Origin: a virus
Strand: one strand, 5' to 3'
Length of the DNA: 64,000 nt
IMG/VR virus record: IMGVR_UViG_3300010413_000005
Location: 49,819-113,818 of that record
Shown in pieces: positions 1-64,000 of this stretch; within the stretch, counting starts at the first letter, position 1, and each line of letters begins with the position of its first letter. Under the pieces are notes generated by a model. That model saw only the letters and a program-made list of their open reading frames with translations. It made no database searches and was not told where the DNA came from. Made by a program: the position numbers and the translations under genes.

Positions 1-440
1 TTGGCTCGTTTGCCCAATTCTTCTATCAACGCGTTCAAATCACATCTCATGCCCTTTTTCGTGTTACCGGAGAACGGATCGTTCATGCACTTGGTAGAGA
101 ATTCGCTGGGTTCCATCTTGCGCGTTTTTACGTAATGATCGTGCTGTATACGCTCAAACGCCTTCCGTCCTACTTTCTGCATGTGTTTACGATAGTCCTT
201 GACTTCTCCTTGTAAGTGTATCCCTCCCTTTATGGTGAAGTTGCTGTACGCCAAACCGAGTTCTCCGAGCATCGATCTGATCAGATTACTTTTGTGTAGA
301 TACTTCAATCCTCCAGAGGAGAACTCTCCTCCCAATTTGTTGGGTTCGAATACCGTCACTTCGATATCGTAAAATTGATTGAAAACGTAAGACGCGACCA
401 ACCCGGAGATTCCTCCTCCTACCACAATTACTTTTTTCAT
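1..440 (-). CDS. FAD/NAD(P)-binding oxidoreductase, 3'-truncated by the window edge
   Basis: Absent from the ORF track. Manual translation from ATG at 440 gives MKKVIVVGGGISGLVASYVFNQFYDIEVTVFEPNKLGGEFSSGGLKYLH..., open to base 1. It has the Rossmann GxGxxG motif, an acidic residue ending beta-2 (VFE) and the GG motif of flavoproteins. Confidence 0.8.
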   Translation of the reverse strand, partial: MKKVIVVGGGISGLVASYVFNQFYDIEVTVFEPNKLGGEFSSGGLKYLHKSNLIRSMLGELGLAYSNFTIKGGIHLQGEVKDYRKHMQKVGRKAFERIQHDHYVKTRKMEPSEFSTKCMNDPFSGNTKKGMRCDLNALIEELGKRA

Positions 441-506
441 AAAACGTCCTTAAATACAAAACGCCCACCACGGCCGGAGATCGAAGCAGCCATAGCAGGC
501 GCCCTC

Positions 507-1391
507 CTAAACACGATTCGAAACCTCGTCCAAATCGGTTCCGGAAGGTGACCCTATGATACCTTCACCGATGAATCTACATATAATTTCTGCTACTATG
601 GCTATCCCTTCTATATCCATTTTTCCAGTTTTGGTGATGAACTTGCCATCCGAAAATTCTATCAAAAACAGCTTTTCTATTTCTCCTTTTCGAAAACATT
701 CCAGAGGAGCAGCTATCCTAATTTCAGCCTTTCTGATGCGTATGGATGGACAAATAGCGGCGACCGCTACGCGGCGATTCTTAGGCAACTCCAAATACAC
801 AGACATGTAACGGCTGTTCTTCATCCTATCGATTACCACCAAATCTCCGACCGAAGCGTTTTTGGATCGCGAAATTCTCTTGCCGGAAATATTGGACAAC
901 CTTTGGAAGAATCTCATACAGAAATCTCGCGCTCGATCCAATGCGTCGCTGGCAGCCGTTCTTTTGGATTCGGTGATTTTCTTTTTCGTGCTATCGTCCA
1001 TCGGAGACGCTTTACGCAAAGACGTAACGTTTTTACGCCTTTTGGCTTTCACCGCGGAAACCTCCGGTTTTGATTTTGTAATTCTGCCATTTACTATTCC
1101 CCAAGCTTCGATAGTCTTGTTCAACAACGCTATCAAATCTTCGTCTTCCAAATGTGTGAAACAATACGTTCGGCGATCTCCGTCTTCGTCGGTGATTCTT
1201 TCGCGTCGCATGTAATTGGATACTCTGAGACTATTCGATTTGCAATGTTTCCTCAACGCAACACATCGATTCCTCATCACGCAAGGCATCTTATCGATCG
1301 GAGAATCTCCTTTTCGTTCTCCGTCGCATTGCGTATCTTTACGGGAATAATACCCGAAACATCTAGGGTACTTTTTTTTGTTTTCGAGCAT
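507..1391 (-). CDS. Hypothetical basic protein with N-terminal Cys cluster (possible Zn binding)
   Basis: 294-aa ORF on the coding strand, overlapping the end of the sigma gene; CFGYY..C....C..RNRC...HC; Lys/Arg-rich. Confidence 0.6.
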   Translation of the reverse strand: MLENKKKYPRCFGYYSRKDTQCDGERKGDSPIDKMPCVMRNRCVALRKHCKSNSLRVSNYMRRERITDEDGDRRTYCFTHLEDEDLIALLNKTIEAWGIVNGRITKSKPEVSAVKAKRRKNVTSLRKASPMDDSTKKKITESKRTAASDALDRARDFCMRFFQRLSNISGKRISRSKNASVGDLVVIDRMKNSRYMSVYLELPKNRRVAVAAICPSIRIRKAEIRIAAPLECFRKGEIEKLFLIEFSDGKFITKTGKMDIEGIAIVAEIICRFIGEGIIGSPSGTDLDEVSNRV

Positions 1392-2391
1392 CTGAAAGCT
1401 TTTTTACCAGTTGTGAATACCAAGTCACGTAATCTGACACATATTTCCAAGTGTATTCAGCTCCTGAAACACCTCCTGTAATCAAATTGTATTTACCCTC
1501 TAAAACCAAAGTCTTATGAATCTTTCCCTTCTTCAAGAACAGTACCGCTCCCCAATGGTAGTAATGAACCTCTCTCGCCCATTCTCCGGCCGATTGGATA
1601 TCCCTGGCCGGATCGTTAGGTCTGGGATCAAGATTGCGTTTCTTGATTATCTTTCTGACGAAATCGTAATCGAATTTGTTATTCTTGCTTAGGTGTATCA
1701 TGGGCCAAGTACCCTTGTCTATATATATCTGTGATATCTCGGGAAATTCTGATTCTGCCAGATACGTAAACGCCCTCCTGATTCGTAGGCTGGAATAGTC
1801 GACCGCGTTCTTGCTCACACCGATATACTTGGCTATCAATCCGTTGGTCATCTCGGATTCGCCTTCGTTGTCCATGAAAATCATGAACGCCTCCGGTGGA
1901 TGACACATGATATCCAAAACGGTCCGATCTCGTTCGCACAACTTGTTTCTCAATTTCATTTTCAATTCCAGGCGACGCTGGTTGTCTTCGGATTGTTCGT
2001 AAACGGAATACGGATCCGGGATGTCTCCCTTGATAGTTTCTCCGGATTGCTCGGCCATCTCTTCTATCGAGACTAACTGCCAAGCCTGTTTGGAAACTAT
2101 CATCCGTCCGTTTCTTTCTTGAACTACGTGCGGAACCTTGGAATTGGTCATAGAATTCTGTATTATTCTTATGGCTTCGTATCTCAAAACCTTACTGACG
2201 AATCTGTGGAATTTACCTCTTCCGGCGTTGAAATCGTACGAATCGAAACACCTCTGAAACATGGCCACGCGCAATTCTTGCATTGCGTCGTCGAACGGGA
2301 TACCGGAAGCGATGTTGATTTTTCTAGCGTGCGTTTTCAGAATTGGCCATACGTGCTTTTCCAAATCCGCGTACAATTCTTGTAAAACCAT
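1363..2391 (-). CDS. RNA polymerase sigma-70-family factor with C-terminal extension
   Basis: Region-2-like FDDAMQELRVAMFQRCFDSYDFNAGRGKFHRFVSKVLRYEAI; region-4 HTH LCERDRTVL...MTNGLIAKYIGVSKNAVDYSSLRIRR. Start moved to ATG 2391 (AGGGAG SD). Confidence 0.7.
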   Translation of the reverse strand: MVLQELYADLEKHVWPILKTHARKINIASGIPFDDAMQELRVAMFQRCFDSYDFNAGRGKFHRFVSKVLRYEAIRIIQNSMTNSKVPHVVQERNGRMIVSKQAWQLVSIEEMAEQSGETIKGDIPDPYSVYEQSEDNQRRLELKMKLRNKLCERDRTVLDIMCHPPEAFMIFMDNEGESEMTNGLIAKYIGVSKNAVDYSSLRIRRAFTYLAESEFPEISQIYIDKGTWPMIHLSKNNKFDYDFVRKIIKKRNLDPRPNDPARDIQSAGEWAREVHYYHWGAVLFLKKGKIHKTLVLEGKYNLITGGVSGAEYTWKYVSDYVTWYSQLVKKLSDARKQKKVP

Positions 2392-4006
2392 TTCGATCTC
2401 CCTTTTTACCGAACAACTTCTTTCCCAGACCACTGTACAAAGCCAAGGGTAAATCATCCAATTTCATTATCGCGGAACAAACGGCTCCGGTTTTCTGATT
2501 GTAAAATGCGGCCACATCTATAGTAAGCACGCCTATGGATATCACTTCTATTCCGGATTTCGTTATCGTTTCCACAGATTCAGCCAAATGGTTGGCTAAA
2601 ATACCACTGTCGCATCCGTACGCCAAGGGCGCTCCGTCCGACAATACAATCAACACTTTGCGCTTTTCTTGTCGCACTATCAAACGTTTAGCAGCAGACA
2701 AAATCGCTTCTCCGTCCGCGTTATCCATGTATCCGTCGATGAAAGAGAATCTACTTCTGCACACATTTAGTCTTTCATCGAATTCCTTGAATACTATGTA
2801 ATCGAACGGCGCTCGAGCCTGATATATCTCGTCTTCGAAGTTGATTCCCTTCGGATATCTTTCCACATTGTTGTGAAATCCCAATACTTCAAACGGGATT
2901 CCCAATCTCTCTATGGTGTCGGATAATCCTACGGCGGATACTCTTACGTGCCAAGCCTTGGTCTTTTTCTTTTTCGCCTTGCCCATGGAACCGGACAAGT
3001 CAATCAAAATCAATATCGCTGTTGAAGTATCGACCGGAGCTCCGCGTTCATAATGCACGTTTCGATTACCGGTTATGACCGAATGTAGAGAAGAAGAATC
3101 CAGAAATCCGCTATCTCGGTCGCCGATCGGAGCGCGTTCCTTTTCCGCTCTCATTGTTTCGATAATCGCCCTGCGCATCGCCGAAGCATTCTTCTTCGTT
3201 TCTGACAAGTCGGATACGAACGTGGACGCGTTTCCGGTAGTCGGTTTCACCCAACGGTCCATGGCCAAACAATCCGGATGCGGAATGTATCTGCCATTCT
3301 TCAACACGTCGTTCTTTGATTCCTGTTCGATTTTGTCTTTCAATCGCGATTTGAAATCGAAAGATTGCTCTCCGGCCGGAGGGATGAACGAAATCATAGG
3401 AGATATCTTCTTGGCCAATTCGTATGTACTTTCGGAATCGGCAAGCGATTTCACAGACAAAAACATCTCAGATATCGGTTCGTATTCGGATCTAACGTGA
3501 TCCGGAATCCACCTCAAATCCAGATTCAACCCGTCGGATATCGCTGCGCACAAAAGCATTTTGAAGTCGGACAATTCTCCGGCCTTGGATTGCTTCTCTA
3601 ACAACTTCGACGCCTCATTGTTGGAGAAATCCAGATTGTCTTTCATTCCCGGATAAATCGCGCCGTATTTCAATTCTATTCTGATGTCTTCCAAAGCGTT
3701 GAATGCCGACTTCACTTTCACGTCGGATTCGTTTTTGTACAGATCTACGGCGCCCCTCAAACCGCGATTCTTGGAATACACTTCTTCGGCCGCGTGACAC
3801 AATTCGTGATCCAGTTCTCCGTTCAACGCGCGCATTGAGGACTTGCCCAGTTTGTCCGAATTGTAAGGCAATCTTATCACGGTTCCGTCGAAATCACAAC
3901 GGCATCCGGTCATTTCCACTGATACGTGGTAATTGTTCGATATCGCGCGCGCTATGTTAGCGAACGGAGTCTCCAGCTTCCGGAGGTGTTGAACAGATTT
4001 TTTCAA
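2324..4006 (-). CDS. CobT-like VWA-domain protein with N-terminal HExxH domain
   Basis: MIDAS ILIDLSGSM, ADGEAI and LIVLSDGAP; N-terminal HELCH and AFNALEDIRIE, typical of CobT-like partners; adjacent to a MoxR/CobS ATPase. Confidence 0.85.
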   Translation of the reverse strand: MKKSVQHLRKLETPFANIARAISNNYHVSVEMTGCRCDFDGTVIRLPYNSDKLGKSSMRALNGELDHELCHAAEEVYSKNRGLRGAVDLYKNESDVKVKSAFNALEDIRIELKYGAIYPGMKDNLDFSNNEASKLLEKQSKAGELSDFKMLLCAAISDGLNLDLRWIPDHVRSEYEPISEMFLSVKSLADSESTYELAKKISPMISFIPPAGEQSFDFKSRLKDKIEQESKNDVLKNGRYIPHPDCLAMDRWVKPTTGNASTFVSDLSETKKNASAMRRAIIETMRAEKERAPIGDRDSGFLDSSSLHSVITGNRNVHYERGAPVDTSTAILILIDLSGSMGKAKKKKTKAWHVRVSAVGLSDTIERLGIPFEVLGFHNNVERYPKGINFEDEIYQARAPFDYIVFKEFDERLNVCRSRFSFIDGYMDNADGEAILSAAKRLIVRQEKRKVLIVLSDGAPLAYGCDSGILANHLAESVETITKSGIEVISIGVLTIDVAAFYNQKTGAVCSAIMKLDDLPLALYSGLGKKLFGKKGDRNGFTRIVRGFGKARMANSENAR

Positions 4007-5118
4007 GTAGTTCCTCCGAAATGTCTCTGTACCAATCCGCCTACGAAAACGGAATCCGAAGCGTCCATCTTATTCAATATGGTGATTCGCGCCGCTCGAG
4101 TTACATCTTTCAGTTTCAAATTTTTGCGCGACCATTCGATCAACGACCGAGTTGAAATGGACGAATAGCAATCTCCTCTACTGCAAGACTCTCTAACCAT
4201 GTTGGCCAATCTGACCATCTTGGTCGCCGTTCGGTCGTCTATTCCCTTACACCGCTTCATCAATATGGATTTTTCCACTTTCGGACTCGGGAACGTCATA
4301 TATATCACGACTCCGAACCGATCGACGAATGACTCTTTTTGAGGCAAATCATTACATGTAGCGATGATTCTGAAATTGGGATCGAATTCGATCGATCTGC
4401 CTCCGTCTCCGGTGATTACCAGCTGGCGAGGTTTGGTCATGGCGGTGTACAACGAAAACGATATGTGTCCGGGCATCGCTTCGACTTCTTCCAACAGTAG
4501 CCAATAACCGCGATCGGCCGATATCGGTAGCGAACCGTCAAACCATTCGGTTTTTGATTGCCCGGTCTTCTTGTCGATGGTCACACCCTTTTCTCCGATG
4601 AATTCGGCTTTGCGCATATCCCCATCGTTTTGTACCCTCAATACCGGTTGATTGCAGATCGAAGCCAACTCCATAACCAGGGTGGATTTACCGACTCCGA
4701 CCGGTCCGTGTATCAGAACATTGTCGTCATCTTCGATTCCCAAAGACAACTCCTCAAGATGACCCGCTTCTCGATCTGATATGATCCATTCCGGATCATG
4801 TATCGGAACCATTTTGGAATCTCTCTCCGAGAGCTCTCTTTTGAAAGAAGGACTCGCAGCCCCTATTCTGAATACTGTAAAAGATGATCCGGTTCCCGGA
4901 TCGACTCCGATTATGTTATGGCGACTTGCCTCTTTGCGCAATTGGTGCGCTGCGTCGCTGACCGTCGGAGCTCCGGGATACTTGTTCAGATACGCGATGA
5001 CGTCCATATCGTGTTTCTTGTTCACGTGGACGTCTAATCGATGATACCATTGTCCGCATTCTTTACACTGTATTTTTTTGCGGCCTTTTCCGTCAATGCT
5101 GCTAGTAGGATCTCCCAT
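4003..5118 (-). CDS. CobS/MoxR-family AAA+ ATPase with N-terminal C2H2 zinc finger
   Basis: Walker A GPVGVGKS, variant Walker B LLLEEVE, FRIIATCN, DRF, lid motif ISTRSLIEW; N-terminal CKEC...HVNKKH. Confidence 0.85.
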   Translation of the reverse strand: MGDPTSSIDGKGRKKIQCKECGQWYHRLDVHVNKKHDMDVIAYLNKYPGAPTVSDAAHQLRKEASRHNIIGVDPGTGSSFTVFRIGAASPSFKRELSERDSKMVPIHDPEWIISDREAGHLEELSLGIEDDDNVLIHGPVGVGKSTLVMELASICNQPVLRVQNDGDMRKAEFIGEKGVTIDKKTGQSKTEWFDGSLPISADRGYWLLLEEVEAMPGHISFSLYTAMTKPRQLVITGDGGRSIEFDPNFRIIATCNDLPQKESFVDRFGVVIYMTFPSPKVEKSILMKRCKGIDDRTATKMVRLANMVRESCSRGDCYSSISTRSLIEWSRKNLKLKDVTRAARITILNKMDASDSVFVGGLVQRHFGGTT

Positions 5119-5127
5119 ATCTTTTTG

Positions 5128-5156
5128 AATATAATCCGCGTTTTTACGGAAGGCAA
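5128..5156 (-). promoter_or_regulatory. Putative sigma70-type promoter for the ATPase/VWA operon (near-leaderless)
   Basis: Minus strand TTGCCT-N17-TATATT, ending 9 nt before ATG 5118; no SD present. Confidence 0.5.
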
Positions 5157-5166
5157 GTGTATTTTA

Positions 5167-6189
5167 TCAGATTTTTATGTATATTTCTCCGAGAGCGTTT
5201 ATCCTATCCCTCAGAGCTGATACATATTCCTTACGATCTCCTGTGAATTTCTTGGCCTTTTCTATGGTTTCCATAGCTTGATCAAGATTGGATTTTCCCG
5301 GATCTATTCCGTCCGGTAATCTGCCGATGTACACGTTCCGGAAATGAGATGATAAGCGTTCCGCGACCTTGAACGGCGCCGTTTTCTCTTCCGGATCGAG
5401 CACTACGGTAACTCCGCACAATTCGTCCAGCCTGCACAGCAAATCAAACTGCTCGTCGTGAAGAACCTTGCCTCCCAGCCCTATCGTTGGAATGCCGTGT
5501 TGATTGAATATAACAGCATCTATCGGTCCTTCAACCACACAGAAATCGGTAGCGCCCAATTTCGCGATGTCCCAACCTATCAAAAGTCGTTTGTGGTCTA
5601 TTCCCTTTGGATTGAGATATTTTGGTTCCAGTTCTCCGGTCATATCCCGAGATGTGAACGATTGCCCGTTGGGACAAACTATCGGAATGATCAGTCTGTT
5701 CCTATATCTTCCACGAGTGCAATATCCCATGTTCCATGCGCGCGCGGTGTATGATTTGATTCTTCTACTCTTCAAATACTTCGGAAGTCTCCATTTGCCT
5801 TTTCGATAAATCGGCTTCATCTCGCTGGGCAGCTCCGCCATTACGTCGCCGTCCGGTAATTCGTCGTCGTCTTCGGATATCCTCAGAGATGCTATCCTAC
5901 TCTTCAACGTTTCCAGGTCATCTCTGCGTCGAAACTGAACAGCTTGGCGAAATACCAATCTGACCGCTTCTTCCCAAGATATGCCCTCCGCGGTCGCTAC
6001 CAACCCGAACACGCTGTTGCCTCTGAAATCGCACTTGAAACAAACATATTTTCCGGAACGCGTATTGAAGTAGAACGAACCGAACTTGCCGCAGGCCGGA
6101 CAAACTGCGGTCATCTCGTCGCCGGTTGAAGGTTTACAACGATCTAATCGGGATTCACCCCAAGAGCGTATATCAAACCCCTTGCTCAT
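5167..6189 (-). CDS. dnaG: DNA primase (Zn finger + TOPRIM)
   Basis: CPAC...CFKC Zn finger; NRLIIPI, SRD, PKYLN, VVEGPIDA, VVLDPE and DGIDP motifs. Confidence 0.9.
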   Translation of the reverse strand: MSKGFDIRSWGESRLDRCKPSTGDEMTAVCPACGKFGSFYFNTRSGKYVCFKCDFRGNSVFGLVATAEGISWEEAVRLVFRQAVQFRRRDDLETLKSRIASLRISEDDDELPDGDVMAELPSEMKPIYRKGKWRLPKYLKSRRIKSYTARAWNMGYCTRGRYRNRLIIPIVCPNGQSFTSRDMTGELEPKYLNPKGIDHKRLLIGWDIAKLGATDFCVVEGPIDAVIFNQHGIPTIGLGGKVLHDEQFDLLCRLDELCGVTVVLDPEEKTAPFKVAERLSSHFRNVYIGRLPDGIDPGKSNLDQAMETIEKAKKFTGDRKEYVSALRDRINALGEIYIKI

Positions 6190-6499
6190 GATCTCCGATT
6201 ACTTTGTCCACCAATTTCTTGAACATATTTCGTCGCTTTTGGTATTCCGGTTTGGATGGATCGTTGTTCGGACCCATCCACTTTTTCGGATCTCTGTCCA
6301 GCGCTCGTTTGATTCGTCTAAACGATTCCGACCACTCGAACTTCGCCGATGTCACGTTGCCCGTAGTCGCCAATTTGCGTAGCGACATACGATCGAAAGA
6401 ACCCAAGGAATCCAAAGCCAACATAGCCCAATAGCATTCGTCGTAAGTAGGCTTTTTTCCGCTTTTTGCCGCTTCTATGATTTCGAATAGCGTTCTCAT
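6173..6499 (-). CDS. Hypothetical protein
   Basis: 108 aa; ATGA-coupled to its neighbour within the replication operon. Confidence 0.6.
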   Translation of the reverse strand: MRTLFEIIEAAKSGKKPTYDECYWAMLALDSLGSFDRMSLRKLATTGNVTSAKFEWSESFRRIKRALDRDPKKWMGPNNDPSKPEYQKRRNMFKKLVDKVIGDHEQGV

Positions 6500-6717
6500 T
6501 TCTTATCCCTGGCTATCCATGTGCGCAATTCTCTGCCGACCAATTCGGTGGCTTCCGTGTATCCGAATCCGCCTCTTTCCGCGATTCGTTCGGCGCTTTG
6601 TCCGCAATGATATTTCTTATCATAAGCCAACCAAATTTCCAAATGCTCTTCCCAAGAAATGGTTCCTCTCGGATGTCCGTTTTCAGCCTGTATCGGTGCA
6701 CGTTTTTGTTCGCTCAT
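6496..6717 (-). CDS. Small hypothetical phage protein
   Basis: 73 aa, coupled to the helicase stop; contains QSAERIAERGGFGY. Confidence 0.6.
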   Translation of the reverse strand: MSEQKRAPIQAENGHPRGTISWEEHLEIWLAYDKKYHCGQSAERIAERGGFGYTEATELVGRELRTWIARDKK

Positions 6718-8114
6718 CTTCTGTCCTCAACTTCCTTCTCCCGGATTCTCATCTTGTGATATTCAGCGAGCGCCGGAACGATCTTGCCGGATTCTCCGTC
6801 GCGATGTTTCGCTATGAACAAATCGAGCGCTTTCTCCGGTCCTTCTTCCGGAGCTTCAAATTCCTCGTCAATCTCTTCGTCGTCTTCGGTGACCTTGACT
6901 TCTTTCTTCCTGTTCTGTTTGCCGTAATCCGGATCGTTCACGCTGATAATCAAGTCGGCAATTCGAGCCTTGTCGTAGCTTTCGGCCGTCCCTTCAGCCA
7001 TAGCCGTTTTATCAGCCCACTGAGAACCAGCGTGAACGCTGGAATATATGGCGTATCCTTCGTCTTCTCCTAACCCCTTGGCTCTCCAATAAACCTCAGA
7101 TTGCTGCAGCCGAAATTTCTCTCCTCTCATATTCGTGGCCAATATGTGATCCAACGAATCGAAACAAATCAACTTCGGCCGCCAACCGTCGAATTGTTCT
7201 TTCAAATCCTCCAAAAGCGTAATCACGTCTTCGAACGTTGCGGACCGGACCGGGAACGAGGCGATTTTCAATTTGTTATTGAACTTCTTGGCCATCTTTT
7301 TGTAGCGCTTATCGATGGCTCGAGCGTCCTGCGGTGTGAGATTGTAACCCTTCAAATCCTTGTAGTTCATTCCCAACCACAAAGCATCAGCTCGAGTCGC
7401 GACCTGGCGCGCCGGCATTTCGAACGGTATCACAAGAGTCTCATATCCCTGCTTTATCGAGTGGTACGCCAGATTGTTGAGAGCGATCGATTTGCCTTTA
7501 CCGGTCGTTCCCATTATCAGACCCAACTCTCCTATTCGCAACCCCTTTGTTATATTGTCTATCGTCTTCCATCCGGTCATTATCGCTGTTACTTCGTCCG
7601 GATGTTCTCTTTCGTATTTTCTGGCGTCTTGACGATCGTAAAACTCCTCTACCCAATTGATCAGAGTGTACTTTCTCTCCTCAACTTTCTTTTTGCTGGC
7701 TTCTCCGAAAACCTTGTAAACGTCGTCCAAGTCTCCGTCTTCGAGATGTTTTGCCCCCTGTTCCAAAGCCAGCTGCGCGTTTACATACAAAACGAATTTC
7801 TTCAATCGCTCGAGCGCCAATTTCGGATTATCCGCGCGTTTCTTGGCTATCCTCTTCACCGCTTGCAGATGGGATAGTCTCTCCTCTTGTTTCCTGCGGA
7901 AGTTCTCCTTGGCTATGGCCATGTACATTTTCGGAGTCGGAGTCTCTCCGAATTGCGTCAAAGAGTATCTCAACACGCTCCAAATCCAAGAGCGCTCCTT
8001 GCTTCCGAAATGATGAGCGTCGCAGATCCGGATGGCCTGTTTCGCGTACGCCTTGTCGCGCATCGCACAAGCTAAGATGGTTTCTTCAAACTCTTTATCG
8101 AACTTACGATCCAT
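6714..8114 (-). CDS. dnaB: DnaB-like replicative helicase
   Basis: TGWKTIDNITKGLRIGEL, Walker A GTTGKGKS, FEM, CFDSLD, ADLII, IAKHRDG. Confidence 0.9.
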   Translation of the reverse strand: MDRKFDKEFEETILACAMRDKAYAKQAIRICDAHHFGSKERSWIWSVLRYSLTQFGETPTPKMYMAIAKENFRRKQEERLSHLQAVKRIAKKRADNPKLALERLKKFVLYVNAQLALEQGAKHLEDGDLDDVYKVFGEASKKKVEERKYTLINWVEEFYDRQDARKYEREHPDEVTAIMTGWKTIDNITKGLRIGELGLIMGTTGKGKSIALNNLAYHSIKQGYETLVIPFEMPARQVATRADALWLGMNYKDLKGYNLTPQDARAIDKRYKKMAKKFNNKLKIASFPVRSATFEDVITLLEDLKEQFDGWRPKLICFDSLDHILATNMRGEKFRLQQSEVYWRAKGLGEDEGYAIYSSVHAGSQWADKTAMAEGTAESYDKARIADLIISVNDPDYGKQNRKKEVKVTEDDEEIDEEFEAPEEGPEKALDLFIAKHRDGESGKIVPALAEYHKMRIREKEVEDRR

Positions 8115-8787
8115 TATATCCCATAGATTTGGACATTTCTGTTGCTTCTTTGGTTCTGTAATCTCCTCCTAACATTTCCACTGTTTTATATTTCCCAGTA
8201 AGCATTGAGCTGATCGTCGGACCGTACGATTCACGCAGATCCTTTTCACTGAGATTGGAAGCCAACAACGTAGGGAAAGCGTTGTCGTATCTGTTCTTCA
8301 ACAGAGCTTCCAAACGAGAAGCCAAGAACCCACTTTTCGAAGTGTGCTCTTTGCCCAGCTCGTCTATGAACAGAAAATCGGAGTTCAAACAATATCGCAA
8401 CAGTTCGGCCGCGACCGGACTGTCGAATCCGATTTTGATATTGGTATCCAAATCGCTCAAAGTGGTGTAATAAATCCTGTACCCTACTCGGACCGCTCTT
8501 CCCAAGATGTAACAGCCGAACATGGTTTTTCCGTTGCCGTTATCGCCCACGAATAGCAATCCGTATCCATTGTTGTACGCTCTGTGTAGTTTATTCTTGT
8601 ATTTGAGCACTACCGACTGAAAGATATCCACGTTGTGTGTGACGTCCGACGATTTGACGTACCAATGAATCGATGGAACACAACCCCTGTAAAGAGCCAA
8701 GTCGTATCTGTGTTTTGAGTTCTTCAGGTTGTATTTTCTGTCCATCGCGAACGATAGGACTTCGCTATCACTTCTCATTCGAATCAC
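8104..8787 (-). CDS. DnaC/IstB-like ATPase (helicase loader)
   Basis: GLLFVGDNGNGKT, DFLFIDELGKE, RY...PTLLASN, GGDYR; lies between the initiator and DnaB. Confidence 0.85.
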   Translation of the reverse strand: MIRMRSDSEVLSFAMDRKYNLKNSKHRYDLALYRGCVPSIHWYVKSSDVTHNVDIFQSVVLKYKNKLHRAYNNGYGLLFVGDNGNGKTMFGCYILGRAVRVGYRIYYTTLSDLDTNIKIGFDSPVAAELLRYCLNSDFLFIDELGKEHTSKSGFLASRLEALLKNRYDNAFPTLLASNLSEKDLRESYGPTISSMLTGKYKTVEMLGGDYRTKEATEMSKSMGYNGS

Positions 8788-10366
8788 CTAGGTTTTTCAC
8801 CGCCCAATTGACAATCGGACGCAATGTCGGAGACATAAATATCTTATTTCCGTTACGCACGCTGTCTGCCATACTCTGAATCGTCGCCAAAAAACGGTCG
8901 CTGTACAACGTCGAATCCAACCCCAATGATCTTATGCCTTCGCGCAATCGCTCGTCTAGCGAATTCGTATCTGCGAATGTATTTTTGATTTTTTCCCTTG
9001 GTTTATCGCTCTTTTTGCGTTTATCCAGATTGGCGCAAGCCACCTGGTCTATCATCGCCGGAGACTTGAGTATGGACACCGGAGGTATGGTCAAGCCTTT
9101 TCTCGCGAAGGAGCCTATATGTTCGTGCCAATACTCGAGAACTTGCCGCGGAGTCACCCCCTTCTCGATGCACAACACTCCGGCCTCTTCCGCATATGAC
9201 TTCTCCTTGTCTGGAAGCACAGAAGGAAACGAGATCGGCCGGCCCTGCGATACTTCGGCCGCGCGGCGATACCGGACGTAGATTCTCGAGAACTCCACTC
9301 CCAGTTTGGCGATCAGTTTCTTGCGTGAGTTGTCACGTTTCGATTTGCTCAATATCCGGAGCATGCGCGGTCGCTCTTTGCTGTTCGGATCGAACGACAC
9401 GCTCGGGTGTCCCCTCTGGTCCAGATTCTCGAAGCGAATTTCTTTACCTCGACGCAAGTCGAGTTCGGCAACTTGTTGCCGAAGGTTTCTCCTCCCAGAA
9501 TCAGCACGTTTCTTCTCCGAAGAAACGAGTACTTTAAATTTGTTTAAATTTAATTTACTTAAATTACTTAAATTTAAATTAGTTAAATTAGGGGATCCAA
9601 GGGGAGCGACTTTAGTCCCTTCCGAGTTGTTTTCAGATTGTTTGTTTTCAACAACTCGATTCGTTTGTTGTAAGTATCCGTCTTCTTTGGTGAATTTCCT
9701 TCTTTTTATCAATTTTTCTTCAACTTTTATTGTATTCCGAATTGTTGATAAATCGCCAGATAGTAAATACAAATTATCTTGATTATTAGTGGTTATATTT
9801 TCTATTAGCATTGAATTGTTGTCGTATGTTTTATAATGATGTAATCGATCGCGTAATACGCAAACATAAAATTGTCCCGCGTAATCATAATAAGTTGTAT
9901 TTGCAGGTTGTGTATTTCCTTTATAATATTGTAAGCGCTTCGATTGTAAAATCAATTCGGATAACGTGACGGCGCTTACATTATTTTCTAACATGAAATT
10001 TGACAATCTAGTGACCGCGTATCCGCTCTTGATCATCAATTTTCTCTCCACTACGACTTCAGTAGGTTTGCCAGATCCGTGTGGAATGAAACTGATGTAA
10101 TTCTTGCGCTCGAGTTCTCTCAATATCTGATTGCTACGACGTTGTGAATACTCCAACTTGTGTGCCAACGCCGTACGTCCGGACTTCAACGTCTTGGAGT
10201 CGTACGTCAAAAGTTTCATCCACACTGCTAGCGCCGGACACGATAACTCTTCACAAGCGGTTTCGATATCGGCCGGACCTTCCCAAGGAAACAATTCTTT
10301 CGTAGCTTTGAAACGCGTTCCGGAGGAATGTTTCGTAGTGGAAAGTATGGGAATGTGTTTTTTCAT
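8768..10366 (-). CDS. Putative replication initiator (N-terminal wHTH)
   Basis: HTH-like RTALAHKLEYSQRRSNQILRELERKNYI; directly upstream of loader/helicase/primase; has an internal AT-rich repeat tract. Start set at ATG 10366, below the hairpin. Confidence 0.65.
   Translation of the reverse strand: MKKHIPILSTTKHSSGTRFKATKELFPWEGPADIETACEELSCPALAVWMKLLTYDSKTLKSGRTALAHKLEYSQRRSNQILRELERKNYISFIPHGSGKPTEVVVERKLMIKSGYAVTRLSNFMLENNVSAVTLSELILQSKRLQYYKGNTQPANTTYYDYAGQFYVCVLRDRLHHYKTYDNNSMLIENITTNNQDNLYLLSGDLSTIRNTIKVEEKLIKRRKFTKEDGYLQQTNRVVENKQSENNSEGTKVAPLGSPNLTNLNLSNLSKLNLNKFKVLVSSEKKRADSGRRNLRQQVAELDLRRGKEIRFENLDQRGHPSVSFDPNSKERPRMLRILSKSKRDNSRKKLIAKLGVEFSRIYVRYRRAAEVSQGRPISFPSVLPDKEKSYAEEAGVLCIEKGVTPRQVLEYWHEHIGSFARKGLTIPPVSILKSPAMIDQVACANLDKRKKSDKPREKIKNTFADTNSLDERLREGIRSLGLDSTLYSDRFLATIQSMADSVRNGNKIFMSPTLRPIVNWAVKNLGDSNEK
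9531..9990. repeat. Putative origin of replication inside the initiator gene
   Basis: Six TTAAATT copies in 9534-9589 (DUE-like), plus TGTAAGCG/TGTAATCG-core motifs at 9825-9847, 9927-9938 and 9971-9989 (inverted). The tract is much more AT-rich than its flanks. Confidence 0.55.
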
Positions 10367-10373
10367 TCGAGAA

Positions 10374-10419
10374 TTAAAAGAGAAACGGCTCCGTGCATAG
10401 AGGAACACGGAGCCGTTTC
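10374..10419 (-). terminator. Intrinsic terminator-like hairpin upstream of the initiator
   Basis: Perfect 14-bp stem gaaacggctccgtg/cacggagccgtttc (10382-10419) with a 10-nt loop, followed by TCTTTT on the minus strand. Confidence 0.65.
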
Positions 10420-10504
10420 AATGGGAGATTCGAATATCTTGGTACAGTGCCTTTTGGCGATTAAGTTAGTATAGCGCTTTTCGCTCGGAGCTACTGATTT
10501 TTTT

Positions 10505-11986
10505 TTAGTCATCGGAAGATTCTTTCACAGTCACGCTGAATTCGGACTCCGAGCGATAAACCTTCAATCGCTCTTTGGAATGCTTAGTGAAGTACGAATT
10601 GGTGTGGTCCATGAAATCTATCAAGGTCGCTTCCGTTTTGCCCTCTGCGATCGTCATGTTTCTCATGCGTTGGATGGTAGCCTTGGCGTCTCTTCCACCT
10701 TCAGCGTTGATGACGCATTCGATCTCGGGAATGTCTATCCCTTCTCCGAATACGGTTCCTATCAATATGTTGAAGTCGCCGCTCAAGTAATCGTCTATCA
10801 CTTCTTGTCGTTTGTGTTTTTGATGTTTGCCAACTACCACACCGTATTGTGCCCCTCTTGATTCCAAGGCGTCTACTATCATCTGTATCTGCTCAAGGCT
10901 GTTAGAGACCACAAGGACTTTCATCCTATGGGCAAATTGATGTGCCAACGCAGCGATTCTATCATTTCGATACTCGTTCGCTACGATACCGCGGCGCCGG
11001 AGCGTTTGACTCCATTTCATGTGAGCTATGTTGTCCGGTTTCCTGATCGGATAGACCAACACGTTTTGTCGCATGAGAAATCCGTCTTTTATGAGCCTGG
11101 AAGACGGAACGTCGATTCTAATCGGTCCGCATGAAGCTTTGAGCCAAATGACTCCCATCGACTGTTCTCTTTTATTGTCCAATAACGCGGTCGCCGAAAG
11201 TCCTATTTTGAATCGAGCGTCGAAGTCCTGTATGGTCTTGTGCCATTCTCCGGTCCCTTTGAAATGGTGAAATTCATCAGCTATGATAACGTCGATTCTC
11301 TTTATCAAATCGGCGTATCGCGGATCTCTGGGAACTGTCTTCCATTTGCCATGCTTGTCTTTGTAGCGCCGGCCTCTCAATAAAGTGAGCGTTTGAGCAG
11401 TCGCGACCGTAATGAACTTGGGATCGAATTCGGAGTCTCCTATGATTCCGATTTCAGTACACAAAGCTTCTTCGAGAGAGCTTATCGTTTGATACAGAAG
11501 CATTTGCGACGGAACTATGAACAGAGTCGAATGGCCTAATATGGATATGATTCGAGCAGCGGTTTTCGTTTTACCGCTTCTTATGGGCATCTTGATGATG
11601 CCGTTGCCGAATAATCGAGCCTTTCTTATGTCCCGAGTTACCGAAAGAACTGCCTCTAATTGGTAGTTTCTCAGTTGGATGTTTTCGTTCCAATTGATTT
11701 TTCGTCGTTCTGTATGTACTTTTCTCAAGTCGACTACGTCGTAATCCACTTTCCATTCTTTCAGCACCTCCGCGACGTCTTCGAGCATTCCGATCGGGAC
11801 CGTGTATCCGCGTTTTTCGCTGAAAGTCAACAAATGAGTTCGTCCATCCCAGAATCCGCTTTTGAAGCTCGGAGCGAATCGATGCCCGGCGACCAGATAA
11901 CTGGTGACTTCCTTTATGGCCTTGATCACACTGATGTGTACGCCTTCCAACGTGATCAATCGATTATCCAATATCAATCTGGGCAT
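10505..11986 (-). CDS. Superfamily 2 DEAD/DEAH helicase (UvsW/ResIII-like)
   Basis: Q-motif LRNYQ, MPIRSGKT, IADEFHH, GLSAT, GEGIDIP, IQR. Confidence 0.9.
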   Translation of the reverse strand: MPRLILDNRLITLEGVHISVIKAIKEVTSYLVAGHRFAPSFKSGFWDGRTHLLTFSEKRGYTVPIGMLEDVAEVLKEWKVDYDVVDLRKVHTERRKINWNENIQLRNYQLEAVLSVTRDIRKARLFGNGIIKMPIRSGKTKTAARIISILGHSTLFIVPSQMLLYQTISSLEEALCTEIGIIGDSEFDPKFITVATAQTLTLLRGRRYKDKHGKWKTVPRDPRYADLIKRIDVIIADEFHHFKGTGEWHKTIQDFDARFKIGLSATALLDNKREQSMGVIWLKASCGPIRIDVPSSRLIKDGFLMRQNVLVYPIRKPDNIAHMKWSQTLRRRGIVANEYRNDRIAALAHQFAHRMKVLVVSNSLEQIQMIVDALESRGAQYGVVVGKHQKHKRQEVIDDYLSGDFNILIGTVFGEGIDIPEIECVINAEGGRDAKATIQRMRNMTIAEGKTEATLIDFMDHTNSYFTKHSKERLKVYRSESEFSVTVKESSDD

Positions 11987-12068
11987 AGAAGTGCGACGAA
12001 TTTGAAAAATAATTCGTAGTATCACGCGCGTCTAGCGCGATATGAAATTAATTAGCGCGAACGGAAAA

Positions 12069-12206
12069 TTATTCTGAAGTGACTTGTTCTACTTTGTCTT
12101 TGGTTTTTTCTGCGTCGTCGGAGCTAAGATATCCTAATGAATACAGAATTGAGATGGCAGCGGTGATTACCGCGGCGATTATCGCGCTAATTTGCTTCTT
12201 ACTCAT
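12069..12206 (-). CDS. 45-aa single-TM membrane protein (holin-like)
   Basis: Below the ORF-track cutoff. MSKKQISAIIAAVITAAISILYSLGYLSSDDAEKTKDKVEQVTSE; strong SD (GGAGGAG); last gene of the late operon. Confidence 0.55.
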   Translation of the reverse strand: MSKKQISAIIAAVITAAISILYSLGYLSSDDAEKTKDKVEQVTSE

Positions 12207-12207
12207 G

Positions 12208-12741
12208 TCACTCCTCCTGTTCGATTATGACCGGATGTTCTTTGTCTCGTTTGAGCATCCTTTCCGTTATTGTTTCCACGTTGTTCACATTTTCGTTATC
12301 TCTTTTCTTGTACGGATCTTCTTCGGTGCTGATTCGCGTCCACAATCTTTCGTCGTAGTGATACGGAACGGCTAGAGCTCCTTGTTCGCAATCAGCCAAG
12401 GCATGAATCGCTTCGTGCATCATGGTGTGCTTGAAAGCGGTTCCTTTCAAATCGCTGGCGATTGCTATTTCGTTTTTATCGTAAGTGGTGCAACCAGCTA
12501 TCGAATCCTTGGTTCTACCGTTACAAGTTATAGGTCTGTCTTTGATTATCACATCGTAATTGAAAAGGTCCGCGTAGCACCGATCGCTTACCCTCCATAT
12601 CATCATGTCCCAAGCTGCGACCGAGATCAACATCTCGGGATATTCGACTTGTTCGCCTGGACGCAGTTCGTACGGATCCGTTTGGCAGGCGGACGATATC
12701 GCGAGCGCCAACCCGATTAGTAGTATGTTCAACTTTTTCAT
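12208..12741 (-). CDS. Lipoprotein with HExxH zinc-metallopeptidase motif
   Basis: Signal peptide MKKLNILLIGLALAISSA-C (lipobox); AGCT...I.I....HTMMHEAIHAL...H. Confidence 0.7.
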   Translation of the reverse strand: MKKLNILLIGLALAISSACQTDPYELRPGEQVEYPEMLISVAAWDMMIWRVSDRCYADLFNYDVIIKDRPITCNGRTKDSIAGCTTYDKNEIAIASDLKGTAFKHTMMHEAIHALADCEQGALAVPYHYDERLWTRISTEEDPYKKRDNENVNNVETITERMLKRDKEHPVIIEQEE

Positions 12742-12768
12742 TTACAAACCTTTCTTTTATCGGCGTTA

Positions 12769-15700
12769 TCACGGAAGTGTAACACTGGATTGTAGAACGT
12801 TATCGTTGATAACAGCTCCGGTTCCAGTATTTTGGATCGCAGGAGTCGTGGTGTATTCATTCAAACAGATATTTTCCGTTACGATGTTATAATTTCCACT
12901 AGATAGATTGATCCAATCGTTATTGCCCATTCCGACCGAATTCGAGTTGGCAAAAAGGTGATTGGCGTGTACTCGTAATGATTGGTGAAGCGTTCCAGCC
13001 TTGATGAATTCTCCTTCGTATTCCATGGTGAATTCGCAATTTTCTACTGATCCGCCATTGTGAAGAGAACTATCGGAGAACTCAACAAGGAATGTATTGA
13101 ACGCTCCGTTCGATCCTTGGTTGTTCCTTACCTTTCTAATCTGACAATTGTGCGCGTTGCTGACCCTGATGAATGTACGTCCGTAGCTCGCGTAATTGGA
13201 AGTCGTACTTGTGAAGTACCATTGCCCTCCGTATCCGTACAAGAACAAGTCTTCTAAAACACAATGGTCGCCTGTCACCTCTATATACGATTTACTAGTC
13301 GGTTCCGGAGGTCTTGCCGAATTGTAGAATTCGAATCTGGCGTGAATTATTTTGCAATAATCTCCTGCCATTTCTATGCAAGATTCGACGTTGCCGCTTC
13401 CGAGAGAAGTATCGAAATCTGTCAACATCTTGAGATTCATTATCGTCGTTTCACCCTTCATGGAAAAGAACGCGAAACCAGGAGAAACGACATCCCAAGA
13501 AGTAGGAATGAAATTCAATTCGAAACCGTCTACGAAACAATCCGTAAAGCAGAAGATTGAATCATTTCCCGGTCCGGCGATATCTCGATCCATATACACA
13601 CTTTGTACGTCTATCACGAGATCTCTGATTTTGCAATCCTGGAATAAAATCCATTCGTAATTGTGAATTGTTCTTTCATCTGTGGTTCCGGTCGCCTTCC
13701 TGAATTTGCAATTGTATAGTGTTCCTTCCTTGATTTTGATCATATGATCGGTAGCGCCGCTGAATCTCATGAAAGTAGCGTTCATATTGAAGCTGCAATC
13801 AATGTAATCGACGCCTTCTGTGTCTATCATACAAGGTTGGGAGGAGTTGTCTCTGTCCGCTTCTGCGCCGGAGAAATGGCAACCTCTGAAAGTTCTTTGA
13901 GACGTTTCGTGTGAAGTTCCAGCAGAAGAAAGAACGAGTTTTCCGCTATCCGAATACACATAACAATTCTCGAATGAAACCTTGCGATTGCCACTAGTGA
14001 TGCTTATGGCCGGAGTGTAATTCGCCGTTCCTCCGGCGTCGATGACGATTACACAACCGATGAAATGCGAATCTTCTCCGTCGACTACGAGAGCATTTTG
14101 TCCTGATTCTTTTTGGATGAATGCGCAATTTACGAAAACCTTTTTTCTGGAAACTGCGTATCCGTTGTTGTACGGCGATCCTTGCGTCTTGAACGTCGGC
14201 GATCCGTTCGTTTCATTCACGAAAACGCAATTGGAGAAGTAATCAACGCTAACACCTGTGGAAGTCGTTATTACTTGGAATGTTCCGCTCGAGAGCGGCG
14301 TTCCGGAACCGGAAAGAGAATCCGGAACATGACAACTGCGCATCGAAGTGGCTTCGTTTCCGCCCAAACCACCTCCACCGGTGGCTGTGCCGCCTCCGTA
14401 GTGTTGAAAAGCGTTCGGAGCAAGTAGGCAATGTTCAGCATGAAACGGACCGTCGTCTCCTAAGATGGAATATAACGTCGCGCCCATCTGCAGATTTTTG
14501 AACACACCGTACCAATTGAATCCAGAAACCGCGGTGGGAGCGAACAATCTCGATTTCAAGATGTTCTCGCCTTCGATAACCGGCATGTACGATTTGCTCA
14601 TATTTGAACTGGTAAAGAGAAAAGTTCCGGTTCCTTTCAAGAAGTGTTTTTCGGAACCCCAAGACGAAATAACGCTATCTATTCCTTGAAGATCAGCCTG
14701 CATGGTCGCTTGGCTAACGGAATGTGTAATGCCGATACGAGATCTGGCGAGTTGACGATCTGCGTCGGTCATCTTGGTTTTCACTTCGTTTCCGCTTGTG
14801 CCGAGTCCTCCCCAAGAAGCAGAAGCAGAAGGAGCGGTTTGCGCGTAACTGGAAGGATCGAGGCAAATCAGATTTGCGCCTCCGGCGACGCTGGTCAAAT
14901 CATCCACCATCTCTTCTATCGCCGTTTGCATATTGGTAGCTGCGATCGCCCAACTGATAGGAGACGCTCCGGTGTACGGTGTGAAAGATATGCTTACGGC
15001 CGAATTGGCAGCCAAGATTATCTGTCCGCTGATGTCGAACACCGTAGGCGTTCCGCCGTTACCGGTAACAACTCCGGCGAAGAAATGAGCTCCGGAAGTC
15101 GATATGGGATTGCCGGCCGCGCGGCGAACGGAAATGCCTACCAGTTGAACCCAATAATCGGATGCGGTCGTGGACACCGTGGTCTGTCCCAAAGTGCCAG
15201 TGGTAGTTATCTTGTTTTCTCCGCCTCCATAAGCTACGGTACACTCTTCTATCGCGATCGCCGGAGTCAACGCTCCGGCCGCGGGCACCTTCCTGAAGAC
15301 TCGAACAGTACGTCCGGAGTTGTCTTCTCCGTTTTGGGTTACCGAATCCACACCAAATGTTATCGTTCCGCCATTGTCTACGACCGAATCCGGTTCCGCT
15401 TGTTCTCCGACGTCCTCTATGTATTTGACATATTCCGGATTGCCATACGTAGGATTGATCTGAATTCCATAAGGTTTGGAAATGTATCCGGCGCCTACTT
15501 CGTAATCAACAGCGTTCGAATTTTCGAACACCGCGGAACGAGTTACGAGAGAAAGATCCAGAATGTTGCCCAACCCGTCGTGCGCGTCTCCGGCACCTCC
15601 GGTCTTCAGATCCATTTGTACTTGATCCGCTCCCGGAGAAGATAAAGCCATCTTTTCCAAAAAGCTTCCGTTGCTGTAGGCGCGCGAAATGATCCCTCTA

Positions 15701-15798
15701 CAGATTCCCTGCGTATATCCCAACAGTCTGGTCCCGAAGTCTTCGAAACCCATAACTCTTTTTTCGCAGATGTTTGAGAATTCATCTAAAGTGGCCAT
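12769..15798 (-). CDS. Tail fibre/tailspike with right-handed beta-helix (receptor-binding protein)
   Basis: 1009 aa after the baseplate genes; repeated F.NC.F / IGC.I / ENC beta-helix rungs in the C-terminal half. Confidence 0.75.
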   Translation of the reverse strand: MATLDEFSNICEKRVMGFEDFGTRLLGYTQGICRGIISRAYSNGSFLEKMALSSPGADQVQMDLKTGGAGDAHDGLGNILDLSLVTRSAVFENSNAVDYEVGAGYISKPYGIQINPTYGNPEYVKYIEDVGEQAEPDSVVDNGGTITFGVDSVTQNGEDNSGRTVRVFRKVPAAGALTPAIAIEECTVAYGGGENKITTTGTLGQTTVSTTASDYWVQLVGISVRRAAGNPISTSGAHFFAGVVTGNGGTPTVFDISGQIILAANSAVSISFTPYTGASPISWAIAATNMQTAIEEMVDDLTSVAGGANLICLDPSSYAQTAPSASASWGGLGTSGNEVKTKMTDADRQLARSRIGITHSVSQATMQADLQGIDSVISSWGSEKHFLKGTGTFLFTSSNMSKSYMPVIEGENILKSRLFAPTAVSGFNWYGVFKNLQMGATLYSILGDDGPFHAEHCLLAPNAFQHYGGGTATGGGGLGGNEATSMRSCHVPDSLSGSGTPLSSGTFQVITTSTGVSVDYFSNCVFVNETNGSPTFKTQGSPYNNGYAVSRKKVFVNCAFIQKESGQNALVVDGEDSHFIGCVIVIDAGGTANYTPAISITSGNRKVSFENCYVYSDSGKLVLSSAGTSHETSQRTFRGCHFSGAEADRDNSSQPCMIDTEGVDYIDCSFNMNATFMRFSGATDHMIKIKEGTLYNCKFRKATGTTDERTIHNYEWILFQDCKIRDLVIDVQSVYMDRDIAGPGNDSIFCFTDCFVDGFELNFIPTSWDVVSPGFAFFSMKGETTIMNLKMLTDFDTSLGSGNVESCIEMAGDYCKIIHARFEFYNSARPPEPTSKSYIEVTGDHCVLEDLFLYGYGGQWYFTSTTSNYASYGRTFIRVSNAHNCQIRKVRNNQGSNGAFNTFLVEFSDSSLHNGGSVENCEFTMEYEGEFIKAGTLHQSLRVHANHLFANSNSVGMGNNDWINLSSGNYNIVTENICLNEYTTTPAIQNTGTGAVINDNVLQSSVTLP

Positions 15799-15805
15799 AA
15801 TTTCC

Positions 15806-17068
15806 TCACGTGTTTATATCTACGGTATCGTTCTCCATAGGGTTGAAAAACATTTCCACTTCGGACAACTCGATTTGTGTGCCCGTTGTTTGGCCTACGC
15901 CTAACGAACCGCTGGAGTGCGAAGAGTCGTTCGTATCTATTACCTGCAATGTGTCGAAATACACTCTAATAACGTTATATGTGCTTTCTGGTATTATTTC
16001 TACGCGAATAGCATAATACGTATCAGGTTGTATTTCTGTGGTGTAAGTGGAAAGCATATTGACGCTCGCCAGAACCGTATCGATTCCGGCGACCGATTTC
16101 GAAAGTCTTATGACGTTGGGGAATGTTGGATGGTCGTTCAAGAATACAGAAATCAAATAGTAATCGTTTTCTCCGGTTCGATAGAAATAGCAATGCATCG
16201 ATTTGGTATCGCTACGTATTTTCCATGTGGCCGTGTAATTGGTCCAATCCGGAGCGGCGTCCAATCCCACGTGTGTTTCGGTATCGCCGGCCGGATCATT
16301 CAACGTCAGCACGCCTCCGCTGACAGTGGATATGCTATTGGTTCCGTCTTCCCACTGCGAATTGTCACCTTCGGTTGTGAATAAGTCCAAGAAACCTAAA
16401 TAGCTTATCACTACTCTTTCGTTCACTGGACGGGTCAATTTCGCGAGTTCTCTTACGAGAGCGTGATCCAATGTTCCGTCGTCCACGATTCTTATGTTGT
16501 ATCGATTCTCGTCGTAATTCGGAGGACCGGGAAGATTTATCATGTGAGGATCGTATCCTTCTCTGTCTTCTGTCAAAGCGGTTCCGTCCATGACAATTCT
16601 GAAATCGAACCAATTCCAAATGCGTACTCGAGCTCCAGTTACCAACTTCAATAGATCGATTATCGAATTCTCCGGACCTCTCTTCTTCCAAAACGGGACC
16701 GATGCTATGATAAGTCTCCGTAGTGTTTCCGAATCCAGTTGATCCGTTATATGGTCCAATTCCGACGTCCAACCCACAATATTCTTCTGGTAAATCAAAA
16801 ACGATTCTGATACAGTAGGAATGTCCCATAGCAACGGTAGATTGCGTATATTCTGTGTTATATCTCTCCATATCTGTTGTGGTCCTTCGAGATATCTTTC
16901 TACAAATTGCCCGCCTTCGTTTTGATCCGCGATCCTGATTCCTTCGATCAGAAATTTGTACATCTCCATCCTCAGCGGTTCTTCCACACTGGGCATAGGA
17001 ATGTATCCGATCATAGGACTGGATTGCGTATGGAGCGGATTTCCGGATTGATCTTGGATGACTGCCAT
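15806..17068 (-). CDS. Baseplate wedge protein (P2 gpI-like) with C-terminal beta-sandwich
   Basis: LWDIPTVSESFL...VGW...LRRLI...WKKRG...IIDLLKLVTG gpI-like pattern; C-terminal lectin-like strands. Confidence 0.75.
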   Translation of the reverse strand: MAVIQDQSGNPLHTQSSPMIGYIPMPSVEEPLRMEMYKFLIEGIRIADQNEGGQFVERYLEGPQQIWRDITQNIRNLPLLWDIPTVSESFLIYQKNIVGWTSELDHITDQLDSETLRRLIIASVPFWKKRGPENSIIDLLKLVTGARVRIWNWFDFRIVMDGTALTEDREGYDPHMINLPGPPNYDENRYNIRIVDDGTLDHALVRELAKLTRPVNERVVISYLGFLDLFTTEGDNSQWEDGTNSISTVSGGVLTLNDPAGDTETHVGLDAAPDWTNYTATWKIRSDTKSMHCYFYRTGENDYYLISVFLNDHPTFPNVIRLSKSVAGIDTVLASVNMLSTYTTEIQPDTYYAIRVEIIPESTYNVIRVYFDTLQVIDTNDSSHSSGSLGVGQTTGTQIELSEVEMFFNPMENDTVDINT

Positions 17069-17928
17069 TATAGTATCTGCGCTGTTATTTGATCGTTTGT
17101 AGTTATGTAATCTATCGGATTGGAATACAGAATTCCCTTTACCGTCAAATTATAAAGCTGTCCTTCGGTTTGATCGCTGGTTTTCAGCGTGACCAAGCTA
17201 CCTTCCAAACTCTCTACGCTTTGAACAACCAATCCTCCGTCGAAGGAGTAATTGTTCGAATCCAATATCGCCGCGTTGCTTTCCATGACTTCGCTGAATT
17301 GTACTTCTACGGTGTTCTTGTCTTTGGCCAATACCAAAATCACGGTAGGAGATTGCCCTATGCCGGCGAAAATCATATATTCGCTGTAAATCGGCCGGCC
17401 GCTCGAGCTGATAACAGCTCCGGTGACCGCTCCTTCGTATTCGGCGTCATCCGTCATTTCGTTCACGATGACTTCCACATACAGAGGATAAGATTGACCC
17501 GGAGGCAATACTACACTCTGCGCAAATATGCTTTCCGCTCCTCCGGTAATCGGATTGAAAGAATAGCTGGCCGGATCAATCAGAGCGGCGTTTATCTGTA
17601 CAGATTCTTCGAAATCGATTCTTATCTTGTTGGAAGTCAAGGCGCGTATGTTGGATACCCTCAAAGATGTTATAAAATCAGCGGACAACGAATCAGAAAG
17701 CGATATCGTGTCAGATACGGATTTGGATCCGTAAGTTCCGATTGGAGTTTCTTCGACTTCTATTTCGTCTGTATTTACCACCTCTATTTGCGAACCGGAT
17801 CCGTCGGACAGAACAATCACCAGGCAAAACGATAGGGATATCGATTCGTCCAAAGTTCTTTCGTTAGTCGTAGCGATTGAATCGGACGTGCTTACGGAAT
17901 CGCCTACTGTTTTTTCGTATAAAGCCAT
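17068..17928 (-). CDS. Baseplate-associated protein with two Ig-like repeats and SDSxSxSD motifs
   Basis: Duplicated (K/T)(I/V).(I/V).F.E....NAA..D...YSF unit; lies between the gpJ-like and gpI-like genes. Confidence 0.6.
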   Translation of the reverse strand: MALYEKTVGDSVSTSDSIATTNERTLDESISLSFCLVIVLSDGSGSQIEVVNTDEIEVEETPIGTYGSKSVSDTISLSDSLSADFITSLRVSNIRALTSNKIRIDFEESVQINAALIDPASYSFNPITGGAESIFAQSVVLPPGQSYPLYVEVIVNEMTDDAEYEGAVTGAVISSSGRPIYSEYMIFAGIGQSPTVILVLAKDKNTVEVQFSEVMESNAAILDSNNYSFDGGLVVQSVESLEGSLVTLKTSDQTEGQLYNLTVKGILYSNPIDYITTNDQITAQIL

Positions 17929-17929
17929 A

Positions 17930-20098
17930 CTATGCCTGTTGAATTGTTATATTTATGTTGACCGCTACCGGCAATTCATCTTGGTTCAAGGCTATGTCGG
18001 AAGAAGGAATCGATATGGTCACGTCTTGTATCTCTTCGTTGGTGTCGAATATCTCGTGATACAATCTACGCAAGGAGATGGTTCCTCCGAAATTCCATTC
18101 ATAAGTCACTCCGTCGCTCTTCAACGCTTCCGGACGTATAATTTGTAACAAACGATTGCTTATGGATTCCGCGGTGACGGTATCCGGAGCCGTTACGACA
18201 GCGGTGATATCGACCGTTTTGGGTGTGTATGATACCGATGTGACTTGTGTATTGGTTGTGATGTGTTTTTCTTTTATCGGAGTCGAATACAAATCGCCGT
18301 TGAAGTATTCATCCAATTCGGCCAACTGGGCAGAAGTAGGTTGTCCGCCTCCGGCGCCCACCACTATCAATTTCAATGTTTTGGGTCCGAATCCTTCTTC
18401 TACATACGTCGCTCTGCTGAAAGGGCGCGAACCGTCGCTGGCCACGAACGAGGTGGTAAGAGTAACTGCGTCGGACGGACTCAAAGCCACTTCTTTGATT
18501 CTCAAAGATGCCGGCCCTGCTATTTTGGCTTGTTCAAGACTTTCTTCGGTCGCGCCCTCCGCTTCTTTCCATCCGGTCGCCTGTCTCGGATTCCAAATCG
18601 AATTCACGTAAGTCAACCCGGTCTTGTCTATGACCACCGTGTTGGCGCCTACGTTTCCGTCGTTGTTGGCGTCGACTCTGTACGATAGAGAGATATTTCC
18701 CTGTCCCACCGGAGGAATCGCTCCGTTGTTTCCATCTCCGAATACGATGGTTGCCCGATCGTTCTCTCCGAGTTCTATTCTGTAATGTTTGCTTTGCGAC
18801 GTGCTGCTGAGGAAATTATCTACTCTTGTCCACTCTTCGCTGTCCACGGTCAGAATTGTGTAAGTAGAACTGTCTATGAAGTAATCTCGAGTAGTTTGAA
18901 ACCTTTGGTTGGAGTCTCCTGTGGATGAACCTAGTGGATCATCTTCGACGCTACGACCTTGTGTAGCGCTGGCCAGAGCGTATTGTTTCCCGGTGTCTAT
19001 TCTGACTCTTTTCAAAGTCGGATTGGTTCCTCCGGTAGAAGTTATCGTTCTCCATCTAATCCAATACGCAGTTGTTCCATTGATCGCCGTCTTCTGCCAA
19101 TTCAACAGCTCGGTCTGCGGTAAAGTGTATTCCAACGCTCCGTCAACAGTCAAATCGGTCGTGTTGTCTACAAAATCGATTCCGGCCGCTTCCAGTTCCT
19201 GCCATTGAGTTCCGACCACGTAATCGTTTATGTCAGTAGACGGAGTAGTTTGTCCGAGAAGTCCTGTGGTAGCTATGTTCGCGGTTCCTGTCCAAGTGGA
19301 AACCACGTCTTCATAGGCTCCGGTATCGTGGCAACGAACTCTGACCACCGCTCCGTTTCTGTTGGACGATCCCAGCAATCCGGTCAAATTGAAAGTCAAT
19401 TGAGAACCGCCATCAATTACCGAATCAGGCTGTATATCGTCCCAATCTCCGTCGAAGAACTCCCATATGCCATTGATGTTGGCCATCGCCGTATCTACGT
19501 CGAAATCCAATTCATTCCACATTACAGAGTCGTGTCCGAAGTAGACCTTATCGCCGGCCGCGTCGATATCCGGAGTCCAGTTGGTTCCAGCATTGGCAGC
19601 GGTGGTGTGATCGGTGAACGCTCCGGCGCTGGATTCTCGATAAACCGCAGTCAACTGGTCGGTTCTGGAAATGGTAACAGCTGTTAGGCACTCGAACGGT
19701 ATAGGCTCCGCGTCTGCTTGTGATCTAGTCGCCGCTTGGGCATCTTCGGATATCAATTCGAACGACGTGCTGAAAGGTTTGCTCAATTCGTAAATCAAGT
19801 CGACGTTCGCCGGAGTCGCCGAACTCAACTCGTAATCGATCAATCGTAACATATCTCTAACAGTTTCGGTCAAACTTGCAGTGGGCAGCGTGTTTTCGTT
19901 CGCTACCATATCCAGGAGAGTATTATTCAAATGTCCTACGCACGCGAACGCTCTTAACAATTGGATGAACGGTTCGAAGTCGCTTTCGTCTGTCAATTCC
20001 GGAACGTTTTGGCGTTTGAATTGGATCAAAGCTTCTAACAGCTGCGGATAATAATACGCAGCGTAGTTGAAGAATGGTACCTGTATTGTGCGAGCCAT
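17930..20098 (-). CDS. Baseplate J / wedge protein (T4 gp6-like)
   Basis: PELTD.SDF.P, ANE..L.TA, LIDY.L..ATPA, LGSSTG..NQRF, IVFGDGNNGAIP, GNVGANT and ATGW.E.E. Confidence 0.88.
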   Translation of the reverse strand: MARTIQVPFFNYAAYYYPQLLEALIQFKRQNVPELTDESDFEPFIQLLRAFACVGHLNNTLLDMVANENTLPTASLTETVRDMLRLIDYELSSATPANVDLIYELSKPFSTSFELISEDAQAATRSQADAEPIPFECLTAVTISRTDQLTAVYRESSAGAFTDHTTAANAGTNWTPDIDAAGDKVYFGHDSVMWNELDFDVDTAMANINGIWEFFDGDWDDIQPDSVIDGGSQLTFNLTGLLGSSNRNGAVVRVRCHDTGAYEDVVSTWTGTANIATTGLLGQTTPSTDINDYVVGTQWQELEAAGIDFVDNTTDLTVDGALEYTLPQTELLNWQKTAINGTTAYWIRWRTITSTGGTNPTLKRVRIDTGKQYALASATQGRSVEDDPLGSSTGDSNQRFQTTRDYFIDSSTYTILTVDSEEWTRVDNFLSSTSQSKHYRIELGENDRATIVFGDGNNGAIPPVGQGNISLSYRVDANNDGNVGANTVVIDKTGLTYVNSIWNPRQATGWKEAEGATEESLEQAKIAGPASLRIKEVALSPSDAVTLTTSFVASDGSRPFSRATYVEEGFGPKTLKLIVVGAGGGQPTSAQLAELDEYFNGDLYSTPIKEKHITTNTQVTSVSYTPKTVDITAVVTAPDTVTAESISNRLLQIIRPEALKSDGVTYEWNFGGTISLRRLYHEIFDTNEEIQDVTISIPSSDIALNQDELPVAVNINITIQQA

Positions 20099-20111
20099 AT
20101 CGAACTCCGTT

Positions 20112-20489
20112 CTACACGTTGTTATACGATAACCTGAATTCCTTCTCTTCGTCGCTTTCTAAGCACAAATACGTGAATTTCATAGTCGTAGTTTGCTCTT
20201 CCGAATCCTCTTCCCAAGTTATCGTGTCTTGTCGCAGCGTGAATCTTTCTTGCGCTTCGAATCTCCTAAACATTTCTATGACTTTTCTCTGTATGGCCGA
20301 ACGCGTAACCGGATCGTTGATAGAGAATATCATATCCTCTCCCAATCCTATATTTTGTTGAAAAGCGTTCTCGTTATCGTCAGATCCCAAGGCTAAAGAG
20401 ATGATTTTCAAATCGTTGTCGTCGCCTTCTACCAACGCGGCGCCTCCGTCCGGCCCTACTCCTACTGGTATTTTCAATCCCTTTGGCAT
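20112..20489 (-). CDS. Baseplate gp25/gpW-like protein
   Basis: True start is MPKGLKIPV (ATG 20489, AGGAG SD); 125 aa; GLGEDMIFSIND motif; upstream of gpJ. Confidence 0.7.
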   Translation of the reverse strand: MPKGLKIPVGVGPDGGAALVEGDDNDLKIISLALGSDDNENAFQQNIGLGEDMIFSINDPVTRSAIQRKVIEMFRRFEAQERFTLRQDTITWEEDSEEQTTTMKFTYLCLESDEEKEFRLSYNNV

Positions 20490-20497
20490 TTCTTCTC

Positions 20498-20833
20498 CTA
20501 ATCTATCGGGCAAATGGGAACGATTGGGATATCCGGCAATGATGGGAACGCCGGAACTCCCGGAATCGGATTCGGAATGGAAAACGACGGAGGCGTGGGC
20601 AATGTATACGGAACGTCTATGTCCAATATGGGAGGGATCGGCAACTCCGGAGGGAACGCCGGAACTCCCGGAATCGGATTCGGGATCGAAAATGAAGGAA
20701 TGGTAGGTAATGGGAATGGAACGTCTATGTCCAATATGGGAGGGATCGGCAACTCCGGAGGGAACGCCGGAACTCCCGGAATCGGATTCGGGATCGACAA
20801 AGTCGGATATCCTGGAAAATTGCAATTGCTCAT
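20498..20833 (-). CDS. Proline-rich tandem-repeat protein
   Basis: 111 aa from ATG 20833, overlapping the end of the spike gene: MSNCNFPG...(IPNPIPGVPAFPPELPIPPILDIDVPxxLPTxPSFS)x~2.5...CPID. Confidence 0.65.
   Translation of the reverse strand: MSNCNFPGYPTLSIPNPIPGVPAFPPELPIPPILDIDVPFPLPTIPSFSIPNPIPGVPAFPPELPIPPILDIDVPYTLPTPPSFSIPNPIPGVPAFPSLPDIPIVPICPID
20544..20795. repeat. 108-bp tandem repeat (~2.3 copies)
   Basis: gggaacgccggaactcccggaatcggattcgg at 20544, 20652 and 20760. Confidence 0.9.
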
Positions 20834-21738
20834 TGCGTAAATACCTTCAAACTCATTGCCGTTTGCATTTGCGTCAAGAAAGTGGCGGTGGCCGTTACAA
20901 ACGTTGCCAAACCAGCAGGCGGAGATGGAACGCAAGTTCCCAATACGGTAGTCAAAGCGGTCGTCCAAGTAGTCATAGCGGCGAAGAATAGCGTGCCCAT
21001 GATAACGGGTTGAATCGCGGGTTGGCCTCCGAGTTGCATTTTGCCCGCTTCCAACACTGCATCGGCGCAACTAACCGTCAATCCGGCTTGTGCCAAAATC
21101 TGCATATTTCCTCCCTTGATGTCTATCAAACTTCCACTCTTATCGACGACTTTCAAACCGTCCGAATTGGAGCTGTACATATTGCCGTGTTGATCTATGA
21201 TCGTCAATTCTCCGTCCTTGGCATTCATATATATTGTGTGTCCAGTGTGAGTTCCGATAACGATCGAACCATTCTCGTCCATGCCAAAATACGATTTTTT
21301 ATTATCCTCGTTGTTCCATGTGACGGATATCTTTCTTTTTCCATCTGTGTCGTCAAATACGACAACGTGCCCTCCCGGAGTGGCGAATCCGCGACGTTTG
21401 CCGTAATTGGTGAGGAAATCAGGAGGAACCGGAGTCGGAGCTTCGCCTTCTTCGTTACCGAAGTATCTTTTTCCAACCCATTTGGCATCCAAGTTGTCAA
21501 TCGAAGCTTGTCCATATTGTTCATCTTCGTCGGAACCGGTTACCACTTCTATCTCAACAATCTCTCCGACATCGGGCACTATGAACATTCCCCAACCCAA
21601 AACCGGTTCGATCCACATGGGCAGATCACTTTCTTCGTCTCCCAGCAGACCAGAACACGCCACCCTTATTCGCCCTCTCTGTTCCGGATCGTCTATCGAA
21701 GTCACAGTCGCCGGATATCTTTCAGTTGTCATCGACAT
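20830..21738 (-). CDS. Baseplate central spike (gpV/gp5 OB-fold)
   Basis: ATVTSIDDPEQRGRIRV, WIEP, GMFIVPDVGEIVEI, TPGGHVVVFDD. Confidence 0.88.
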   Translation of the reverse strand: MSMTTERYPATVTSIDDPEQRGRIRVACSGLLGDEESDLPMWIEPVLGWGMFIVPDVGEIVEIEVVTGSDEDEQYGQASIDNLDAKWVGKRYFGNEEGEAPTPVPPDFLTNYGKRRGFATPGGHVVVFDDTDGKRKISVTWNNEDNKKSYFGMDENGSIVIGTHTGHTIYMNAKDGELTIIDQHGNMYSSNSDGLKVVDKSGSLIDIKGGNMQILAQAGLTVSCADAVLEAGKMQLGGQPAIQPVIMGTLFFAAMTTWTTALTTVLGTCVPSPPAGLATFVTATATFLTQMQTAMSLKVFTQ

Positions 21739-21746
21739 AAATTACC

Positions 21747-23024
21747 TCACGGCAGTTTAGGAACTATCTTGCTCGCATTGAAATCGCAAAGATAACCTCC
21801 TCCATCAGCGTTGAATTTGTGAGCAACTCTTGTGAAATAGTATTCTCCGCTCAAGCTTTTGCCCACTCCGTCTATGTTGTGTGTCTGTCTAGACATCAAA
21901 GTCTCGGTCCCGATTGTGGTTCCGCTCGAGAGCATGAAATTCTGTCTTTGTCTCCTATACCATTGTTTAGCCCAAGCTACCAAATCGGCTTCATCCGTAA
22001 AGCGACGATTAGCGACCGCTTCGAAACTGTATTCTCCTATGAACAATTTGATATCGCTACCTGTGGTGTGTTCTTCTTCTATTGCTTGATCGACGACTTT
22101 CAACGTATCGCCGGAAACCGTGACTAACGTTTCCGGAGAATTGTCGTTTGTTTCTTCGATGTTTACTTCCATGATTTTGCCGGTTCTGACGTTTTTGGTT
22201 TGAACCGTTATTTGTGTAATCGCGTCTTGTATCACCAGCTCCGGTTCGAACGACAGAAGAGAAGAAAAGTCTCCTGCGTTGTACTTGAACGTGTACACCT
22301 TTTCTTGCAAATCGGAACGGCTCAATTTATCTGGATCTTTGAAATGTAAAATCCAGGTTCCGTCTTCGTCCGCGTCCACCCAAAAGATAAATCCGGTCAA
22401 ATTGGATATGCCTTGGACAAAATCAAAATCCTTCAATCCCACTTTCTGTATGAAATCATGAGGAGCGTCATGCGTTTGATCAACATCGGTAGCGAATCCG
22501 TAATCTCGAGCGCGATCGATTACCGCGTCGCTGAAACGAACGTCTTTGAATCGCCGGCCGCCTTTGCCCTTCTTTTTTTTGGACTTCTTAGGAGCGCTAA
22601 TCATTTCCGAATCTCTTGTATATCCCACCCATTCTATGAATGGAATATCGCCTTGCGGAAACGAAGGATGGACACGACGTATCACCACAGATCCAATGTA
22701 TTTGGTTTGCGCTCCGTATCCCATGCGAATGGACACTGTGTTTCCGGGTTGAAACAATTTTGAATCTATCAAACTCTCTACGTCTCCGGTTCCGGAACCT
22801 CCAATTCCGCCTATGCTGGCTGCCAATTTGGGAGGAATCATGGATGGAGCGATAACTACACCCTTGGCCATATCTGCCATTCCGTCGGTGCTTTCGTATT
22901 CCAATGTCTTCACCAGTCTGCGAATACCTTCCGGAACCGCTACGCCTTCGATGTACAAATCGAAATTGGGAGCATTCGAACTGACGTCGTCGGTCAACGG
23001 GTTATCTACCGAACTCAATATCAT
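21747..23024 (-). CDS. Baseplate hub (P2 gpD / T4 gp27-like)
   Basis: GN.VSIRMGY, Q...KDFDFVQ.I....GF.FWVD, LSGEYYFTRVAHKF...GY.CDF. Confidence 0.82.
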   Translation of the reverse strand: MILSSVDNPLTDDVSSNAPNFDLYIEGVAVPEGIRRLVKTLEYESTDGMADMAKGVVIAPSMIPPKLAASIGGIGGSGTGDVESLIDSKLFQPGNTVSIRMGYGAQTKYIGSVVIRRVHPSFPQGDIPFIEWVGYTRDSEMISAPKKSKKKKGKGGRRFKDVRFSDAVIDRARDYGFATDVDQTHDAPHDFIQKVGLKDFDFVQGISNLTGFIFWVDADEDGTWILHFKDPDKLSRSDLQEKVYTFKYNAGDFSSLLSFEPELVIQDAITQITVQTKNVRTGKIMEVNIEETNDNSPETLVTVSGDTLKVVDQAIEEEHTTGSDIKLFIGEYSFEAVANRRFTDEADLVAWAKQWYRRQRQNFMLSSGTTIGTETLMSRQTHNIDGVGKSLSGEYYFTRVAHKFNADGGGYLCDFNASKIVPKLP

Positions 23025-23845
23025 CAATACGCTCCGCTGGTTGATGGTTGCAATACGTGAGATACATATGATCCGCCGTTTCGCTCGAGAAACAATATGC
23101 GCAATCTTCTTTGGGCCGTGTCCTTTCTACCGAAAGCGGTTTTCAACGTGGTCGAAGTCTGCTCTATTTTCTTACTTTTGATTCCGTTGATAGCAGGTAG
23201 CGCTACCGTATTTCCGCTGGCCAACAACTGTAATTTGGGATGATTCTTTCTGATTACGTCTCCCAACATCGGATTGTTGTATTCTCTGTAAGCCAACAAT
23301 TCATAGTATTCTCCGTCCTTTACTCGGTGGTATCTAGTGTCGGTTTCCTCTTCGTCGCTCAAACTGTACGGAGTAAATTGTAAAAGAGTCAATCCAAAAG
23401 AAACGCTTCTCAACCCTCCGAACCGGTCCGCGCGACCGTAAGATATGTCAGATATTCCGGTAATGACGCAAGTTTGTTCGAAGTAGCCATCGCCTACCGA
23501 TATCTGCAATATCGGAGGTCGACGTAACTTCTTGTCCATCTTGATCCAACTCTTCAGCTTGTCCAATTTCTTCTTCGGAGATTCGTCCAAAGAGTGCAGT
23601 TTGTAGAATTGAGATCTGAATGAAACGGTATCGTTGTTGCCGTTCACGAATTGGATAACGGAATGTTCCCGATTGAAACCCTTGTGCTGCGCATAATTTG
23701 TGGATAGATTCTCGCTCAAATCCTCCGGCTCAAATTGCCCCTTCAACGTATCGCCGGAATCCAAATTGCGTAGAGACCAAACCGTATCGTTGGAAATCAA
23801 CGACGATAATATGGCCAATCCTGTTCCTGCAAATGAGGTAGCCAC
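23024..23845 (-). CDS. Tail tube initiator with LysM/gpX-like domain
   Basis: QFEPE.L, RPP.L...G, V.T.I; C-terminal YHRVKDGEYYELLAYREY.NP...I...HP. Confidence 0.78.
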   Translation of the reverse strand: MATSFAGTGLAILSSLISNDTVWSLRNLDSGDTLKGQFEPEDLSENLSTNYAQHKGFNREHSVIQFVNGNNDTVSFRSQFYKLHSLDESPKKKLDKLKSWIKMDKKLRRPPILQISVGDGYFEQTCVITGISDISYGRADRFGGLRSVSFGLTLLQFTPYSLSDEEETDTRYHRVKDGEYYELLAYREYNNPMLGDVIRKNHPKLQLLASGNTVALPAINGIKSKKIEQTSTTLKTAFGRKDTAQRRLRILFLERNGGSYVSHVLQPSTSGAY

Positions 23846-23856
23846 TATTTCACCTC

Positions 23857-26280
23857 TTACGCCGGAGACGCTCCGTGTTCCAGCGCTATCCTTCGAGCGT
23901 ACGGCTTTGCTTTGAATCCAGCACGCTCATGTATTTGTTGCTTGTGTCTGGAGGACGCGACCGAGATTGCTCGACTATCCACCTTCAAACTGTTATCAAT
24001 CTGCAGACATCTCTTATCTTCCAGATTGACGTTGGCTTCTACTTTGGGCTCCTTCAAAGTGGCTCCCTTGCCCTCCGCAGCTCGAGCGGCGATTTCTTGT
24101 GCAACCTGTGTAGCCGATTTGCCTTCGGTAGCCAACGCCGTTTCTTTGAAGGTATCCATCAATTTCTCTTCGGGAGTCCTTATTTTCGGTTTTGTCACCT
24201 CCGCTTTCGTTTCTTTGACTATCCTGAAAGTTCCTTGTTTGGAGAATTCACGGAGTTCTTTCGGTATCGGGAAATTGATAGCATCTGCCGCTTTGACTAT
24301 CAATTTGATCATAGAAACCAGACCGTTTACGATATCCTCCAAGATAAATTTACCTATCTCTTTGAAAACGTTCAGGACCGGTTTGGCGAACTCTAACAGA
24401 TTTCCCAAACCCATCGCTATCATTCCAAATACGATTCCTACCACTTTCCCGATTATCTTGAACGTTCCGATGAATAACGGCTTCAAAAATGACATGGCTT
24501 GTGCGAATCCGTCGTACATTTCCTTGGCCATGGCTATGACGTACTGTATGAATCCGACTACTTTCACTTTCAAGAATTCGACTGCCGGAGCGGCGAACTC
24601 CATAAATGCGTCAGCTCCGGCGATAATCGCTTCTTTCATGTGTAGCCAAGCGAGAACTGCCACTCCTATCGCGGCCAACACGGGCAAAACGAATACGCTC
24701 GAGAATAACGCTGCTACAAATCCGATTACGGCGCCGATCGCCGATATCGCCGGAACCAACACGGTCGTGATAAAGAAGACTATTCCACCCAATCCCAGCA
24801 AGACCGGAGCGAGCGCTCCGGCGAATATCACAAACATGGTGACGATTTTGGCTATGGATTTCACTCCGCCCTTGCCCAAATCCATTCCGAACTTTTGAGC
24901 CAAAGAAGTGACGTACGAACGGACCGTGACGATGGTGTTTTTCAAAGTCAAGAACGCTTCTCGAATCCCCATCGCTATTTGCACAACTGTGGACCCTGCC
25001 TCGTCTGCGGTCTTTTCTGTCAAACCAGTTTCGGAATTCAATTCCTGTAACACTGTAACTATGCTGCTGAGTCCTTTGACCGCGGATTTTGATCCTCCGG
25101 ATAACGTGTCGATTAGCAATCCGCCCACTTCGATGTTGAATCCTTCGACCGCGGACTTGAGTAAGGTAATTTGTCCTTGGAACGTATCCAAGCGACGTTC
25201 GGCCATTCTTTTAGCGACACCATCGGCTTTTTGAAGTTCTTCGACCAATCCGGTGAACTTGCCTTGTTCGAGCGCCGTCTCCATAGCGCCCACCGCTTTT
25301 TGGCCACGGACACCGAATATCTCGGTCATCATCGCCGCGCGTTTGGTTTTACTGGTGATTTTAGACAATCCGGTTTCGAACGATTTCATCGTACGAATGG
25401 TGTCGATGGAACCGTCTTTGAATTCGTATACCGAACCTCCCAATTGTCGCATATATTCTTGCGCCTTTTCGGACGGTTTGGTCAATTTGATCAGCATATT
25501 CGTGAAACTTGTGCCGGCGATCGATCCTTTCAAACCTGCGTCTGCGAGCACTCCGAGTATTCCGGAGGTCGTTTCGAGCGGAACGCCCATCGTTTTGGCT
25601 TGTGTGGAAGCGTATCGGAACGCTTCTCCGAGTTGGGATATGTTCGTGTTGGTTCGAGCGGAGGTCAAAGCCAACACATCCGCGACTCGAGTAGTTTGAT
25701 CCGCTTGTAGACCCATCCCCTTCAAGACGCTGGCTACAATATCGGTCGCCTCCGCCAAATCCATGCCTTCGGCTGCGGCCGCGTTCATTACGCCGTCCAG
25801 ACCGGTGATGATTTCCGAAGCGTTGAAACCGGCCCTGGCCATATATTGCATGGCTTCGGATGATTGGGTGGCCGAGAAGACGGTAGTGGCACCCATTTGT
25901 TTGGCTTTGAGTTCCAAACGCGACATGTCCTTGTCGGACACATCCAGCAAAATGGCACCTACGTTTGCCATTCCCTGTTCGAAATCTGCGGCCTGCTTTA
26001 CCGCAAAGCCTAGACCTGCAGCAGCTGGCAACGCAGCTACGCCAGCACCTCGCAGCGCGGTGCCCATTTGTTTGACAGCTCCGCCCAACTTGCCCGCAGC
26101 GCCCCTCAACGCCGCGAACGAACTTGTAGCTGCCAAGCCAATTCTATTCAAAGCAGGAGGAACTTGATTCGCCGATCTCACGAACCGGCCGAATTCGTCC
26201 CTTGGCTGCTTCATGGCCCGAACACCTTGGTTGCCGTCGAACGTAAAAACGCCGCCCAAGCCTATTCTTTCCAGGGCCAT
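23857..26280 (-). CDS. Tape measure protein (TP901-like core)
   Basis: AADFEQGMANV, GATTVFSA, MARAG, NTNISQLGEAF.Y, LADAGLKGSIAGT; hydrophobic C-terminal half. Confidence 0.92.
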   Translation of the reverse strand: MALERIGLGGVFTFDGNQGVRAMKQPRDEFGRFVRSANQVPPALNRIGLAATSSFAALRGAAGKLGGAVKQMGTALRGAGVAALPAAAGLGFAVKQAADFEQGMANVGAILLDVSDKDMSRLELKAKQMGATTVFSATQSSEAMQYMARAGFNASEIITGLDGVMNAAAAEGMDLAEATDIVASVLKGMGLQADQTTRVADVLALTSARTNTNISQLGEAFRYASTQAKTMGVPLETTSGILGVLADAGLKGSIAGTSFTNMLIKLTKPSEKAQEYMRQLGGSVYEFKDGSIDTIRTMKSFETGLSKITSKTKRAAMMTEIFGVRGQKAVGAMETALEQGKFTGLVEELQKADGVAKRMAERRLDTFQGQITLLKSAVEGFNIEVGGLLIDTLSGGSKSAVKGLSSIVTVLQELNSETGLTEKTADEAGSTVVQIAMGIREAFLTLKNTIVTVRSYVTSLAQKFGMDLGKGGVKSIAKIVTMFVIFAGALAPVLLGLGGIVFFITTVLVPAISAIGAVIGFVAALFSSVFVLPVLAAIGVAVLAWLHMKEAIIAGADAFMEFAAPAVEFLKVKVVGFIQYVIAMAKEMYDGFAQAMSFLKPLFIGTFKIIGKVVGIVFGMIAMGLGNLLEFAKPVLNVFKEIGKFILEDIVNGLVSMIKLIVKAADAINFPIPKELREFSKQGTFRIVKETKAEVTKPKIRTPEEKLMDTFKETALATEGKSATQVAQEIAARAAEGKGATLKEPKVEANVNLEDKRCLQIDNSLKVDSRAISVASSRHKQQIHERAGFKAKPYARRIALEHGASPA

Positions 26281-26301
26281 GTGCTACCTTTCTTCGATCT
26301 C

Positions 26302-26490
26302 CTATTTCTTCTTCGCCTCTGCTAATTCCTTTTCAAGCTGCCTTTTCAATCTTCTCAAGTGCCAAAATCTTTCTTCGTAATCCATATCCTGAACAGCTTC
26401 CCAAGTCATGCCACTTATGCAATAAGTCAAGGCGAAAGTCTGTTCATACAGATCTTCCCGTCGACTTAACGGGAAGAAATCCCAAAAAAA
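26302..26490 (-). CDS. Tail chaperone -1 frameshift extension (gpT-like)
   Basis: The -1 frame is open from the slippery T TTT TTT (26484-26490) to TAG 26302 and encodes WDFFPLSRREDLYEQTFALTY...MTWEAVQDMDYEER. Confidence 0.7.
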   Translation of the reverse strand, partial: FFWDFFPLSRREDLYEQTFALTYCISGMTWEAVQDMDYEERFWHLRRLKRQLEKELAEAKKK

Positions 26491-27314
26491 TTGTTGTAAC
26501 TCCAATCCAACGAAATCACGTAATCGTTCGAGTATCCGCATTTGGGACATTTGTCTTTTTTGGTCATCTCTATGGCCATATTCGGACCCATGTAGTGGAT
26601 ATCGATTTTGTTGATCAGAGACTCCACGTCTCTCTTGGACATATCGTCCAGTTCTCCGGAGATCAACTCGAGCGTATTCGTATCGTCGTTGATTCCCTTT
26701 ATCGAACCGATCATAGCCAATTCCTTGGCTACACTATCGTCTTTAGTGGCGTAGGATTGTTCCGCTATCTCCCAACGCTGAGGACCGAGAATGAATTTCT
26801 TGACCTCTTTACTTCTGATTTCGAACGGATCTTTGAGTTCGTATTCCCATTTTGACGCATCCAAATCGGACGCGTGGTTGACTTGCAGAGTCTGCAAATT
26901 GGCTTGGTAATCAAATTCAATTCCGCATCGAGGACAAGTGAGTTTCATAGGGACTTCTTCGCCGATACATTGTTTACGAACGTAAGCGTAAACGTACCAC
27001 ACGTCACCCATGAACATCTGTGAAACGACAAGCTGTTTTTCCGGATGCTGCAGCTTGGTGAAGTCGTGGTTGCCCACCGAATTCAGCATATGCGCAACGA
27101 CTAATCCGGTTTGTTGCGCTACGCTCACCGTTCCCTTGATTTCGTTCCGAAGTTTGCCCAGCTCCTTTTCCTCCTTCATCCTCCACGGTCTGACGGAGAA
27201 TTGCTTGGCTAGAGCTCCGGTCGGATCTAAAACGCCTAATGGCAGATTAGCGCCGAGATCTGACATTGTCGTCTTCTCGACGCCCTTGTTCTTTTTCGAT
27301 TTCTTCTCAACCAT
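26466..27314 (-). CDS. Tail assembly chaperone (gpG-like, two CxxC motifs)
   Basis: Lies between tube and TMP; CPRC and CPKC; ends NNFF at the slippery site; start ATG 27314 with GGAGG SD. Confidence 0.75.
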   Translation of the reverse strand: MVEKKSKKNKGVEKTTMSDLGANLPLGVLDPTGALAKQFSVRPWRMKEEKELGKLRNEIKGTVSVAQQTGLVVAHMLNSVGNHDFTKLQHPEKQLVVSQMFMGDVWYVYAYVRKQCIGEEVPMKLTCPRCGIEFDYQANLQTLQVNHASDLDASKWEYELKDPFEIRSKEVKKFILGPQRWEIAEQSYATKDDSVAKELAMIGSIKGINDDTNTLELISGELDDMSKRDVESLINKIDIHYMGPNMAIEMTKKDKCPKCGYSNDYVISLDWSYNNFFGISSR

Positions 27315-27359
27315 CTCGGTTGCCTCCAATCAGCCTTGCGGCCTTGTTAGGTCTACCGT

Positions 27360-27383
27360 TAGGGTCGAACCATTTCGACCCTA
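27360..27383 (-). other. Stem-loop after tail tube gene
   Basis: tagggtcgaa-ccat-ttcgacccta, a 10-bp perfect stem with no U-tract. Confidence 0.55.
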
Positions 27384-27385
27384 TT

Positions 27386-27823
27386 CTACAACGGCAATAC
27401 GTCATCAGCGGACATCATATATTCGACGACCGCCATTTCGCCTTCGTTGGCCATCTCCAAATCGGGCAGAGTGCGCTTCTTGATAAACACGCCGTTGAGC
27501 GTGTAGGTCGCGTTCGCTGATCCGCTGATCGATTTGTGAACCAGATTGACCACTTTCTTGTACGTAGGAGAAACCGGATCTTGGCATTCGATGTACCAAG
27601 CTTCCATCGCTACGCGTTCGACGGTGTGGTGCATGGGAATCTTGATAGAGAACTCCGTGGCTCCTCTATTCCCTCCCGATACCACGGTGCGATCCGGCAA
27701 CTCGTTGGTTTGCAACTCGTCTTCGATTCCGCTCACTTCCACCGCCGTCAACGTCACGAATCCCATCACTCTGACGTCGTACTTGTTGACCGGCATGTGG
27801 TCTGGTTTGATTGCGCCTTTCAT
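27386..27823 (-). CDS. Tail tube protein (T4 gp19-like)
   Basis: 145 aa; EVSGIE.E, MEAWY, YKKVVNLV, YTLNGVF, PDLEM; strong AGGAGG SD. Confidence 0.8.
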   Translation of the reverse strand: MKGAIKPDHMPVNKYDVRVMGFVTLTAVEVSGIEDELQTNELPDRTVVSGGNRGATEFSIKIPMHHTVERVAMEAWYIECQDPVSPTYKKVVNLVHKSISGSANATYTLNGVFIKKRTLPDLEMANEGEMAVVEYMMSADDVLPL

Positions 27824-27870
27824 AACGTCCTCCTGTGATCGTAATTGTTCCTACGATTGGATTCTTCGGA

Positions 27871-28308
27871 TTACTCTACGGTAACTCCAGCCATGTGAGC
27901 GGTGGCCGAAAGAGCAGCTCCGGCCGTGGGCGCCGCGGTAACGGAAAGCGTGACTACGTCGTTCTCGACCAACGCGACGTCCAGATCCAAACTCTTGACG
28001 GTTCCGTCCGCTTCCGTATTGGCAATGGTCAGCGACCCCTTGGAAACGCCGTTCACCAAAACCGCTACAGTCGTGGAATCGGCCGTTCCGGTCGTTCCCA
28101 CGGCGATCTTGAGTTCGCGTAGTTTGCATGCATGGCGTACTACCAATCCGGCGATGACTGCTACCGCGATTGTCGCTTGGTAAGCGGACAACGGAGAGCC
28201 GTCATAAGCCATCTCTTTCAGCACGTCGTACAAACGACTATCCCGAGCGTTCGACTCGTCGAAAAACGCTCCTGCTTCACCTAGTGATTTCTTCAAAGTG
28301 GCGGTCAT
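27871..28308 (-). CDS. Putative tail decoration protein (beta-sandwich)
   Basis: 145 aa, Ala/Val/Thr-rich, between sheath and tube; AAGGAGG SD. Confidence 0.55.
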   Translation of the reverse strand: MTATLKKSLGEAGAFFDESNARDSRLYDVLKEMAYDGSPLSAYQATIAVAVIAGLVVRHACKLRELKIAVGTTGTADSTTVAVLVNGVSKGSLTIANTEADGTVKSLDLDVALVENDVVTLSVTAAPTAGAALSATAHMAGVTVE

Positions 28309-28320
28309 CAGAATCCTCCT

Positions 28321-30642
28321 TTATGATGATACGTTCTCGAAAACTCCTTGCTTGCTCATCGTTATGATAAAGCGCTCGGTGGTATCGGCCAACCTTAATG
28401 ACACCGCTGCGTTTTTATCGCCGGCCGCGCGCGTCGCATCGGTGTTGTTCTCAGAATCTACTTTGATGATGGCCGCTTCTCCGAACGTATCGCCGCGGAT
28501 CGCCCTCTTCGTCCATTCGGGCAGGAAGAACGAAATCAGAGCAGCTTTCGCGTCGTTGTCTGAATCGGCATCGTTTATGGTGAAGATGATGAAGTCCAGA
28601 GCGGCGTATAGAACCTGCTCGTAATACGACATCAACTCACGTTGGTGCTTCCAACGCCAAGTCGGATCGAGGTGCAACGTTCTGTCGCCCCAAAGAACGT
28701 AGTTGCCCCTTTTCTTCAGGATCATACCGATGCCTGCTGGATTGAGCAACTCCTGATCCAATATATTCGGATCCGTCGTCAATTTGATGATCTTGGGCAG
28801 CTTGACGTTGATGCCTGCTTCGGCTTTGTGATATCCGTTGTAATCTCGAGCGACTGCCGCTTCAGCTCCGTGAATCATTCCGGTGGCCGGAACCAACTTC
28901 AACTTGCCTTCTCGAGAGGCAGCGGGATTCGGATCGAGCACGTAAACGTAACTCGGAAACGTAACGACCGAGAAATCGCTACGACCCAAGGTGTCGTTGA
29001 TTTGAGACAGAGCTGATTGCTCCGTCACGATGTTACTCGGAATCTCGTGACGATATTGGTGATTATAATGTTCTACGTAGGCTACAGCCGCTTTTGCGAC
29101 CGCGGTCGCTCCGATTCCCGGAGTGGCGAACTTGACCAATCCAAGATTCTGGTCGGCCAATTGATTGAACGGGCTGTTATCCAGGTCCCACGCCTGTTGG
29201 ATATAATCGGTATCGGTCAAATCCGCATTCCCGTCTGCTCCGTCCGCCAACTCCTGCGCGAACTGGACCAAGAACTTCTTTCCGGCCGCGGATACGGTAG
29301 TCATGTCTCCAGACGAAATCGTGATCGTGGAATGTGTGTTGTCCGAAATCCGGAACTTGTCCAACTTGTTATCCACCTTGTTGGGATACACATATCCGCC
29401 TATCAACTCATCTACGATGAACGGTTTGTAGTTGATAACCAGAGTATCGGTAGCCACCAAAGCCGTGCCACCTGCGGTAACGGTGAATGACGGTGCCCAT
29501 TTGTTCACGTTCGCTCCGCCTGCTCCGTTCGGAGGATCAAATAGCGTTCCCAAAGTGACTGTCCCGAGAGCTCCGAACTTATCGGAAACCGCGTCGCCTG
29601 CGGTAGCAGACGTCATGGTAATCGTGATCTTTTGCGCCAACTGGGCGTCGTTTGTAGTTCCCAAAGCGAACGTAGGATCACCTCCGCTCGGAGAGTTGAT
29701 CGTGAAATCGTGTATGATCGCCGTCAAAACCAAAGCGGTAACGGTGCTGACTTCGCCGTAATAATTGGCAGGACGTTGAGCCGCGGTATGCGCTCCGGTT
29801 ATCAAGTCAACTACGAATATCTCGTCGTTTGCGTCGTCGTTGTTGATGACGTTTACCCAATACCTGGCGTTATCCGGATCCGTGTGTAGATTTCCGTACT
29901 TTTTGACGAATTCTCCATCCACGAAAACGGACAAACTGAATTCGCTATCCGGATTATCTTCGCCGTCTCCGACTTCTACAGTTATCGCTTTGTCCTCGGT
30001 TTCCAAAACAAGATAGAAAACCAAATCGGACGCGCCTCCGGCCGTCCAATCCGTCTTCATAGTCTGATCCGATTCCACGGTAATCAAACCGGTCGCGTTG
30101 TTCCCGACAATCGGATATCGAGAATTCGGAACTTCGCTCAACTCGATATATCCGCCCTTCCACTCGTCGGTGTTGTAATTAGAAGCCACAGCTGCGGGCA
30201 ATTGCAACGTGGTTTCGTTCAAATCTCCGGCCGCGTCCAATTCATATGTGGCGTTCTTTCTTTTGCCGCCCCATCTGCCCCCGTTCGCCGCTTTGACGGT
30301 TCCCATCGGAGTTAACAGATCTGAATTGCGTTGATACAGAGTGAGTTGCGCTTGTCTTTCGTTCCCGTCGGTGACTCTGACCAGCGCCAATCCTCCGGCG
30401 CCTCCAGCCCCATCGTAGAAGTCCAACGCGCAATCAGGGGTGAGATAACCGTCTACGATTCCTCCCATCTTTTTGCTGAATAACTTTTTGCTGCTAGCGA
30501 GTATTAATTCGCCAACTTTGCCTTTTTCGAACACTCCGGCGTATCCGGCCCAACCGAGCGCACCTGGCTCTATTGTCTTCTCGCCTTCTTGTTCGATGAT
30601 TACGACTCCCGCTCCTCTGGTAGGTCCGAATCTTTTAGCCAT
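28321..30642 (-). CDS. Contractile tail sheath protein
   Basis: GAGVVIIEQ, GVFEKG, LVRV, GRWG, VPATG...G, GYHKA.AG, LNPAGI, VLWGDRTL, W....RE, IKVDSENN, TERF.I. Confidence 0.92.
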   Translation of the reverse strand: MAKRFGPTRGAGVVIIEQEGEKTIEPGALGWAGYAGVFEKGKVGELILASSKKLFSKKMGGIVDGYLTPDCALDFYDGAGGAGGLALVRVTDGNERQAQLTLYQRNSDLLTPMGTVKAANGGRWGGKRKNATYELDAAGDLNETTLQLPAAVASNYNTDEWKGGYIELSEVPNSRYPIVGNNATGLITVESDQTMKTDWTAGGASDLVFYLVLETEDKAITVEVGDGEDNPDSEFSLSVFVDGEFVKKYGNLHTDPDNARYWVNVINNDDANDEIFVVDLITGAHTAAQRPANYYGEVSTVTALVLTAIIHDFTINSPSGGDPTFALGTTNDAQLAQKITITMTSATAGDAVSDKFGALGTVTLGTLFDPPNGAGGANVNKWAPSFTVTAGGTALVATDTLVINYKPFIVDELIGGYVYPNKVDNKLDKFRISDNTHSTITISSGDMTTVSAAGKKFLVQFAQELADGADGNADLTDTDYIQQAWDLDNSPFNQLADQNLGLVKFATPGIGATAVAKAAVAYVEHYNHQYRHEIPSNIVTEQSALSQINDTLGRSDFSVVTFPSYVYVLDPNPAASREGKLKLVPATGMIHGAEAAVARDYNGYHKAEAGINVKLPKIIKLTTDPNILDQELLNPAGIGMILKKRGNYVLWGDRTLHLDPTWRWKHQRELMSYYEQVLYAALDFIIFTINDADSDNDAKAALISFFLPEWTKRAIRGDTFGEAAIIKVDSENNTDATRAAGDKNAAVSLRLADTTERFIITMSKQGVFENVSS

Positions 30643-30653
30643 TTGGAAACCTC

Positions 30654-31892
30654 CTAAACATTCGATGTAGCAGACAGCGCAACGTTCAGAACGCCAGTTA
30701 TATCCTCTGCATCCTTATGGTAGAATAGCGCTTGAACGATCCGAAATCTAAATTTGCCCACGTGCAAATCCTTTTGATTAGCTGTTGTTTGTTGATCATA
30801 ATCGTCTAATAACCACAAACGGAAATTTTCGTCCAATCCCAACGACGTGAGAAAGTCATTGTTGCCGAAGTATTTTTGTACTGCCTCTTTCATCCGGGCG
30901 TGGTCCTTGCCCTTGTTAGTTACAAATTTGCCCAATATTTCGATGTCTGATTGGGTGATTGATACTTTTTTGCCGATGCCAGTCACCTTGCTAATTACGA
31001 AGATGTCTCTCAAAGCGTCTTTGCCATCCACTTCCGAGATATCTTCCAGCACTATTTCTGGCACTTTTTCCAACTCCACGTAATCCTGTCCGGTTGTTAC
31101 AACGATCTCGGGATAGTAAACGAATCTTATCAACAACACGGAACCGGAAGATTGCGAAGACGAAAGCGTGATTACTTTGTTATTCGAATCGTACGATTGG
31201 AACAAATCGTTCAACTTGTTGGAGTCGACGGATATGTTGTACACGGAATCGATGCTGACTATGTTGTACGGAGTCTCTATCGGAAAATCGTTGATCAAAT
31301 CAATCGTAGAAGAATTCGAAGCCAATTGAACGGAGTGTTCTCCGATCGGACGAATTTTGTCCTCCATATCTTTCAACAGAGAACGCCAAACGTAATCCTC
31401 CATCTCCTCTATGTCGCTTTCGTACATGACGCGGATTTCTTTCACGATCGGAGTGTAAATCGGATTGGTAGTTCTCAAATTGACTATGACTTGTAGAGTC
31501 TGAGCGGCGACCGGGAAACTGCTAATGTTGTTGTGAACTTCTTCTTCCGTATTCCAATTGTTGGAAGAAGCCACTATCCAAGCTCCGGCGCCGGAATTGT
31601 AATACAACTCCTGCGTTCCGTCGTGTAATCGATATTTGACATCCGTAACAGGAGAATTGGAAATCAACTTGTGTACGACGTCTACCATAAATCCGGTCCA
31701 TCTCTTCAAACTTTTCGGATTGGTTGACTTAGTTTTCACATACAAATCGTAATCGAGCGGATACGAACCGCTGGCATCTTCCAATTGAATCCAATTGTTT
31801 TCCGGAGGCAAACGCGTTTTGGGACCCAAGGTGATGCTATTTCGTTCGCTATCCAAGAATTCGAACGTTTTTATCAGAGTCTTTACTCTCAT
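30654..31892 (-). CDS. Putative tail terminator / neck protein with added domains
   Basis: Immediately upstream of the sheath; 412 aa, beta-rich. Confidence 0.5.
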   Translation of the reverse strand: MRVKTLIKTFEFLDSERNSITLGPKTRLPPENNWIQLEDASGSYPLDYDLYVKTKSTNPKSLKRWTGFMVDVVHKLISNSPVTDVKYRLHDGTQELYYNSGAGAWIVASSNNWNTEEEVHNNISSFPVAAQTLQVIVNLRTTNPIYTPIVKEIRVMYESDIEEMEDYVWRSLLKDMEDKIRPIGEHSVQLASNSSTIDLINDFPIETPYNIVSIDSVYNISVDSNKLNDLFQSYDSNNKVITLSSSQSSGSVLLIRFVYYPEIVVTTGQDYVELEKVPEIVLEDISEVDGKDALRDIFVISKVTGIGKKVSITQSDIEILGKFVTNKGKDHARMKEAVQKYFGNNDFLTSLGLDENFRLWLLDDYDQQTTANQKDLHVGKFRFRIVQALFYHKDAEDITGVLNVALSATSNV

Positions 31893-32518
31893 TTTTTACT
31901 CCTGGCCGCTGCAGCTTGTTCTCTAAACGAAGCTTGAAGCGCTTGCTGCCAATTTCTTTTCATCAACCTTTTCATTTCCGGATCATCGTTCGCGTTCCTC
32001 ATCCATGGTCTGGCCGGTATTTCTATGACATTGGTGCTTTCTTTCAAAGGATACCAATTCTGCATTGCTTCGAACAATTCTTTAGCGCGTCCGGTCAACT
32101 CGGAGGGATCTATCTTTCCGATACTCGCCTGCCAAAGCATATAAAACATGTTGCGCATCTTTTGACTCACCGGAATGGTTGCCCCTTCGTGTACTATCAC
32201 CGCTATGTTGTAAATATCGTCTCTACGCAAAACTCCGGCGAACGAGGTGAAATCGTTTACCACCTTCGAAGTGATAGCGTTGAACATTTCAGAAGTTCCT
32301 ACCAATGGTTTGTCGTCTCCCTTTATCGCTTGGGTGAGAGCGGCGTTGGCTGGCTTAACTCCGGCTTGTATAGCCCTCCTGTACGCCGCTTGTGCTACCA
32401 TACCGTTCAACTGCGTAGCTCTGCGCATATTCCTACGCATTATCTTGTCAAATTGCTTAGAATCCAACGCCGCTTCCATTTTCTTCATTCCCTTGAATGT
32501 GATCTTGGTTTTGGGCAT
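31889..32518 (-). CDS. Tail completion / virion morphogenesis protein
   Basis: NAALT..IKG..KPLV.T..M.N.IT, IAVIVHEG, IPARPW. Confidence 0.72.
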   Translation of the reverse strand: MPKTKITFKGMKKMEAALDSKQFDKIMRRNMRRATQLNGMVAQAAYRRAIQAGVKPANAALTQAIKGDDKPLVGTSEMFNAITSKVVNDFTSFAGVLRRDDIYNIAVIVHEGATIPVSQKMRNMFYMLWQASIGKIDPSELTGRAKELFEAMQNWYPLKESTNVIEIPARPWMRNANDDPEMKRLMKRNWQQALQASFREQAAAARSKK

Positions 32519-32931
32519 TACAGATTACCTCTATTCTGATTTCCCGGTTGTCGATCGGAAAAGAACGCCTTTACAGTGGTAGGTCCGCCTTGGTCATCCC
32601 AATGTGCCTCCGGAAGCATTTCGGTGATGTATACGTCTACGTTTATCGTTCCAATTTTCGTGAATCTATCTCCTCTTTTCAAAGCCACTCCAGACGCATT
32701 CAAATCAACGTATCTGAACAGCACGTATCCTATAGAGTCTTCGCGCGCGCCTCCCTTTTGCATGTCCAAAGAGACGTCCTTTCCCCATCTCGGTTGGCCG
32801 TTCACTATTACAGTGGAAGCTCGAGCTGATTGCTGTACGGTTTCTCTGAAATCGTCGTCGTAAAACGTATTAGCAGGCACAGAAACCTGTATGCTCACAG
32901 GAATGGGGTGTAACAATAACGGTATCGGCAT
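32518..32931 (-). CDS. Head-closure (stopper) protein
   Basis: Start MPIPLLLHP by TAATG coupling; LKRGDR; follows the adaptor. Confidence 0.65.
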   Translation of the reverse strand: MPIPLLLHPIPVSIQVSVPANTFYDDDFRETVQQSARASTVIVNGQPRWGKDVSLDMQKGGAREDSIGYVLFRYVDLNASGVALKRGDRFTKIGTINVDVYITEMLPEAHWDDQGGPTTVKAFFSDRQPGNQNRGNL

Positions 32932-34019
32932 TATCTGTAACTCCAATCAGCAGGAGTCGCCAACCCTATAGGCGCCCTGTACAATCTCAAAATGTCCAGA
33001 ATCTCTTGGTCTGACGTTATTCCGGACAATCCGTACGTTTTTCTCGTAGAGGTATCGGCCCATTTCCTTTTGTGTCCGTCGACCCATTCTTCAATTATCT
33101 GCCCGCCCATGACCGGAGGTGGTGTTATTCCGCCTGTTCCCGGAACGATCGGGTTGGTCAACTTCTCGATTACCAATTTGATCAAAGCTCGTTTGATCAA
33201 CGCGGGACACACTCCGTTGTCGAGATATCCGAAAACGCCCTTTACGTATTGATTCTGCCTTCCCTTGCGAAACAGCGTACGTCCGGTCCTCATCGGAGCC
33301 GTGTAAATATCTCTGTAATCATTCCAACTATCGATCAATTTGATTCGAGGATTTTGCTTGTCCATCGGATAAACGCTCGCATTATACACCTTGTAATAAT
33401 CGGTGTTTAGCGCGACAGTGTCGTCGTTTATCTTCAACGTTTCTATGGATATGATGGGAACTCCGAAGAACAACGTATCGGAATCGTTTCCGTCCACGTA
33501 AAGCTCGAGAGTGAGCGGATAAAACCATTGCCTAGTCGCTCGTTCTATGAACGGTTGCCACGTACATATTGACGCTTGTATCGCTGCGTCGTCCGGAGGA
33601 TTGGCGTTCAATCCGGCAGCTCTGACTTCGGCGATGCTTACATATTGTTGTCCGGCCGTCAATACGATTTCTGAATTGACCTGGAATTCTTCGTTGAAGT
33701 ATTGTTCCTGGCTTCCTACGGTGGCTTTGACAAACCATCTTATTTCGTGCGTCCCGAGAGGAGCGCTGGCCGGAACGACGTATCTGGCCACGTATCTTCC
33801 AGTTTCCACCCTGTCTCCGACCGGACAAGCATTCAAATTGACAGATTGCCTACCGGATAACGGATACACTTGGATAGGATTGTTCGGATCCGTGACTTTT
33901 TCGAATATTTGGAATTCTAATTGGGCAACATTCGTAGGAACGCCGTAGCTATCGTTAGTGTACACGTCCAATTTCGGGTTGCTACAATCGCTTACTTCGT
34001 TTCGCGTCAATGCTGGCAT
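32931..34019 (-). CDS. Head-tail adaptor with N-terminal Ig-like domain
   Basis: YVSIAEVR, FIERATRQWF, VDGND, G.QN.YV.G.FGY, P.LIKRA, ILRLYR. Confidence 0.75.
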   Translation of the reverse strand: MPALTRNEVSDCSNPKLDVYTNDSYGVPTNVAQLEFQIFEKVTDPNNPIQVYPLSGRQSVNLNACPVGDRVETGRYVARYVVPASAPLGTHEIRWFVKATVGSQEQYFNEEFQVNSEIVLTAGQQYVSIAEVRAAGLNANPPDDAAIQASICTWQPFIERATRQWFYPLTLELYVDGNDSDTLFFGVPIISIETLKINDDTVALNTDYYKVYNASVYPMDKQNPRIKLIDSWNDYRDIYTAPMRTGRTLFRKGRQNQYVKGVFGYLDNGVCPALIKRALIKLVIEKLTNPIVPGTGGITPPPVMGGQIIEEWVDGHKRKWADTSTRKTYGLSGITSDQEILDILRLYRAPIGLATPADWSYR

Positions 34020-34020
34020 A

Positions 34021-37000
34021 TCAACCTGCCGTTTCTACGGAATCGTTTATCACCAAATTGTAATACATGTCCACTTTCAAGCTGTCATTGTATTCTAAAA
34101 CGTCTCCGTTGTTTTCAACAAACCCCGTTGGAATGGGCGAACAAATGCGCCCTCCCGATATTGATAACGGTCCCGTGGGATTCACTGTGTGTATTTTGCT
34201 GTCTCCGTAATTGGCTCCGTTGAGTATTCCGTGTATGACCAATATAGGTTCTCCCGAATACGACACATCTTCCGTCTCTACGACGTCGGACAATTCCCTA
34301 TTGTATTGTGCTTCTATCAACAACGAATCCGTCAAATCTATTGCATCCGGAGGAACGAATAGCAAATCAGCCGTTATGGAGTCAGATATCGATATGGAAT
34401 CGGCCGCTTGTCCTCCCAGAATCAATACCGCGGACAATGAATCCGATACGCCGGCCGTATCTTGAATTGATCCGACTTTTTCCAGCGACGCATTGGCTTC
34501 ATCGATAACCGAAATGGAATCGTAAATCTTCACATCGAAGCTGGGAGCTTGATATTGCAACGAATCCGTTACGGATGCGGAATCCGAAATCGTTCGGCTG
34601 GCTTGGTGTTCTTTTGTTGGGAGCTCCGAAACCGCAGCCGAATCGTTTATCACAATGTAGAATATCTTCTCCAAAGAAGTCGTCAACTGGTCGGTGACGG
34701 ACGGAGAATCAGATATCGTACGTCCGAAATACATTTCAATTGTCGTTTGGTCGGACACCGGAATTGTGTCAGACAACGAGATTATTCCGCCCAACGATAT
34801 GTCTATCGTGTCCGATACTTCGGAAGTATCGTTTATGTAGCGAGATGCGTCGTGTTCTCGAGTAAGTTGTTCCGATACAGTCGGAAAATCCGACACAGTC
34901 TTGTCAAAATCGGCGACTCTGGACAATTGATCTGATGTCGAAATGGTGTCTGATAGCGCTATCTCGAAGGATGATTCTTGGCTATCCGAAGTACTGACGA
35001 AATCTCCTACGGTCCTGGATGATTCGTGAGAACGAGATAATTGTTCTGATAACGAAACGGAATCGTCTATTGTTATTTGAACCGTTCCGCTAAACGCGAT
35101 TTGTATTTGATCAGATACGGATACGGAGTCCGAAGTCGATCTGTCGTATTCGGTTGTCTTCAATACGGAGTCGTTCACGACCGCGGTATCCGAGAAAGTC
35201 AGATCAAATATGCCTGCTGATGCTTGGTCTGAAACGGATACGGAATCAGATAACGCTCTGTACGACTCCCAAGACCTCTGTATTGCATCTGAGGTGGAAA
35301 TCGAATCGGATATCTCCACGCCCAACGTTTTATATTCGGAAATCTGGTCAGACGTAGACGCTGAATCGGACGCGCTCCGGGAATATGACAATGCGTTCGC
35401 GACCTGATCGGACGTAGAAACGGAGTCGGATACTATTCGTCTGATCGATCCTTCTTCGAATTCTGTGGACAACGAATCGGATACATTGATCGAATCGCCG
35501 GCCGCTCTGCCGTACGACATCACTGCTTTGATGCTTTCGTCGCTGGCGTTTACGGTATCCGATATCGCATATGATCTTATCAACGAAGCTTTGAACGTGT
35601 CATATGGGACAACCCAGTTACGGATCAACCTTCCGAACGTCATGGACACTTTCAATTGATCCATGACTCCAACCATAGATTCGCCGTCTCTTTGCGTTTC
35701 TACGGATATGGTGTCGGACATTACGGTGGAATCGGAAATTGTTCTGATACAATTGAAAACGCGAGCGACTTGATCCGAAGTGGAAATTGAGTCGGATATC
35801 TTCGCTCCCAATTCCATTTCTACGGCGACGGAATCCGCTACGTTCAAGGAATCTACGGCTGATCTGCTGAATGCCAAGGACGGTTTGGTGGTGTCCGTAG
35901 TGACGGAAAAATCACTAATCGTCCTGGAATAAACCAGCGAAATATGCAATTCGTCGTCTATAGATATGGAATCTTGCTGGTATCCTTGTATCTCTACGAA
36001 AAAGTGTTCGCTCAAAGAAACGGAGTCGGATATCGTACGAACTGAGTCGAATACGCGGTTCAATTGATCGGACGTAGAAACGGAGTCGGATGCTGATCGT
36101 CCGGACTCCAGATTGGCTACTATTTGATCCGAAGTGGAAACAGAATCAGCGCTCGAGCGTCCAAGAATTCTATTTGTCTTCGTCGTGTCTGTCGTTATTA
36201 TCCAATCAGATTGCGTCCTATTCGCTTCCCATGATCGTTGAGTTTGGTCGTTTACGGTCGACGAATCGCTTATCGTCCTATTCGCTTCCCAAGATCGCTG
36301 CAGCGTATCAGTGACCGAAACTGAATTGGCATCTCCTCTGAAGAAATCAGCCTCTTTGTGCAATTGATCTGAGACAGATACGGAATCCGAATTCGAGCGC
36401 TCGAATGTCATTTCTACGCCCAATTGATCCGACGTAGAAACGGAGTCGCTTATCGTTCTGTTCGCTTCCCAAGAACGAGATATCTGATCTGCAACGGATG
36501 TGGAATCTGATACGGTTCTTCCGTATTCCAGAACCGTTGCAGATTGATCGTTTACTGATGCAGCATCCGATATCGTCCTGTCAGCTTGCCAATCGCGCGC
36601 GGTCGCGTCCGAGATTGACACGGAATCTGACAAAGTTCTGCCGAATTCCAACTCTGCTGCTACGGAATCGGTCGTTGACAGAGAATCGGATGCTGTCCTG
36701 CCGTATTCAAGCTCGGTGGCAATTTGATCGGAAGTGGAAGCAGTATCAGATTGTGTCCTATTCGCTTCCCACGCGCGCGCGGTCGAGTCCGTAACTGATG
36801 CCGTATCTGACAGATTGATTCTGTCGAATTCCATAACCGCTGCTATGGAATCGGAAACGGAAGCAGTATCGTTGATCGTTCTGGTGTATACTTGCCCGAT
36901 AAAACCGAGCGTGAACAAACATATCAGGTGATCAACGGTATTGTTGGTTGACCAATCGATGTAATCTGGATAATAAAAACGACCTACCTTGCCTGGAGAA

Positions 37001-38754
37001 TTCAAGTCTCCGGACGAATGCATCAATATGCCTTCAAATGTCTTCCTTCGTCGTTCGGATGTACTTCCGGTTTTGCCTAGCGCCATTCCGTCTTGATCCA
37101 CAGCTGTGTACGAAAATTTCACGTGTCCTTCGGAACACCCTCCGGCTTGTATTCCGACGTCGGTTCCGTCTCTATTCGTCAGAGCGTGAATCAGCTTCTT
37201 GGTGCCGTACGTTTGATCCAATCCGAATGAAGGAAGATATTGATCTGCGCCTCCGGTTCCGGAATTATCCGCTACCAAAGTCTCAACTTGGTACGGAAAA
37301 TAAGTCGTTCCTCCGAAATACAACGCCAAATAGAAAAAGTAATCGGCATTGGTTCCTACCCAAGTCCACCCGCTGGATGTGGTTTGCTCGAAAGATATTT
37401 CGTAATTTGCCGTTCCCGAAGTAGTCTGGCCATAGAATCCAGAATGTCTGTATATGAAGTCCGGTTGCCCGGTTTCTTCGGTCCCCACGAACGAATAACA
37501 TTGAGCGCCGGCTTGGCAATCCACCCATCCGGCGTTGCCGATTCCGGCCGCAGTTCTGAGTTGATCTGAATCAGAATCCAGACATTGTCCTATTATGTGG
37601 AGAGCGTCCGGCCTGAAATTCAATCCGCTCACGGCTCCGGCGCTACACAGAGCGGCGCCCACGGCAGCCTGGACGTCGGAACCTCCGAAAGCTATGTAAC
37701 TAAACGCGTATCCGCTGCCCATAACCGCGGACCAATTCAATCGGAATCCGTCGGTTATTCTGCTGTACGTGGCCAACAAATCCGGACTGCCTACCGTCGA
37801 ATTTCCGGCAATGTACAACGCTATAATTTCGCCATTTCTGCTGTATCCGGCCGCTCCGGATCCGGAATCGTGCCAAACTCCGAACGATCTTTGCGCCGCG
37901 GTCGTAACTCCGTCATCGGCTCCGATTCCGTGAGTGTATTCTATATCTGTCACGGCTGAATCCAGATTGTTTCGCGTGCCGTAGATAATCAACGCTTTAC
38001 AATCGAATCCGAGTCCGGTTATGTCTTGGTTACCTGTGGAAGTAGGGCTGGCGAAAGTTCCGGTAGCTATTCGAACATCTTTCGGAGTGGCAGTTTGTGG
38101 CGGCTGGATGACCATCATATGCGCCGTGTACGCATAAGACGTTATTCCGGGAATGTCGGTGGACGGATTGCCGGTGGAAGTGCTGGCGCTTGCAATTCCC
38201 TTCGTTTGTACGTAGCAAGTTACTTCGTCCAACAACACGCCTATGCCGACGTCCAACCTTTCAGTCCACCCGCTCGCAGGACTCGCTCCGGTGTTGTTCC
38301 CTTCGACCAGATTCGCCGAAGCTATTGCGAGACAATCGGCGACCGGAGTGGTTTCGGCCAACCAATTGTAAGTTCCGGAGTCTTCATAGTTTATGGAATG
38401 ACGCGCGATCGGTCTTGCCTTGTCCGCTCCGCGAATGCAATGGATGTATGCTACGGAATTTAGAGTGCCGATGCCGGGATAAGAAAACTGTACGCTGTTG
38501 GAATCTCCGCTCTCTCTTATCTTCCAAAATACTACGTCACGACTTGCGTTTTGATATCCTCCGAGAATGTGCCATCCAGATGGCGGATAAACAAATTCAT
38601 CTACGTTGGGATTGGCATTGGGCAAACAAATTTGGGCTATGAGCAGGTCGCCGGTAGTGGGAGGGCTGCCACCGTCGATGCCGGATATGTCTACGGTATT
38701 CGAAGAAGCGAAAGCCGTATTATACGCAATCCCTTCGTAAGACGGAATAGCCAT
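34021..38754 (-). CDS. Giant Ser/Thr/Asp-rich repeat virion protein (head/neck fibre)
   Basis: 1577 aa; N-terminal beta domains (GDLLIA...PSGW; TGTF...TGNQDITGLGF), then ~900 aa of ~20-aa repeats RT(I/A)SDSVS(T/V)SDQ. Confidence 0.7.
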   Translation of the reverse strand: MAIPSYEGIAYNTAFASSNTVDISGIDGGSPPTTGDLLIAQICLPNANPNVDEFVYPPSGWHILGGYQNASRDVVFWKIRESGDSNSVQFSYPGIGTLNSVAYIHCIRGADKARPIARHSINYEDSGTYNWLAETTPVADCLAIASANLVEGNNTGASPASGWTERLDVGIGVLLDEVTCYVQTKGIASASTSTGNPSTDIPGITSYAYTAHMMVIQPPQTATPKDVRIATGTFASPTSTGNQDITGLGFDCKALIIYGTRNNLDSAVTDIEYTHGIGADDGVTTAAQRSFGVWHDSGSGAAGYSRNGEIIALYIAGNSTVGSPDLLATYSRITDGFRLNWSAVMGSGYAFSYIAFGGSDVQAAVGAALCSAGAVSGLNFRPDALHIIGQCLDSDSDQLRTAAGIGNAGWVDCQAGAQCYSFVGTEETGQPDFIYRHSGFYGQTTSGTANYEISFEQTTSSGWTWVGTNADYFFYLALYFGGTTYFPYQVETLVADNSGTGGADQYLPSFGLDQTYGTKKLIHALTNRDGTDVGIQAGGCSEGHVKFSYTAVDQDGMALGKTGSTSERRRKTFEGILMHSSGDLNSPGKVGRFYYPDYIDWSTNNTVDHLICLFTLGFIGQVYTRTINDTASVSDSIAAVMEFDRINLSDTASVTDSTARAWEANRTQSDTASTSDQIATELEYGRTASDSLSTTDSVAAELEFGRTLSDSVSISDATARDWQADRTISDAASVNDQSATVLEYGRTVSDSTSVADQISRSWEANRTISDSVSTSDQLGVEMTFERSNSDSVSVSDQLHKEADFFRGDANSVSVTDTLQRSWEANRTISDSSTVNDQTQRSWEANRTQSDWIITTDTTKTNRILGRSSADSVSTSDQIVANLESGRSASDSVSTSDQLNRVFDSVRTISDSVSLSEHFFVEIQGYQQDSISIDDELHISLVYSRTISDFSVTTDTTKPSLAFSRSAVDSLNVADSVAVEMELGAKISDSISTSDQVARVFNCIRTISDSTVMSDTISVETQRDGESMVGVMDQLKVSMTFGRLIRNWVVPYDTFKASLIRSYAISDTVNASDESIKAVMSYGRAAGDSINVSDSLSTEFEEGSIRRIVSDSVSTSDQVANALSYSRSASDSASTSDQISEYKTLGVEISDSISTSDAIQRSWESYRALSDSVSVSDQASAGIFDLTFSDTAVVNDSVLKTTEYDRSTSDSVSVSDQIQIAFSGTVQITIDDSVSLSEQLSRSHESSRTVGDFVSTSDSQESSFEIALSDTISTSDQLSRVADFDKTVSDFPTVSEQLTREHDASRYINDTSEVSDTIDISLGGIISLSDTIPVSDQTTIEMYFGRTISDSPSVTDQLTTSLEKIFYIVINDSAAVSELPTKEHQASRTISDSASVTDSLQYQAPSFDVKIYDSISVIDEANASLEKVGSIQDTAGVSDSLSAVLILGGQAADSISISDSITADLLFVPPDAIDLTDSLLIEAQYNRELSDVVETEDVSYSGEPILVIHGILNGANYGDSKIHTVNPTGPLSISGGRICSPIPTGFVENNGDVLEYNDSLKVDMYYNLVINDSVETAG

Positions 38755-38775
38755 ATCACTTCACCCTACCACTCC

Positions 38776-39486
38776 TTACACGTACGCCCAACCGTTTACG
38801 GCTATGGGCAAATTGGTTTTACCATCCGGACCGGTTCCGGGCACCATTCTTTCAAATGGCTGATCGTATTCGTCGAACCATTCTCCGTTTTTGTATTTAG
38901 CCAAAGCAGTTCTACCTGTGAAAGTCCTTACGTGGACCAACGTGTCTTCGATCGGTTTGGTAGACAAATCGTTGAATACTACTTTCGGCGACTCCGGCGT
39001 TTCTATCCACAACGAAGAGATGCCTATCTTCGGATAAAATCCGGAGCCGTTTACAATCGCGGTTATGTACACGCGTATCCACAAATCTCCCATGTATTTA
39101 GATATGTAGTCTCCGTCTCTCCCTTCTATCACTTTCACGTAATTATACCAATCTTCAAACGTTATGAAAATCGGATCGATGGTAGATATCAATCGCGGGT
39201 TGTTTGTTTTTTGGGGATTCTCTCCCCATATTGAAGCCGAAATCTGCGATTCGTTTCCTCCGTCTATCCGATTCGCTCTCACGTGCAATTGTGAATTCCC
39301 GAATTCTATCGGTCCCTTGGATTCCATGTGTACATCGAAGAAATTGCCCTCTGCTCCTTCTTCGATGTACACGTACGCGTCATCACCCAACAACGGATTC
39401 ATAGCAAAGAACTTCTCCGTATCGCTGGTCGCTTTCCAATCGCCTACGTATATGCCGTCTCCGATGGGGTATAGAATCTGCGTCAT
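38776..39486 (-). CDS. Hypothetical structural protein
   Basis: 236 aa, ATGA-coupled; TQILYP.GD start; in the structural operon. Confidence 0.55.
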   Translation of the reverse strand: MTQILYPIGDGIYVGDWKATSDTEKFFAMNPLLGDDAYVYIEEGAEGNFFDVHMESKGPIEFGNSQLHVRANRIDGGNESQISASIWGENPQKTNNPRLISTIDPIFITFEDWYNYVKVIEGRDGDYISKYMGDLWIRVYITAIVNGSGFYPKIGISSLWIETPESPKVVFNDLSTKPIEDTLVHVRTFTGRTALAKYKNGEWFDEYDQPFERMVPGTGPDGKTNLPIAVNGWAYV

Positions 39487-39914
39487 CCTGCCGTTTCTCC
39501 TGCTCCTTCGTTGATCAGAACGTTCGACAACGCCGTAGCGAGCGCTTCCGATTCGTTCGTGCTTACGCCAGCGGTCACCAACGCACTCGCCAGATTGCCT
39601 TCCAAGGCACCGTTAGAACCGACTCCGGCGAGCCAAGTCCGCGCAGTGCTGATATGCGTCAACACCATATCGAACCAATCGTTGGCGCGCCAAAAGCGGA
39701 TGATTCCGCTGAAGTTAGCCTTGGCCGCGATTACGCCGGCCTTTACTCCGAAAGCCAACACTTGGTCGACTATCACTTGGTTTATCGATGTGCTGGCTGC
39801 TACTTCGGCCGCGGTGCTTCCGGGATTAGTAGCCAAATCGCTCAATATCGCTCCGTCGTTGGAGCGTATTGCGCTTGTGAAATCCGAAGCGTTCGCTATC
39901 CGTCTCTCTGCCAT
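39483..39914 (-). CDS. Hypothetical protein, possible winged helix
   Basis: ILSDLATNPGSTAAEVAASTSINQVIVDQVLAFGVKAGVI resembles a wHTH; AAAGGAG SD. Confidence 0.5.
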   Translation of the reverse strand: MAERRIANASDFTSAIRSNDGAILSDLATNPGSTAAEVAASTSINQVIVDQVLAFGVKAGVIAAKANFSGIIRFWRANDWFDMVLTHISTARTWLAGVGSNGALEGNLASALVTAGVSTNESEALATALSNVLINEGAGETAG

Positions 39915-39962
39915 GATCCACTCTCCTTTCGGGTCTGAGCCCGAATCCGACGTGGATCCGGA

Positions 39963-40298
39963 CTATGTCGCTTTTATTATATGCCTACAAGCAGGATCGG
40001 AACAAATTCTGGATTGTTCGATTTCTGGTTTGTTTGACTCGTGCGCTTTCGTTTCTTTGCCGCATTTCCGACATGGAAACGAAGGGTGCTCTCCTGGTGA
40101 AGTGTCTTCGGGAGGAGCGTCTTGTTCCTCCCGGCATTCCGCGTTGGAACAGATTCTTCGATTGCTACCTGCGTTGGGAGAGCCACCATGTGACTTCGTT
40201 TCTTTGCCGCATTTAGGACACGGAAACAACGGCGCTTTGGGCACGTTCTCTATGCTGACCGCCAACAGGTCGGAGAACTTTTCGTGATCCGAAGTCAC
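39963..40298 (-). CDS. Tandem Zn-ribbon protein
   Basis: Two copies of FPCxKCGKETKxH...RICSxxxCR. Confidence 0.6.
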   Translation of the reverse strand: MTSDHEKFSDLLAVSIENVPKAPLFPCPKCGKETKSHGGSPNAGSNRRICSNAECREEQDAPPEDTSPGEHPSFPCRKCGKETKAHESNKPEIEQSRICSDPACRHIIKAT

Positions 40299-40300
40299 GA

Positions 40301-40783
40301 TTACACGATCCGTACGTTGTATGTCAACTTCAGTTTGTCAGCCGTGGTCTTATTCACCGAAGTGAAAACGGCTCTCATCAACGCCGAACCTCCGGGAGAC
40401 GTGTTCTGATTGAGAACGCACACCTCTTGGATGTTATTCGCCGATATGGAACCGCCACCGCTGGGATAGCTGATGACCAATTGAAGAGTACGCGTGCCGG
40501 ATAGCAACGTCTTGGAATCCGCCGTGTTTAGCGAGGCCGCGACCGGAGACAACACGTTGGATTGCCCGCTGTTCGCTGCGGCGCCGCAAGTGCCGATTCG
40601 GAATTGATCCCAAATATTGGTATTCAACCCGGTGCACATCCGCCAAGTTTGACGCTTGCCGGTATTCACGACCAGGTTGTGTGTGACGATACGCTTGATT
40701 ACTTCCGGACCGTTCTTGCCGTCGCGAATAACTTCAACGGTAACGAATCCGCCGAACTTTGCATTATCTTTGAGTGGTAGCAT
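40301..40783 (-). CDS. Virion structural protein (NLVVNTG family)
   Basis: HNLVVNTG, IGT, I.EV.V.N, LMRAVF..VNKT..D.L.LTY; a pattern common in phage structural operons; AAGGAGG SD. Confidence 0.65.
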   Translation of the reverse strand: MLPLKDNAKFGGFVTVEVIRDGKNGPEVIKRIVTHNLVVNTGKRQTWRMCTGLNTNIWDQFRIGTCGAAANSGQSNVLSPVAASLNTADSKTLLSGTRTLQLVISYPSGGGSISANNIQEVCVLNQNTSPGGSALMRAVFTSVNKTTADKLKLTYNVRIV

Positions 40784-42500
40784 CGATAGCCTCCTTTATG
40801 ATTGCCATATTTCTTTCGGCTTCACGGAACGCTTCTGGAGGCGTTCCCTCTGGAAACAATTCTATGACCTTTTGTGCCCAAAACAAACTTTCTTCCAATT
40901 TCCCCAATTCTCCACAAACCATAGCTAGGCGTTGGGCCGGAATGTGTCCGTAATAGGACAAATCAATCCACCACACAGTGAACGGAGGGTCACCCATAGT
41001 GGTGGTAGCGTACACGTAGAATCTGTACGCTTTCTCGTATTCCTTGGATAACATGGCCATATCGCCTAACCAAACCCAATGTTCGGTACGACACCAATCG
41101 TCCTTCGTACAACCCATAAGGCATTCGTAGGCTTCTTTTCGTTCTCCGCGGCGCATTCGTTCTTTTGCCAACATCAATCTGGCTTGATATTTTTGAACTC
41201 CGTTGTTGGAAACGCCTAAAAATTGCTCCAAGCGCTCGATCGCCTTTTGCGGATTCAATTCGCGCCATTCTTGTCCGAGATAGAAAAGACTTTGCACACT
41301 TTCTCCGGTGCGCCAATCGTCCATCAGTTGTTTTCTATTTTGTGCCCGTCTTTGTACCGCTCGAGTCTCCGCCCTTTGTTGGCTTCGTTGATGAAGCGTT
41401 TTCACGAGCGGCAATTGAACGCACAGAGCCTTTTCCGGCCAAATCAATTCGTTGTGGACCGGTCGCCGGAACCGGATATCCGGCCGATTGCGAAACAACC
41501 AAGGAAAAGCCCACCGCTGTCCGTTGCCTTGTCGGAATACAAATCCCACGGAACAATTGGACGGTATGATGGTATCGAGATTCAACAATACGTCCATGCC
41601 TTCGACGAGATATTCGTGCCCTTCGGTCATGAATATCCATTCTCCGGAACATTGTTCGATACACTGATTGCGACACCAACTGAAATGTATTTTGTCTCCT
41701 CCCAAATCCTCTTCGGGAGGTCCGCTCGGTCGATCTAAGTAGAAAACCTTGTCGGCGTACTGTTTGGCTATCTCGAATGTGCGATCTTTCGATCTAGGAT
41801 CCACACCTACGACAAATTCATCTGCGATTCCGCGATACGTAGCCAACGTATTTGCTAGATCCAATTCTTCGTCTCGGACCGGAAGCGTCACCGACATCTT
41901 GTATTTCTTACGGGCGATATCTCCGCAAATGCCTAACAGATATCCGCCGATAACTTCGACTCTGACACATTCCCAATACTCTTTGAGATAATCCAGAAAT
42001 TGTTTCGCCGTCCATTTACGCGTGTGTTGTCTCTCTTCGTCCGGACCCAACCTATTGTTCGGAACGCTGATGAAGGCATAATTGGAATTGTCCGCGATGA
42101 ATGACAACAATCGCGCGCGCGCGCGTTTACCTAGATGCTCGATGAATTCGGTGGAAACAAATACGTCGCTGACCGGAATCGAGTCAACTTCTGATCTCAA
42201 ATCGGCTTTGTGCGTGATATCTACGCAGCCAGTATCCATTGCGTGCTTCAACGCGATTTCGCTGTGGTCGACTACGCATATGGATACTTTCGGGAGGACT
42301 TCGGAGAACACTTCGGCGAAAGAACCGACTCCGCCTCCGACGTCAGTCAGCGTCGCCGCTTTATATGGAGTGCATTGCGCTATTCTTTGATAAACGCGAA
42401 CTAGAGCGCTTTTCCTCCAAGTCTCGTGCCCTTCTTCGCCCCATATTTTATCCCAAACTAATTCGCTGTTTGCCTTATCGGCTATTCGGTCGATGGTCAT
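40764..42500 (-). CDS. SAM methyltransferase - GT2 glycosyltransferase - TPR fusion
   Basis: MTase: DVGGGVG, VVDHS, STEFIEHL, ISVPN. GT2: SVTLPVRDEE, DEFVVGVD..S.DRT.EIA, FSWCRN, SGEWIF, FRNRPDIRF..PVH. TPR: SLFYLGQE..., EHWVWLGD...YEKA. Confidence 0.85.
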   Translation of the reverse strand: MTIDRIADKANSELVWDKIWGEEGHETWRKSALVRVYQRIAQCTPYKAATLTDVGGGVGSFAEVFSEVLPKVSICVVDHSEIALKHAMDTGCVDITHKADLRSEVDSIPVSDVFVSTEFIEHLGKRARARLLSFIADNSNYAFISVPNNRLGPDEERQHTRKWTAKQFLDYLKEYWECVRVEVIGGYLLGICGDIARKKYKMSVTLPVRDEELDLANTLATYRGIADEFVVGVDPRSKDRTFEIAKQYADKVFYLDRPSGPPEEDLGGDKIHFSWCRNQCIEQCSGEWIFMTEGHEYLVEGMDVLLNLDTIIPSNCSVGFVFRQGNGQRWAFPWLFRNRPDIRFRRPVHNELIWPEKALCVQLPLVKTLHQRSQQRAETRAVQRRAQNRKQLMDDWRTGESVQSLFYLGQEWRELNPQKAIERLEQFLGVSNNGVQKYQARLMLAKERMRRGERKEAYECLMGCTKDDWCRTEHWVWLGDMAMLSKEYEKAYRFYVYATTTMGDPPFTVWWIDLSYYGHIPAQRLAMVCGELGKLEESLFWAQKVIELFPEGTPPEAFREAERNMAIIKEAIDATTQR

Positions 42501-42551
42501 GCCATAACACCTATTATGCTGCGGATAGATGGTTGCCCATAATCCTTTGGT

Positions 42552-43238
42552 TTACAATACTTCTCCCCAAAACGCTTTCGAAGTCATCGCCCAACCCGGA
42601 TAACCGTCCATCTCCTTTTTGACCGGAGTCTTGTAGCTGGGCAACAGCGCTTTCGCATGTGCTTGCAAATGCGCTTTCGCGGTCGCGATCTGCTGCGCGC
42701 TCATTTTGGCTTGGGACACTCTAGCGAGAGCGTTGGCGAGATGAATCTTATCGACGGAGCTGTTTTCGGACGCGCTCTTTACGTTCGCGTTGTGATGTGG
42801 AAGCATACGGAGCGACCGCGGCACGGTTTTGCCTTCCTTGTCCTTTTTGCCGCCTGGAAGAATCATCGCGAACGCCGCATCCGGAAGGTTGTTTATGAAC
42901 GCCGCGGTCCAAACTGCCTTGGTAATCGGTATGGCTTTCTTACGATACGAAGTGAACCTTTCTACTTCTTGCATATCTCCGAATTCGAAGTTGCCGTATT
43001 TGTCCCGTTTGTAGGACATGGCGTAATAGGATTCCTTGTCGTCCTCTTTGTAGGTTTCGACAATCAATCCGGAGCCGAATACTTCGACCACGTACGCGTA
43101 CGCTTTGGTCGAGTTGAGTTTCATCTTTACGTGCTCTCTGCAAGCGTTCGTGAGAGCCGTAGTGAATTGCTTTAGAGACTCCCCATTAGCCAATTCGATA
43201 GTTGATTTGTGGACAGCGACGTTTTGTTCCATGGCCAA
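42552..43238 (-). CDS. Putative internal head protein (WTAAFINNLPDAAFA domain)
   Basis: INNLPDAAFA...LPHH...HLANALAR motif seen in phage head-assembly proteins; K-A/S linkers; C-terminus KAFWGEVL resembles the scaffold end. Confidence 0.55.
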   Translation of the reverse strand: MAMEQNVAVHKSTIELANGESLKQFTTALTNACREHVKMKLNSTKAYAYVVEVFGSGLIVETYKEDDKESYYAMSYKRDKYGNFEFGDMQEVERFTSYRKKAIPITKAVWTAAFINNLPDAAFAMILPGGKKDKEGKTVPRSLRMLPHHNANVKSASENSSVDKIHLANALARVSQAKMSAQQIATAKAHLQAHAKALLPSYKTPVKKEMDGYPGWAMTSKAFWGEVL

Positions 43239-43259
43239 CTCCTTTGCGTAATCGCTATA

Positions 43260-43691
43260 CTATAATTTGTTGCTATGGATAGGAAATTTCCGTTTGGGTG
43301 AATGTCTTCGTTTGCCGACGTGATTGACCGTTACTCGAGCGCTCGGTTGAGCAGCGTGCGCTACCAAGGTAAGTCGAACGTCATCCACGAATAGATCTAT
43401 TTTTTCTCCGCCCTTTACCGCTCCGCTAGGCGGAATTCTTTCTATTTCGTATATGATCGATCGAAAAGATCGCGGTCGCGAAACCGAATATTGAACCCCG
43501 ATTTTCTTAGTGGCCTCTTCGTTACAATTGGCGCACCTACAAGTTACGAGGTGATTTTCCACGAGAGACACTCCGGTTATTCTGGATTGAAAATCGGAGC
43601 GCTCGAGCATCGGCAACCATTCGCGTGCTTGTTCTTCGTCCGACAAATCTACACGAATAGTATCACCATCTATCGTGTGTATTTTGAGCAA
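43260..43691 (-). CDS. Hypothetical protein
   Basis: 143 aa, AGGAG SD, CRCANC. Confidence 0.5.
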   Translation of the reverse strand: MLKIHTIDGDTIRVDLSDEEQAREWLPMLERSDFQSRITGVSLVENHLVTCRCANCNEEATKKIGVQYSVSRPRSFRSIIYEIERIPPSGAVKGGEKIDLFVDDVRLTLVAHAAQPSARVTVNHVGKRRHSPKRKFPIHSNKL

Positions 43692-43708
43692 AACTGCTCC
43701 TATGGTGG

Positions 43709-44074
43709 CTATTCAGAAGATTCGTTCGTTTCGTCTACCAGATTGATTCCCCTCAGCGCTGGAGATTCGAAATCCGCAGATTTGGCCGCTTCTCTTTTCG
43801 ACCTTCTGCTGTGTCTCGCTTCTTTATCGACATTGGTCTGTTCGGAGTCTTCTTTTTCTTCTTGAACAGGTTCTTCTTTTTCCGATGACACCACCACTCT
43901 GTCGATCAATTTAGCGCAATACGATTCCAGATACTCCAATTCAGCGTCGTTCAACTGATACATCGTTCCCGGTCTGACGTGCATAGATCCTTCGAAAGAA
44001 CGAGCGATGTCGGACGGAAAATCAATTTGTTGGATGGGTGCCGATTTGGACACCACAATAACGTTGAGTTTCAT
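43709..44074 (-). CDS. Hypothetical protein
   Basis: 121 aa, GAGGTG SD, acidic tail. Confidence 0.55.
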   Translation of the reverse strand: MKLNVIVVSKSAPIQQIDFPSDIARSFEGSMHVRPGTMYQLNDAELEYLESYCAKLIDRVVVSSEKEEPVQEEKEDSEQTNVDKEARHSRRSKREAAKSADFESPALRGINLVDETNESSE

Positions 44075-44083
44075 GATTCACCT

Positions 44084-44536
44084 CTAATCGTCGTCGCCTT
44101 CTACTTCGTCGTCGTCATCATCTTCGTCGTCGTCTTCGTCGTCATCGACGTCCATTGGTTCGTCGATTTCCGAAGACGGTTCTCCGTCGCCCAACTCCTG
44201 CTTTACCAGAAGTGCTTTGACCATCTCCGGTTTCTTCATATCCGATTCCATGTCCAAATTGAACTGTTCGGATTGTCCGAGACGAATCAAGTCCGTCTTG
44301 GTCATGGCGTCCAAATCGGACTTGGTGTAAACCTTTTTGACTGGCTTCGGTTCCTCTTTGGGTTTGGCCGGAGCTGTCTTCACTTCTTGAAGCATGGTTA
44401 CGCTGAATTCAGCCTGCCTCTTGTAGTACATAATTTCGCGGTCGTCTGTGATTATTTGCGGTGTTCCGCGAACGAATTTGCGACCGCGCGCGTCGTAAGT
44501 CTCACATTTGTTTAGAACCACTCGAGCTTTTGCCAT
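44084..44536 (-). CDS. Rho-N/HeH-like domain protein with acidic tail
   Basis: YTKSDLDAMTKTDLIRLG...MKKPEMVKALL; follows the MCP; poly-Asp C-terminus. Confidence 0.6.
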   Translation of the reverse strand: MAKARVVLNKCETYDARGRKFVRGTPQIITDDREIMYYKRQAEFSVTMLQEVKTAPAKPKEEPKPVKKVYTKSDLDAMTKTDLIRLGQSEQFNLDMESDMKKPEMVKALLVKQELGDGEPSSEIDEPMDVDDDEDDDEDDDDDEVEGDDD

Positions 44537-44578
44537 CTTTGTATCTCCTTTTGACCAATTAATGGCTGGGTTGACGAT

Positions 44579-44640
44579 GAGCGACTAAGTGTCACCCTTT
44601 TGACGCTTAAAGCTCGCCAACCTCAAGGGCTAGCGAGCTT
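44579..44640 (-). terminator. Double stem-loop after MCP
   Basis: Minus strand aagctcgctagcc-cttga-ggttggcgagctt (13 bp including GU), then gggtgac-actta-gtcgctc; weak U-tract. Confidence 0.5.
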
Positions 44641-44662
44641 CGAAGCTTCGTGTGGACGGCGA

Positions 44663-45868
44663 TTAGACGCCTGTTCCGATGTTCTTGGTCTTGACGATTG
44701 CCGTCAATTCCTCAAACTGTACGGCGACTTTCGCCGTGATGGCGTATTGGTTTACGCCCTTGTAGATGTCGCGGTCCTTCTCGATCCTGATGTCGCGTCC
44801 GATACCCACGATGAAGTTATTCATGTGTGTAAGCATCAGTTGCGGATAGGCTCGATACGTGACTTTGACCGTGTCTCCGTCGCCGATCGCCCCACCGCCG
44901 ATACGCGCTATAGTTCCGTTGGTCGCGTCCAGGGTGTAATCGGTTGCGGAAATGTACGGAGTAACCGGAGTCGCGTCCAACGTACTCGGGACAACTACCA
45001 CGGATTCCACCGGTCCATTCTTCAAAGCAACAGCGGTCGTACCAGAAAGAACGATGTGCTCTGTGATAGGCGGTTTGAACTCCCACAACGGAACCGGAAC
45101 AGCGGTAATACCGAACGGACCAGGCATCCCGCCTCCGCCACGGGCCGCATCGTCACCTAGTGCGGTCGCGCGCGTCGACAGTTTCTCCATATATATCTGC
45201 CATAGATCCGGAGACAGGTACCATCGCAAGTTGTTTCGATTCCGACGGAACTTGGTAGGCATCGCCAAGATCGAATCCGAGAACACTGACAGGCCTATAT
45301 TTTTGCCCTCCGCGTCCTTCACATTCGCGCCGTCCGCTAACAGACTCCATCCGTCTTGCAACTTCAGGTAGCTGTCTACGCGGTACTTGGTGTTATCGCC
45401 GTTGTCCAGATAATCGCTCTCGAGAACGGCCGGACCTAGCTTGTTGCCGTTGATGTATAACTCTTCCAGGTCGTTAGCCAACCTGGTGGCCATCAATCGA
45501 ACGATCGTATCTTCGATGCTGTCGCCTTCGATGTTCAATTCACGGAAGTTGTCTCCGATTTCGAACGGCACCATGATCTCGCTGGGAGCCAAGGTGATTT
45601 TCGAAGTGGTAATTCCGCGTCGAACTCCGGGATCGACTGCTTCGCTCTTGGGGACAGCCGCGCGCCGGCCAACGCCGATCTTATCGATTTCGAGCGATTC
45701 ATTCCTGAACCGTACGATTCGCGCGTTATCCTTCAAGACTGTCTCATCGATCACGAAATCGATGAAACGGTCGGATTGTGCGGGATTCAGTTTCCCTGCG
45801 GTGGCCAGATCGTCAGCAACTATTGCCGCCTTACTAACCAATTCCTCGTTTGAAATGTTTCCTGGCAT
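44663..45868 (-). CDS. Major capsid protein (HK97 fold, PBSX XkdG-like)
   Basis: GKLNPAQSDRFID, IDKIGVGRR, NIEGDSIEDTI, ANDLEELYINGN, DGW, MPTKFRR, LMLTH.NN.IVGI.RDIRIE. Confidence 0.93.
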   Translation of the reverse strand: MPGNISNEELVSKAAIVADDLATAGKLNPAQSDRFIDFVIDETVLKDNARIVRFRNESLEIDKIGVGRRAAVPKSEAVDPGVRRGITTSKITLAPSEIMVPFEIGDNFRELNIEGDSIEDTIVRLMATRLANDLEELYINGNKLGPAVLESDYLDNGDNTKYRVDSYLKLQDGWSLLADGANVKDAEGKNIGLSVFSDSILAMPTKFRRNRNNLRWYLSPDLWQIYMEKLSTRATALGDDAARGGGGMPGPFGITAVPVPLWEFKPPITEHIVLSGTTAVALKNGPVESVVVVPSTLDATPVTPYISATDYTLDATNGTIARIGGGAIGDGDTVKVTYRAYPQLMLTHMNNFIVGIGRDIRIEKDRDIYKGVNQYAITAKVAVQFEELTAIVKTKNIGTGV

Positions 45869-45916
45869 CTCACTATCTCCTTTTGGTTGTTCGTTAGGAA
45901 CCGGCAGATCCGGCTG

Positions 45917-46873
45917 TTACACTACACCCGTGAAAAGGCTTTTGCCCTTTTGGACTTGCGTTTCGGTGTTCCCGTCGTCGATTGACCGAGACGGATTGTG
46001 TGGTTGTTCCAGAGCATCCAGACGCTTCACAACGTCGTCGATGTTCTTTTGAGTCTTCTCTTGTCCCGCCTTGACCACGGTGGCCAAATCGCGAATGGCA
46101 GATACCAATTCGCCTTGAGCTTCCGGAGCTTGTCCTTCGCTCTTGGACACGCCGGCCAACGCCGGTTTGGTCGTGTTGGGATTGGAATGGATGGCCACGG
46201 CCGGAACCGATGAATTCGGAGACATACCTACCGGAACCGCCTCCATCATCAGTTTCTGCAGCGTATCGATCGCTTGCTGAAGCTGCGTAATACGCTCCGG
46301 AGTGAAATGCTTCGCTTTCGCGATAGCGTCCAGAACGGTGCCCGCGATTTCGCTAGCAGAAGGAGCAGCCGGAGCAGCCGGAGTCGAATCGGCGCCCTCC
46401 GCGTCCTTCTTCACCTTCTTCATGGGCGGTTTCATTCCCTGGAATCCCTTTTCGAATTCCTCCATGGCTTTGGTCAGAGCTTCGTCCTTGAGTCCGGCCG
46501 CTTCGAACTTCGATTTGGCGAAAGCGATCGGATCGAAATCCGTCTTGTCGCCCTTCTCTACGTTCTCCGACTTATCGGAATCGTTGCTCTTGTTTGCGCC
46601 CTTTTCCACATCTGAAACGATGCTGTCCACAAGGCTGTTCACTTTATCGAGAGCTTTTTGGACAGCGTCGTTCTCTACCTTTTCGACGTCCAAAGCAACC
46701 TTGGTGACATCATTGTTTTCAGTAGCTGGCGTGTTTTGGTCTTTATTTCCTGGCATTGTATCCTCCTGTAATCGCTTTGCTACTAAAAATTCGACTTGGT
46801 TAGCTGGAGTGTCCACTAGGGATACTTCGTTAACCTGCAGATCTAAAAATCGCCTATTGGCTTCTTTCGGCAA
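45917..46873 (-). CDS. Capsid scaffold; long form carries the protease EVSLVD strand, nested short form starts at 46756
   Basis: TTG 46873 (GGAGA SD) gives N-terminal NEVSLVDTPAN; internal ATG 46756 has an AGGAGG SD; coiled-coil VVKRLDALE; ends KSLFTGVV. Confidence 0.8.
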   Translation of the reverse strand: MPKEANRRFLDLQVNEVSLVDTPANQVEFLVAKRLQEDTMPGNKDQNTPATENNDVTKVALDVEKVENDAVQKALDKVNSLVDSIVSDVEKGANKSNDSDKSENVEKGDKTDFDPIAFAKSKFEAAGLKDEALTKAMEEFEKGFQGMKPPMKKVKKDAEGADSTPAAPAAPSASEIAGTVLDAIAKAKHFTPERITQLQQAIDTLQKLMMEAVPVGMSPNSSVPAVAIHSNPNTTKPALAGVSKSEGQAPEAQGELVSAIRDLATVVKAGQEKTQKNIDDVVKRLDALEQPHNPSRSIDDGNTETQVQKGKSLFTGVV

Positions 46874-46888
46874 AGTATTTCTCCATTT

Positions 46889-47422
46889 TTACTCTTTCAA
46901 TTTCTGCGTCATAGCCTTGCCACCGATGGAAAGGCCGGTTATGCTGCCTTCTTTTATCTTCTTCCACACGGCCGCGTCGTTCACCTTTATGACCATGATC
47001 CAGGTGCCCGCTTTTACGATGCTGGAACCGATGGACATATCTATCGGAGCCGTATACGATTGTCGCAGCTCGAATCGCTGTTTGAAATCCTTGTGCATAT
47101 AGCCCAAGGTGGTAGACTTGTTGTACGAAGCCAAGAAATCGCCGGCCGCCTTTTCGATGACGGCTGCGGACATGATGTCGTAATGTGCGTCGACGGTTTC
47201 CGGCTGTAACACCAGGCCGGTTATCTCTTGTTTGTCTTCATTGGCCTTGGTGATCGGTACGAATAAACGAAAGTCTTCTCCGCGGTCGTCGCTTCGAGCT
47301 TCAACTGCGTCGATTGTAGGCGTCAAAGCGTTCTTTTGGATCGCGTCCAAAATGGCCAACGCCCTGTATGCCTTGAATACCGCTCGGATAGCGGTTTCTA
47401 ACTGTTGGTTGCTGTGTGCCAT
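46889..47422 (-). CDS. XkdF-like prohead serine protease
   Basis: GLVLQPETVDAHYD.M....IEKAA..F, MH, SYTAP, GTWIM, WKKIK.G.ITGLSIGG. Confidence 0.88.
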   Translation of the reverse strand: MAHSNQQLETAIRAVFKAYRALAILDAIQKNALTPTIDAVEARSDDRGEDFRLFVPITKANEDKQEITGLVLQPETVDAHYDIMSAAVIEKAAGDFLASYNKSTTLGYMHKDFKQRFELRQSYTAPIDMSIGSSIVKAGTWIMVIKVNDAAVWKKIKEGSITGLSIGGKAMTQKLKE

Positions 47423-47452
47423 TACTCAAAGAATAATGTACACTTACACCAG

Positions 47453-48685
47453 TTAGCTAATTACGGGCATAGTAGCGGGCCTTTTTGTAGGGTGTTTTCC
47501 ACCCTTAGGAACTCCGCTTTTTGGCGTAGGTTTGGGAGTATTTCTTCGAGTAGGAGAAGTTTTGTTTGGTATGGAAATAATGGTTTTGCGTTCGTATGAA
47601 GTGAGAGCGCTGAAATATCTCGATTCTTGTGATATATCTACTGTGGTACGGCATCGAAAATGAAAAGGAGGCAGAACAATACCACTTTTAGCCAACGCGG
47701 CAGAATCGCTCCTGCCCACATCTCCAGATTTCGGAGATATGGTTTGGAGTTCTTTGTATGACATCCAAGGGTGCGCCGCTCTCACATCATCCGGATTGGT
47801 CGCTCCGGCCTCGCTCTCGATTTGTTGAACGGCGTCTTCTACCAAAAACACTTTGCCGTTCATATGTTGACAAATTTCCGAAGTCCTCCGATCCATAGGA
47901 TTGACCAATACAAATCGGGTGACTCCTACGTCTACAAATGATCTCACTTGTCCACGTACTCTCGAGTTGGTGGCTGTGTTAGCTGCCAAGCCTTCAAAGT
48001 ATTGAGATTGAGTTCCGTAGAATCCTCCGGGAGTCTGTACTTTGCGTAACGATTCTCTAACAGCCATACTCATGGCCAAACCGGCATCGTTACGTCCCAA
48101 GCCCAACTTCATCGTATCTTCTACTGATCCTCTCACCACGACACTTACGTTGCTGTCGTAGTGTTCTCCGATCCAGATCATTTGATCGTCTTGAAGAGCG
48201 TCGATAGCGCTATCGTCTAACAAATCGAAGTCCGGTTTGACCTTGGCCTTTTTTGCCTTCTCTACCGGTTCCGACAATTTGTCTAACAACGCGGAACTGT
48301 ATTGTAATGATGATTTTGTATTCTTGTTGGCCTTTTTGAAACCGGCTGTTCTGGCCAATTTGTAAATTTCCGCTATCGAATTGGTGTACGGTTTGGCTAC
48401 GTCGGTAGACCATTTGTCCATGTATCTTCCTACCAACGCGGTTATCTCTTTGGCGTTGCTCCCGGAACGCGCTCGCGCGCCGGCCGCGTCAGCAGCTTGT
48501 TTGCTCCTCAGATTCCACGAGGCATTTAGGATCTGATTCATCCTGTATTCGGCTCGAGCGATTTGCGCTACTTCCGACAACACGAGCGCTTTCGCTATCA
48601 ACCGATCGCCTTCACTCAACAACAAGTTCATAGCGGCGAACTCTTTGGCACACGCCTCGCATTCGAATTCGCTTTTCAGAGACAT
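47453..48685 (-). CDS. MuF/SPP1 gp7-like minor head protein
   Basis: DRRTSEIC..MNG.VF; PPFHFRCRT; follows the portal. Confidence 0.85.
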   Translation of the reverse strand: MSLKSEFECEACAKEFAAMNLLLSEGDRLIAKALVLSEVAQIARAEYRMNQILNASWNLRSKQAADAAGARARSGSNAKEITALVGRYMDKWSTDVAKPYTNSIAEIYKLARTAGFKKANKNTKSSLQYSSALLDKLSEPVEKAKKAKVKPDFDLLDDSAIDALQDDQMIWIGEHYDSNVSVVVRGSVEDTMKLGLGRNDAGLAMSMAVRESLRKVQTPGGFYGTQSQYFEGLAANTATNSRVRGQVRSFVDVGVTRFVLVNPMDRRTSEICQHMNGKVFLVEDAVQQIESEAGATNPDDVRAAHPWMSYKELQTISPKSGDVGRSDSAALAKSGIVLPPFHFRCRTTVDISQESRYFSALTSYERKTIISIPNKTSPTRRNTPKPTPKSGVPKGGKHPTKRPATMPVIS

Positions 48686-48694
48686 TACAACTCG

Positions 48695-50479
48695 CTATTC
48701 TTCCGTTTTAGACTTCCACAATTGTTCCAATTTTTTATTGATTTTGAGCAATCGTTCTGCCGCCAACATAACAACGTCGTCGTCTTCTATGATTTCGTCG
48801 TCGGATAGAACTCCTAATGCTTTCAAAGCGGTCACTTGTTGTCCAGGTTCCGTTGGCTCCGCTTTGTTCTTCACGGCTTCAGCCATGGTAAGTGAGAAGG
48901 GCATATCTTTCGGGAATCCCACGGGGAAATCTCCCAAGTCTCTGCCTAGTATTTCTTCCAACATACTTCTGGCGATGGCGGGTGTCATTCCTCCGGTCTT
49001 CTCGGAAGTGGCCAATATCTTGACCAATTTATCGTTGTCCGTGGTATTAGGAGAGTTGGATTTGAATGTGTGGAATATGATTCCCATTTCCGGGAATATG
49101 ATACGATTCATAAGTTCATCGAACTTATCGCGCTCCGGAGCGAATATCTGTTCGTCGGCCAGGCGCCGGCTGGACTCCGCCGTTGTTCTCGTGTAGTCGT
49201 CCGCGCGCCCTACGAATATCGGAGGCAACCTGAATGCTCTGCGTATTTTATCTTGGTTGTTTGAGGAGTAATTTTGAAATAGCGAGTCTCTATTTTGGGC
49301 ATCGGTCAGAGGTTTGATATCGATTTTGAATTGTCCTCCGTCTTCTCCTTCGAATCCTCTGCCCTCCGCTTCTACGATTAGAAATTTGCTGTAATTGTCG
49401 CTGCCTTGAATTTGGCTTTCCACGAAGTCTTCGATTCTTTTGATCGTTCCTTCCGTAAGCTGTCCGTTGGATACCAACACGGCCATCGACGGTATGTTGT
49501 TGTTCCTCAAAGTGACATAATTGATCTCTTCGGCCGCGCGGTCGCCGAATATGGACAACAGATTGCCTATGAATCTGGGCAACCCGTAAGCAGATCGAGC
49601 TGAATATATCGACCTGTGGATGATTTCTGTCGCTTTCTTCTCTTCTGGAAACGACGCCAGTTTGCTTTCCGGAATCAACGTTCCGTTTTCACAATCGTAA
49701 GTTCTGGGATCTCCGAATTCTTTGAACCAACGTATCCTGTGGCTGGTGACCGAATTTCCCGCGGTGACGCTGGAAGCATAACGACATTGTATGTATCTCC
49801 TGAACCTCTTCAATCGCTTTAGCGACCGCGTTTTTATCGTTCCGTCCTCTTGCAATTCGAGTATTTTACGATTGCACTCCGTGTGTTCAGGTTCCATCCT
49901 ACCGATTCTCATTTGATAGGCGGGCATGTGTGTGAAACTCTGAATGTTGCCCTTGCTGTCTCTGAGAACTTCGAAGTAAGCATTTCCTGTGGTCTCGATA
50001 TCGGTCCTCTGCTTCTCCCTGAATTCTATGAACGTCTCCTCCGTGCACCATTTGAAGAAATTCTTCAATCTTACCTGTTCGGCGTTTATTTGCTTTTTGA
50101 TCGATTCTTCTATCTCGGATTCTTCTTTTTCTTTCATTATCGAAGGGAATCGATATCCGGTAGACTCTATGTTGGTAACCATAGACGCTACCGATTGTCC
50201 CAACTCGCTGTTGTGTTCCGGTAACATGGTGAGAGTCAATAAATCGAACGGAGGAGATATCGCCTTGCCTTGTTCTATCAGACTCTGCAAATGATCATCT
50301 TCTATGGATTTGCTGGGTCTGGGTTCAGCCGTCGGATCCAAAGTCGATTGTTTCTTTACTTCGATGACATGTGCCCTGATGGAACTGATAGCCCGTTTGT
50401 TGTAGCTATTACCAATGCTGTTGAAATCGGATTTCTTTTTCGAATCTGATTCGGTTTGTTTTTTTGCTTTTTTTGTCAT
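48695..50479 (-). CDS. Portal protein (PBSX family)
   Basis: PPFD...L, ETTGNAYFEV.R, EIIH, YGLPRF, NNNIP, AFRLPPIFVG...DYTR.TAE. Confidence 0.92.
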   Translation of the reverse strand: MTKKAKKQTESDSKKKSDFNSIGNSYNKRAISSIRAHVIEVKKQSTLDPTAEPRPSKSIEDDHLQSLIEQGKAISPPFDLLTLTMLPEHNSELGQSVASMVTNIESTGYRFPSIMKEKEESEIEESIKKQINAEQVRLKNFFKWCTEETFIEFREKQRTDIETTGNAYFEVLRDSKGNIQSFTHMPAYQMRIGRMEPEHTECNRKILELQEDGTIKTRSLKRLKRFRRYIQCRYASSVTAGNSVTSHRIRWFKEFGDPRTYDCENGTLIPESKLASFPEEKKATEIIHRSIYSARSAYGLPRFIGNLLSIFGDRAAEEINYVTLRNNNIPSMAVLVSNGQLTEGTIKRIEDFVESQIQGSDNYSKFLIVEAEGRGFEGEDGGQFKIDIKPLTDAQNRDSLFQNYSSNNQDKIRRAFRLPPIFVGRADDYTRTTAESSRRLADEQIFAPERDKFDELMNRIIFPEMGIIFHTFKSNSPNTTDNDKLVKILATSEKTGGMTPAIARSMLEEILGRDLGDFPVGFPKDMPFSLTMAEAVKNKAEPTEPGQQVTALKALGVLSDDEIIEDDDVVMLAAERLLKINKKLEQLWKSKTEE

Positions 50480-51969
50480 CAGATCACTCCTGGTTCCGAT
50501 GTTCGGGAACTGCGCCTCTTCATTCTACTACCAGTCACTGCCAAATCAAACGCATCGAACAAATCCTTGTACTCGTAATTCGGGAACAACACCAATTGTT
50601 CCACCAACAAATCGTGTTCGTTCTTTTTGAAGAACATCCGACCTTGTTCAAACAAAGGCTCGAGCTTCATAGCCCTGGTCACTTTGTCCTTGTCGGTATT
50701 CTTGGGACGTACTCTAATTCCAGGATAAGTGTCTTGTAATGTGTGTATCTGTCCCAATTGATATTGATTCGATTCGACTACCGCAACAATTGGATCCCAT
50801 CTACGGTAGAATCTCAAAATCATTTTCGTTTGTTGAGAGAATCTCAATTGTCCTTCGTAATAATCCAAGGTGTAGTACGCTGTTCGGTCCTTCGTCGCTC
50901 CTATCACAACGATCGCGAACTTATCGGCTGCCTCGCTCTCCGAGATGGCCAAGTCCACTCCCATGAACACGCGCAACCCGGCCAACGAAGGATACTCCGC
51001 TGGATCTATCCTTTGGCAATCGTCGTATTGGAATATCTCTCCCTTCATCGCTTCGGTATCGCATTGATACTGCGCGTTGAAGATTATGAGACCGCTCTTT
51101 CTCTTCTTCTTGGCGAACCATTCCGGAGGTCGCTTCTCCGGCCATGGACTTTGTCCTTTTTCGTTCAGAGCTTTGATGATGTGGTGGTGATTCTTCAGCT
51201 CGTTTTCTATCAAGTGTCCATACAAATCGGAGTAGTGATATCGCGTTCCGAGTCTATGGAACTCTCCTCTGTGAGGAACGTCCGGATCCGGAGGGTCAAG
51301 CGTAGGATCGAGCGTTTGATAATACCATTGTTTGGTCTTATCGCGCATGTGTTTGGTGCGCGAATTCTCTTCGTCTATCAAATCGTCTGCGATTATCACA
51401 TCGTAGTGTTTACTAACGATGGTGCCTTCGACTCCTACGCATGTAATCGACGCTTCTTTTTCCTTGGAATTTCGAGGCAGCACCTCGATTTCTTTGTTGT
51501 CCCACTTCTTGGTTCTCTGCGAATCATAATACGGACCGAATATCTCGGCCAGTCGTTCGTTGGATTCGAACTGTTTTTTGATCGACTTGAGAAACGCCTC
51601 TGCGTTTTGTAAGCTCTTGGAAGCTATAAGAATCCTCAAATTGGGATTCTTCAGCAACAGATGTATGGCCTTGGTTACCGTACAAGTGGTACTCTTTCCG
51701 GCGCCGCGGAAAGCCAATTGTAGATTGTCCGGATGAAGGAATTGATACTGCATCATCCGGAGATGAAACGGCATCACCTCGTATCCAAGGACTTCGGTGG
51801 CCAATATATCGATGCGATTACGCTCGATTACCGCGCGTCGTATCCACTCGTTGGTTACTTCTACGCAGTGCTGGTGATAATCGACTAGTTGTGTTCGATT
51901 AGCACGACGTAGATCAACATCAGATAACGCCAAGGCTGATGTGCTAACATTCACAGAACTCCGTTCCAA
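50479..51969 (-). CDS. terL: Terminase large subunit
   Basis: AFRGAGKST, IIADDLID, GTRYHYSDLYG, FNAQYQ; nuclease GVDLA and DLFDA. Confidence 0.92.
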   Translation of the reverse strand: MERSSVNVSTSALALSDVDLRRANRTQLVDYHQHCVEVTNEWIRRAVIERNRIDILATEVLGYEVMPFHLRMMQYQFLHPDNLQLAFRGAGKSTTCTVTKAIHLLLKNPNLRILIASKSLQNAEAFLKSIKKQFESNERLAEIFGPYYDSQRTKKWDNKEIEVLPRNSKEKEASITCVGVEGTIVSKHYDVIIADDLIDEENSRTKHMRDKTKQWYYQTLDPTLDPPDPDVPHRGEFHRLGTRYHYSDLYGHLIENELKNHHHIIKALNEKGQSPWPEKRPPEWFAKKKRKSGLIIFNAQYQCDTEAMKGEIFQYDDCQRIDPAEYPSLAGLRVFMGVDLAISESEAADKFAIVVIGATKDRTAYYTLDYYEGQLRFSQQTKMILRFYRRWDPIVAVVESNQYQLGQIHTLQDTYPGIRVRPKNTDKDKVTRAMKLEPLFEQGRMFFKKNEHDLLVEQLVLFPNYEYKDLFDAFDLAVTGSRMKRRSSRTSEPGVI

Positions 51970-52241
51970 AATTGGGATTCGGCCGCCTTCGTTACCGCAG
52001 ATTTTCCGGACGCAGGTTCGATGGATGATCTAAAGCCGTGGCTTTTCAACCATTGTCGCGCTCGAGCTACGGTCCAAGTGCGGCGATCGAATCGAATTGA
52101 TTGGATTTCCGTTTTACCACTAGGTAAAACTCCGAATATCACAGTCACTCCCTTGGGCGATCCTGGCAATTTTCCTGTCCTCATCTTGGAATATCTGCCA
52201 GGATCTCTTTGGCGAGCGGCGTGTTGATTAGGGTACGGCAC
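51951..52241 (-). CDS. Small basic head-associated protein (PYPNxHAAR domain)
   Basis: MPYPNQHAARQRDP...QSIRFD..WT...AR.WL..H; ends VTKAAESQFWNGVL. Confidence 0.65.
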   Translation of the reverse strand: MPYPNQHAARQRDPGRYSKMRTGKLPGSPKGVTVIFGVLPSGKTEIQSIRFDRRTWTVARARQWLKSHGFRSSIEPASGKSAVTKAAESQFWNGVL

Positions 52242-52242
52242 C

Positions 52243-52611
52243 TTAGAATTCTATCTCCTCATCCGCTCCGGCCAATAGAATCTTGGTCGTTCCGGTATCG
52301 GCGCCGGAAGTAGCTCCGATGAACACTATTCGATCTAGCACATCTATCGTCGTTTCCCACGATACGTTCGCGCCCTTCGCGGCGAAAGTCAACGCGGTGT
52401 GCAGATCGATGAAAGCGTCCGCCTCTTCGCTCCACACCCAAACCTGGATGGCCGGATTCGCTCCTCCGGCCGCGACTATTTGGATGTGTAATTTTCTGAA
52501 TCTGAAACATTGAGCTCCGGATCCTTTTTTCGCCGTAGGAGTGGCCGGATCGTTAGCCGTCAACGTTCTGTATAATTTGTAATTAGGTGCTCTCTCGATT
52601 GAAGCGGGCAT
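52243..52611 (-). CDS. Putative structural beta protein
   Basis: 122 aa, AGGAGG SD, Ala/Thr/Gly-rich. Confidence 0.55.
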   Translation of the reverse strand: MPASIERAPNYKLYRTLTANDPATPTAKKGSGAQCFRFRKLHIQIVAAGGANPAIQVWVWSEEADAFIDLHTALTFAAKGANVSWETTIDVLDRIVFIGATSGADTGTTKILLAGADEEIEF

Positions 52612-52674
52612 ATCGCCTCCTGTGATTGACGCGACGTAGGCGACTTGCGCCGCCTATCGTACGCGCCGGTTGGG

Positions 52675-52974
52675 TTATTCGTACGCGACCGCTCGACAGA
52701 GCTCTCCGCTGACGTTCAGATCTGCATCTGCGCCTAGCGAAAATCCGTTGGATAGCGGAGTGATGCCGTTAGTGGTGATAACGGACATGGTGCCGTCGGT
52801 CACCGTCTTTACGGCGCTATCGTCCGCCATGCCTTCGACCCAGTCAGCCTTGCAAAGACCGCTGACGTTGAAGACTTCGATTCTCTTCGGTCGAAAATCG
52901 AAAGTGCGGATGTTCATATCCGCTCCGGTTCCGTAAAACGATCTGACTTGTACTCGAGAAACGCCTGAACTCAT
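52675..52974 (-). CDS. Putative capsid decoration / structural protein
   Basis: True start MSSGV (ATG 52974, TAGGAGGT SD); YGTG...F.PK.I.V...GF.LG...N.SG; followed by a hairpin at 52630-52665. Confidence 0.6.
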   Translation of the reverse strand: MSSGVSRVQVRSFYGTGADMNIRTFDFRPKRIEVFNVSGLCKADWVEGMADDSAVKTVTDGTMSVITTNGITPLSNGFSLGADADLNVSGELCRAVAYE

Positions 52975-53070
52975 TTTCCACCTCCTAATTGTTGGAACGT
53001 TCCTTGACAGCTTACAGTTCGAATTCCAAAACTGCAAGCCTGCTTTCGCTAGGAACTGGTTAGGAGGTTA
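52975..53070 (-). promoter_or_regulatory. Structured 5' leader that sequesters the SD
   Basis: acctcctaa/ttaggaggt 9-bp stem covering the SD, inner gttcct/aggaac stem, GC-GAAA-GC loop and gcttgcagtt/aactgtaagc hairpin; upstream TAGACT-N18-TATTCT. Confidence 0.55.
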
Positions 53071-53103
53071 GAATATCTCTGAATTTTGGAAGAAGTCTAA
53101 TTT

Positions 53104-53979
53104 TCAAACGGCGCCGTATACGCGTTTAGGATCGATTTGTCCGTTGTGTATCCAATCGGCCCAAGTCCTTACTACCTTCCACTCCTTGGAATCGAGCTGT
53201 CTCCAACTCCAGAATGTGAATCCGTCGACGAACAATTTTCCGAATTGTGTAAACTTGAAAAGGTGTTCGTTCATATTTTCGCCGGAGTTCTTTCCGAAGG
53301 CCGGAACCGATGGAATGATTCTTTGCCAACCCAACTCCGACCACTTGTTCACTCCGCGTTTTACGTCTTCTCTGCCTACAGAATACAACTGAGGAGAACC
53401 AATTCCGAATCCTCCGAATACTTCCCATGGGAAATTTTTGTGCGCCATAGCCATGCCGTAGCTGGTGGTTCCGGCATCGAGACTTTCGTCCATAGCATCC
53501 AACATCAAATCGATCAACGTGCGCGCTTGTTTGTAACGAGTCTGTTTGGGTCCGGTGGATTTCACGCCCTTCGCGTATTCGGGTTGTTTTCTCATGGTCA
53601 AGTCTTTTGCCGCGGCGCCCTTCCATTTGTAAAACACTTCCGGATCGATCCACCAACCGTTCACGGTTCCGTCGCAAACCTTGGTTACGTCTACGAATCG
53701 TTGGACGAACGAACCTTCCCAACCTCCGCGCGGAAATCCCCAAAGCAACACGGTTATTCCGCGTTCGGCGAACGCCTCCGCGTAGCGCGCGATCAACTCT
53801 CCGCTTTTCCCGTTGGAATACAACTCGATATCTCTGCCGTTCTTTTGTTCTTGCCACATCGCCATGATGGCTACGAAGCTGATTCTGTTATTCCAGGCCT
53901 TGTACGCCGCTTGTTTCGGCGTTCCGTGCTTCGATTCATTCAATCCTCTGAGATACACTCCGATTCCGTCAACACTCAT
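53104..53979 (-). CDS. Putative TIM-barrel glycoside hydrolase (endolysin candidate)
   Basis: FVAI, GITVLLWGF, GWWIDPE (DxE), SYG...H..FPW, SPQLY and FWSW, an alpha/beta pattern as in GH25-like muramidases. Confidence 0.5.
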   Translation of the reverse strand: MSVDGIGVYLRGLNESKHGTPKQAAYKAWNNRISFVAIMAMWQEQKNGRDIELYSNGKSGELIARYAEAFAERGITVLLWGFPRGGWEGSFVQRFVDVTKVCDGTVNGWWIDPEVFYKWKGAAAKDLTMRKQPEYAKGVKSTGPKQTRYKQARTLIDLMLDAMDESLDAGTTSYGMAMAHKNFPWEVFGGFGIGSPQLYSVGREDVKRGVNKWSELGWQRIIPSVPAFGKNSGENMNEHLFKFTQFGKLFVDGFTFWSWRQLDSKEWKVVRTWADWIHNGQIDPKRVYGAV

Positions 53980-54640
53980 CGCGCACCTTGCCCTTCTTTT
54001 TCTTCTTCTTCTTTTTCTTCTTCGGTTTGTTCTTTTCCGATTCCTTTTCGCTTTCTAAAGCAGCCAATTCGGCATCTATAATTGATTCCTCCGAAGTATC
54101 TACGGAAGGACCGTAATGCGTATCGCCGGCATTCAAAGACATAATGTCGATTTCTCCGAACTTGCTCATCAATCCGGACAATTTGACATTCTGCTTCAAA
54201 ATCATATCCGTCAATTCTTTATCGCTAATGTCGGCTATCAACATTCCGTTGAAGATTTCCCTGCGGTCCGGTTCCTTCTTGATCACTCCGAACTGCATTC
54301 CCTTGTCCACGATTTTGTCCGTCAATTCCGAACGTAGACGAATCGCTCCGACCATAGCGTTGTATTGTTTCTTTTGATCCAATCCGGTTATCAAATCGGT
54401 CAGAGCTTTCATATTGCGTCGTTGTTCAATTACGTATTGTACATAAAAATGCTCTCTCGGGACTCCGCGGAGTTCTGCCGCCTTGGCCTCCAACATGGCA
54501 TTTTTGATTTGTAAATACGTTTCTTCCGACCATCCCAGATTCTCCGGAATCTTTTCTTCTTCGACGTCGCCGCGAAGGAGCTCCCCATACAATACAGCGA
54601 TCGCGGCCATCATATCTTTCTTGGACAATTTATCAGACAT
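53969..54640 (-). CDS. Putative terminase small subunit
   Basis: N-terminal HTH-like segment, helical core (IVDKGMQFGVIKKEP), poly-Lys tail; upstream of TerL. Confidence 0.5.
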   Translation of the reverse strand: MSDKLSKKDMMAAIAVLYGELLRGDVEEEKIPENLGWSEETYLQIKNAMLEAKAAELRGVPREHFYVQYVIEQRRNMKALTDLITGLDQKKQYNAMVGAIRLRSELTDKIVDKGMQFGVIKKEPDRREIFNGMLIADISDKELTDMILKQNVKLSGLMSKFGEIDIMSLNAGDTHYGPSVDTSEESIIDAELAALESEKESEKNKPKKKKKKKKKKGKVRDEC

Positions 54641-54650
54641 ATGGTATATT

Positions 54651-54905
54651 CTACCTATTTCTACAAACGGGGCATCCTATTTCGTGTATCCTCTTCAATA
54701 CTTCTTCAGCTTTTGAAAGGTGCGTCCATCCGTACCAACGTCCGCATTTACACCTCAAAGCGAATTCTTCTATCGGACGTTGGGAACGCATACCTGTGTC
54801 GGCCAGGCGCCAAGTAAGATTCAGATTGCCTCGATACCGATCCCAAGTATCAAGACTCTCCCGGAGGAGCTCCAGCTTGCCCGTCTTCTGCTTCTTCTTT
54901 GACAT
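54651..54905 (-). CDS. Small Zn-finger protein
   Basis: CKCG...CPVC. Confidence 0.5.
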   Translation of the reverse strand: MSKKKQKTGKLELLRESLDTWDRYRGNLNLTWRLADTGMRSQRPIEEFALRCKCGRWYGWTHLSKAEEVLKRIHEIGCPVCRNR

Positions 54906-55302
54906 TCTCGTCGGTTCCTTCTGCTTCCTTTTGTTCGGATGCCGCTTTTGCCTTTTCTTCTTCCTGTTTCCTTCTTGCTTCTTCCAATCGAGCTTTCATC
55001 CTTTTCGAGAATTCTTCTTCGATCATATCGGCCGCGTCGAAAGCATATTTCACAGCTTCTGCGAGTTCTTCTTCGTCGTCAGATTCGACCGGTTGGGCGC
55101 TCAAGAATATCTCTCTTACGTCGTTGCGATATATTTCGACGCTGGAAGTGAACGAGTTGCCCATTTCCAAGTTGTGGAGACGCTGGTCTAGCGTTCCTAA
55201 GATCTGCGCTATGTAATTCAACCTTTTGGCGGTCGTCAATTCGCTCTGGTTAGGAGCGTTGCTGTTTACCAATATTTTCCTGTGACTTTTATTCTTCATT
55301 GC
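54850..55302 (-). CDS. Hypothetical protein
   Basis: Start MMKNK with AAGGAG SD; acidic coiled-coil. Confidence 0.5.
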   Translation of the reverse strand, partial: AMKNKSHRKILVNSNAPNQSELTTAKRLNYIAQILGTLDQRLHNLEMGNSFTSSVEIYRNDVREIFLSAQPVESDDEEELAEAVKYAFDAADMIEEEFSKRMKARLEEARRKQEEEKAKAASEQKEAEGTDENVKEEAEDGQAGAPPGES

Positions 55303-55712
55303 ATCATCTCCTTTGGAATTGGTTTCTTCGAAGACTCCCAACCGTTCTCTCCATTTTTCAAAGTTCCGTCCTCTACCATTACCGCGATCCTATCAAATAT
55401 CTCCGCGTACACAGCCCTGGCTGTGCTTCTGCTGATAGAAGTAACGGACGGAGTGCAATGTTTCGTCGATACTTCGATAATCAACGATTGGACTATCTCG
55501 GGCATTCCTTCCTCTATCAAGACCAACATCGCAGAATCGTTTATCAGCATTACGGCCGCAGCGGGATAGACGTCGTCCACGTTAGGAATAGCGAACAACT
55601 TGTTGTAAGTAGGTCCTCCTACGCTAGATCCAATGTGGAATGTAACGGTTTCCGGCCTGCGAATCTCACATCCCATGCATCGAATTGTATGCTTAATTGG
55701 TATCGGATCCAC
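55296..55712 (-). CDS. Hypothetical protein
   Basis: 138 aa, tiles the operon. Confidence 0.45.
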   Translation of the reverse strand: MDPIPIKHTIRCMGCEIRRPETVTFHIGSSVGGPTYNKLFAIPNVDDVYPAAAVMLINDSAMLVLIEEGMPEIVQSLIIEVSTKHCTPSVTSISRSTARAVYAEIFDRIAVMVEDGTLKNGENGWESSKKPIPKEMMQ

Positions 55713-56025
55713 GATTTACTATCCTCGAAATCTTCACTCTGAGCCAAACGAACGTAAATTTGAACCGAAGCCACGATCTTTTCCACCACGGAAGAGAACG
55801 ATACATCAGTTCCGCGCGCCGCTTTACCTCTGAATCGCTGATTTGCCTCAGCACTCCAGCACGAATCAGTTGCAACAGCGCTTTGGTTTTGCGCTTTTTC
55901 TCCGATGGAGCCAGCGCTTTCTCCTTCTCGATGGCTTTCATTTCCATGTATTGGCGCCAAGCTCTGACTTCGGTTTTTCCGTACGGCTGCCTTCTCAACT
56001 CATAATTGGACTTTCTCGAACCCAT
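55693..56025 (-). CDS. Hypothetical basic protein
   Basis: Start MGSRKS just after the upstream stop; contains SLPWWKR. Confidence 0.5.
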   Translation of the reverse strand: MGSRKSNYELRRQPYGKTEVRAWRQYMEMKAIEKEKALAPSEKKRKTKALLQLIRAGVLRQISDSEVKRRAELMYRSLPWWKRSWLRFKFTFVWLRVKISRIVNRGSDTN

Positions 56026-56026
56026 T

Positions 56027-56584
56027 TTACACCTTGCCTTTGAGTTGTTTCTCCAATTCTGGGAATTCCGTTTCCAATACTTTCCGTTGAGCATGACTCA
56101 ACGGTTTGCTCGAATGTTTTATGTCTATATCCGAAGCCAACGAAGCTGAAATTCCGTACTTGGCCTCTACGACATCGTATGCTCCGGATGATAGATGTAT
56201 GGCCGAGATACGATGTGAAAGTAGCAATTCGAATTCGGATATGAGTCGTCGAATGGAAGCTGTTGACATTTTGGTTTTCTCGGCCAACAACTTCGTTCCC
56301 ACTCCGTCGCGCCGCTTATGCCACAAATAGTGTTGTACTCTCAAATTGAATTTGCGATTCGGACCGGGAGATGATCTGTTGTAACAATTCAGAACTGAAC
56401 CTCTCGGCTGTACTTCCTTCCAAGTCGCTCCGGTCGCTATCTTGTACGCCGTTTGATATTTCACGCCCATGGATTCGGAGACTTCTTCTATGGTCTCTCC
56501 GGCGAATACGCGCTCCTTTATCTCGGATGCGATTCTGCTGGTTATCACCGCTTTCGGGTGACTTTCTCCCTTAGGACGCGACAT
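56027..56584 (-). CDS. Multi-HTH DNA-binding protein
   Basis: KGESHPKAVIT...IK.....GETIEEVSESMGVKYQTAYKIATGATWKEV (HNH-associated HTH type), plus further HTH-like units. Confidence 0.6.
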   Translation of the reverse strand: MSRPKGESHPKAVITSRIASEIKERVFAGETIEEVSESMGVKYQTAYKIATGATWKEVQPRGSVLNCYNRSSPGPNRKFNLRVQHYLWHKRRDGVGTKLLAEKTKMSTASIRRLISEFELLLSHRISAIHLSSGAYDVVEAKYGISASLASDIDIKHSSKPLSHAQRKVLETEFPELEKQLKGKV

Positions 56585-56594
56585 GAATCACATA

Positions 56595-57107
56595 TCAATA
56601 GGTTTGGATTTTGTTCTCGATATGTGTTAGTTCGATGCCGATCTTTTCGAACATGTCGAACGTTTCTTGCGACGCCTGATAAATCCGTTGCGCTACCACT
56701 CGAACGATTCCGACTCGGATAATGGCCATGGCGCATTGCCTGCAAGGAGTCATCCTGCAATACAAGGTTCCTCCTGTAATGGATATTCCGAATTCTGCCG
56801 CCTGTAAGATAGCGTTCATTTCGGCGTGTATGGTACGAACGCAGTGCTGCGTCACCCTGTCCACCGTTCCGGCGCTCTCTCCTTGGGAAGCTTTCAGGTG
56901 TGCTACGTTCTTGAATAGGTGCCCTACGTCGTCGCAATGTGGCAATCCCGGAGGAGAACCTACATAACCGGTCGTCAACAGTTTGTTGTCTCTTACGATG
57001 ACGCATCCGGAGCGACCGCGGTCGCATGTGGCTCTTTTAGAAACCACGTCCATCATCTCCATCCAGTACGTGTCCCAATCCGGACGAACGTATTTTTCAT
57101 TGTTCAT
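56595..57107 (-). CDS. dCMP deaminase
   Basis: RPDWDTYWM, RATCDR, GCVIV, TGYVG.P.G.PHC, TIHAEMNA, TPCRQC. Confidence 0.92.
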   Translation of the reverse strand: MNNEKYVRPDWDTYWMEMMDVVSKRATCDRGRSGCVIVRDNKLLTTGYVGSPPGLPHCDDVGHLFKNVAHLKASQGESAGTVDRVTQHCVRTIHAEMNAILQAAEFGISITGGTLYCRMTPCRQCAMAIIRVGIVRVVAQRIYQASQETFDMFEKIGIELTHIENKIQTY

Positions 57108-57168
57108 ATCGACCTCCTGAATTAAGTAACAACCGCATGTCCGCGGTTATGAAACTAGTCGAACGACG

Positions 57169-57519
57169 TTACGACGCTTCACAGACCGCGGACAAACGAT
57201 TCTTCGCGCGCCGATCTCGAAACGCAGCCGCGCGCCGGCCGGCCGCGACATTGTGGTTGTTGATTTGTCTTTTCACTTCGGAAGCGACGTCGCGCGGAAT
57301 GTCCTTGATCTTGCCGTCCGCGGTCTTGCCGAAGCAAATCAGAAAGTACGGTCGGTGCCCGCGTATGTTGTATCCGGGATACGCATAAACGTCCTCCGTG
57401 TGGAATCCTTCGTCGTCCACCCATCGAATCTCGACATTGTGAGGCGGATGCGTATCAACGGGCACACCGTGCTCGTCTTTGAGAGTCCACCAAATATCGC
57501 ATTTTACGTCGCTAAACAT
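57169..57519 (-). CDS. Hypothetical protein
   Basis: 116 aa on the coding strand. Confidence 0.5.
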   Translation of the reverse strand: MFSDVKCDIWWTLKDEHGVPVDTHPPHNVEIRWVDDEGFHTEDVYAYPGYNIRGHRPYFLICFGKTADGKIKDIPRDVASEVKRQINNHNVAAGRRAAAFRDRRAKNRLSAVCEAS

Positions 57520-57546
57520 GACACTATCGTCTATAATAACGTATTT

Positions 57547-57840
57547 TTACCGTCGTAGTAAACTGTTATTTTTCTTTTCCTCTCTAATTTCACGAATGAA
57601 TGTGTACGGATTTTCCGCTTCCAATCCGTCTCCCAGCTGATCGTCATCGATATCTCCGGCGATTCTCATCATAGCCAACTTGGCAGTGGGAGAATTCCTA
57701 ACGGCTATCGACAACTTCAGAATCTTGACCGCGCTGTCTTTCTCTTCCCGAGCGCCGGCCGCGCGACCGCGTTCATAGGTAGCGTTGGCCACAACCAGCA
57801 TTAGGACTAACATCACCACGAATACGATTACTGTTATCAT
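57547..57840 (-). CDS. Membrane-anchored hypothetical protein
   Basis: N-terminal TM MITVIVFVVMLVLMLVVA, then YERG..AG. Confidence 0.55.
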   Translation of the reverse strand: MITVIVFVVMLVLMLVVANATYERGRAAGAREEKDSAVKILKLSIAVRNSPTAKLAMMRIAGDIDDDQLGDGLEAENPYTFIREIREEKKNNSLLRR

Positions 57841-57841
57841 T

Positions 57842-58048
57842 TTAGACTCCTAATCTCAACTCTAGTTTGGCCACCCTTTTGGATAACTTATGGTTCGTCT
57901 TGATCAAGGAATTGATCAGAACATCTCTTTTCTTCAATTCTTCAAGCAATTCCTTGCATCTGGCTACCGGATTGGTCGAACTCGTTTTGTTCAACCTTCT
58001 GAAATCTATCTCGAGCGTATCTGGCACCACCAATTTATGCTCCACCAC
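57842..58048 (-). CDS. Hypothetical coiled-coil protein
   Basis: 68 aa, GGAGG SD. Confidence 0.5.
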   Translation of the reverse strand: MVEHKLVVPDTLEIDFRRLNKTSSTNPVARCKELLEELKKRDVLINSLIKTNHKLSKRVAKLELRLGV

Positions 58049-58313
58049 AACCTCCTCCGTGCCCCTTGCATTTAGGGTTGGTTACGTCGTTCCAAGATAT
58101 CGCTTCGTTGGCCTTTGATAGCAATTCGGAAGTCTCCATCTCTGAAGACTCCAATTGGTTCGCGACCGCTTCTCCGCGGACCGGTTCTTGGATCTTCAAA
58201 ACGAAGACCAACAATTTCAGAATCAACTCGTCTCTTTCGGCATACGCTTTCTTCAAACGAGCAACTTCGGATTCCAGCTTTTCCACTCTATCTTTCATAG
58301 GTGTACCGTACAT
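58035..58313 (-). CDS. Hypothetical protein
   Basis: 92 aa, tiles the operon. Confidence 0.5.
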   Translation of the reverse strand: MYGTPMKDRVEKLESEVARLKKAYAERDELILKLLVFVLKIQEPVRGEAVANQLESSEMETSELLSKANEAISWNDVTNPKCKGHGGGCGGA

Positions 58314-58317
58314 TTTA

Positions 58318-58572
58318 CTACCTAGATGTAGGTGACCATTGTCGATTGGACGAGATATCGCCCAAAATCTCCATCTTGCCTTCGTAGTGTACGCTTCGAT
58401 GTTTCATCAGAAAGTCCAAAAGCGCCCTTCGCATCCCCTCAGCATACGGAGGATCTACGAATACGCCGGTAATCTTTCCGTCAATCACCTGTATTCTTCC
58501 CTTGGGCAAGTCGCGTCCGGAAACCTCGTACACCTCCAAAGTTGATTTCAATTCACATTTGAAAGTTGACAA
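58318..58572 (-). CDS. Hypothetical protein
   Basis: 84 aa, TTG start with AGGAG SD. Confidence 0.5.
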   Translation of the reverse strand: MSTFKCELKSTLEVYEVSGRDLPKGRIQVIDGKITGVFVDPPYAEGMRRALLDFLMKHRSVHYEGKMEILGDISSNRQWSPTSR

Positions 58573-58581
58573 TTTGCTCTC

Positions 58582-58887
58582 CTATTCGTCTTCGGGAGAG
58601 GAGAACATCATATCCCAAACGTCCTTCTCCTCTTCGGTTTCGCTCGAGCGCCGATCCGCCTTGTGAAGCAAAGTGAGCGCTTGTAATTCTATCCACATTT
58701 GCGCTGCCTGTTTACCGTTCCAAGTGAAAGCTCCTCTCAATGGTCCGGTCGATTTCGCAGCTGCCTCTATCAACTCATACGGTCCCAAGCACCCTTCGTT
58801 CTCGTTCTTCAATCGTGATACTTCGGACAGCATCTCGTCTAACAAATCTGGATCAAAGTACGGCAATCCATTTTCGTCTTGTTGCAT
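58582..58887 (-). CDS. Hypothetical protein
   Basis: G.L.P..LIEAA.....PL...FTW....AA, a recurrent phage motif; TAATG coupling. Confidence 0.55.
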   Translation of the reverse strand: MQQDENGLPYFDPDLLDEMLSEVSRLKNENEGCLGPYELIEAAAKSTGPLRGAFTWNGKQAAQMWIELQALTLLHKADRRSSETEEEKDVWDMMFSSPEDE

Positions 58888-59111
58888 TAGATCTCCTCAT
58901 GGGAAGATATTAGCGTGTCGATATCGGTCACGCTGATCCTTCCGTCTCGAGATACGACTACGAAATCGCTGTAAGGGGCGCCGTTGTTTTTACCGACTGC
59001 CTCCACCTTCGCCACCGTTCCGTATCTTCTACTCCTCCACATAGATCCTTCTTTTACTGGAACTCGATCGTTATACCCTAACGCCTTGCGTATGATCGAT
59101 CTGATATTCAA
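58887..59111 (-). CDS. Hypothetical SH3-like protein
   Basis: 74 aa; VKEGSMWRS..YG.VAKV. Confidence 0.45.
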   Translation of the reverse strand: MNIRSIIRKALGYNDRVPVKEGSMWRSRRYGTVAKVEAVGKNNGAPYSDFVVVSRDGRISVTDIDTLISSHEEI

Positions 59112-59356
59112 CCTTGTTCCCGGTTACGTGTGGGCGTGAATTTGTTGTGTACGCAATAAGCTCGTTCGGTCGCTCCGGAATATCTGAAGTGCCATTCTGA
59201 CAAACATTCGTCCAGACGCTTTCGAATCTCCTTTTTCGTTACTCCGAACTTGTCCGACAATTGCTTGATTGTGTATCCTTGCGCATCCGATTTGGCCAAG
59301 TAATTGATTAGTTGTTGGCTTGTAACGGTCGGTTTCCCTTTTCGATCCTTTTTCAT
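59108..59356 (-). CDS. Winged-helix DNA-binding protein
   Basis: QQLINYL....GYTIKQLSDKFGVTKKEIRKRL; AAAGGAG SD. Confidence 0.6.
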   Translation of the reverse strand: MKKDRKGKPTVTSQQLINYLAKSDAQGYTIKQLSDKFGVTKKEIRKRLDECLSEWHFRYSGATERAYCVHNKFTPTRNREQG

Positions 59357-59414
59357 TTCTCTCCTTTATACTCAAAATATTTTGTAAATATGAATTTCGA
59401 TAAACCTGTGATTT

Positions 59415-59481
59415 TATGTTTTATAATAATGTAAGCGTTTGAGAAAATAATGTAAGCGTTTGAGAAAATAATGTAAGCGCC
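59415..59481. repeat. 21-bp tandem (iteron-like) array in AT-rich intergenic DNA
   Basis: aataatgtaagcgtttgagaa at 59425 and 59446, a partial third copy at 59467 and another core at 59604-59615. Confidence 0.85.
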
Positions 59482-59615
59482 TATTTTTATGGTATTTTAT
59501 ATTGGTCGTTTTATACCTTCCATCGATCTCGTTTTTACAATTCATCACAGTGAAAATAGAGACTAAAGTCGCGTAAAGTGATAATAGATAATATATTAGA
59601 AAGTATTGTAAGCGC

Positions 59616-59897
59616 CTACGCTTTGATCAACGTGGATCTGTATTCTTCGGCGACCGCGAAAAACAAACTCTTCTCTTGTCCGGGAACCGGAACGATCGCG
59701 TAATCTTTTTCTACGTACGCTTCAGCCATAGTCAAGGTTTCGCTCAACGCGATTCCCGGAAGGATTTCTTCAGCTATGCGTAGCGCGTTGTTACATGCTT
59801 CTTCGGTTCCGGCCGGAGCAATACCGGTGAAAATCCAACTGTCCAGTTTCGCCGCAGCTTCGAGTCCAACTTGATAAATCTCTTTCATGGTTGCCAT
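59616..59897 (-). CDS. Hypothetical early protein
   Basis: Start MATMKE (AAAGGAG SD), below a promoter. Confidence 0.55.
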   Translation of the reverse strand: MATMKEIYQVGLEAAAKLDSWIFTGIAPAGTEEACNNALRIAEEILPGIALSETLTMAEAYVEKDYAIVPVPGQEKSLFFAVAEEYRSTLIKA

Positions 59898-59934
59898 TTT
59901 CGAATCTCCTTTTTCGTTATGTCCCATTAAATTA

Positions 59935-59984
59935 AATATACGATATCTGATTGTAAAAGTAAAGGGGTGGAAGCTATTTTTTTC
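59935..59984 (-). promoter_or_regulatory. Early promoter TTTACT-N17-TATATT with A-tract UP element
   Basis: One of three copies with identical hexamers and spacing. Confidence 0.75.
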
Positions 59985-60200
59985 AATTTAGGATGAATTA
60001 TTTTCTACCACAGCTTGATTTTTCGACGTGGGCGCCGTTTGATTTTGTTGATCTCGAGCTTTCCTCCGACGTACGAAGCCAAAACTATCGGTTTGTTCTG
60101 TGTGTTGCTATTGGACTTTTTCACCTTCGAATCTCCTTCTCGAGCGCTACGCTCGTCTTTCCGGTCGACCGAAGTCGACCGAATCGACCAACGTACAAGA

Positions 60201-60434
60201 CTACTCAGTGAATCCCTGCCAGTTACACTCCGGACGGTTGTCGTCCTTGCGAAATCCCTTGGCTCCGAACTGCTCGCATTGCCACCATCAGGATAGCGCG
60301 TTATTCCTCCGGAGGCCAGAACCGCACACCGGACACACTCCGGAGGCGACGATTCTTTGCGTTTCTTCGCGCGCGCGGCGAATACGCGCTCTGCTTTCTG
60401 CGTTACGACGGCGTGTTTCTGATGCTTTAGACAT
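60201..60434 (-). pseudogene. C4 Zn-finger ORF interrupted by an in-frame TGA
   Basis: MSKASE...CPVCGSGLRRNNALS*WWQCEQFGAKGFRKDDNRPECNWQGFTE; TGA at 60288-60290. Confidence 0.55.
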
Positions 60435-60445
60435 GTCGATCTCCT

Positions 60446-60892
60446 TTATGCCAACGGTCCGGAGTGGAAGTCTTGACCGTCCGCGGTGAGTAACCAAATG
60501 GATTCCAACTCTCGAGTGCCGATGCCTTCTGCCAACTCGACATCGTAGTACTTGCTGTATCTGCTGTTCGGATCCTGAGACATCGCCACTTCGTAGTCGC
60601 GCGGAGTCCAATGGTGCTTGGTCGGTTCTCCCTTCGTGCCCAGATGCCGGCCGGAGGTGTGCGAGCCTACGCGACTAACGAAATACTCCGACTCCAAGGT
60701 TGCGTCGATTTCGCAGCAGAGATAAACGCCGAATCCTTGGTGCGTCATCTTGCAGATTATCGGATAGCGACCGGGAAGTAGTCGGACGGAGCGATCATGT
60801 CCGGCATATTCGGTCCCTTCGCTCACGACCTCTTCTTCGTGAATGGTGCGATATCCGATCAGCCTGTTCTCGATTTCTTTTCTGTATTTCAT
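60446..60892 (-). CDS. Hypothetical early protein
   Basis: True start MKYRKE (AAAGGAG SD), below a promoter. Confidence 0.55.
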   Translation of the reverse strand: MKYRKEIENRLIGYRTIHEEEVVSEGTEYAGHDRSVRLLPGRYPIICKMTHQGFGVYLCCEIDATLESEYFVSRVGSHTSGRHLGTKGEPTKHHWTPRDYEVAMSQDPNSRYSKYYDVELAEGIGTRELESIWLLTADGQDFHSGPLA

Positions 60893-60923
60893 CCGAATCT
60901 CCTTTGTTATCCCCATTAATTTA

Positions 60924-60973
60924 AATATACGGGATTCGGATGTAAAAGTAAAGTGGTGGAAGTTATTTTTTTT
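60924..60973 (-). promoter_or_regulatory. Early promoter TTTACT-N17-TATATT
   Basis: Near-duplicate of 59923-59984. Confidence 0.75.
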
Positions 60974-60975
60974 AC

Positions 60976-61347
60976 TTATCTTGTAAATTTTACGTTCTTC
61001 AACGTAGTGGTGATTTCCCTTTGTATCATCGACGTTATCCAAAACAATACCACTTCCGGATCGATCTCGGAAACGGAACGGCCGGCCGCGTGATTCTTTA
61101 GAGCTCCGTCGACCTCTCTTATGATGTAAGGGAACTGCTTTGTCTGAGAACCCTTTTCTTTCGTCGGAGTAACGGAGCCGTCCGCGGAACGAAGTTCGAT
61201 CGGCAATCGAACTTCCATACTAAATTCGAACACGACTATGAATCCATATTCGCAGTCGAACACTATGTTACACACCTTGGTGTCGATAATAGAGGCCAGA
61301 CGATTGATAATCACGTCCGATATTTTCACTGCCATCTCTAAATTCAT
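60976..61347 (-). CDS. Hypothetical protein
   Basis: True start MNLEMA by TAATG coupling. Confidence 0.5.
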   Translation of the reverse strand: MNLEMAVKISDVIINRLASIIDTKVCNIVFDCEYGFIVVFEFSMEVRLPIELRSADGSVTPTKEKGSQTKQFPYIIREVDGALKNHAAGRSVSEIDPEVVLFWITSMIQREITTTLKNVKFTR

Positions 61348-61793
61348 TATGTAAAATCCTCTTCTTCTGCGTCGTTCTCGGAATCCGGATCGACGTACTC
61401 TTTGGACAACAAACGAAATATGAAATCCGGAATCGACGTCGCTTTCTTTATTGGATCGTATCCGGTGACATGTCCGTTGGGTTCGAACTTCATTCTCGAG
61501 AAGAAACTGATGTAAGTCTTCAGCGGAACACCGTACTGAAGTCCGAGAGATACCGCGATCGCGAAACAATTGCACATTGCTCGGAACGGAGCTCCTTCTT
61601 TGTGAAGGTCAAGGAATATCTCGCAGCAATCTCCTTCTGGGTACTCTCCTACGCACAATTGCATCTTGGTGGTTCCTATTTTGATTTTGAAAGTGTTGTT
61701 CTTTCTTTTCTTCGGAGGTTTGCGAGGCCAATCTTGATCCTTGTGATCTTTTTCGACTGGACAGTATTCGGCGCCCTTCTTCTTTTCGTCCAT
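61347..61793 (-). CDS. Stand-alone class II ribonucleotide reductase C-terminal (TSCPD/NrdJb-like) domain
   Basis: GEY..G...EIFLDLHKEGA.FRAM.NCFAIAVSLGLQYGVPL......FEPNG.V......ATSIPDFIFR.L...Y matches the NrdJ C-terminal domain. Confidence 0.85.
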   Translation of the reverse strand: MDEKKKGAEYCPVEKDHKDQDWPRKPPKKRKNNTFKIKIGTTKMQLCVGEYPEGDCCEIFLDLHKEGAPFRAMCNCFAIAVSLGLQYGVPLKTYISFFSRMKFEPNGHVTGYDPIKKATSIPDFIFRLLSKEYVDPDSENDAEEEDFT

Positions 61794-61802
61794 GGTGTTC
61801 TC

Positions 61803-62510
61803 CTAATTCTGGAATTGTGATATCCAAGTTGCCAGGATGATTTGCTTGTGTTTGATAGTCAATTCGTTGCCCTTTTCGTACCATCCGGAAATGGTTTTCA
61901 GCCATGCCGTGGTGTATACGGTCCGCTCGTTCTCCGGAACGTTTTCCAAGTCCACGAGCATCTGTTCACAAGATTTCTCGTCGTATTTCGAAGCGTCGCC
62001 TACGTCTTTTATCGGCTCGCACTTTCGCTTGTACGCTATCGCCTCCGACACCTTGGCTTCTATTGATCCCATTAGAGATAGAAGGGCGTCTTGTGTGGAT
62101 TTCAAATCTGATATTGCGCTTTCGATTGACGAAATTTTCACGTCCATCTCCAGCAACATGTGAGCGGCGTGTTTCGGAGTTGTTGGAGACGGATTTTGAT
62201 CTCCCTTGTCGGGAATTTCTACTTCTTCGAAAGCCTTTTCTTTCGGCAACCCCATCTCGAGCCTAAACTCCTTGGCTGAGAAAACCATCTGCCTATCTCT
62301 TCTCGATTCGATATACATCCAATCGAGATTCTTTTGATTCAGCAAATGGAACATAGGAGCGTTGCGCTTCTTGAAATTCTCTGGAGCCACCGGAACTCTC
62401 TCCAACCTGCCGGCCGTCAATGCGCTATGGATGGAAGTATCGCAGACTCCTGCTAGCCTGGCGAATTTGTGATAATCCACCACGGCATTTACTCCTTTTA
62501 TCAGTTTCAT
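61803..62510 (-). CDS. Hypothetical protein, N-terminal HTH-like
   Basis: KFARLAGVCDTSIHSALTAGRL; central coiled-coil. Confidence 0.55.
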   Translation of the reverse strand: MKLIKGVNAVVDYHKFARLAGVCDTSIHSALTAGRLERVPVAPENFKKRNAPMFHLLNQKNLDWMYIESRRDRQMVFSAKEFRLEMGLPKEKAFEEVEIPDKGDQNPSPTTPKHAAHMLLEMDVKISSIESAISDLKSTQDALLSLMGSIEAKVSEAIAYKRKCEPIKDVGDASKYDEKSCEQMLVDLENVPENERTVYTTAWLKTISGWYEKGNELTIKHKQIILATWISQFQN

Positions 62511-62591
62511 CTCGATCTCCTCATTCAGTCGACGGTTGGGCTGCCCTCTGCTCGGAGTAGGGCGCCGCTCCGTCTTCGCGTTCGGTTTGGT

Positions 62592-62759
62592 TTAGCTCAA
62601 CGGCCAGAATTGCGACATACGGCGCATATCTTCGGTCCGTTGCTCCATCTCGGTCATCCAGTCCTCTTCGCCGATGTTGGCGTTTTCGGCTGCGACGATT
62701 TCTTCGGTGGAAGCTTCGTTTAGGCTATTGTTATTTTTATTGTTATTTTTGTCTGCCAC
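62592..62759 (-). CDS. 55-aa acidic small protein
   Basis: GTG start with AAGGAG SD: MADKNNNKNNNSLNEASTEE...SQFWPLS; below the track cutoff. Confidence 0.45.
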   Translation of the reverse strand: MADKNNNKNNNSLNEASTEEIVAAENANIGEEDWMTEMEQRTEDMRRMSQFWPLS

Positions 62760-62823
62760 TCTAGTCTCCTTTTTATTTTGTTTATGATAGGGTTGGTACG
62801 AACGTTCGAACTTCGTCCGTAGG

Positions 62824-62964
62824 TTATTCGCCGTCTTCTTCGGTTACGTTTAGTTTCAAGCTGGATAAGAAACCGAGATGTTGTTCACGGAGTTCGTCCG
62901 TAAGTTCTTCCATCTCTATTTCGTAAGCGCTTCGTTCTTCAGTTTGCTTTTGATCGCTACTCAA
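62824..62964 (-). CDS. 46-aa acidic small protein
   Basis: TTG start with AGGAG SD: MSSDQKQTEERSAYEIEMEEL...EEDGE. Confidence 0.4.
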   Translation of the reverse strand: MSSDQKQTEERSAYEIEMEELTDELREQHLGFLSSLKLNVTEEDGE

Positions 62965-63027
62965 TTCACTTCTCCTATTACATTGTTTCAAAATGGCCGT
63001 ACTCTCTCGAGCGCCGGCCGGTTAACA

Positions 63028-63249
63028 TTACTTGATTCCGCGGTCACTCTTGTACCACACCCACCAGATTTTGATCGTGTACAGACCGAGAACCGTAGAC
63101 TGTACGCACAACCACAGATTGCCTCTTTGCACCGAATCCCATAACCAAAATACTTGCGACAAGAACATCAAACCTTGTCCGTAGGAACGTTTGCGCTCGA
63201 TCCCCAACATCGCTAACACGACCAGCGCGAACGCTACTATTGATATCAT
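63028..63249 (-). CDS. Small multi-TM membrane protein (PnuC-like pattern)
   Basis: Three hydrophobic segments; G..L..SQVFW....Q.......IWWVW. Confidence 0.5.
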   Translation of the reverse strand: MISIVAFALVVLAMLGIERKRSYGQGLMFLSQVFWLWDSVQRGNLWLCVQSTVLGLYTIKIWWVWYKSDRGIK

Positions 63250-63497
63250 TTTCGCCTACCCTTCTTGACTTCGTGCGAATCGTCCACCATACGCTTCCAC
63301 TTCTTGACGCACTTATCGCACACCGTTCCTTCGAATCCCTCCGGTCGTTCTTCCGGACCGATGACCGCGATCGATATCCTCACCTTGCCCCACCCCGTCG
63401 GAAGCTTGTCCGGACTGCTCGTCACTGCCTTGGAGCCGCATTTACCGTTTTCACACGTGAATAAAAACTGCGATTGACCAACAAACTCTACTAACAT
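63246..63497 (-). CDS. Small Zn-binding protein
   Basis: CENGKCG...LPTGW...CDKC. Confidence 0.55.
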   Translation of the reverse strand: MLVEFVGQSQFLFTCENGKCGSKAVTSSPDKLPTGWGKVRISIAVIGPEERPEGFEGTVCDKCVKKWKRMVDDSHEVKKGRRK

Positions 63498-63627
63498 GCC
63501 CGCTCCAATGCGTCATTATCATCCCACCCTCAAACCGCGACCCTCTTTTACGAAATCCTATTTTTATGTATATTTGCTCGTCTACGTATATCTCCTTGTC
63601 GAGATATCGCCTCTGAAATAGCGAGCG

Positions 63628-63861
63628 CTACTTCCAGAGCTTGTTGTTGTAGGGCGCGATCGTATCGTTGATGTCCTCGATCGCGGTCCTGATTTTGAAT
63701 GCTTCTTCCGTATTCATCTCGTGGTCGCTCGAAGAGAGCAACGCCGATAGCGCGTTGAGGTGTTCTCGAGCCGAAGCCAGGAAATGGAATTTTATGCACG
63801 CTGTGCTGATCGTGGCTGTTACATCAGATTGGCCTGTATTCGTTCTCTTTGGCTTATCCAT
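63628..63861 (-). CDS. Hypothetical early protein
   Basis: 77 aa, AAAGGAG SD, below a promoter. Confidence 0.55.
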   Translation of the reverse strand: MDKPKRTNTGQSDVTATISTACIKFHFLASAREHLNALSALLSSSDHEMNTEEAFKIRTAIEDINDTIAPYNNKLWK

Positions 63862-63899
63862 TCGAATCTCCTTTATACTGTATTTGTATCGTTAAGTAG

Positions 63900-63950
63900 A
63901 ATATATGAGAATCGACCAACGAAGTAAAGCCAACGTGGCTATTTTTTTTC
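63900..63950 (-). promoter_or_regulatory. Early promoter TTTACT-N17-TATATT
   Basis: Third copy; the spacer differs but the hexamers and upstream A-tract are the same. Confidence 0.7.
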
Positions 63951-64000
63951 AAAATAAATTGATTATTCGAAGAACGCGCTGCCTACCAGATCGCACATAC

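Follow-up and report, generated by a model that had tools for sequence, protein, structure and literature searches.

What does an enzyme that combines a methyltransferase (MTase), a GT2 glycosyltransferase (GT) and a TPR domain in one chain do within the structural operon of a tailed phage, and which molecule does it modify? The gene (P0001, 40764..42500, 578 aa) lies in a stretch of 64,000 nucleotides, hereafter the window, which spans positions 49,819 to 113,818 of the IMG/VR record IMGVR_UViG_3300010413_000005; its source is an uncultured tailed phage, a complete myophage of 114 kb known solely as a metagenomic contig. All coordinates below are those of the window and all genes described lie on the minus strand, the structural operon around the enzyme gene being co-directional throughout. 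From operon context it comprises TerL (50479-51969), the portal (48695-50479), a protease (46889-47422) and the major capsid protein (MCP; 44663..45868), which carries an Ig-like insertion and matches phrog_1623 (E 1e-71) and, over residues 279-340, phrog_807; further along lie neck1 (31889-32518), the sheath (28321-30642) and the tape measure (23857-26280). The enzyme gene is sited between the MCP gene and that of the head-tail adaptor (32931..34019; phrog_442), itself syntenic in relatives, and has the same placement there.

A preliminary description of this locus had placed a three-domain enzyme within the head/neck operon, let its stop overlap a structural gene, and counted a 1577-aa protein five genes downstream. 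These statements are borne out: the enzyme by its open reading frame, model, family profile and operon context; the overlap by the 20 nt that the end of the enzyme gene shares with the start of the next gene, that of the protein p160; and the position of the long protein, here called REP, by the four genes that precede it (40301-40783, 39963-40298, 39483-39914 and 38776-39486). The enzyme probably puts sugar on the fibres of the phage's own particle, because p160 almost always, and a long Ser/Asp-repeat fibre usually, follows it.

Domains, fold and active site

The chain divides into an MTase domain (about aa 1-197, nt 41910-42500), a GT2 domain (about aa 198-400, nt 41301-41909) and a TPR domain (about aa 401-578, nt 40767-41300). 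Single-sequence Pfam searches leave all three below threshold: Methyltransf_23 scores 25.5 bits, slightly short of its cut-off of 27, Glycos_transf_2 (PF00535) 16.1 bits against a gathering cut-off of 23.3, and TPR_2 22.5 bits, below the curated cut-off; PF00535 is present in the precomputed annotation of many homologues. Despite these scores, the three domains are confirmed by the AF2 model (pLDDT 95.4), by Foldseek and VIA comparisons, and by searching PDB sequences with the family profile. Residues 1-197 have the Rossmann-like MTase fold and match many class I MTase structures at Z 18-19 (VIA), the neighbours including the O-MTases RedM, DhpI and MfnG and, at equal Z, the protein N-terminal MTases NTMT1/2. 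The catalytic GT2 domain is modelled with the GT-A fold, and the top structural matches of the GT2-TPR part are ThuS (VIA Z 22.7 over 323 residues, model residues 193-578 against chain residues 53-419) and SunS (VIA Z 22.6, rmsd 2.8 over 269 residues, model from residues 193/199 to 578). In the profile search, GmaR is the best sequence-profile match of the GT2 domain (E 1.4e-11) and consensus TPR proteins are matched at E 3e-13, and the model has paired helices across residues 402-577. The kinship to SunS-like and flagellin GTs proposed at the outset thus holds, with ThuS/SunS at Z about 22.6 and GmaR by profile. As judged from the modelled structure, the enzyme is a protein glycosyltransferase of the SunS/ThuS/GmaR kind to which a class I methyltransferase is fused; no membrane segment is seen in the secondary structure of the model.

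Among 81 homologues (~50% identity), MTase motif I (D53-x-G55-G56-x-x-G59) is invariant, as are E293, H295, E296, H349, N350, D234 and D239. The canonical DxD metal/nucleotide-sugar motif is missing from the GT2 domain throughout this alignment: its position reads T-E293-G-H295-E296, with E-[GA]-H-E invariant in the 81 sequences. E293 and H295 align with both Asp of the GmaR DAD, and the position also aligns with the DAD of SunS. E-x-H at this site may be a functional variant.

A phage-restricted family

Full-length homologues fall into at least 283 clusters, every one metagenomic or viral, and the family was not found in 185,579 GTDB species genomes, bacterial and archaeal; it is restricted to phage DNA. 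The single-chain architecture had been suspected to be uncharacterized, which it is, but the family that bears it is large. The myophages that carry it in their head/neck operon are large and uncultured. Existing labels differ: PHROG 13126, to which the enzyme belongs, is categorized as "moron, auxiliary metabolic gene and host takeover", and some homologues carry the JGI name "glycosyltransferase involved in cell wall biosynthesis".

The constant partner

The gene of p160 (P0122, 40301..40783; a 160-aa beta protein, phrog_5417) directly follows the enzyme gene in 34 of 35 loci, a count that, like those below, overstates independent events because near-duplicates abound among the 37 loci. The invariant partner of the enzyme is p160, not REP. 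Sequence searches with p160 matched no family of known function. In VIA comparisons, its AF2 model (pLDDT 93.3) aligns over 128 residues with a domain of an HFTV1 tail protein (Z 11.5) and also resembles a baseplate protein of phi812 (Z 8.5) and the fibre I/fibre-tail-adaptor entry of GP4 (Z 7.7). A511 gp105 is also among the Foldseek matches, and distant homologues lie immediately 5' of tail fibre or spike genes. By predicted fold and gene position, p160 is a virion protein of the fibre-adaptor or baseplate-accessory kind; what had been called simply a structural gene is indeed of virion type and can be specified as a fibre-adaptor-like one. The adjacency of enzyme and p160 could stem from linkage within a module instead of p160 being the substrate, because p160-like genes also precede ordinary tail fibres in phages without a GT.

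The repeat protein

REP (P0002, 34021..38754, 1577 aa; phrog_12240) consists of an N-terminal non-repeat domain (aa 1-620, nt 36895-38754), a region of about 40 SD-rich 20-aa units (aa 621-1480, nt 34315-36894) and a C-terminal non-repeat part of roughly 97 aa. The Ser/Thr-dense 20-aa repeats were correctly recognized in the preliminary description, and its estimate of roughly 45 was slightly too high: repeat analysis finds 40 motif-bearing units between residues of about 621 and 1480, with exact 20-aa spacing in 29 and a consensus of roughly F/Y-G-R-T-I-S-D-S-V-S-V/T-S-D-Q-L-x-x-E-L-E. Ser makes up 19.8% and Thr 9.7%. As a DNA pattern, three tandem D-[ST]-x-[ST]-x-[ST]-[DE] units with a 60-nt period occur five times in the window and not once in 100 shuffles.

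Is this a mucin-like coat or a folded shaft? The earlier proposal of a mucin/SRR-like fibre is not borne out, and a disordered region of that kind does not fit the composition of the repeats, of which 28% of residues are hydrophobic, 1% Pro and 3% Gly, with conserved I/V/L positions. The unit is amphipathic, and for these reasons fits a folded beta fibre, which is what the repeats look like from their sequence. The GT-B genes of the GtfA/GtfB type found in SRR systems are likewise lacking, with zero Glycos_transf_1 matches genome-wide. REP is probably a long head or neck fibre. Its gene sits directly before the head-tail adaptor gene, which starts after a 3-nt gap from the REP stop, and among syntenic relatives REP varies in length from 0 to 1636 aa.

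The motif of the REP repeats is also seen elsewhere in the window: a 286-aa protein encoded beside a baseplate wedge gene (17068..17928) has three SD motif copies in its N-terminus, for example GDSVSTSDSI and SDTISLSDSL.

Co-occurrence across phages

Does REP travel with the enzyme? Of the 32 loci with sufficient flank, near-duplicates included, 25 have it within 10 kb, and three more have it elsewhere in the record; the structural genes of most such loci are too diverged for BLAST detection. The proposed check of co-occurrence thus gives a divided answer, an association far above chance and a partner that is optional. Two genomes, 98% (G002) and 100% (G027) complete, keep the enzyme and p160 and lack REP. 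Conversely, REP is found in four complete genomes without this enzyme family, one with no detectable GT2 or GT4 (G008), two that encode other GTs (G007, G010) and G013, which has three GT2 genes, an RGP-like gene, an FkbM MTase and a GDP-mannose dehydratase, followed by the portal, a p160-like gene and REP. In the REP-bearing G011 and G018, a permuted GT2-TPR-MTase-GT4 fusion comes immediately after the MCP gene and is followed by a p160-like gene; the REP gene lies within 5 kb after the latter in G011, and a REP match is in the same record in G018 (L123). Three other lineages thus rebuild the trio of GT/MTase, p160 and REP with different enzymes. These reciprocal tests make REP an optional partner, whose status as substrate is not to be assumed.

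Comparison with known glycosylation systems

The glycocin S/O-glycosyltransferases SunS and ThuS (PDB 7msn, 7msp, 7msk) share with the enzyme the layout of a GT2 domain and, after it, a helical, TPR-like domain for docking the substrate; they differ in sequence (15-17% identity), in having the canonical DxD and no fused methyltransferase, and in their substrate, a bacteriocin precursor, small and secreted, whose gene adjoins that of an exporter. Enzymes of this class attach one sugar to a side chain of a peptide (PMC12457901, PMC8620827). No glycocin precursor, export or disulfide gene occurs among the ORFs scanned; the enzyme would work like the glycocin GTs yet stands outside any glycocin cluster, because its neighbours are virion genes. 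GmaR, the Listeria flagellin O-GlcNAc transferase (PDB 22ao), likewise has a GT2 and a TPR part, and glycosylates Ser/Thr of a filament-forming structural protein. Unlike the enzyme family, with its E-G/A-H, it has a DAD and no MTase, is cellular, and has a second, regulatory role.

Among phages, mycobacteriophages come closest, in that they too encode MTase and GT functions in the head gene block, proposed or shown to modify virion proteins. Corndog has an O-methyltransferase (gp35), two GTs (gp36/37) and a GlcNAc-transferase (gp38) between portal and protease, and cluster O mycobacteriophages carry an O-methyltransferase and GTs within the head operon (PMC4351075); virion glycosylation in mycobacteriophages (Che8, Corndog, Myrna) is reported by Freeman 2023, as cited in PMC12619734. 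In the literature searched, virion glycosylation encoded by tailed phages is reported for mycobacteriophages only, where it affects antibody recognition. Those phages are siphophages of actinobacteria with separate GT and MTase genes, in contrast to the single tri-domain chain of this myophage, and their capsid and tail-tube subunits serve as acceptors through C-terminal regions, as opposed to the adaptor/fibre module that is the likely acceptor here. We regard the system as a variant, not described before, of known phage virion glycosylation.

Two more distant parallels deserve mention. The chlorovirus PBCV-1 protein A064R holds two GT domains and a methyltransferase in one chain, combining sugar transfer with glycan methylation on a virion protein; it belongs to a eukaryotic giant virus, serves an N-linked capsid glycan, and lacks a TPR, its GT folds and the order of its domains being different as well. 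The dedicated GTs SdgA/SdgB of staphylococci, which act on Ser-Asp repeats, and SgtA of C. difficile, which acts on BclA3, decorate the Ser/Thr ladders of repetitive surface fibres encoded nearby. Their repeats, the SD dipeptide and the collagen G-x-T, differ by description from the amphipathic 20-aa unit of REP.

Proposed action and alternatives

The analysis establishes folds, conserved motifs, gene order, phage restriction and comparative association; catalysis, sugar, acceptor and methylation site we infer. The reading we favour, with a probability of roughly 0.55, is that of a late-expressed, phage-specific protein GT acting on the downstream accessory fibre module of p160 and REP. The TPR arm would dock a virion protein; the GT2 metal site, rebuilt as E293-x-H295 plus H349, would transfer one sugar, derived from a host nucleotide-sugar, onto Ser/Thr; and the fused SAM methyltransferase would then methylate the transferred sugar or the same protein. 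Targets would be p160 and, where it is encoded, the long REP fibre, whose strands would show a ladder of serines. The "methylated O-glycan coat" of the preliminary description overreached: the genome has one detected GT domain and no detected sugar-nucleotide genes, so one sugar per site, which may be methylated, is likelier than a glycan coat.

Could the acceptor be another virion protein, such as capsid, decoration protein, sheath or tail fibres, with the position next to p160 and REP being no more than a permissive spot for insertion in the late operon? This is unlikely in our estimate, despite several observations in its favour: the enzyme is kept without REP in G002 and G027, the MCP gene of G011 and G018 has the permuted fusion immediately after it, the baseplate-adjacent protein also carries the SD motif, and mycobacteriophages glycosylate capsid and tail-tube subunits, as cited in PMC12619734. 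A composition scan finds no Ser/Thr-rich C-termini in the MCP or in proteins of the sheath and tube region, so the capsid, named earlier as a possible acceptor, lacks tails of the mycobacteriophage type; nor does random insertion explain an overlapping enzyme-p160 pair that recurs in nearly all loci and a trio found in three architectures. We find it harder still to believe in a non-protein target, be it phage DNA (glucosylation of modified bases) or, in moron-like fashion, host envelope glycans or LPS. The PHROG category and the JGI names noted above point that way; set against them are nearest structures that are peptide or protein GTs of the same GT2+TPR layout, a gene inside the late structural operon and translationally coupled to a virion-type protein, and the lack of a membrane segment in the model. 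The absence of the family from bacterial and archaeal genomes also tells against this target, and because of it the enzyme is not a lysogenic-conversion gene.

Least probable, to our mind, is that the enzyme is mainly an assembly factor, whose TPR domain chaperones or docks fibre subunits and whose GT2 domain is dead or holds a nucleotide-sugar merely as ligand. The replacement of DxD by E-x-H would suit such a role, as would the frequent use of TPR domains as scaffolds and the bifunctional nature of GmaR, which is both enzyme and anti-repressor. However, the E-x-H residues, the downstream His and SAM motif I are invariant in the aligned homologues, retention of two conserved catalytic-type domains as dead weight is unlikely, and GT-A enzymes elsewhere, GT27 being the example, are active with a D-x-H metal site.

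If the enzyme does act on the adaptor/fibre module, as we favour, sugar decoration and possibly methylation of virion fibres would be widespread and would have evolved repeatedly by domain shuffling around a recognizable acceptor module, with bearing on adsorption, stability, environmental stickiness of particles, and escape from recognition by the host or the immune system; a compact enzyme of one chain, paired with a defined repeat acceptor, would also lend itself to glyco-engineering. A broader and more tentative idea, which we think doubtful as a whole, is that of a recurrent modular system of fibre glyco-methylation across many uncultured tailed-phage lineages. A p160-type adaptor and an SD-repeat fibre would be served by interchangeable enzyme sets (MTase-GT2-TPR; permuted GT2-TPR-MTase-GT4; an FkbM MTase together with separate GT2s and sugar-nucleotide genes), the serine ladder would be an array dedicated to accepting sugar, the GT2 with its E-x-H a new variant of the active site, and the baseplate-adjacent SD motif a mark of further targets.

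Genes between p160 and REP

Three small genes fill the interval. The first (39963..40298) encodes a 111-aa protein whose translation has two CPxC...C..C zinc-ribbon-like motifs, with weak zinc-ribbon Pfam matches below cut-off, and the second (39483..39914) a 143-aa Ala-rich protein without a match in family searches. The third, immediately 5' of the REP gene (38776..39486), encodes a 236-aa protein whose homologues in relatives also adjoin the REP gene upstream, at 81% (L001) and 35% (L011) identity; in close relatives it is kept jointly with full-length REP.

Enzyme family and predicted activity

The elements noticed in the preliminary description were all recovered: the enzyme, P0001, is a 578-aa protein whose ORF (40764-42500, minus strand) shares 20 nt with the next ORF, and the giant repeat protein P0002 (hereafter REP; 1577 aa, 34021-38754, minus strand) is the fifth gene downstream. 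As a single sequence the enzyme yields only sub-threshold Pfam domain matches. Its homologues form at least 283 full-length clusters (~50% identity), all of them metagenomic or on viral contigs no longer than 185 kb, and an AF2 model built from an 81-sequence alignment reaches pLDDT 95.4 and pTM 0.92. Across both the GT2 and the TPR-like parts, residues 193-578 of this model align with two glycocin glycosyltransferases, ThuS at Z 22.7 and SunS at Z 22.6 (269 residues superposed with an rmsd of 2.8), and the family profile, searched against PDB sequences, retrieves GmaR through its GT2 domain (E 1.4e-11) as well as consensus TPR proteins (E 3e-13). What is shared with SunS/ThuS and GmaR is the plan of a GT2-TPR enzyme adding one sugar to a protein side chain, an activity predicted for the window enzyme; unlike SunS and ThuS, it lies outside any glycocin cluster and lacks a DxD motif. 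In place of the latter stands E293-G/A-H295-E296, invariant in the 81 sequences and aligned with the DAD of GmaR and SunS. H349-N350, further downstream, is likewise invariant in the family, and we infer that E293-x-H295 and H349-N350 may together constitute a rebuilt metal site.

Residues 1-197 adopt a class I SAM methyltransferase fold (Z 18-19) with an invariant motif I, D53-x-G55-G56-x-x-G59. Because small-molecule O-methyltransferases and protein N-terminal methyltransferases score equally as structural neighbours, the fold gives no indication of the methyl acceptor. Also invariant are E118, E121, H122 and H159, which might correspond to a Hen1/UbiG-like metal site, an idea we set aside. 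About one-third of the homologues (e.g., P0003, P0005, P0011 and P0022) have 17-25 additional residues rich in Cys (C-x2-C ... C/CC) in a GT2-domain loop, at columns ~327-345 of the family alignment A1; the insertion, absent from the window enzyme, may be a zinc-binding element.

Homologues are present in 37 IMG/VR loci, and a family-alignment scan of GTDB, with one genome for each of 185,579 species of bacteria and archaea, returned no relative, so the family appears confined to non-integrated phages. For the same reason, a role in lysogenic conversion is unlikely.

Genomic setting

The parent record (113,818 bp) has direct terminal repeats and is rated 100% complete; the window is its right-hand 64 kb. 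The minus-strand genes between ~12 kb and ~52 kb of the window constitute a myophage structural operon, in the context of which we place TerL (50479-51969), portal (48695-50479), a minor head protein (47453-48685), protease (46889-47422), a scaffold-like protein (45917-46873) and the major capsid protein (MCP; 44663-45868), which bears an Ig-like insertion where residues 279-340 match phrog_807. Several small ORFs and then the genes considered here separate the MCP from the head-tail adaptor (32931-34019), which is followed by neck1 (31889-32518), sheath (28321-30642), tape measure (23857-26280) and, beyond it in operon order, baseplate genes. Among 50,697 GenBank phages there was no match to the 8.5-kb region by megablast or to the enzyme by tblastn, and hence no cultured relative. 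Promoter and terminator patterns in 33000-46500 were as numerous as in shuffled sequence. Between the enzyme's partner gene and REP lies a 111-aa ORF (39963-40298, minus strand) with two CPKCGKETK-type zinc-ribbon motifs, which has no family assignment and for which BLAST detected no homologue in related loci.

The constant partner of the enzyme

The ORF overlapping the end of the enzyme gene (40301-40783, minus strand) encodes P0122, a 160-aa protein (p160). HMM scans of every ORF of the 37 IMG/VR loci placed a p160 homologue directly 3′ of the enzyme gene in 34 of the 35 with downstream DNA, frequently with the two genes overlapping. The p160 family numbers 65 representative clusters among 1.84 billion proteins. 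The AF2 model (pLDDT 93.3) has its best match in a domain of a tail protein from Haloferax tailed virus 1 (Z 11.5, 128 residues); next come a baseplate protein of phi812 (Z 8.5) and one chain of the "fibre I and fibre-tail-adaptor" entry for phage GP4 (Z 7.7), and Listeria phage A511 gp105 is also among the Foldseek matches. Distant homologues in other phages, whose gene contexts were drawn from IMG/VR records, are encoded immediately before tail fibre or tail spike genes, with neither a GT nor a repeat protein nearby. From these fold matches and this fibre- or spike-gene neighbourhood, we conclude that p160 is probably a fibre-adaptor-type virion protein. With p160 as query, PDB sequence searches gave no match and the ESM Atlas only unnamed viral clusters without a structure; a locus search with the single protein P0165 found no match either. 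Five Ser/Thr positions of p160 (84, 108, 114, 129 and 146) show conservation in the GT-linked subfamily alone, which is suggestive of acceptor sites, but such subfamily-specific conservation is expected anyway and the idea is set aside. A 1287-aa metagenomic protein, P0171, comprises nine p160-like stretches in succession; the fold is thus also usable as a tandem module.

The repeat protein and its variability

REP contains 40 repeat units between residues ~621 and ~1480, 29 of them at exact 20-aa spacing, with the approximate consensus F/Y-G-R-T-I-S-D-S-V-S-V/T-S-D-Q-L-x-x-E-L-E, in which both Asp are near-invariant and four Ser positions strongly conserved. A DNA pattern for three units matched five times in the window and never in 100 shuffles. 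The preliminary description had likened these repeats to mucins and serine-rich-repeat adhesins, a likeness contradicted by the composition of the repeat region (19.8% Ser, 9.7% Thr, 11.3% Asp, 28% hydrophobic residues, 1% Pro and 3% Gly) and by the lack of GT-B enzymes. That composition, together with the alternation of hydrophobic and Ser positions (I-S-D-S-V-S-V-S-D), fits instead beta strands that would present a serine ladder on one face. Staphylococcal SdgA and SdgB glycosylate Ser-Asp repeats. Neither the repeat region nor the N-domain of REP matched any PDB sequence, a locus search with the repeat region as single query gave no match, and the ESM Atlas returned only unnamed viral clusters, without a structure. 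A 286-aa protein adjoining a baseplate wedge gene (17068-17928, minus strand) carries three copies of the motif at its N-terminus (GDSVSTSDSI, LDESISLS and SDTISLSDSL), which may represent an assembly strand or a modification motif common to the REP fibre and this baseplate protein.

The co-occurrence of enzyme and fibre expected from the preliminary description holds in part. In 25 of the 32 loci whose flanks suffice, a REP-type protein is encoded no more than 10 kb from the enzyme, and in three loci (L007, L012 and L019) it is found elsewhere in the same record; against this, two records 98% and 100% complete (G002 and G027) keep the enzyme and p160 without REP, and a third (G028) has a weak REP match only. 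For the converse, an IUPAC pattern of three tandem units, run without bias over IMG/VR, matched 99 stretches; of the 80 loci listed, 28 are REP-like by tblastn, and the P0001 family was found in none of the 20 REP-like records searched whole, four (near-)complete genomes among them. REP therefore does not depend on the enzyme. Comparison of the window with its close syntenic relatives (L004, L024, L034, L005, L003, L011 and L001) gives REP lengths of 0, 236, 308, 965, 1434, 1509, 1577 and 1636 aa, and wherever the gene is present it stands between those for p160 and the head-tail adaptor. Such a range, from absence to 1636 aa, is how an accessory fibre behaves, and the gene order would place it on the head or neck. 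In L024 the head-tail adaptor gene is instead ~100 aa longer. Several larger phages have, besides a giant REP downstream, short proteins with a few REP-type repeats directly upstream of the enzyme: those at L013:9062-9886, L014:8942-9886 and L018:9343-9900 (plus strand; 186-315 aa) are HMM-positive, and those in L015 and at L032:9239-9850 are recognizable at the BLAST level only.

The same gene order with other enzymes

Two further records, G011 and G018, encode ~1000-aa proteins with the same domain types permuted (GT2, TPR, Methyltransf_23 and a C-terminal partial GT4; L164:4490-7654, plus strand, and L165:9150-12125, minus strand), which form a lineage of their own, independent of the window enzyme (~22% identity). 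Their genes directly follow a Phage_capsid_4 MCP gene, with a p160-like gene 1-2 kb on; G011 has a REP gene within 5 kb downstream, and G018 a REP match in the same record (L123). Since the permuted fusion joins them as well, a Rosetta-stone-type argument can be made that the GT2-TPR and methyltransferase parts act in one pathway, and recurrence of the order GT/methyltransferase, p160, REP with enzymes so divergent argues for a functional link over mere shared ancestry.

Other REP-bearing genomes carry sugar genes of different kinds. In G013, a complete 61-kb phage (locus L163, G013:14500-34400, minus strand), an island just upstream of the portal gene has three GT2 genes together with genes for an RGP-like GT, an FkbM methyltransferase and a GDP-mannose 4,6-dehydratase, and is followed by portal, a p160-like gene (L163 5556-6068) and a 647-aa REP gene (L163 728-2671). 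Several GT2 genes and one GT4 gene occur in G010, GT4 genes lie a few kb from REP in G007, and G008 is alone among the (near-)complete REP-bearing genomes examined in that neither GT2 nor GT4 was seen. As a raw count, four of the five (near-)complete genomes that bear REP but lack the P0001 family thus have other GTs; few marine phage genomes encode GTs (PMC12801897).

Proposed acceptor and alternatives

We favour, at a probability of roughly 55%, the reading that the enzyme, phage-specific and late, serves as a protein glycosyltransferase/methyltransferase for the accessory fibre module made up of p160 and REP, with p160 as the invariant partner and REP as an optional, length-variable acceptor or bystander. 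The enzyme would transfer a single sugar from a host nucleotide-sugar, and the methyl group would go either onto that sugar or onto the same protein. A single sugar is more plausible than a multi-sugar glycan because, apart from this enzyme, the whole genome matched neither GT2 nor GT4, and it showed no NAD-dependent sugar epimerase/dehydratase. Of the methylated O-glycan coat on a mucin-like fibre or capsid envisaged in the preliminary description, a predicted protein glycosyltransferase/methyltransferase tied to a fibre module is what stands; the multi-sugar coat, like the mucin resemblance, is not supported.

That another virion protein is the acceptor is unlikely: the enzyme does persist without REP in G002 and G027, but it is paired with p160 in nearly all loci, and a composition scan found none of the mycobacteriophage-style Ser/Thr-rich C-terminal regions in the MCP and tail proteins of the window. 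A non-protein target is less probable still, given the match to SunS and ThuS across GT2 and TPR. Least probable is a mainly non-catalytic role in assembly, for which one could cite the missing DxD; both motif I and the residues at the DxD position are invariant.

Methyltransferase and GT domains are also fused in A064R of PBCV-1, which serves a capsid glycan. The window system further resembles mycobacteriophage virion glycosylation: between portal and protease, Corndog has genes for an O-methyltransferase, for two GTs and for a GlcNAc-transferase (PMC4351075), and mycobacteriophage glycans are placed on capsid and tail-tube C-termini in the account of Freeman 2023 given in PMC12619734. It differs in being a single tri-domain chain, in its myophage background and in having an adaptor/fibre module as the likely acceptor.

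A minor observation concerns the MCP, whose Ig-like insertion is another possible surface-exposed decoration.
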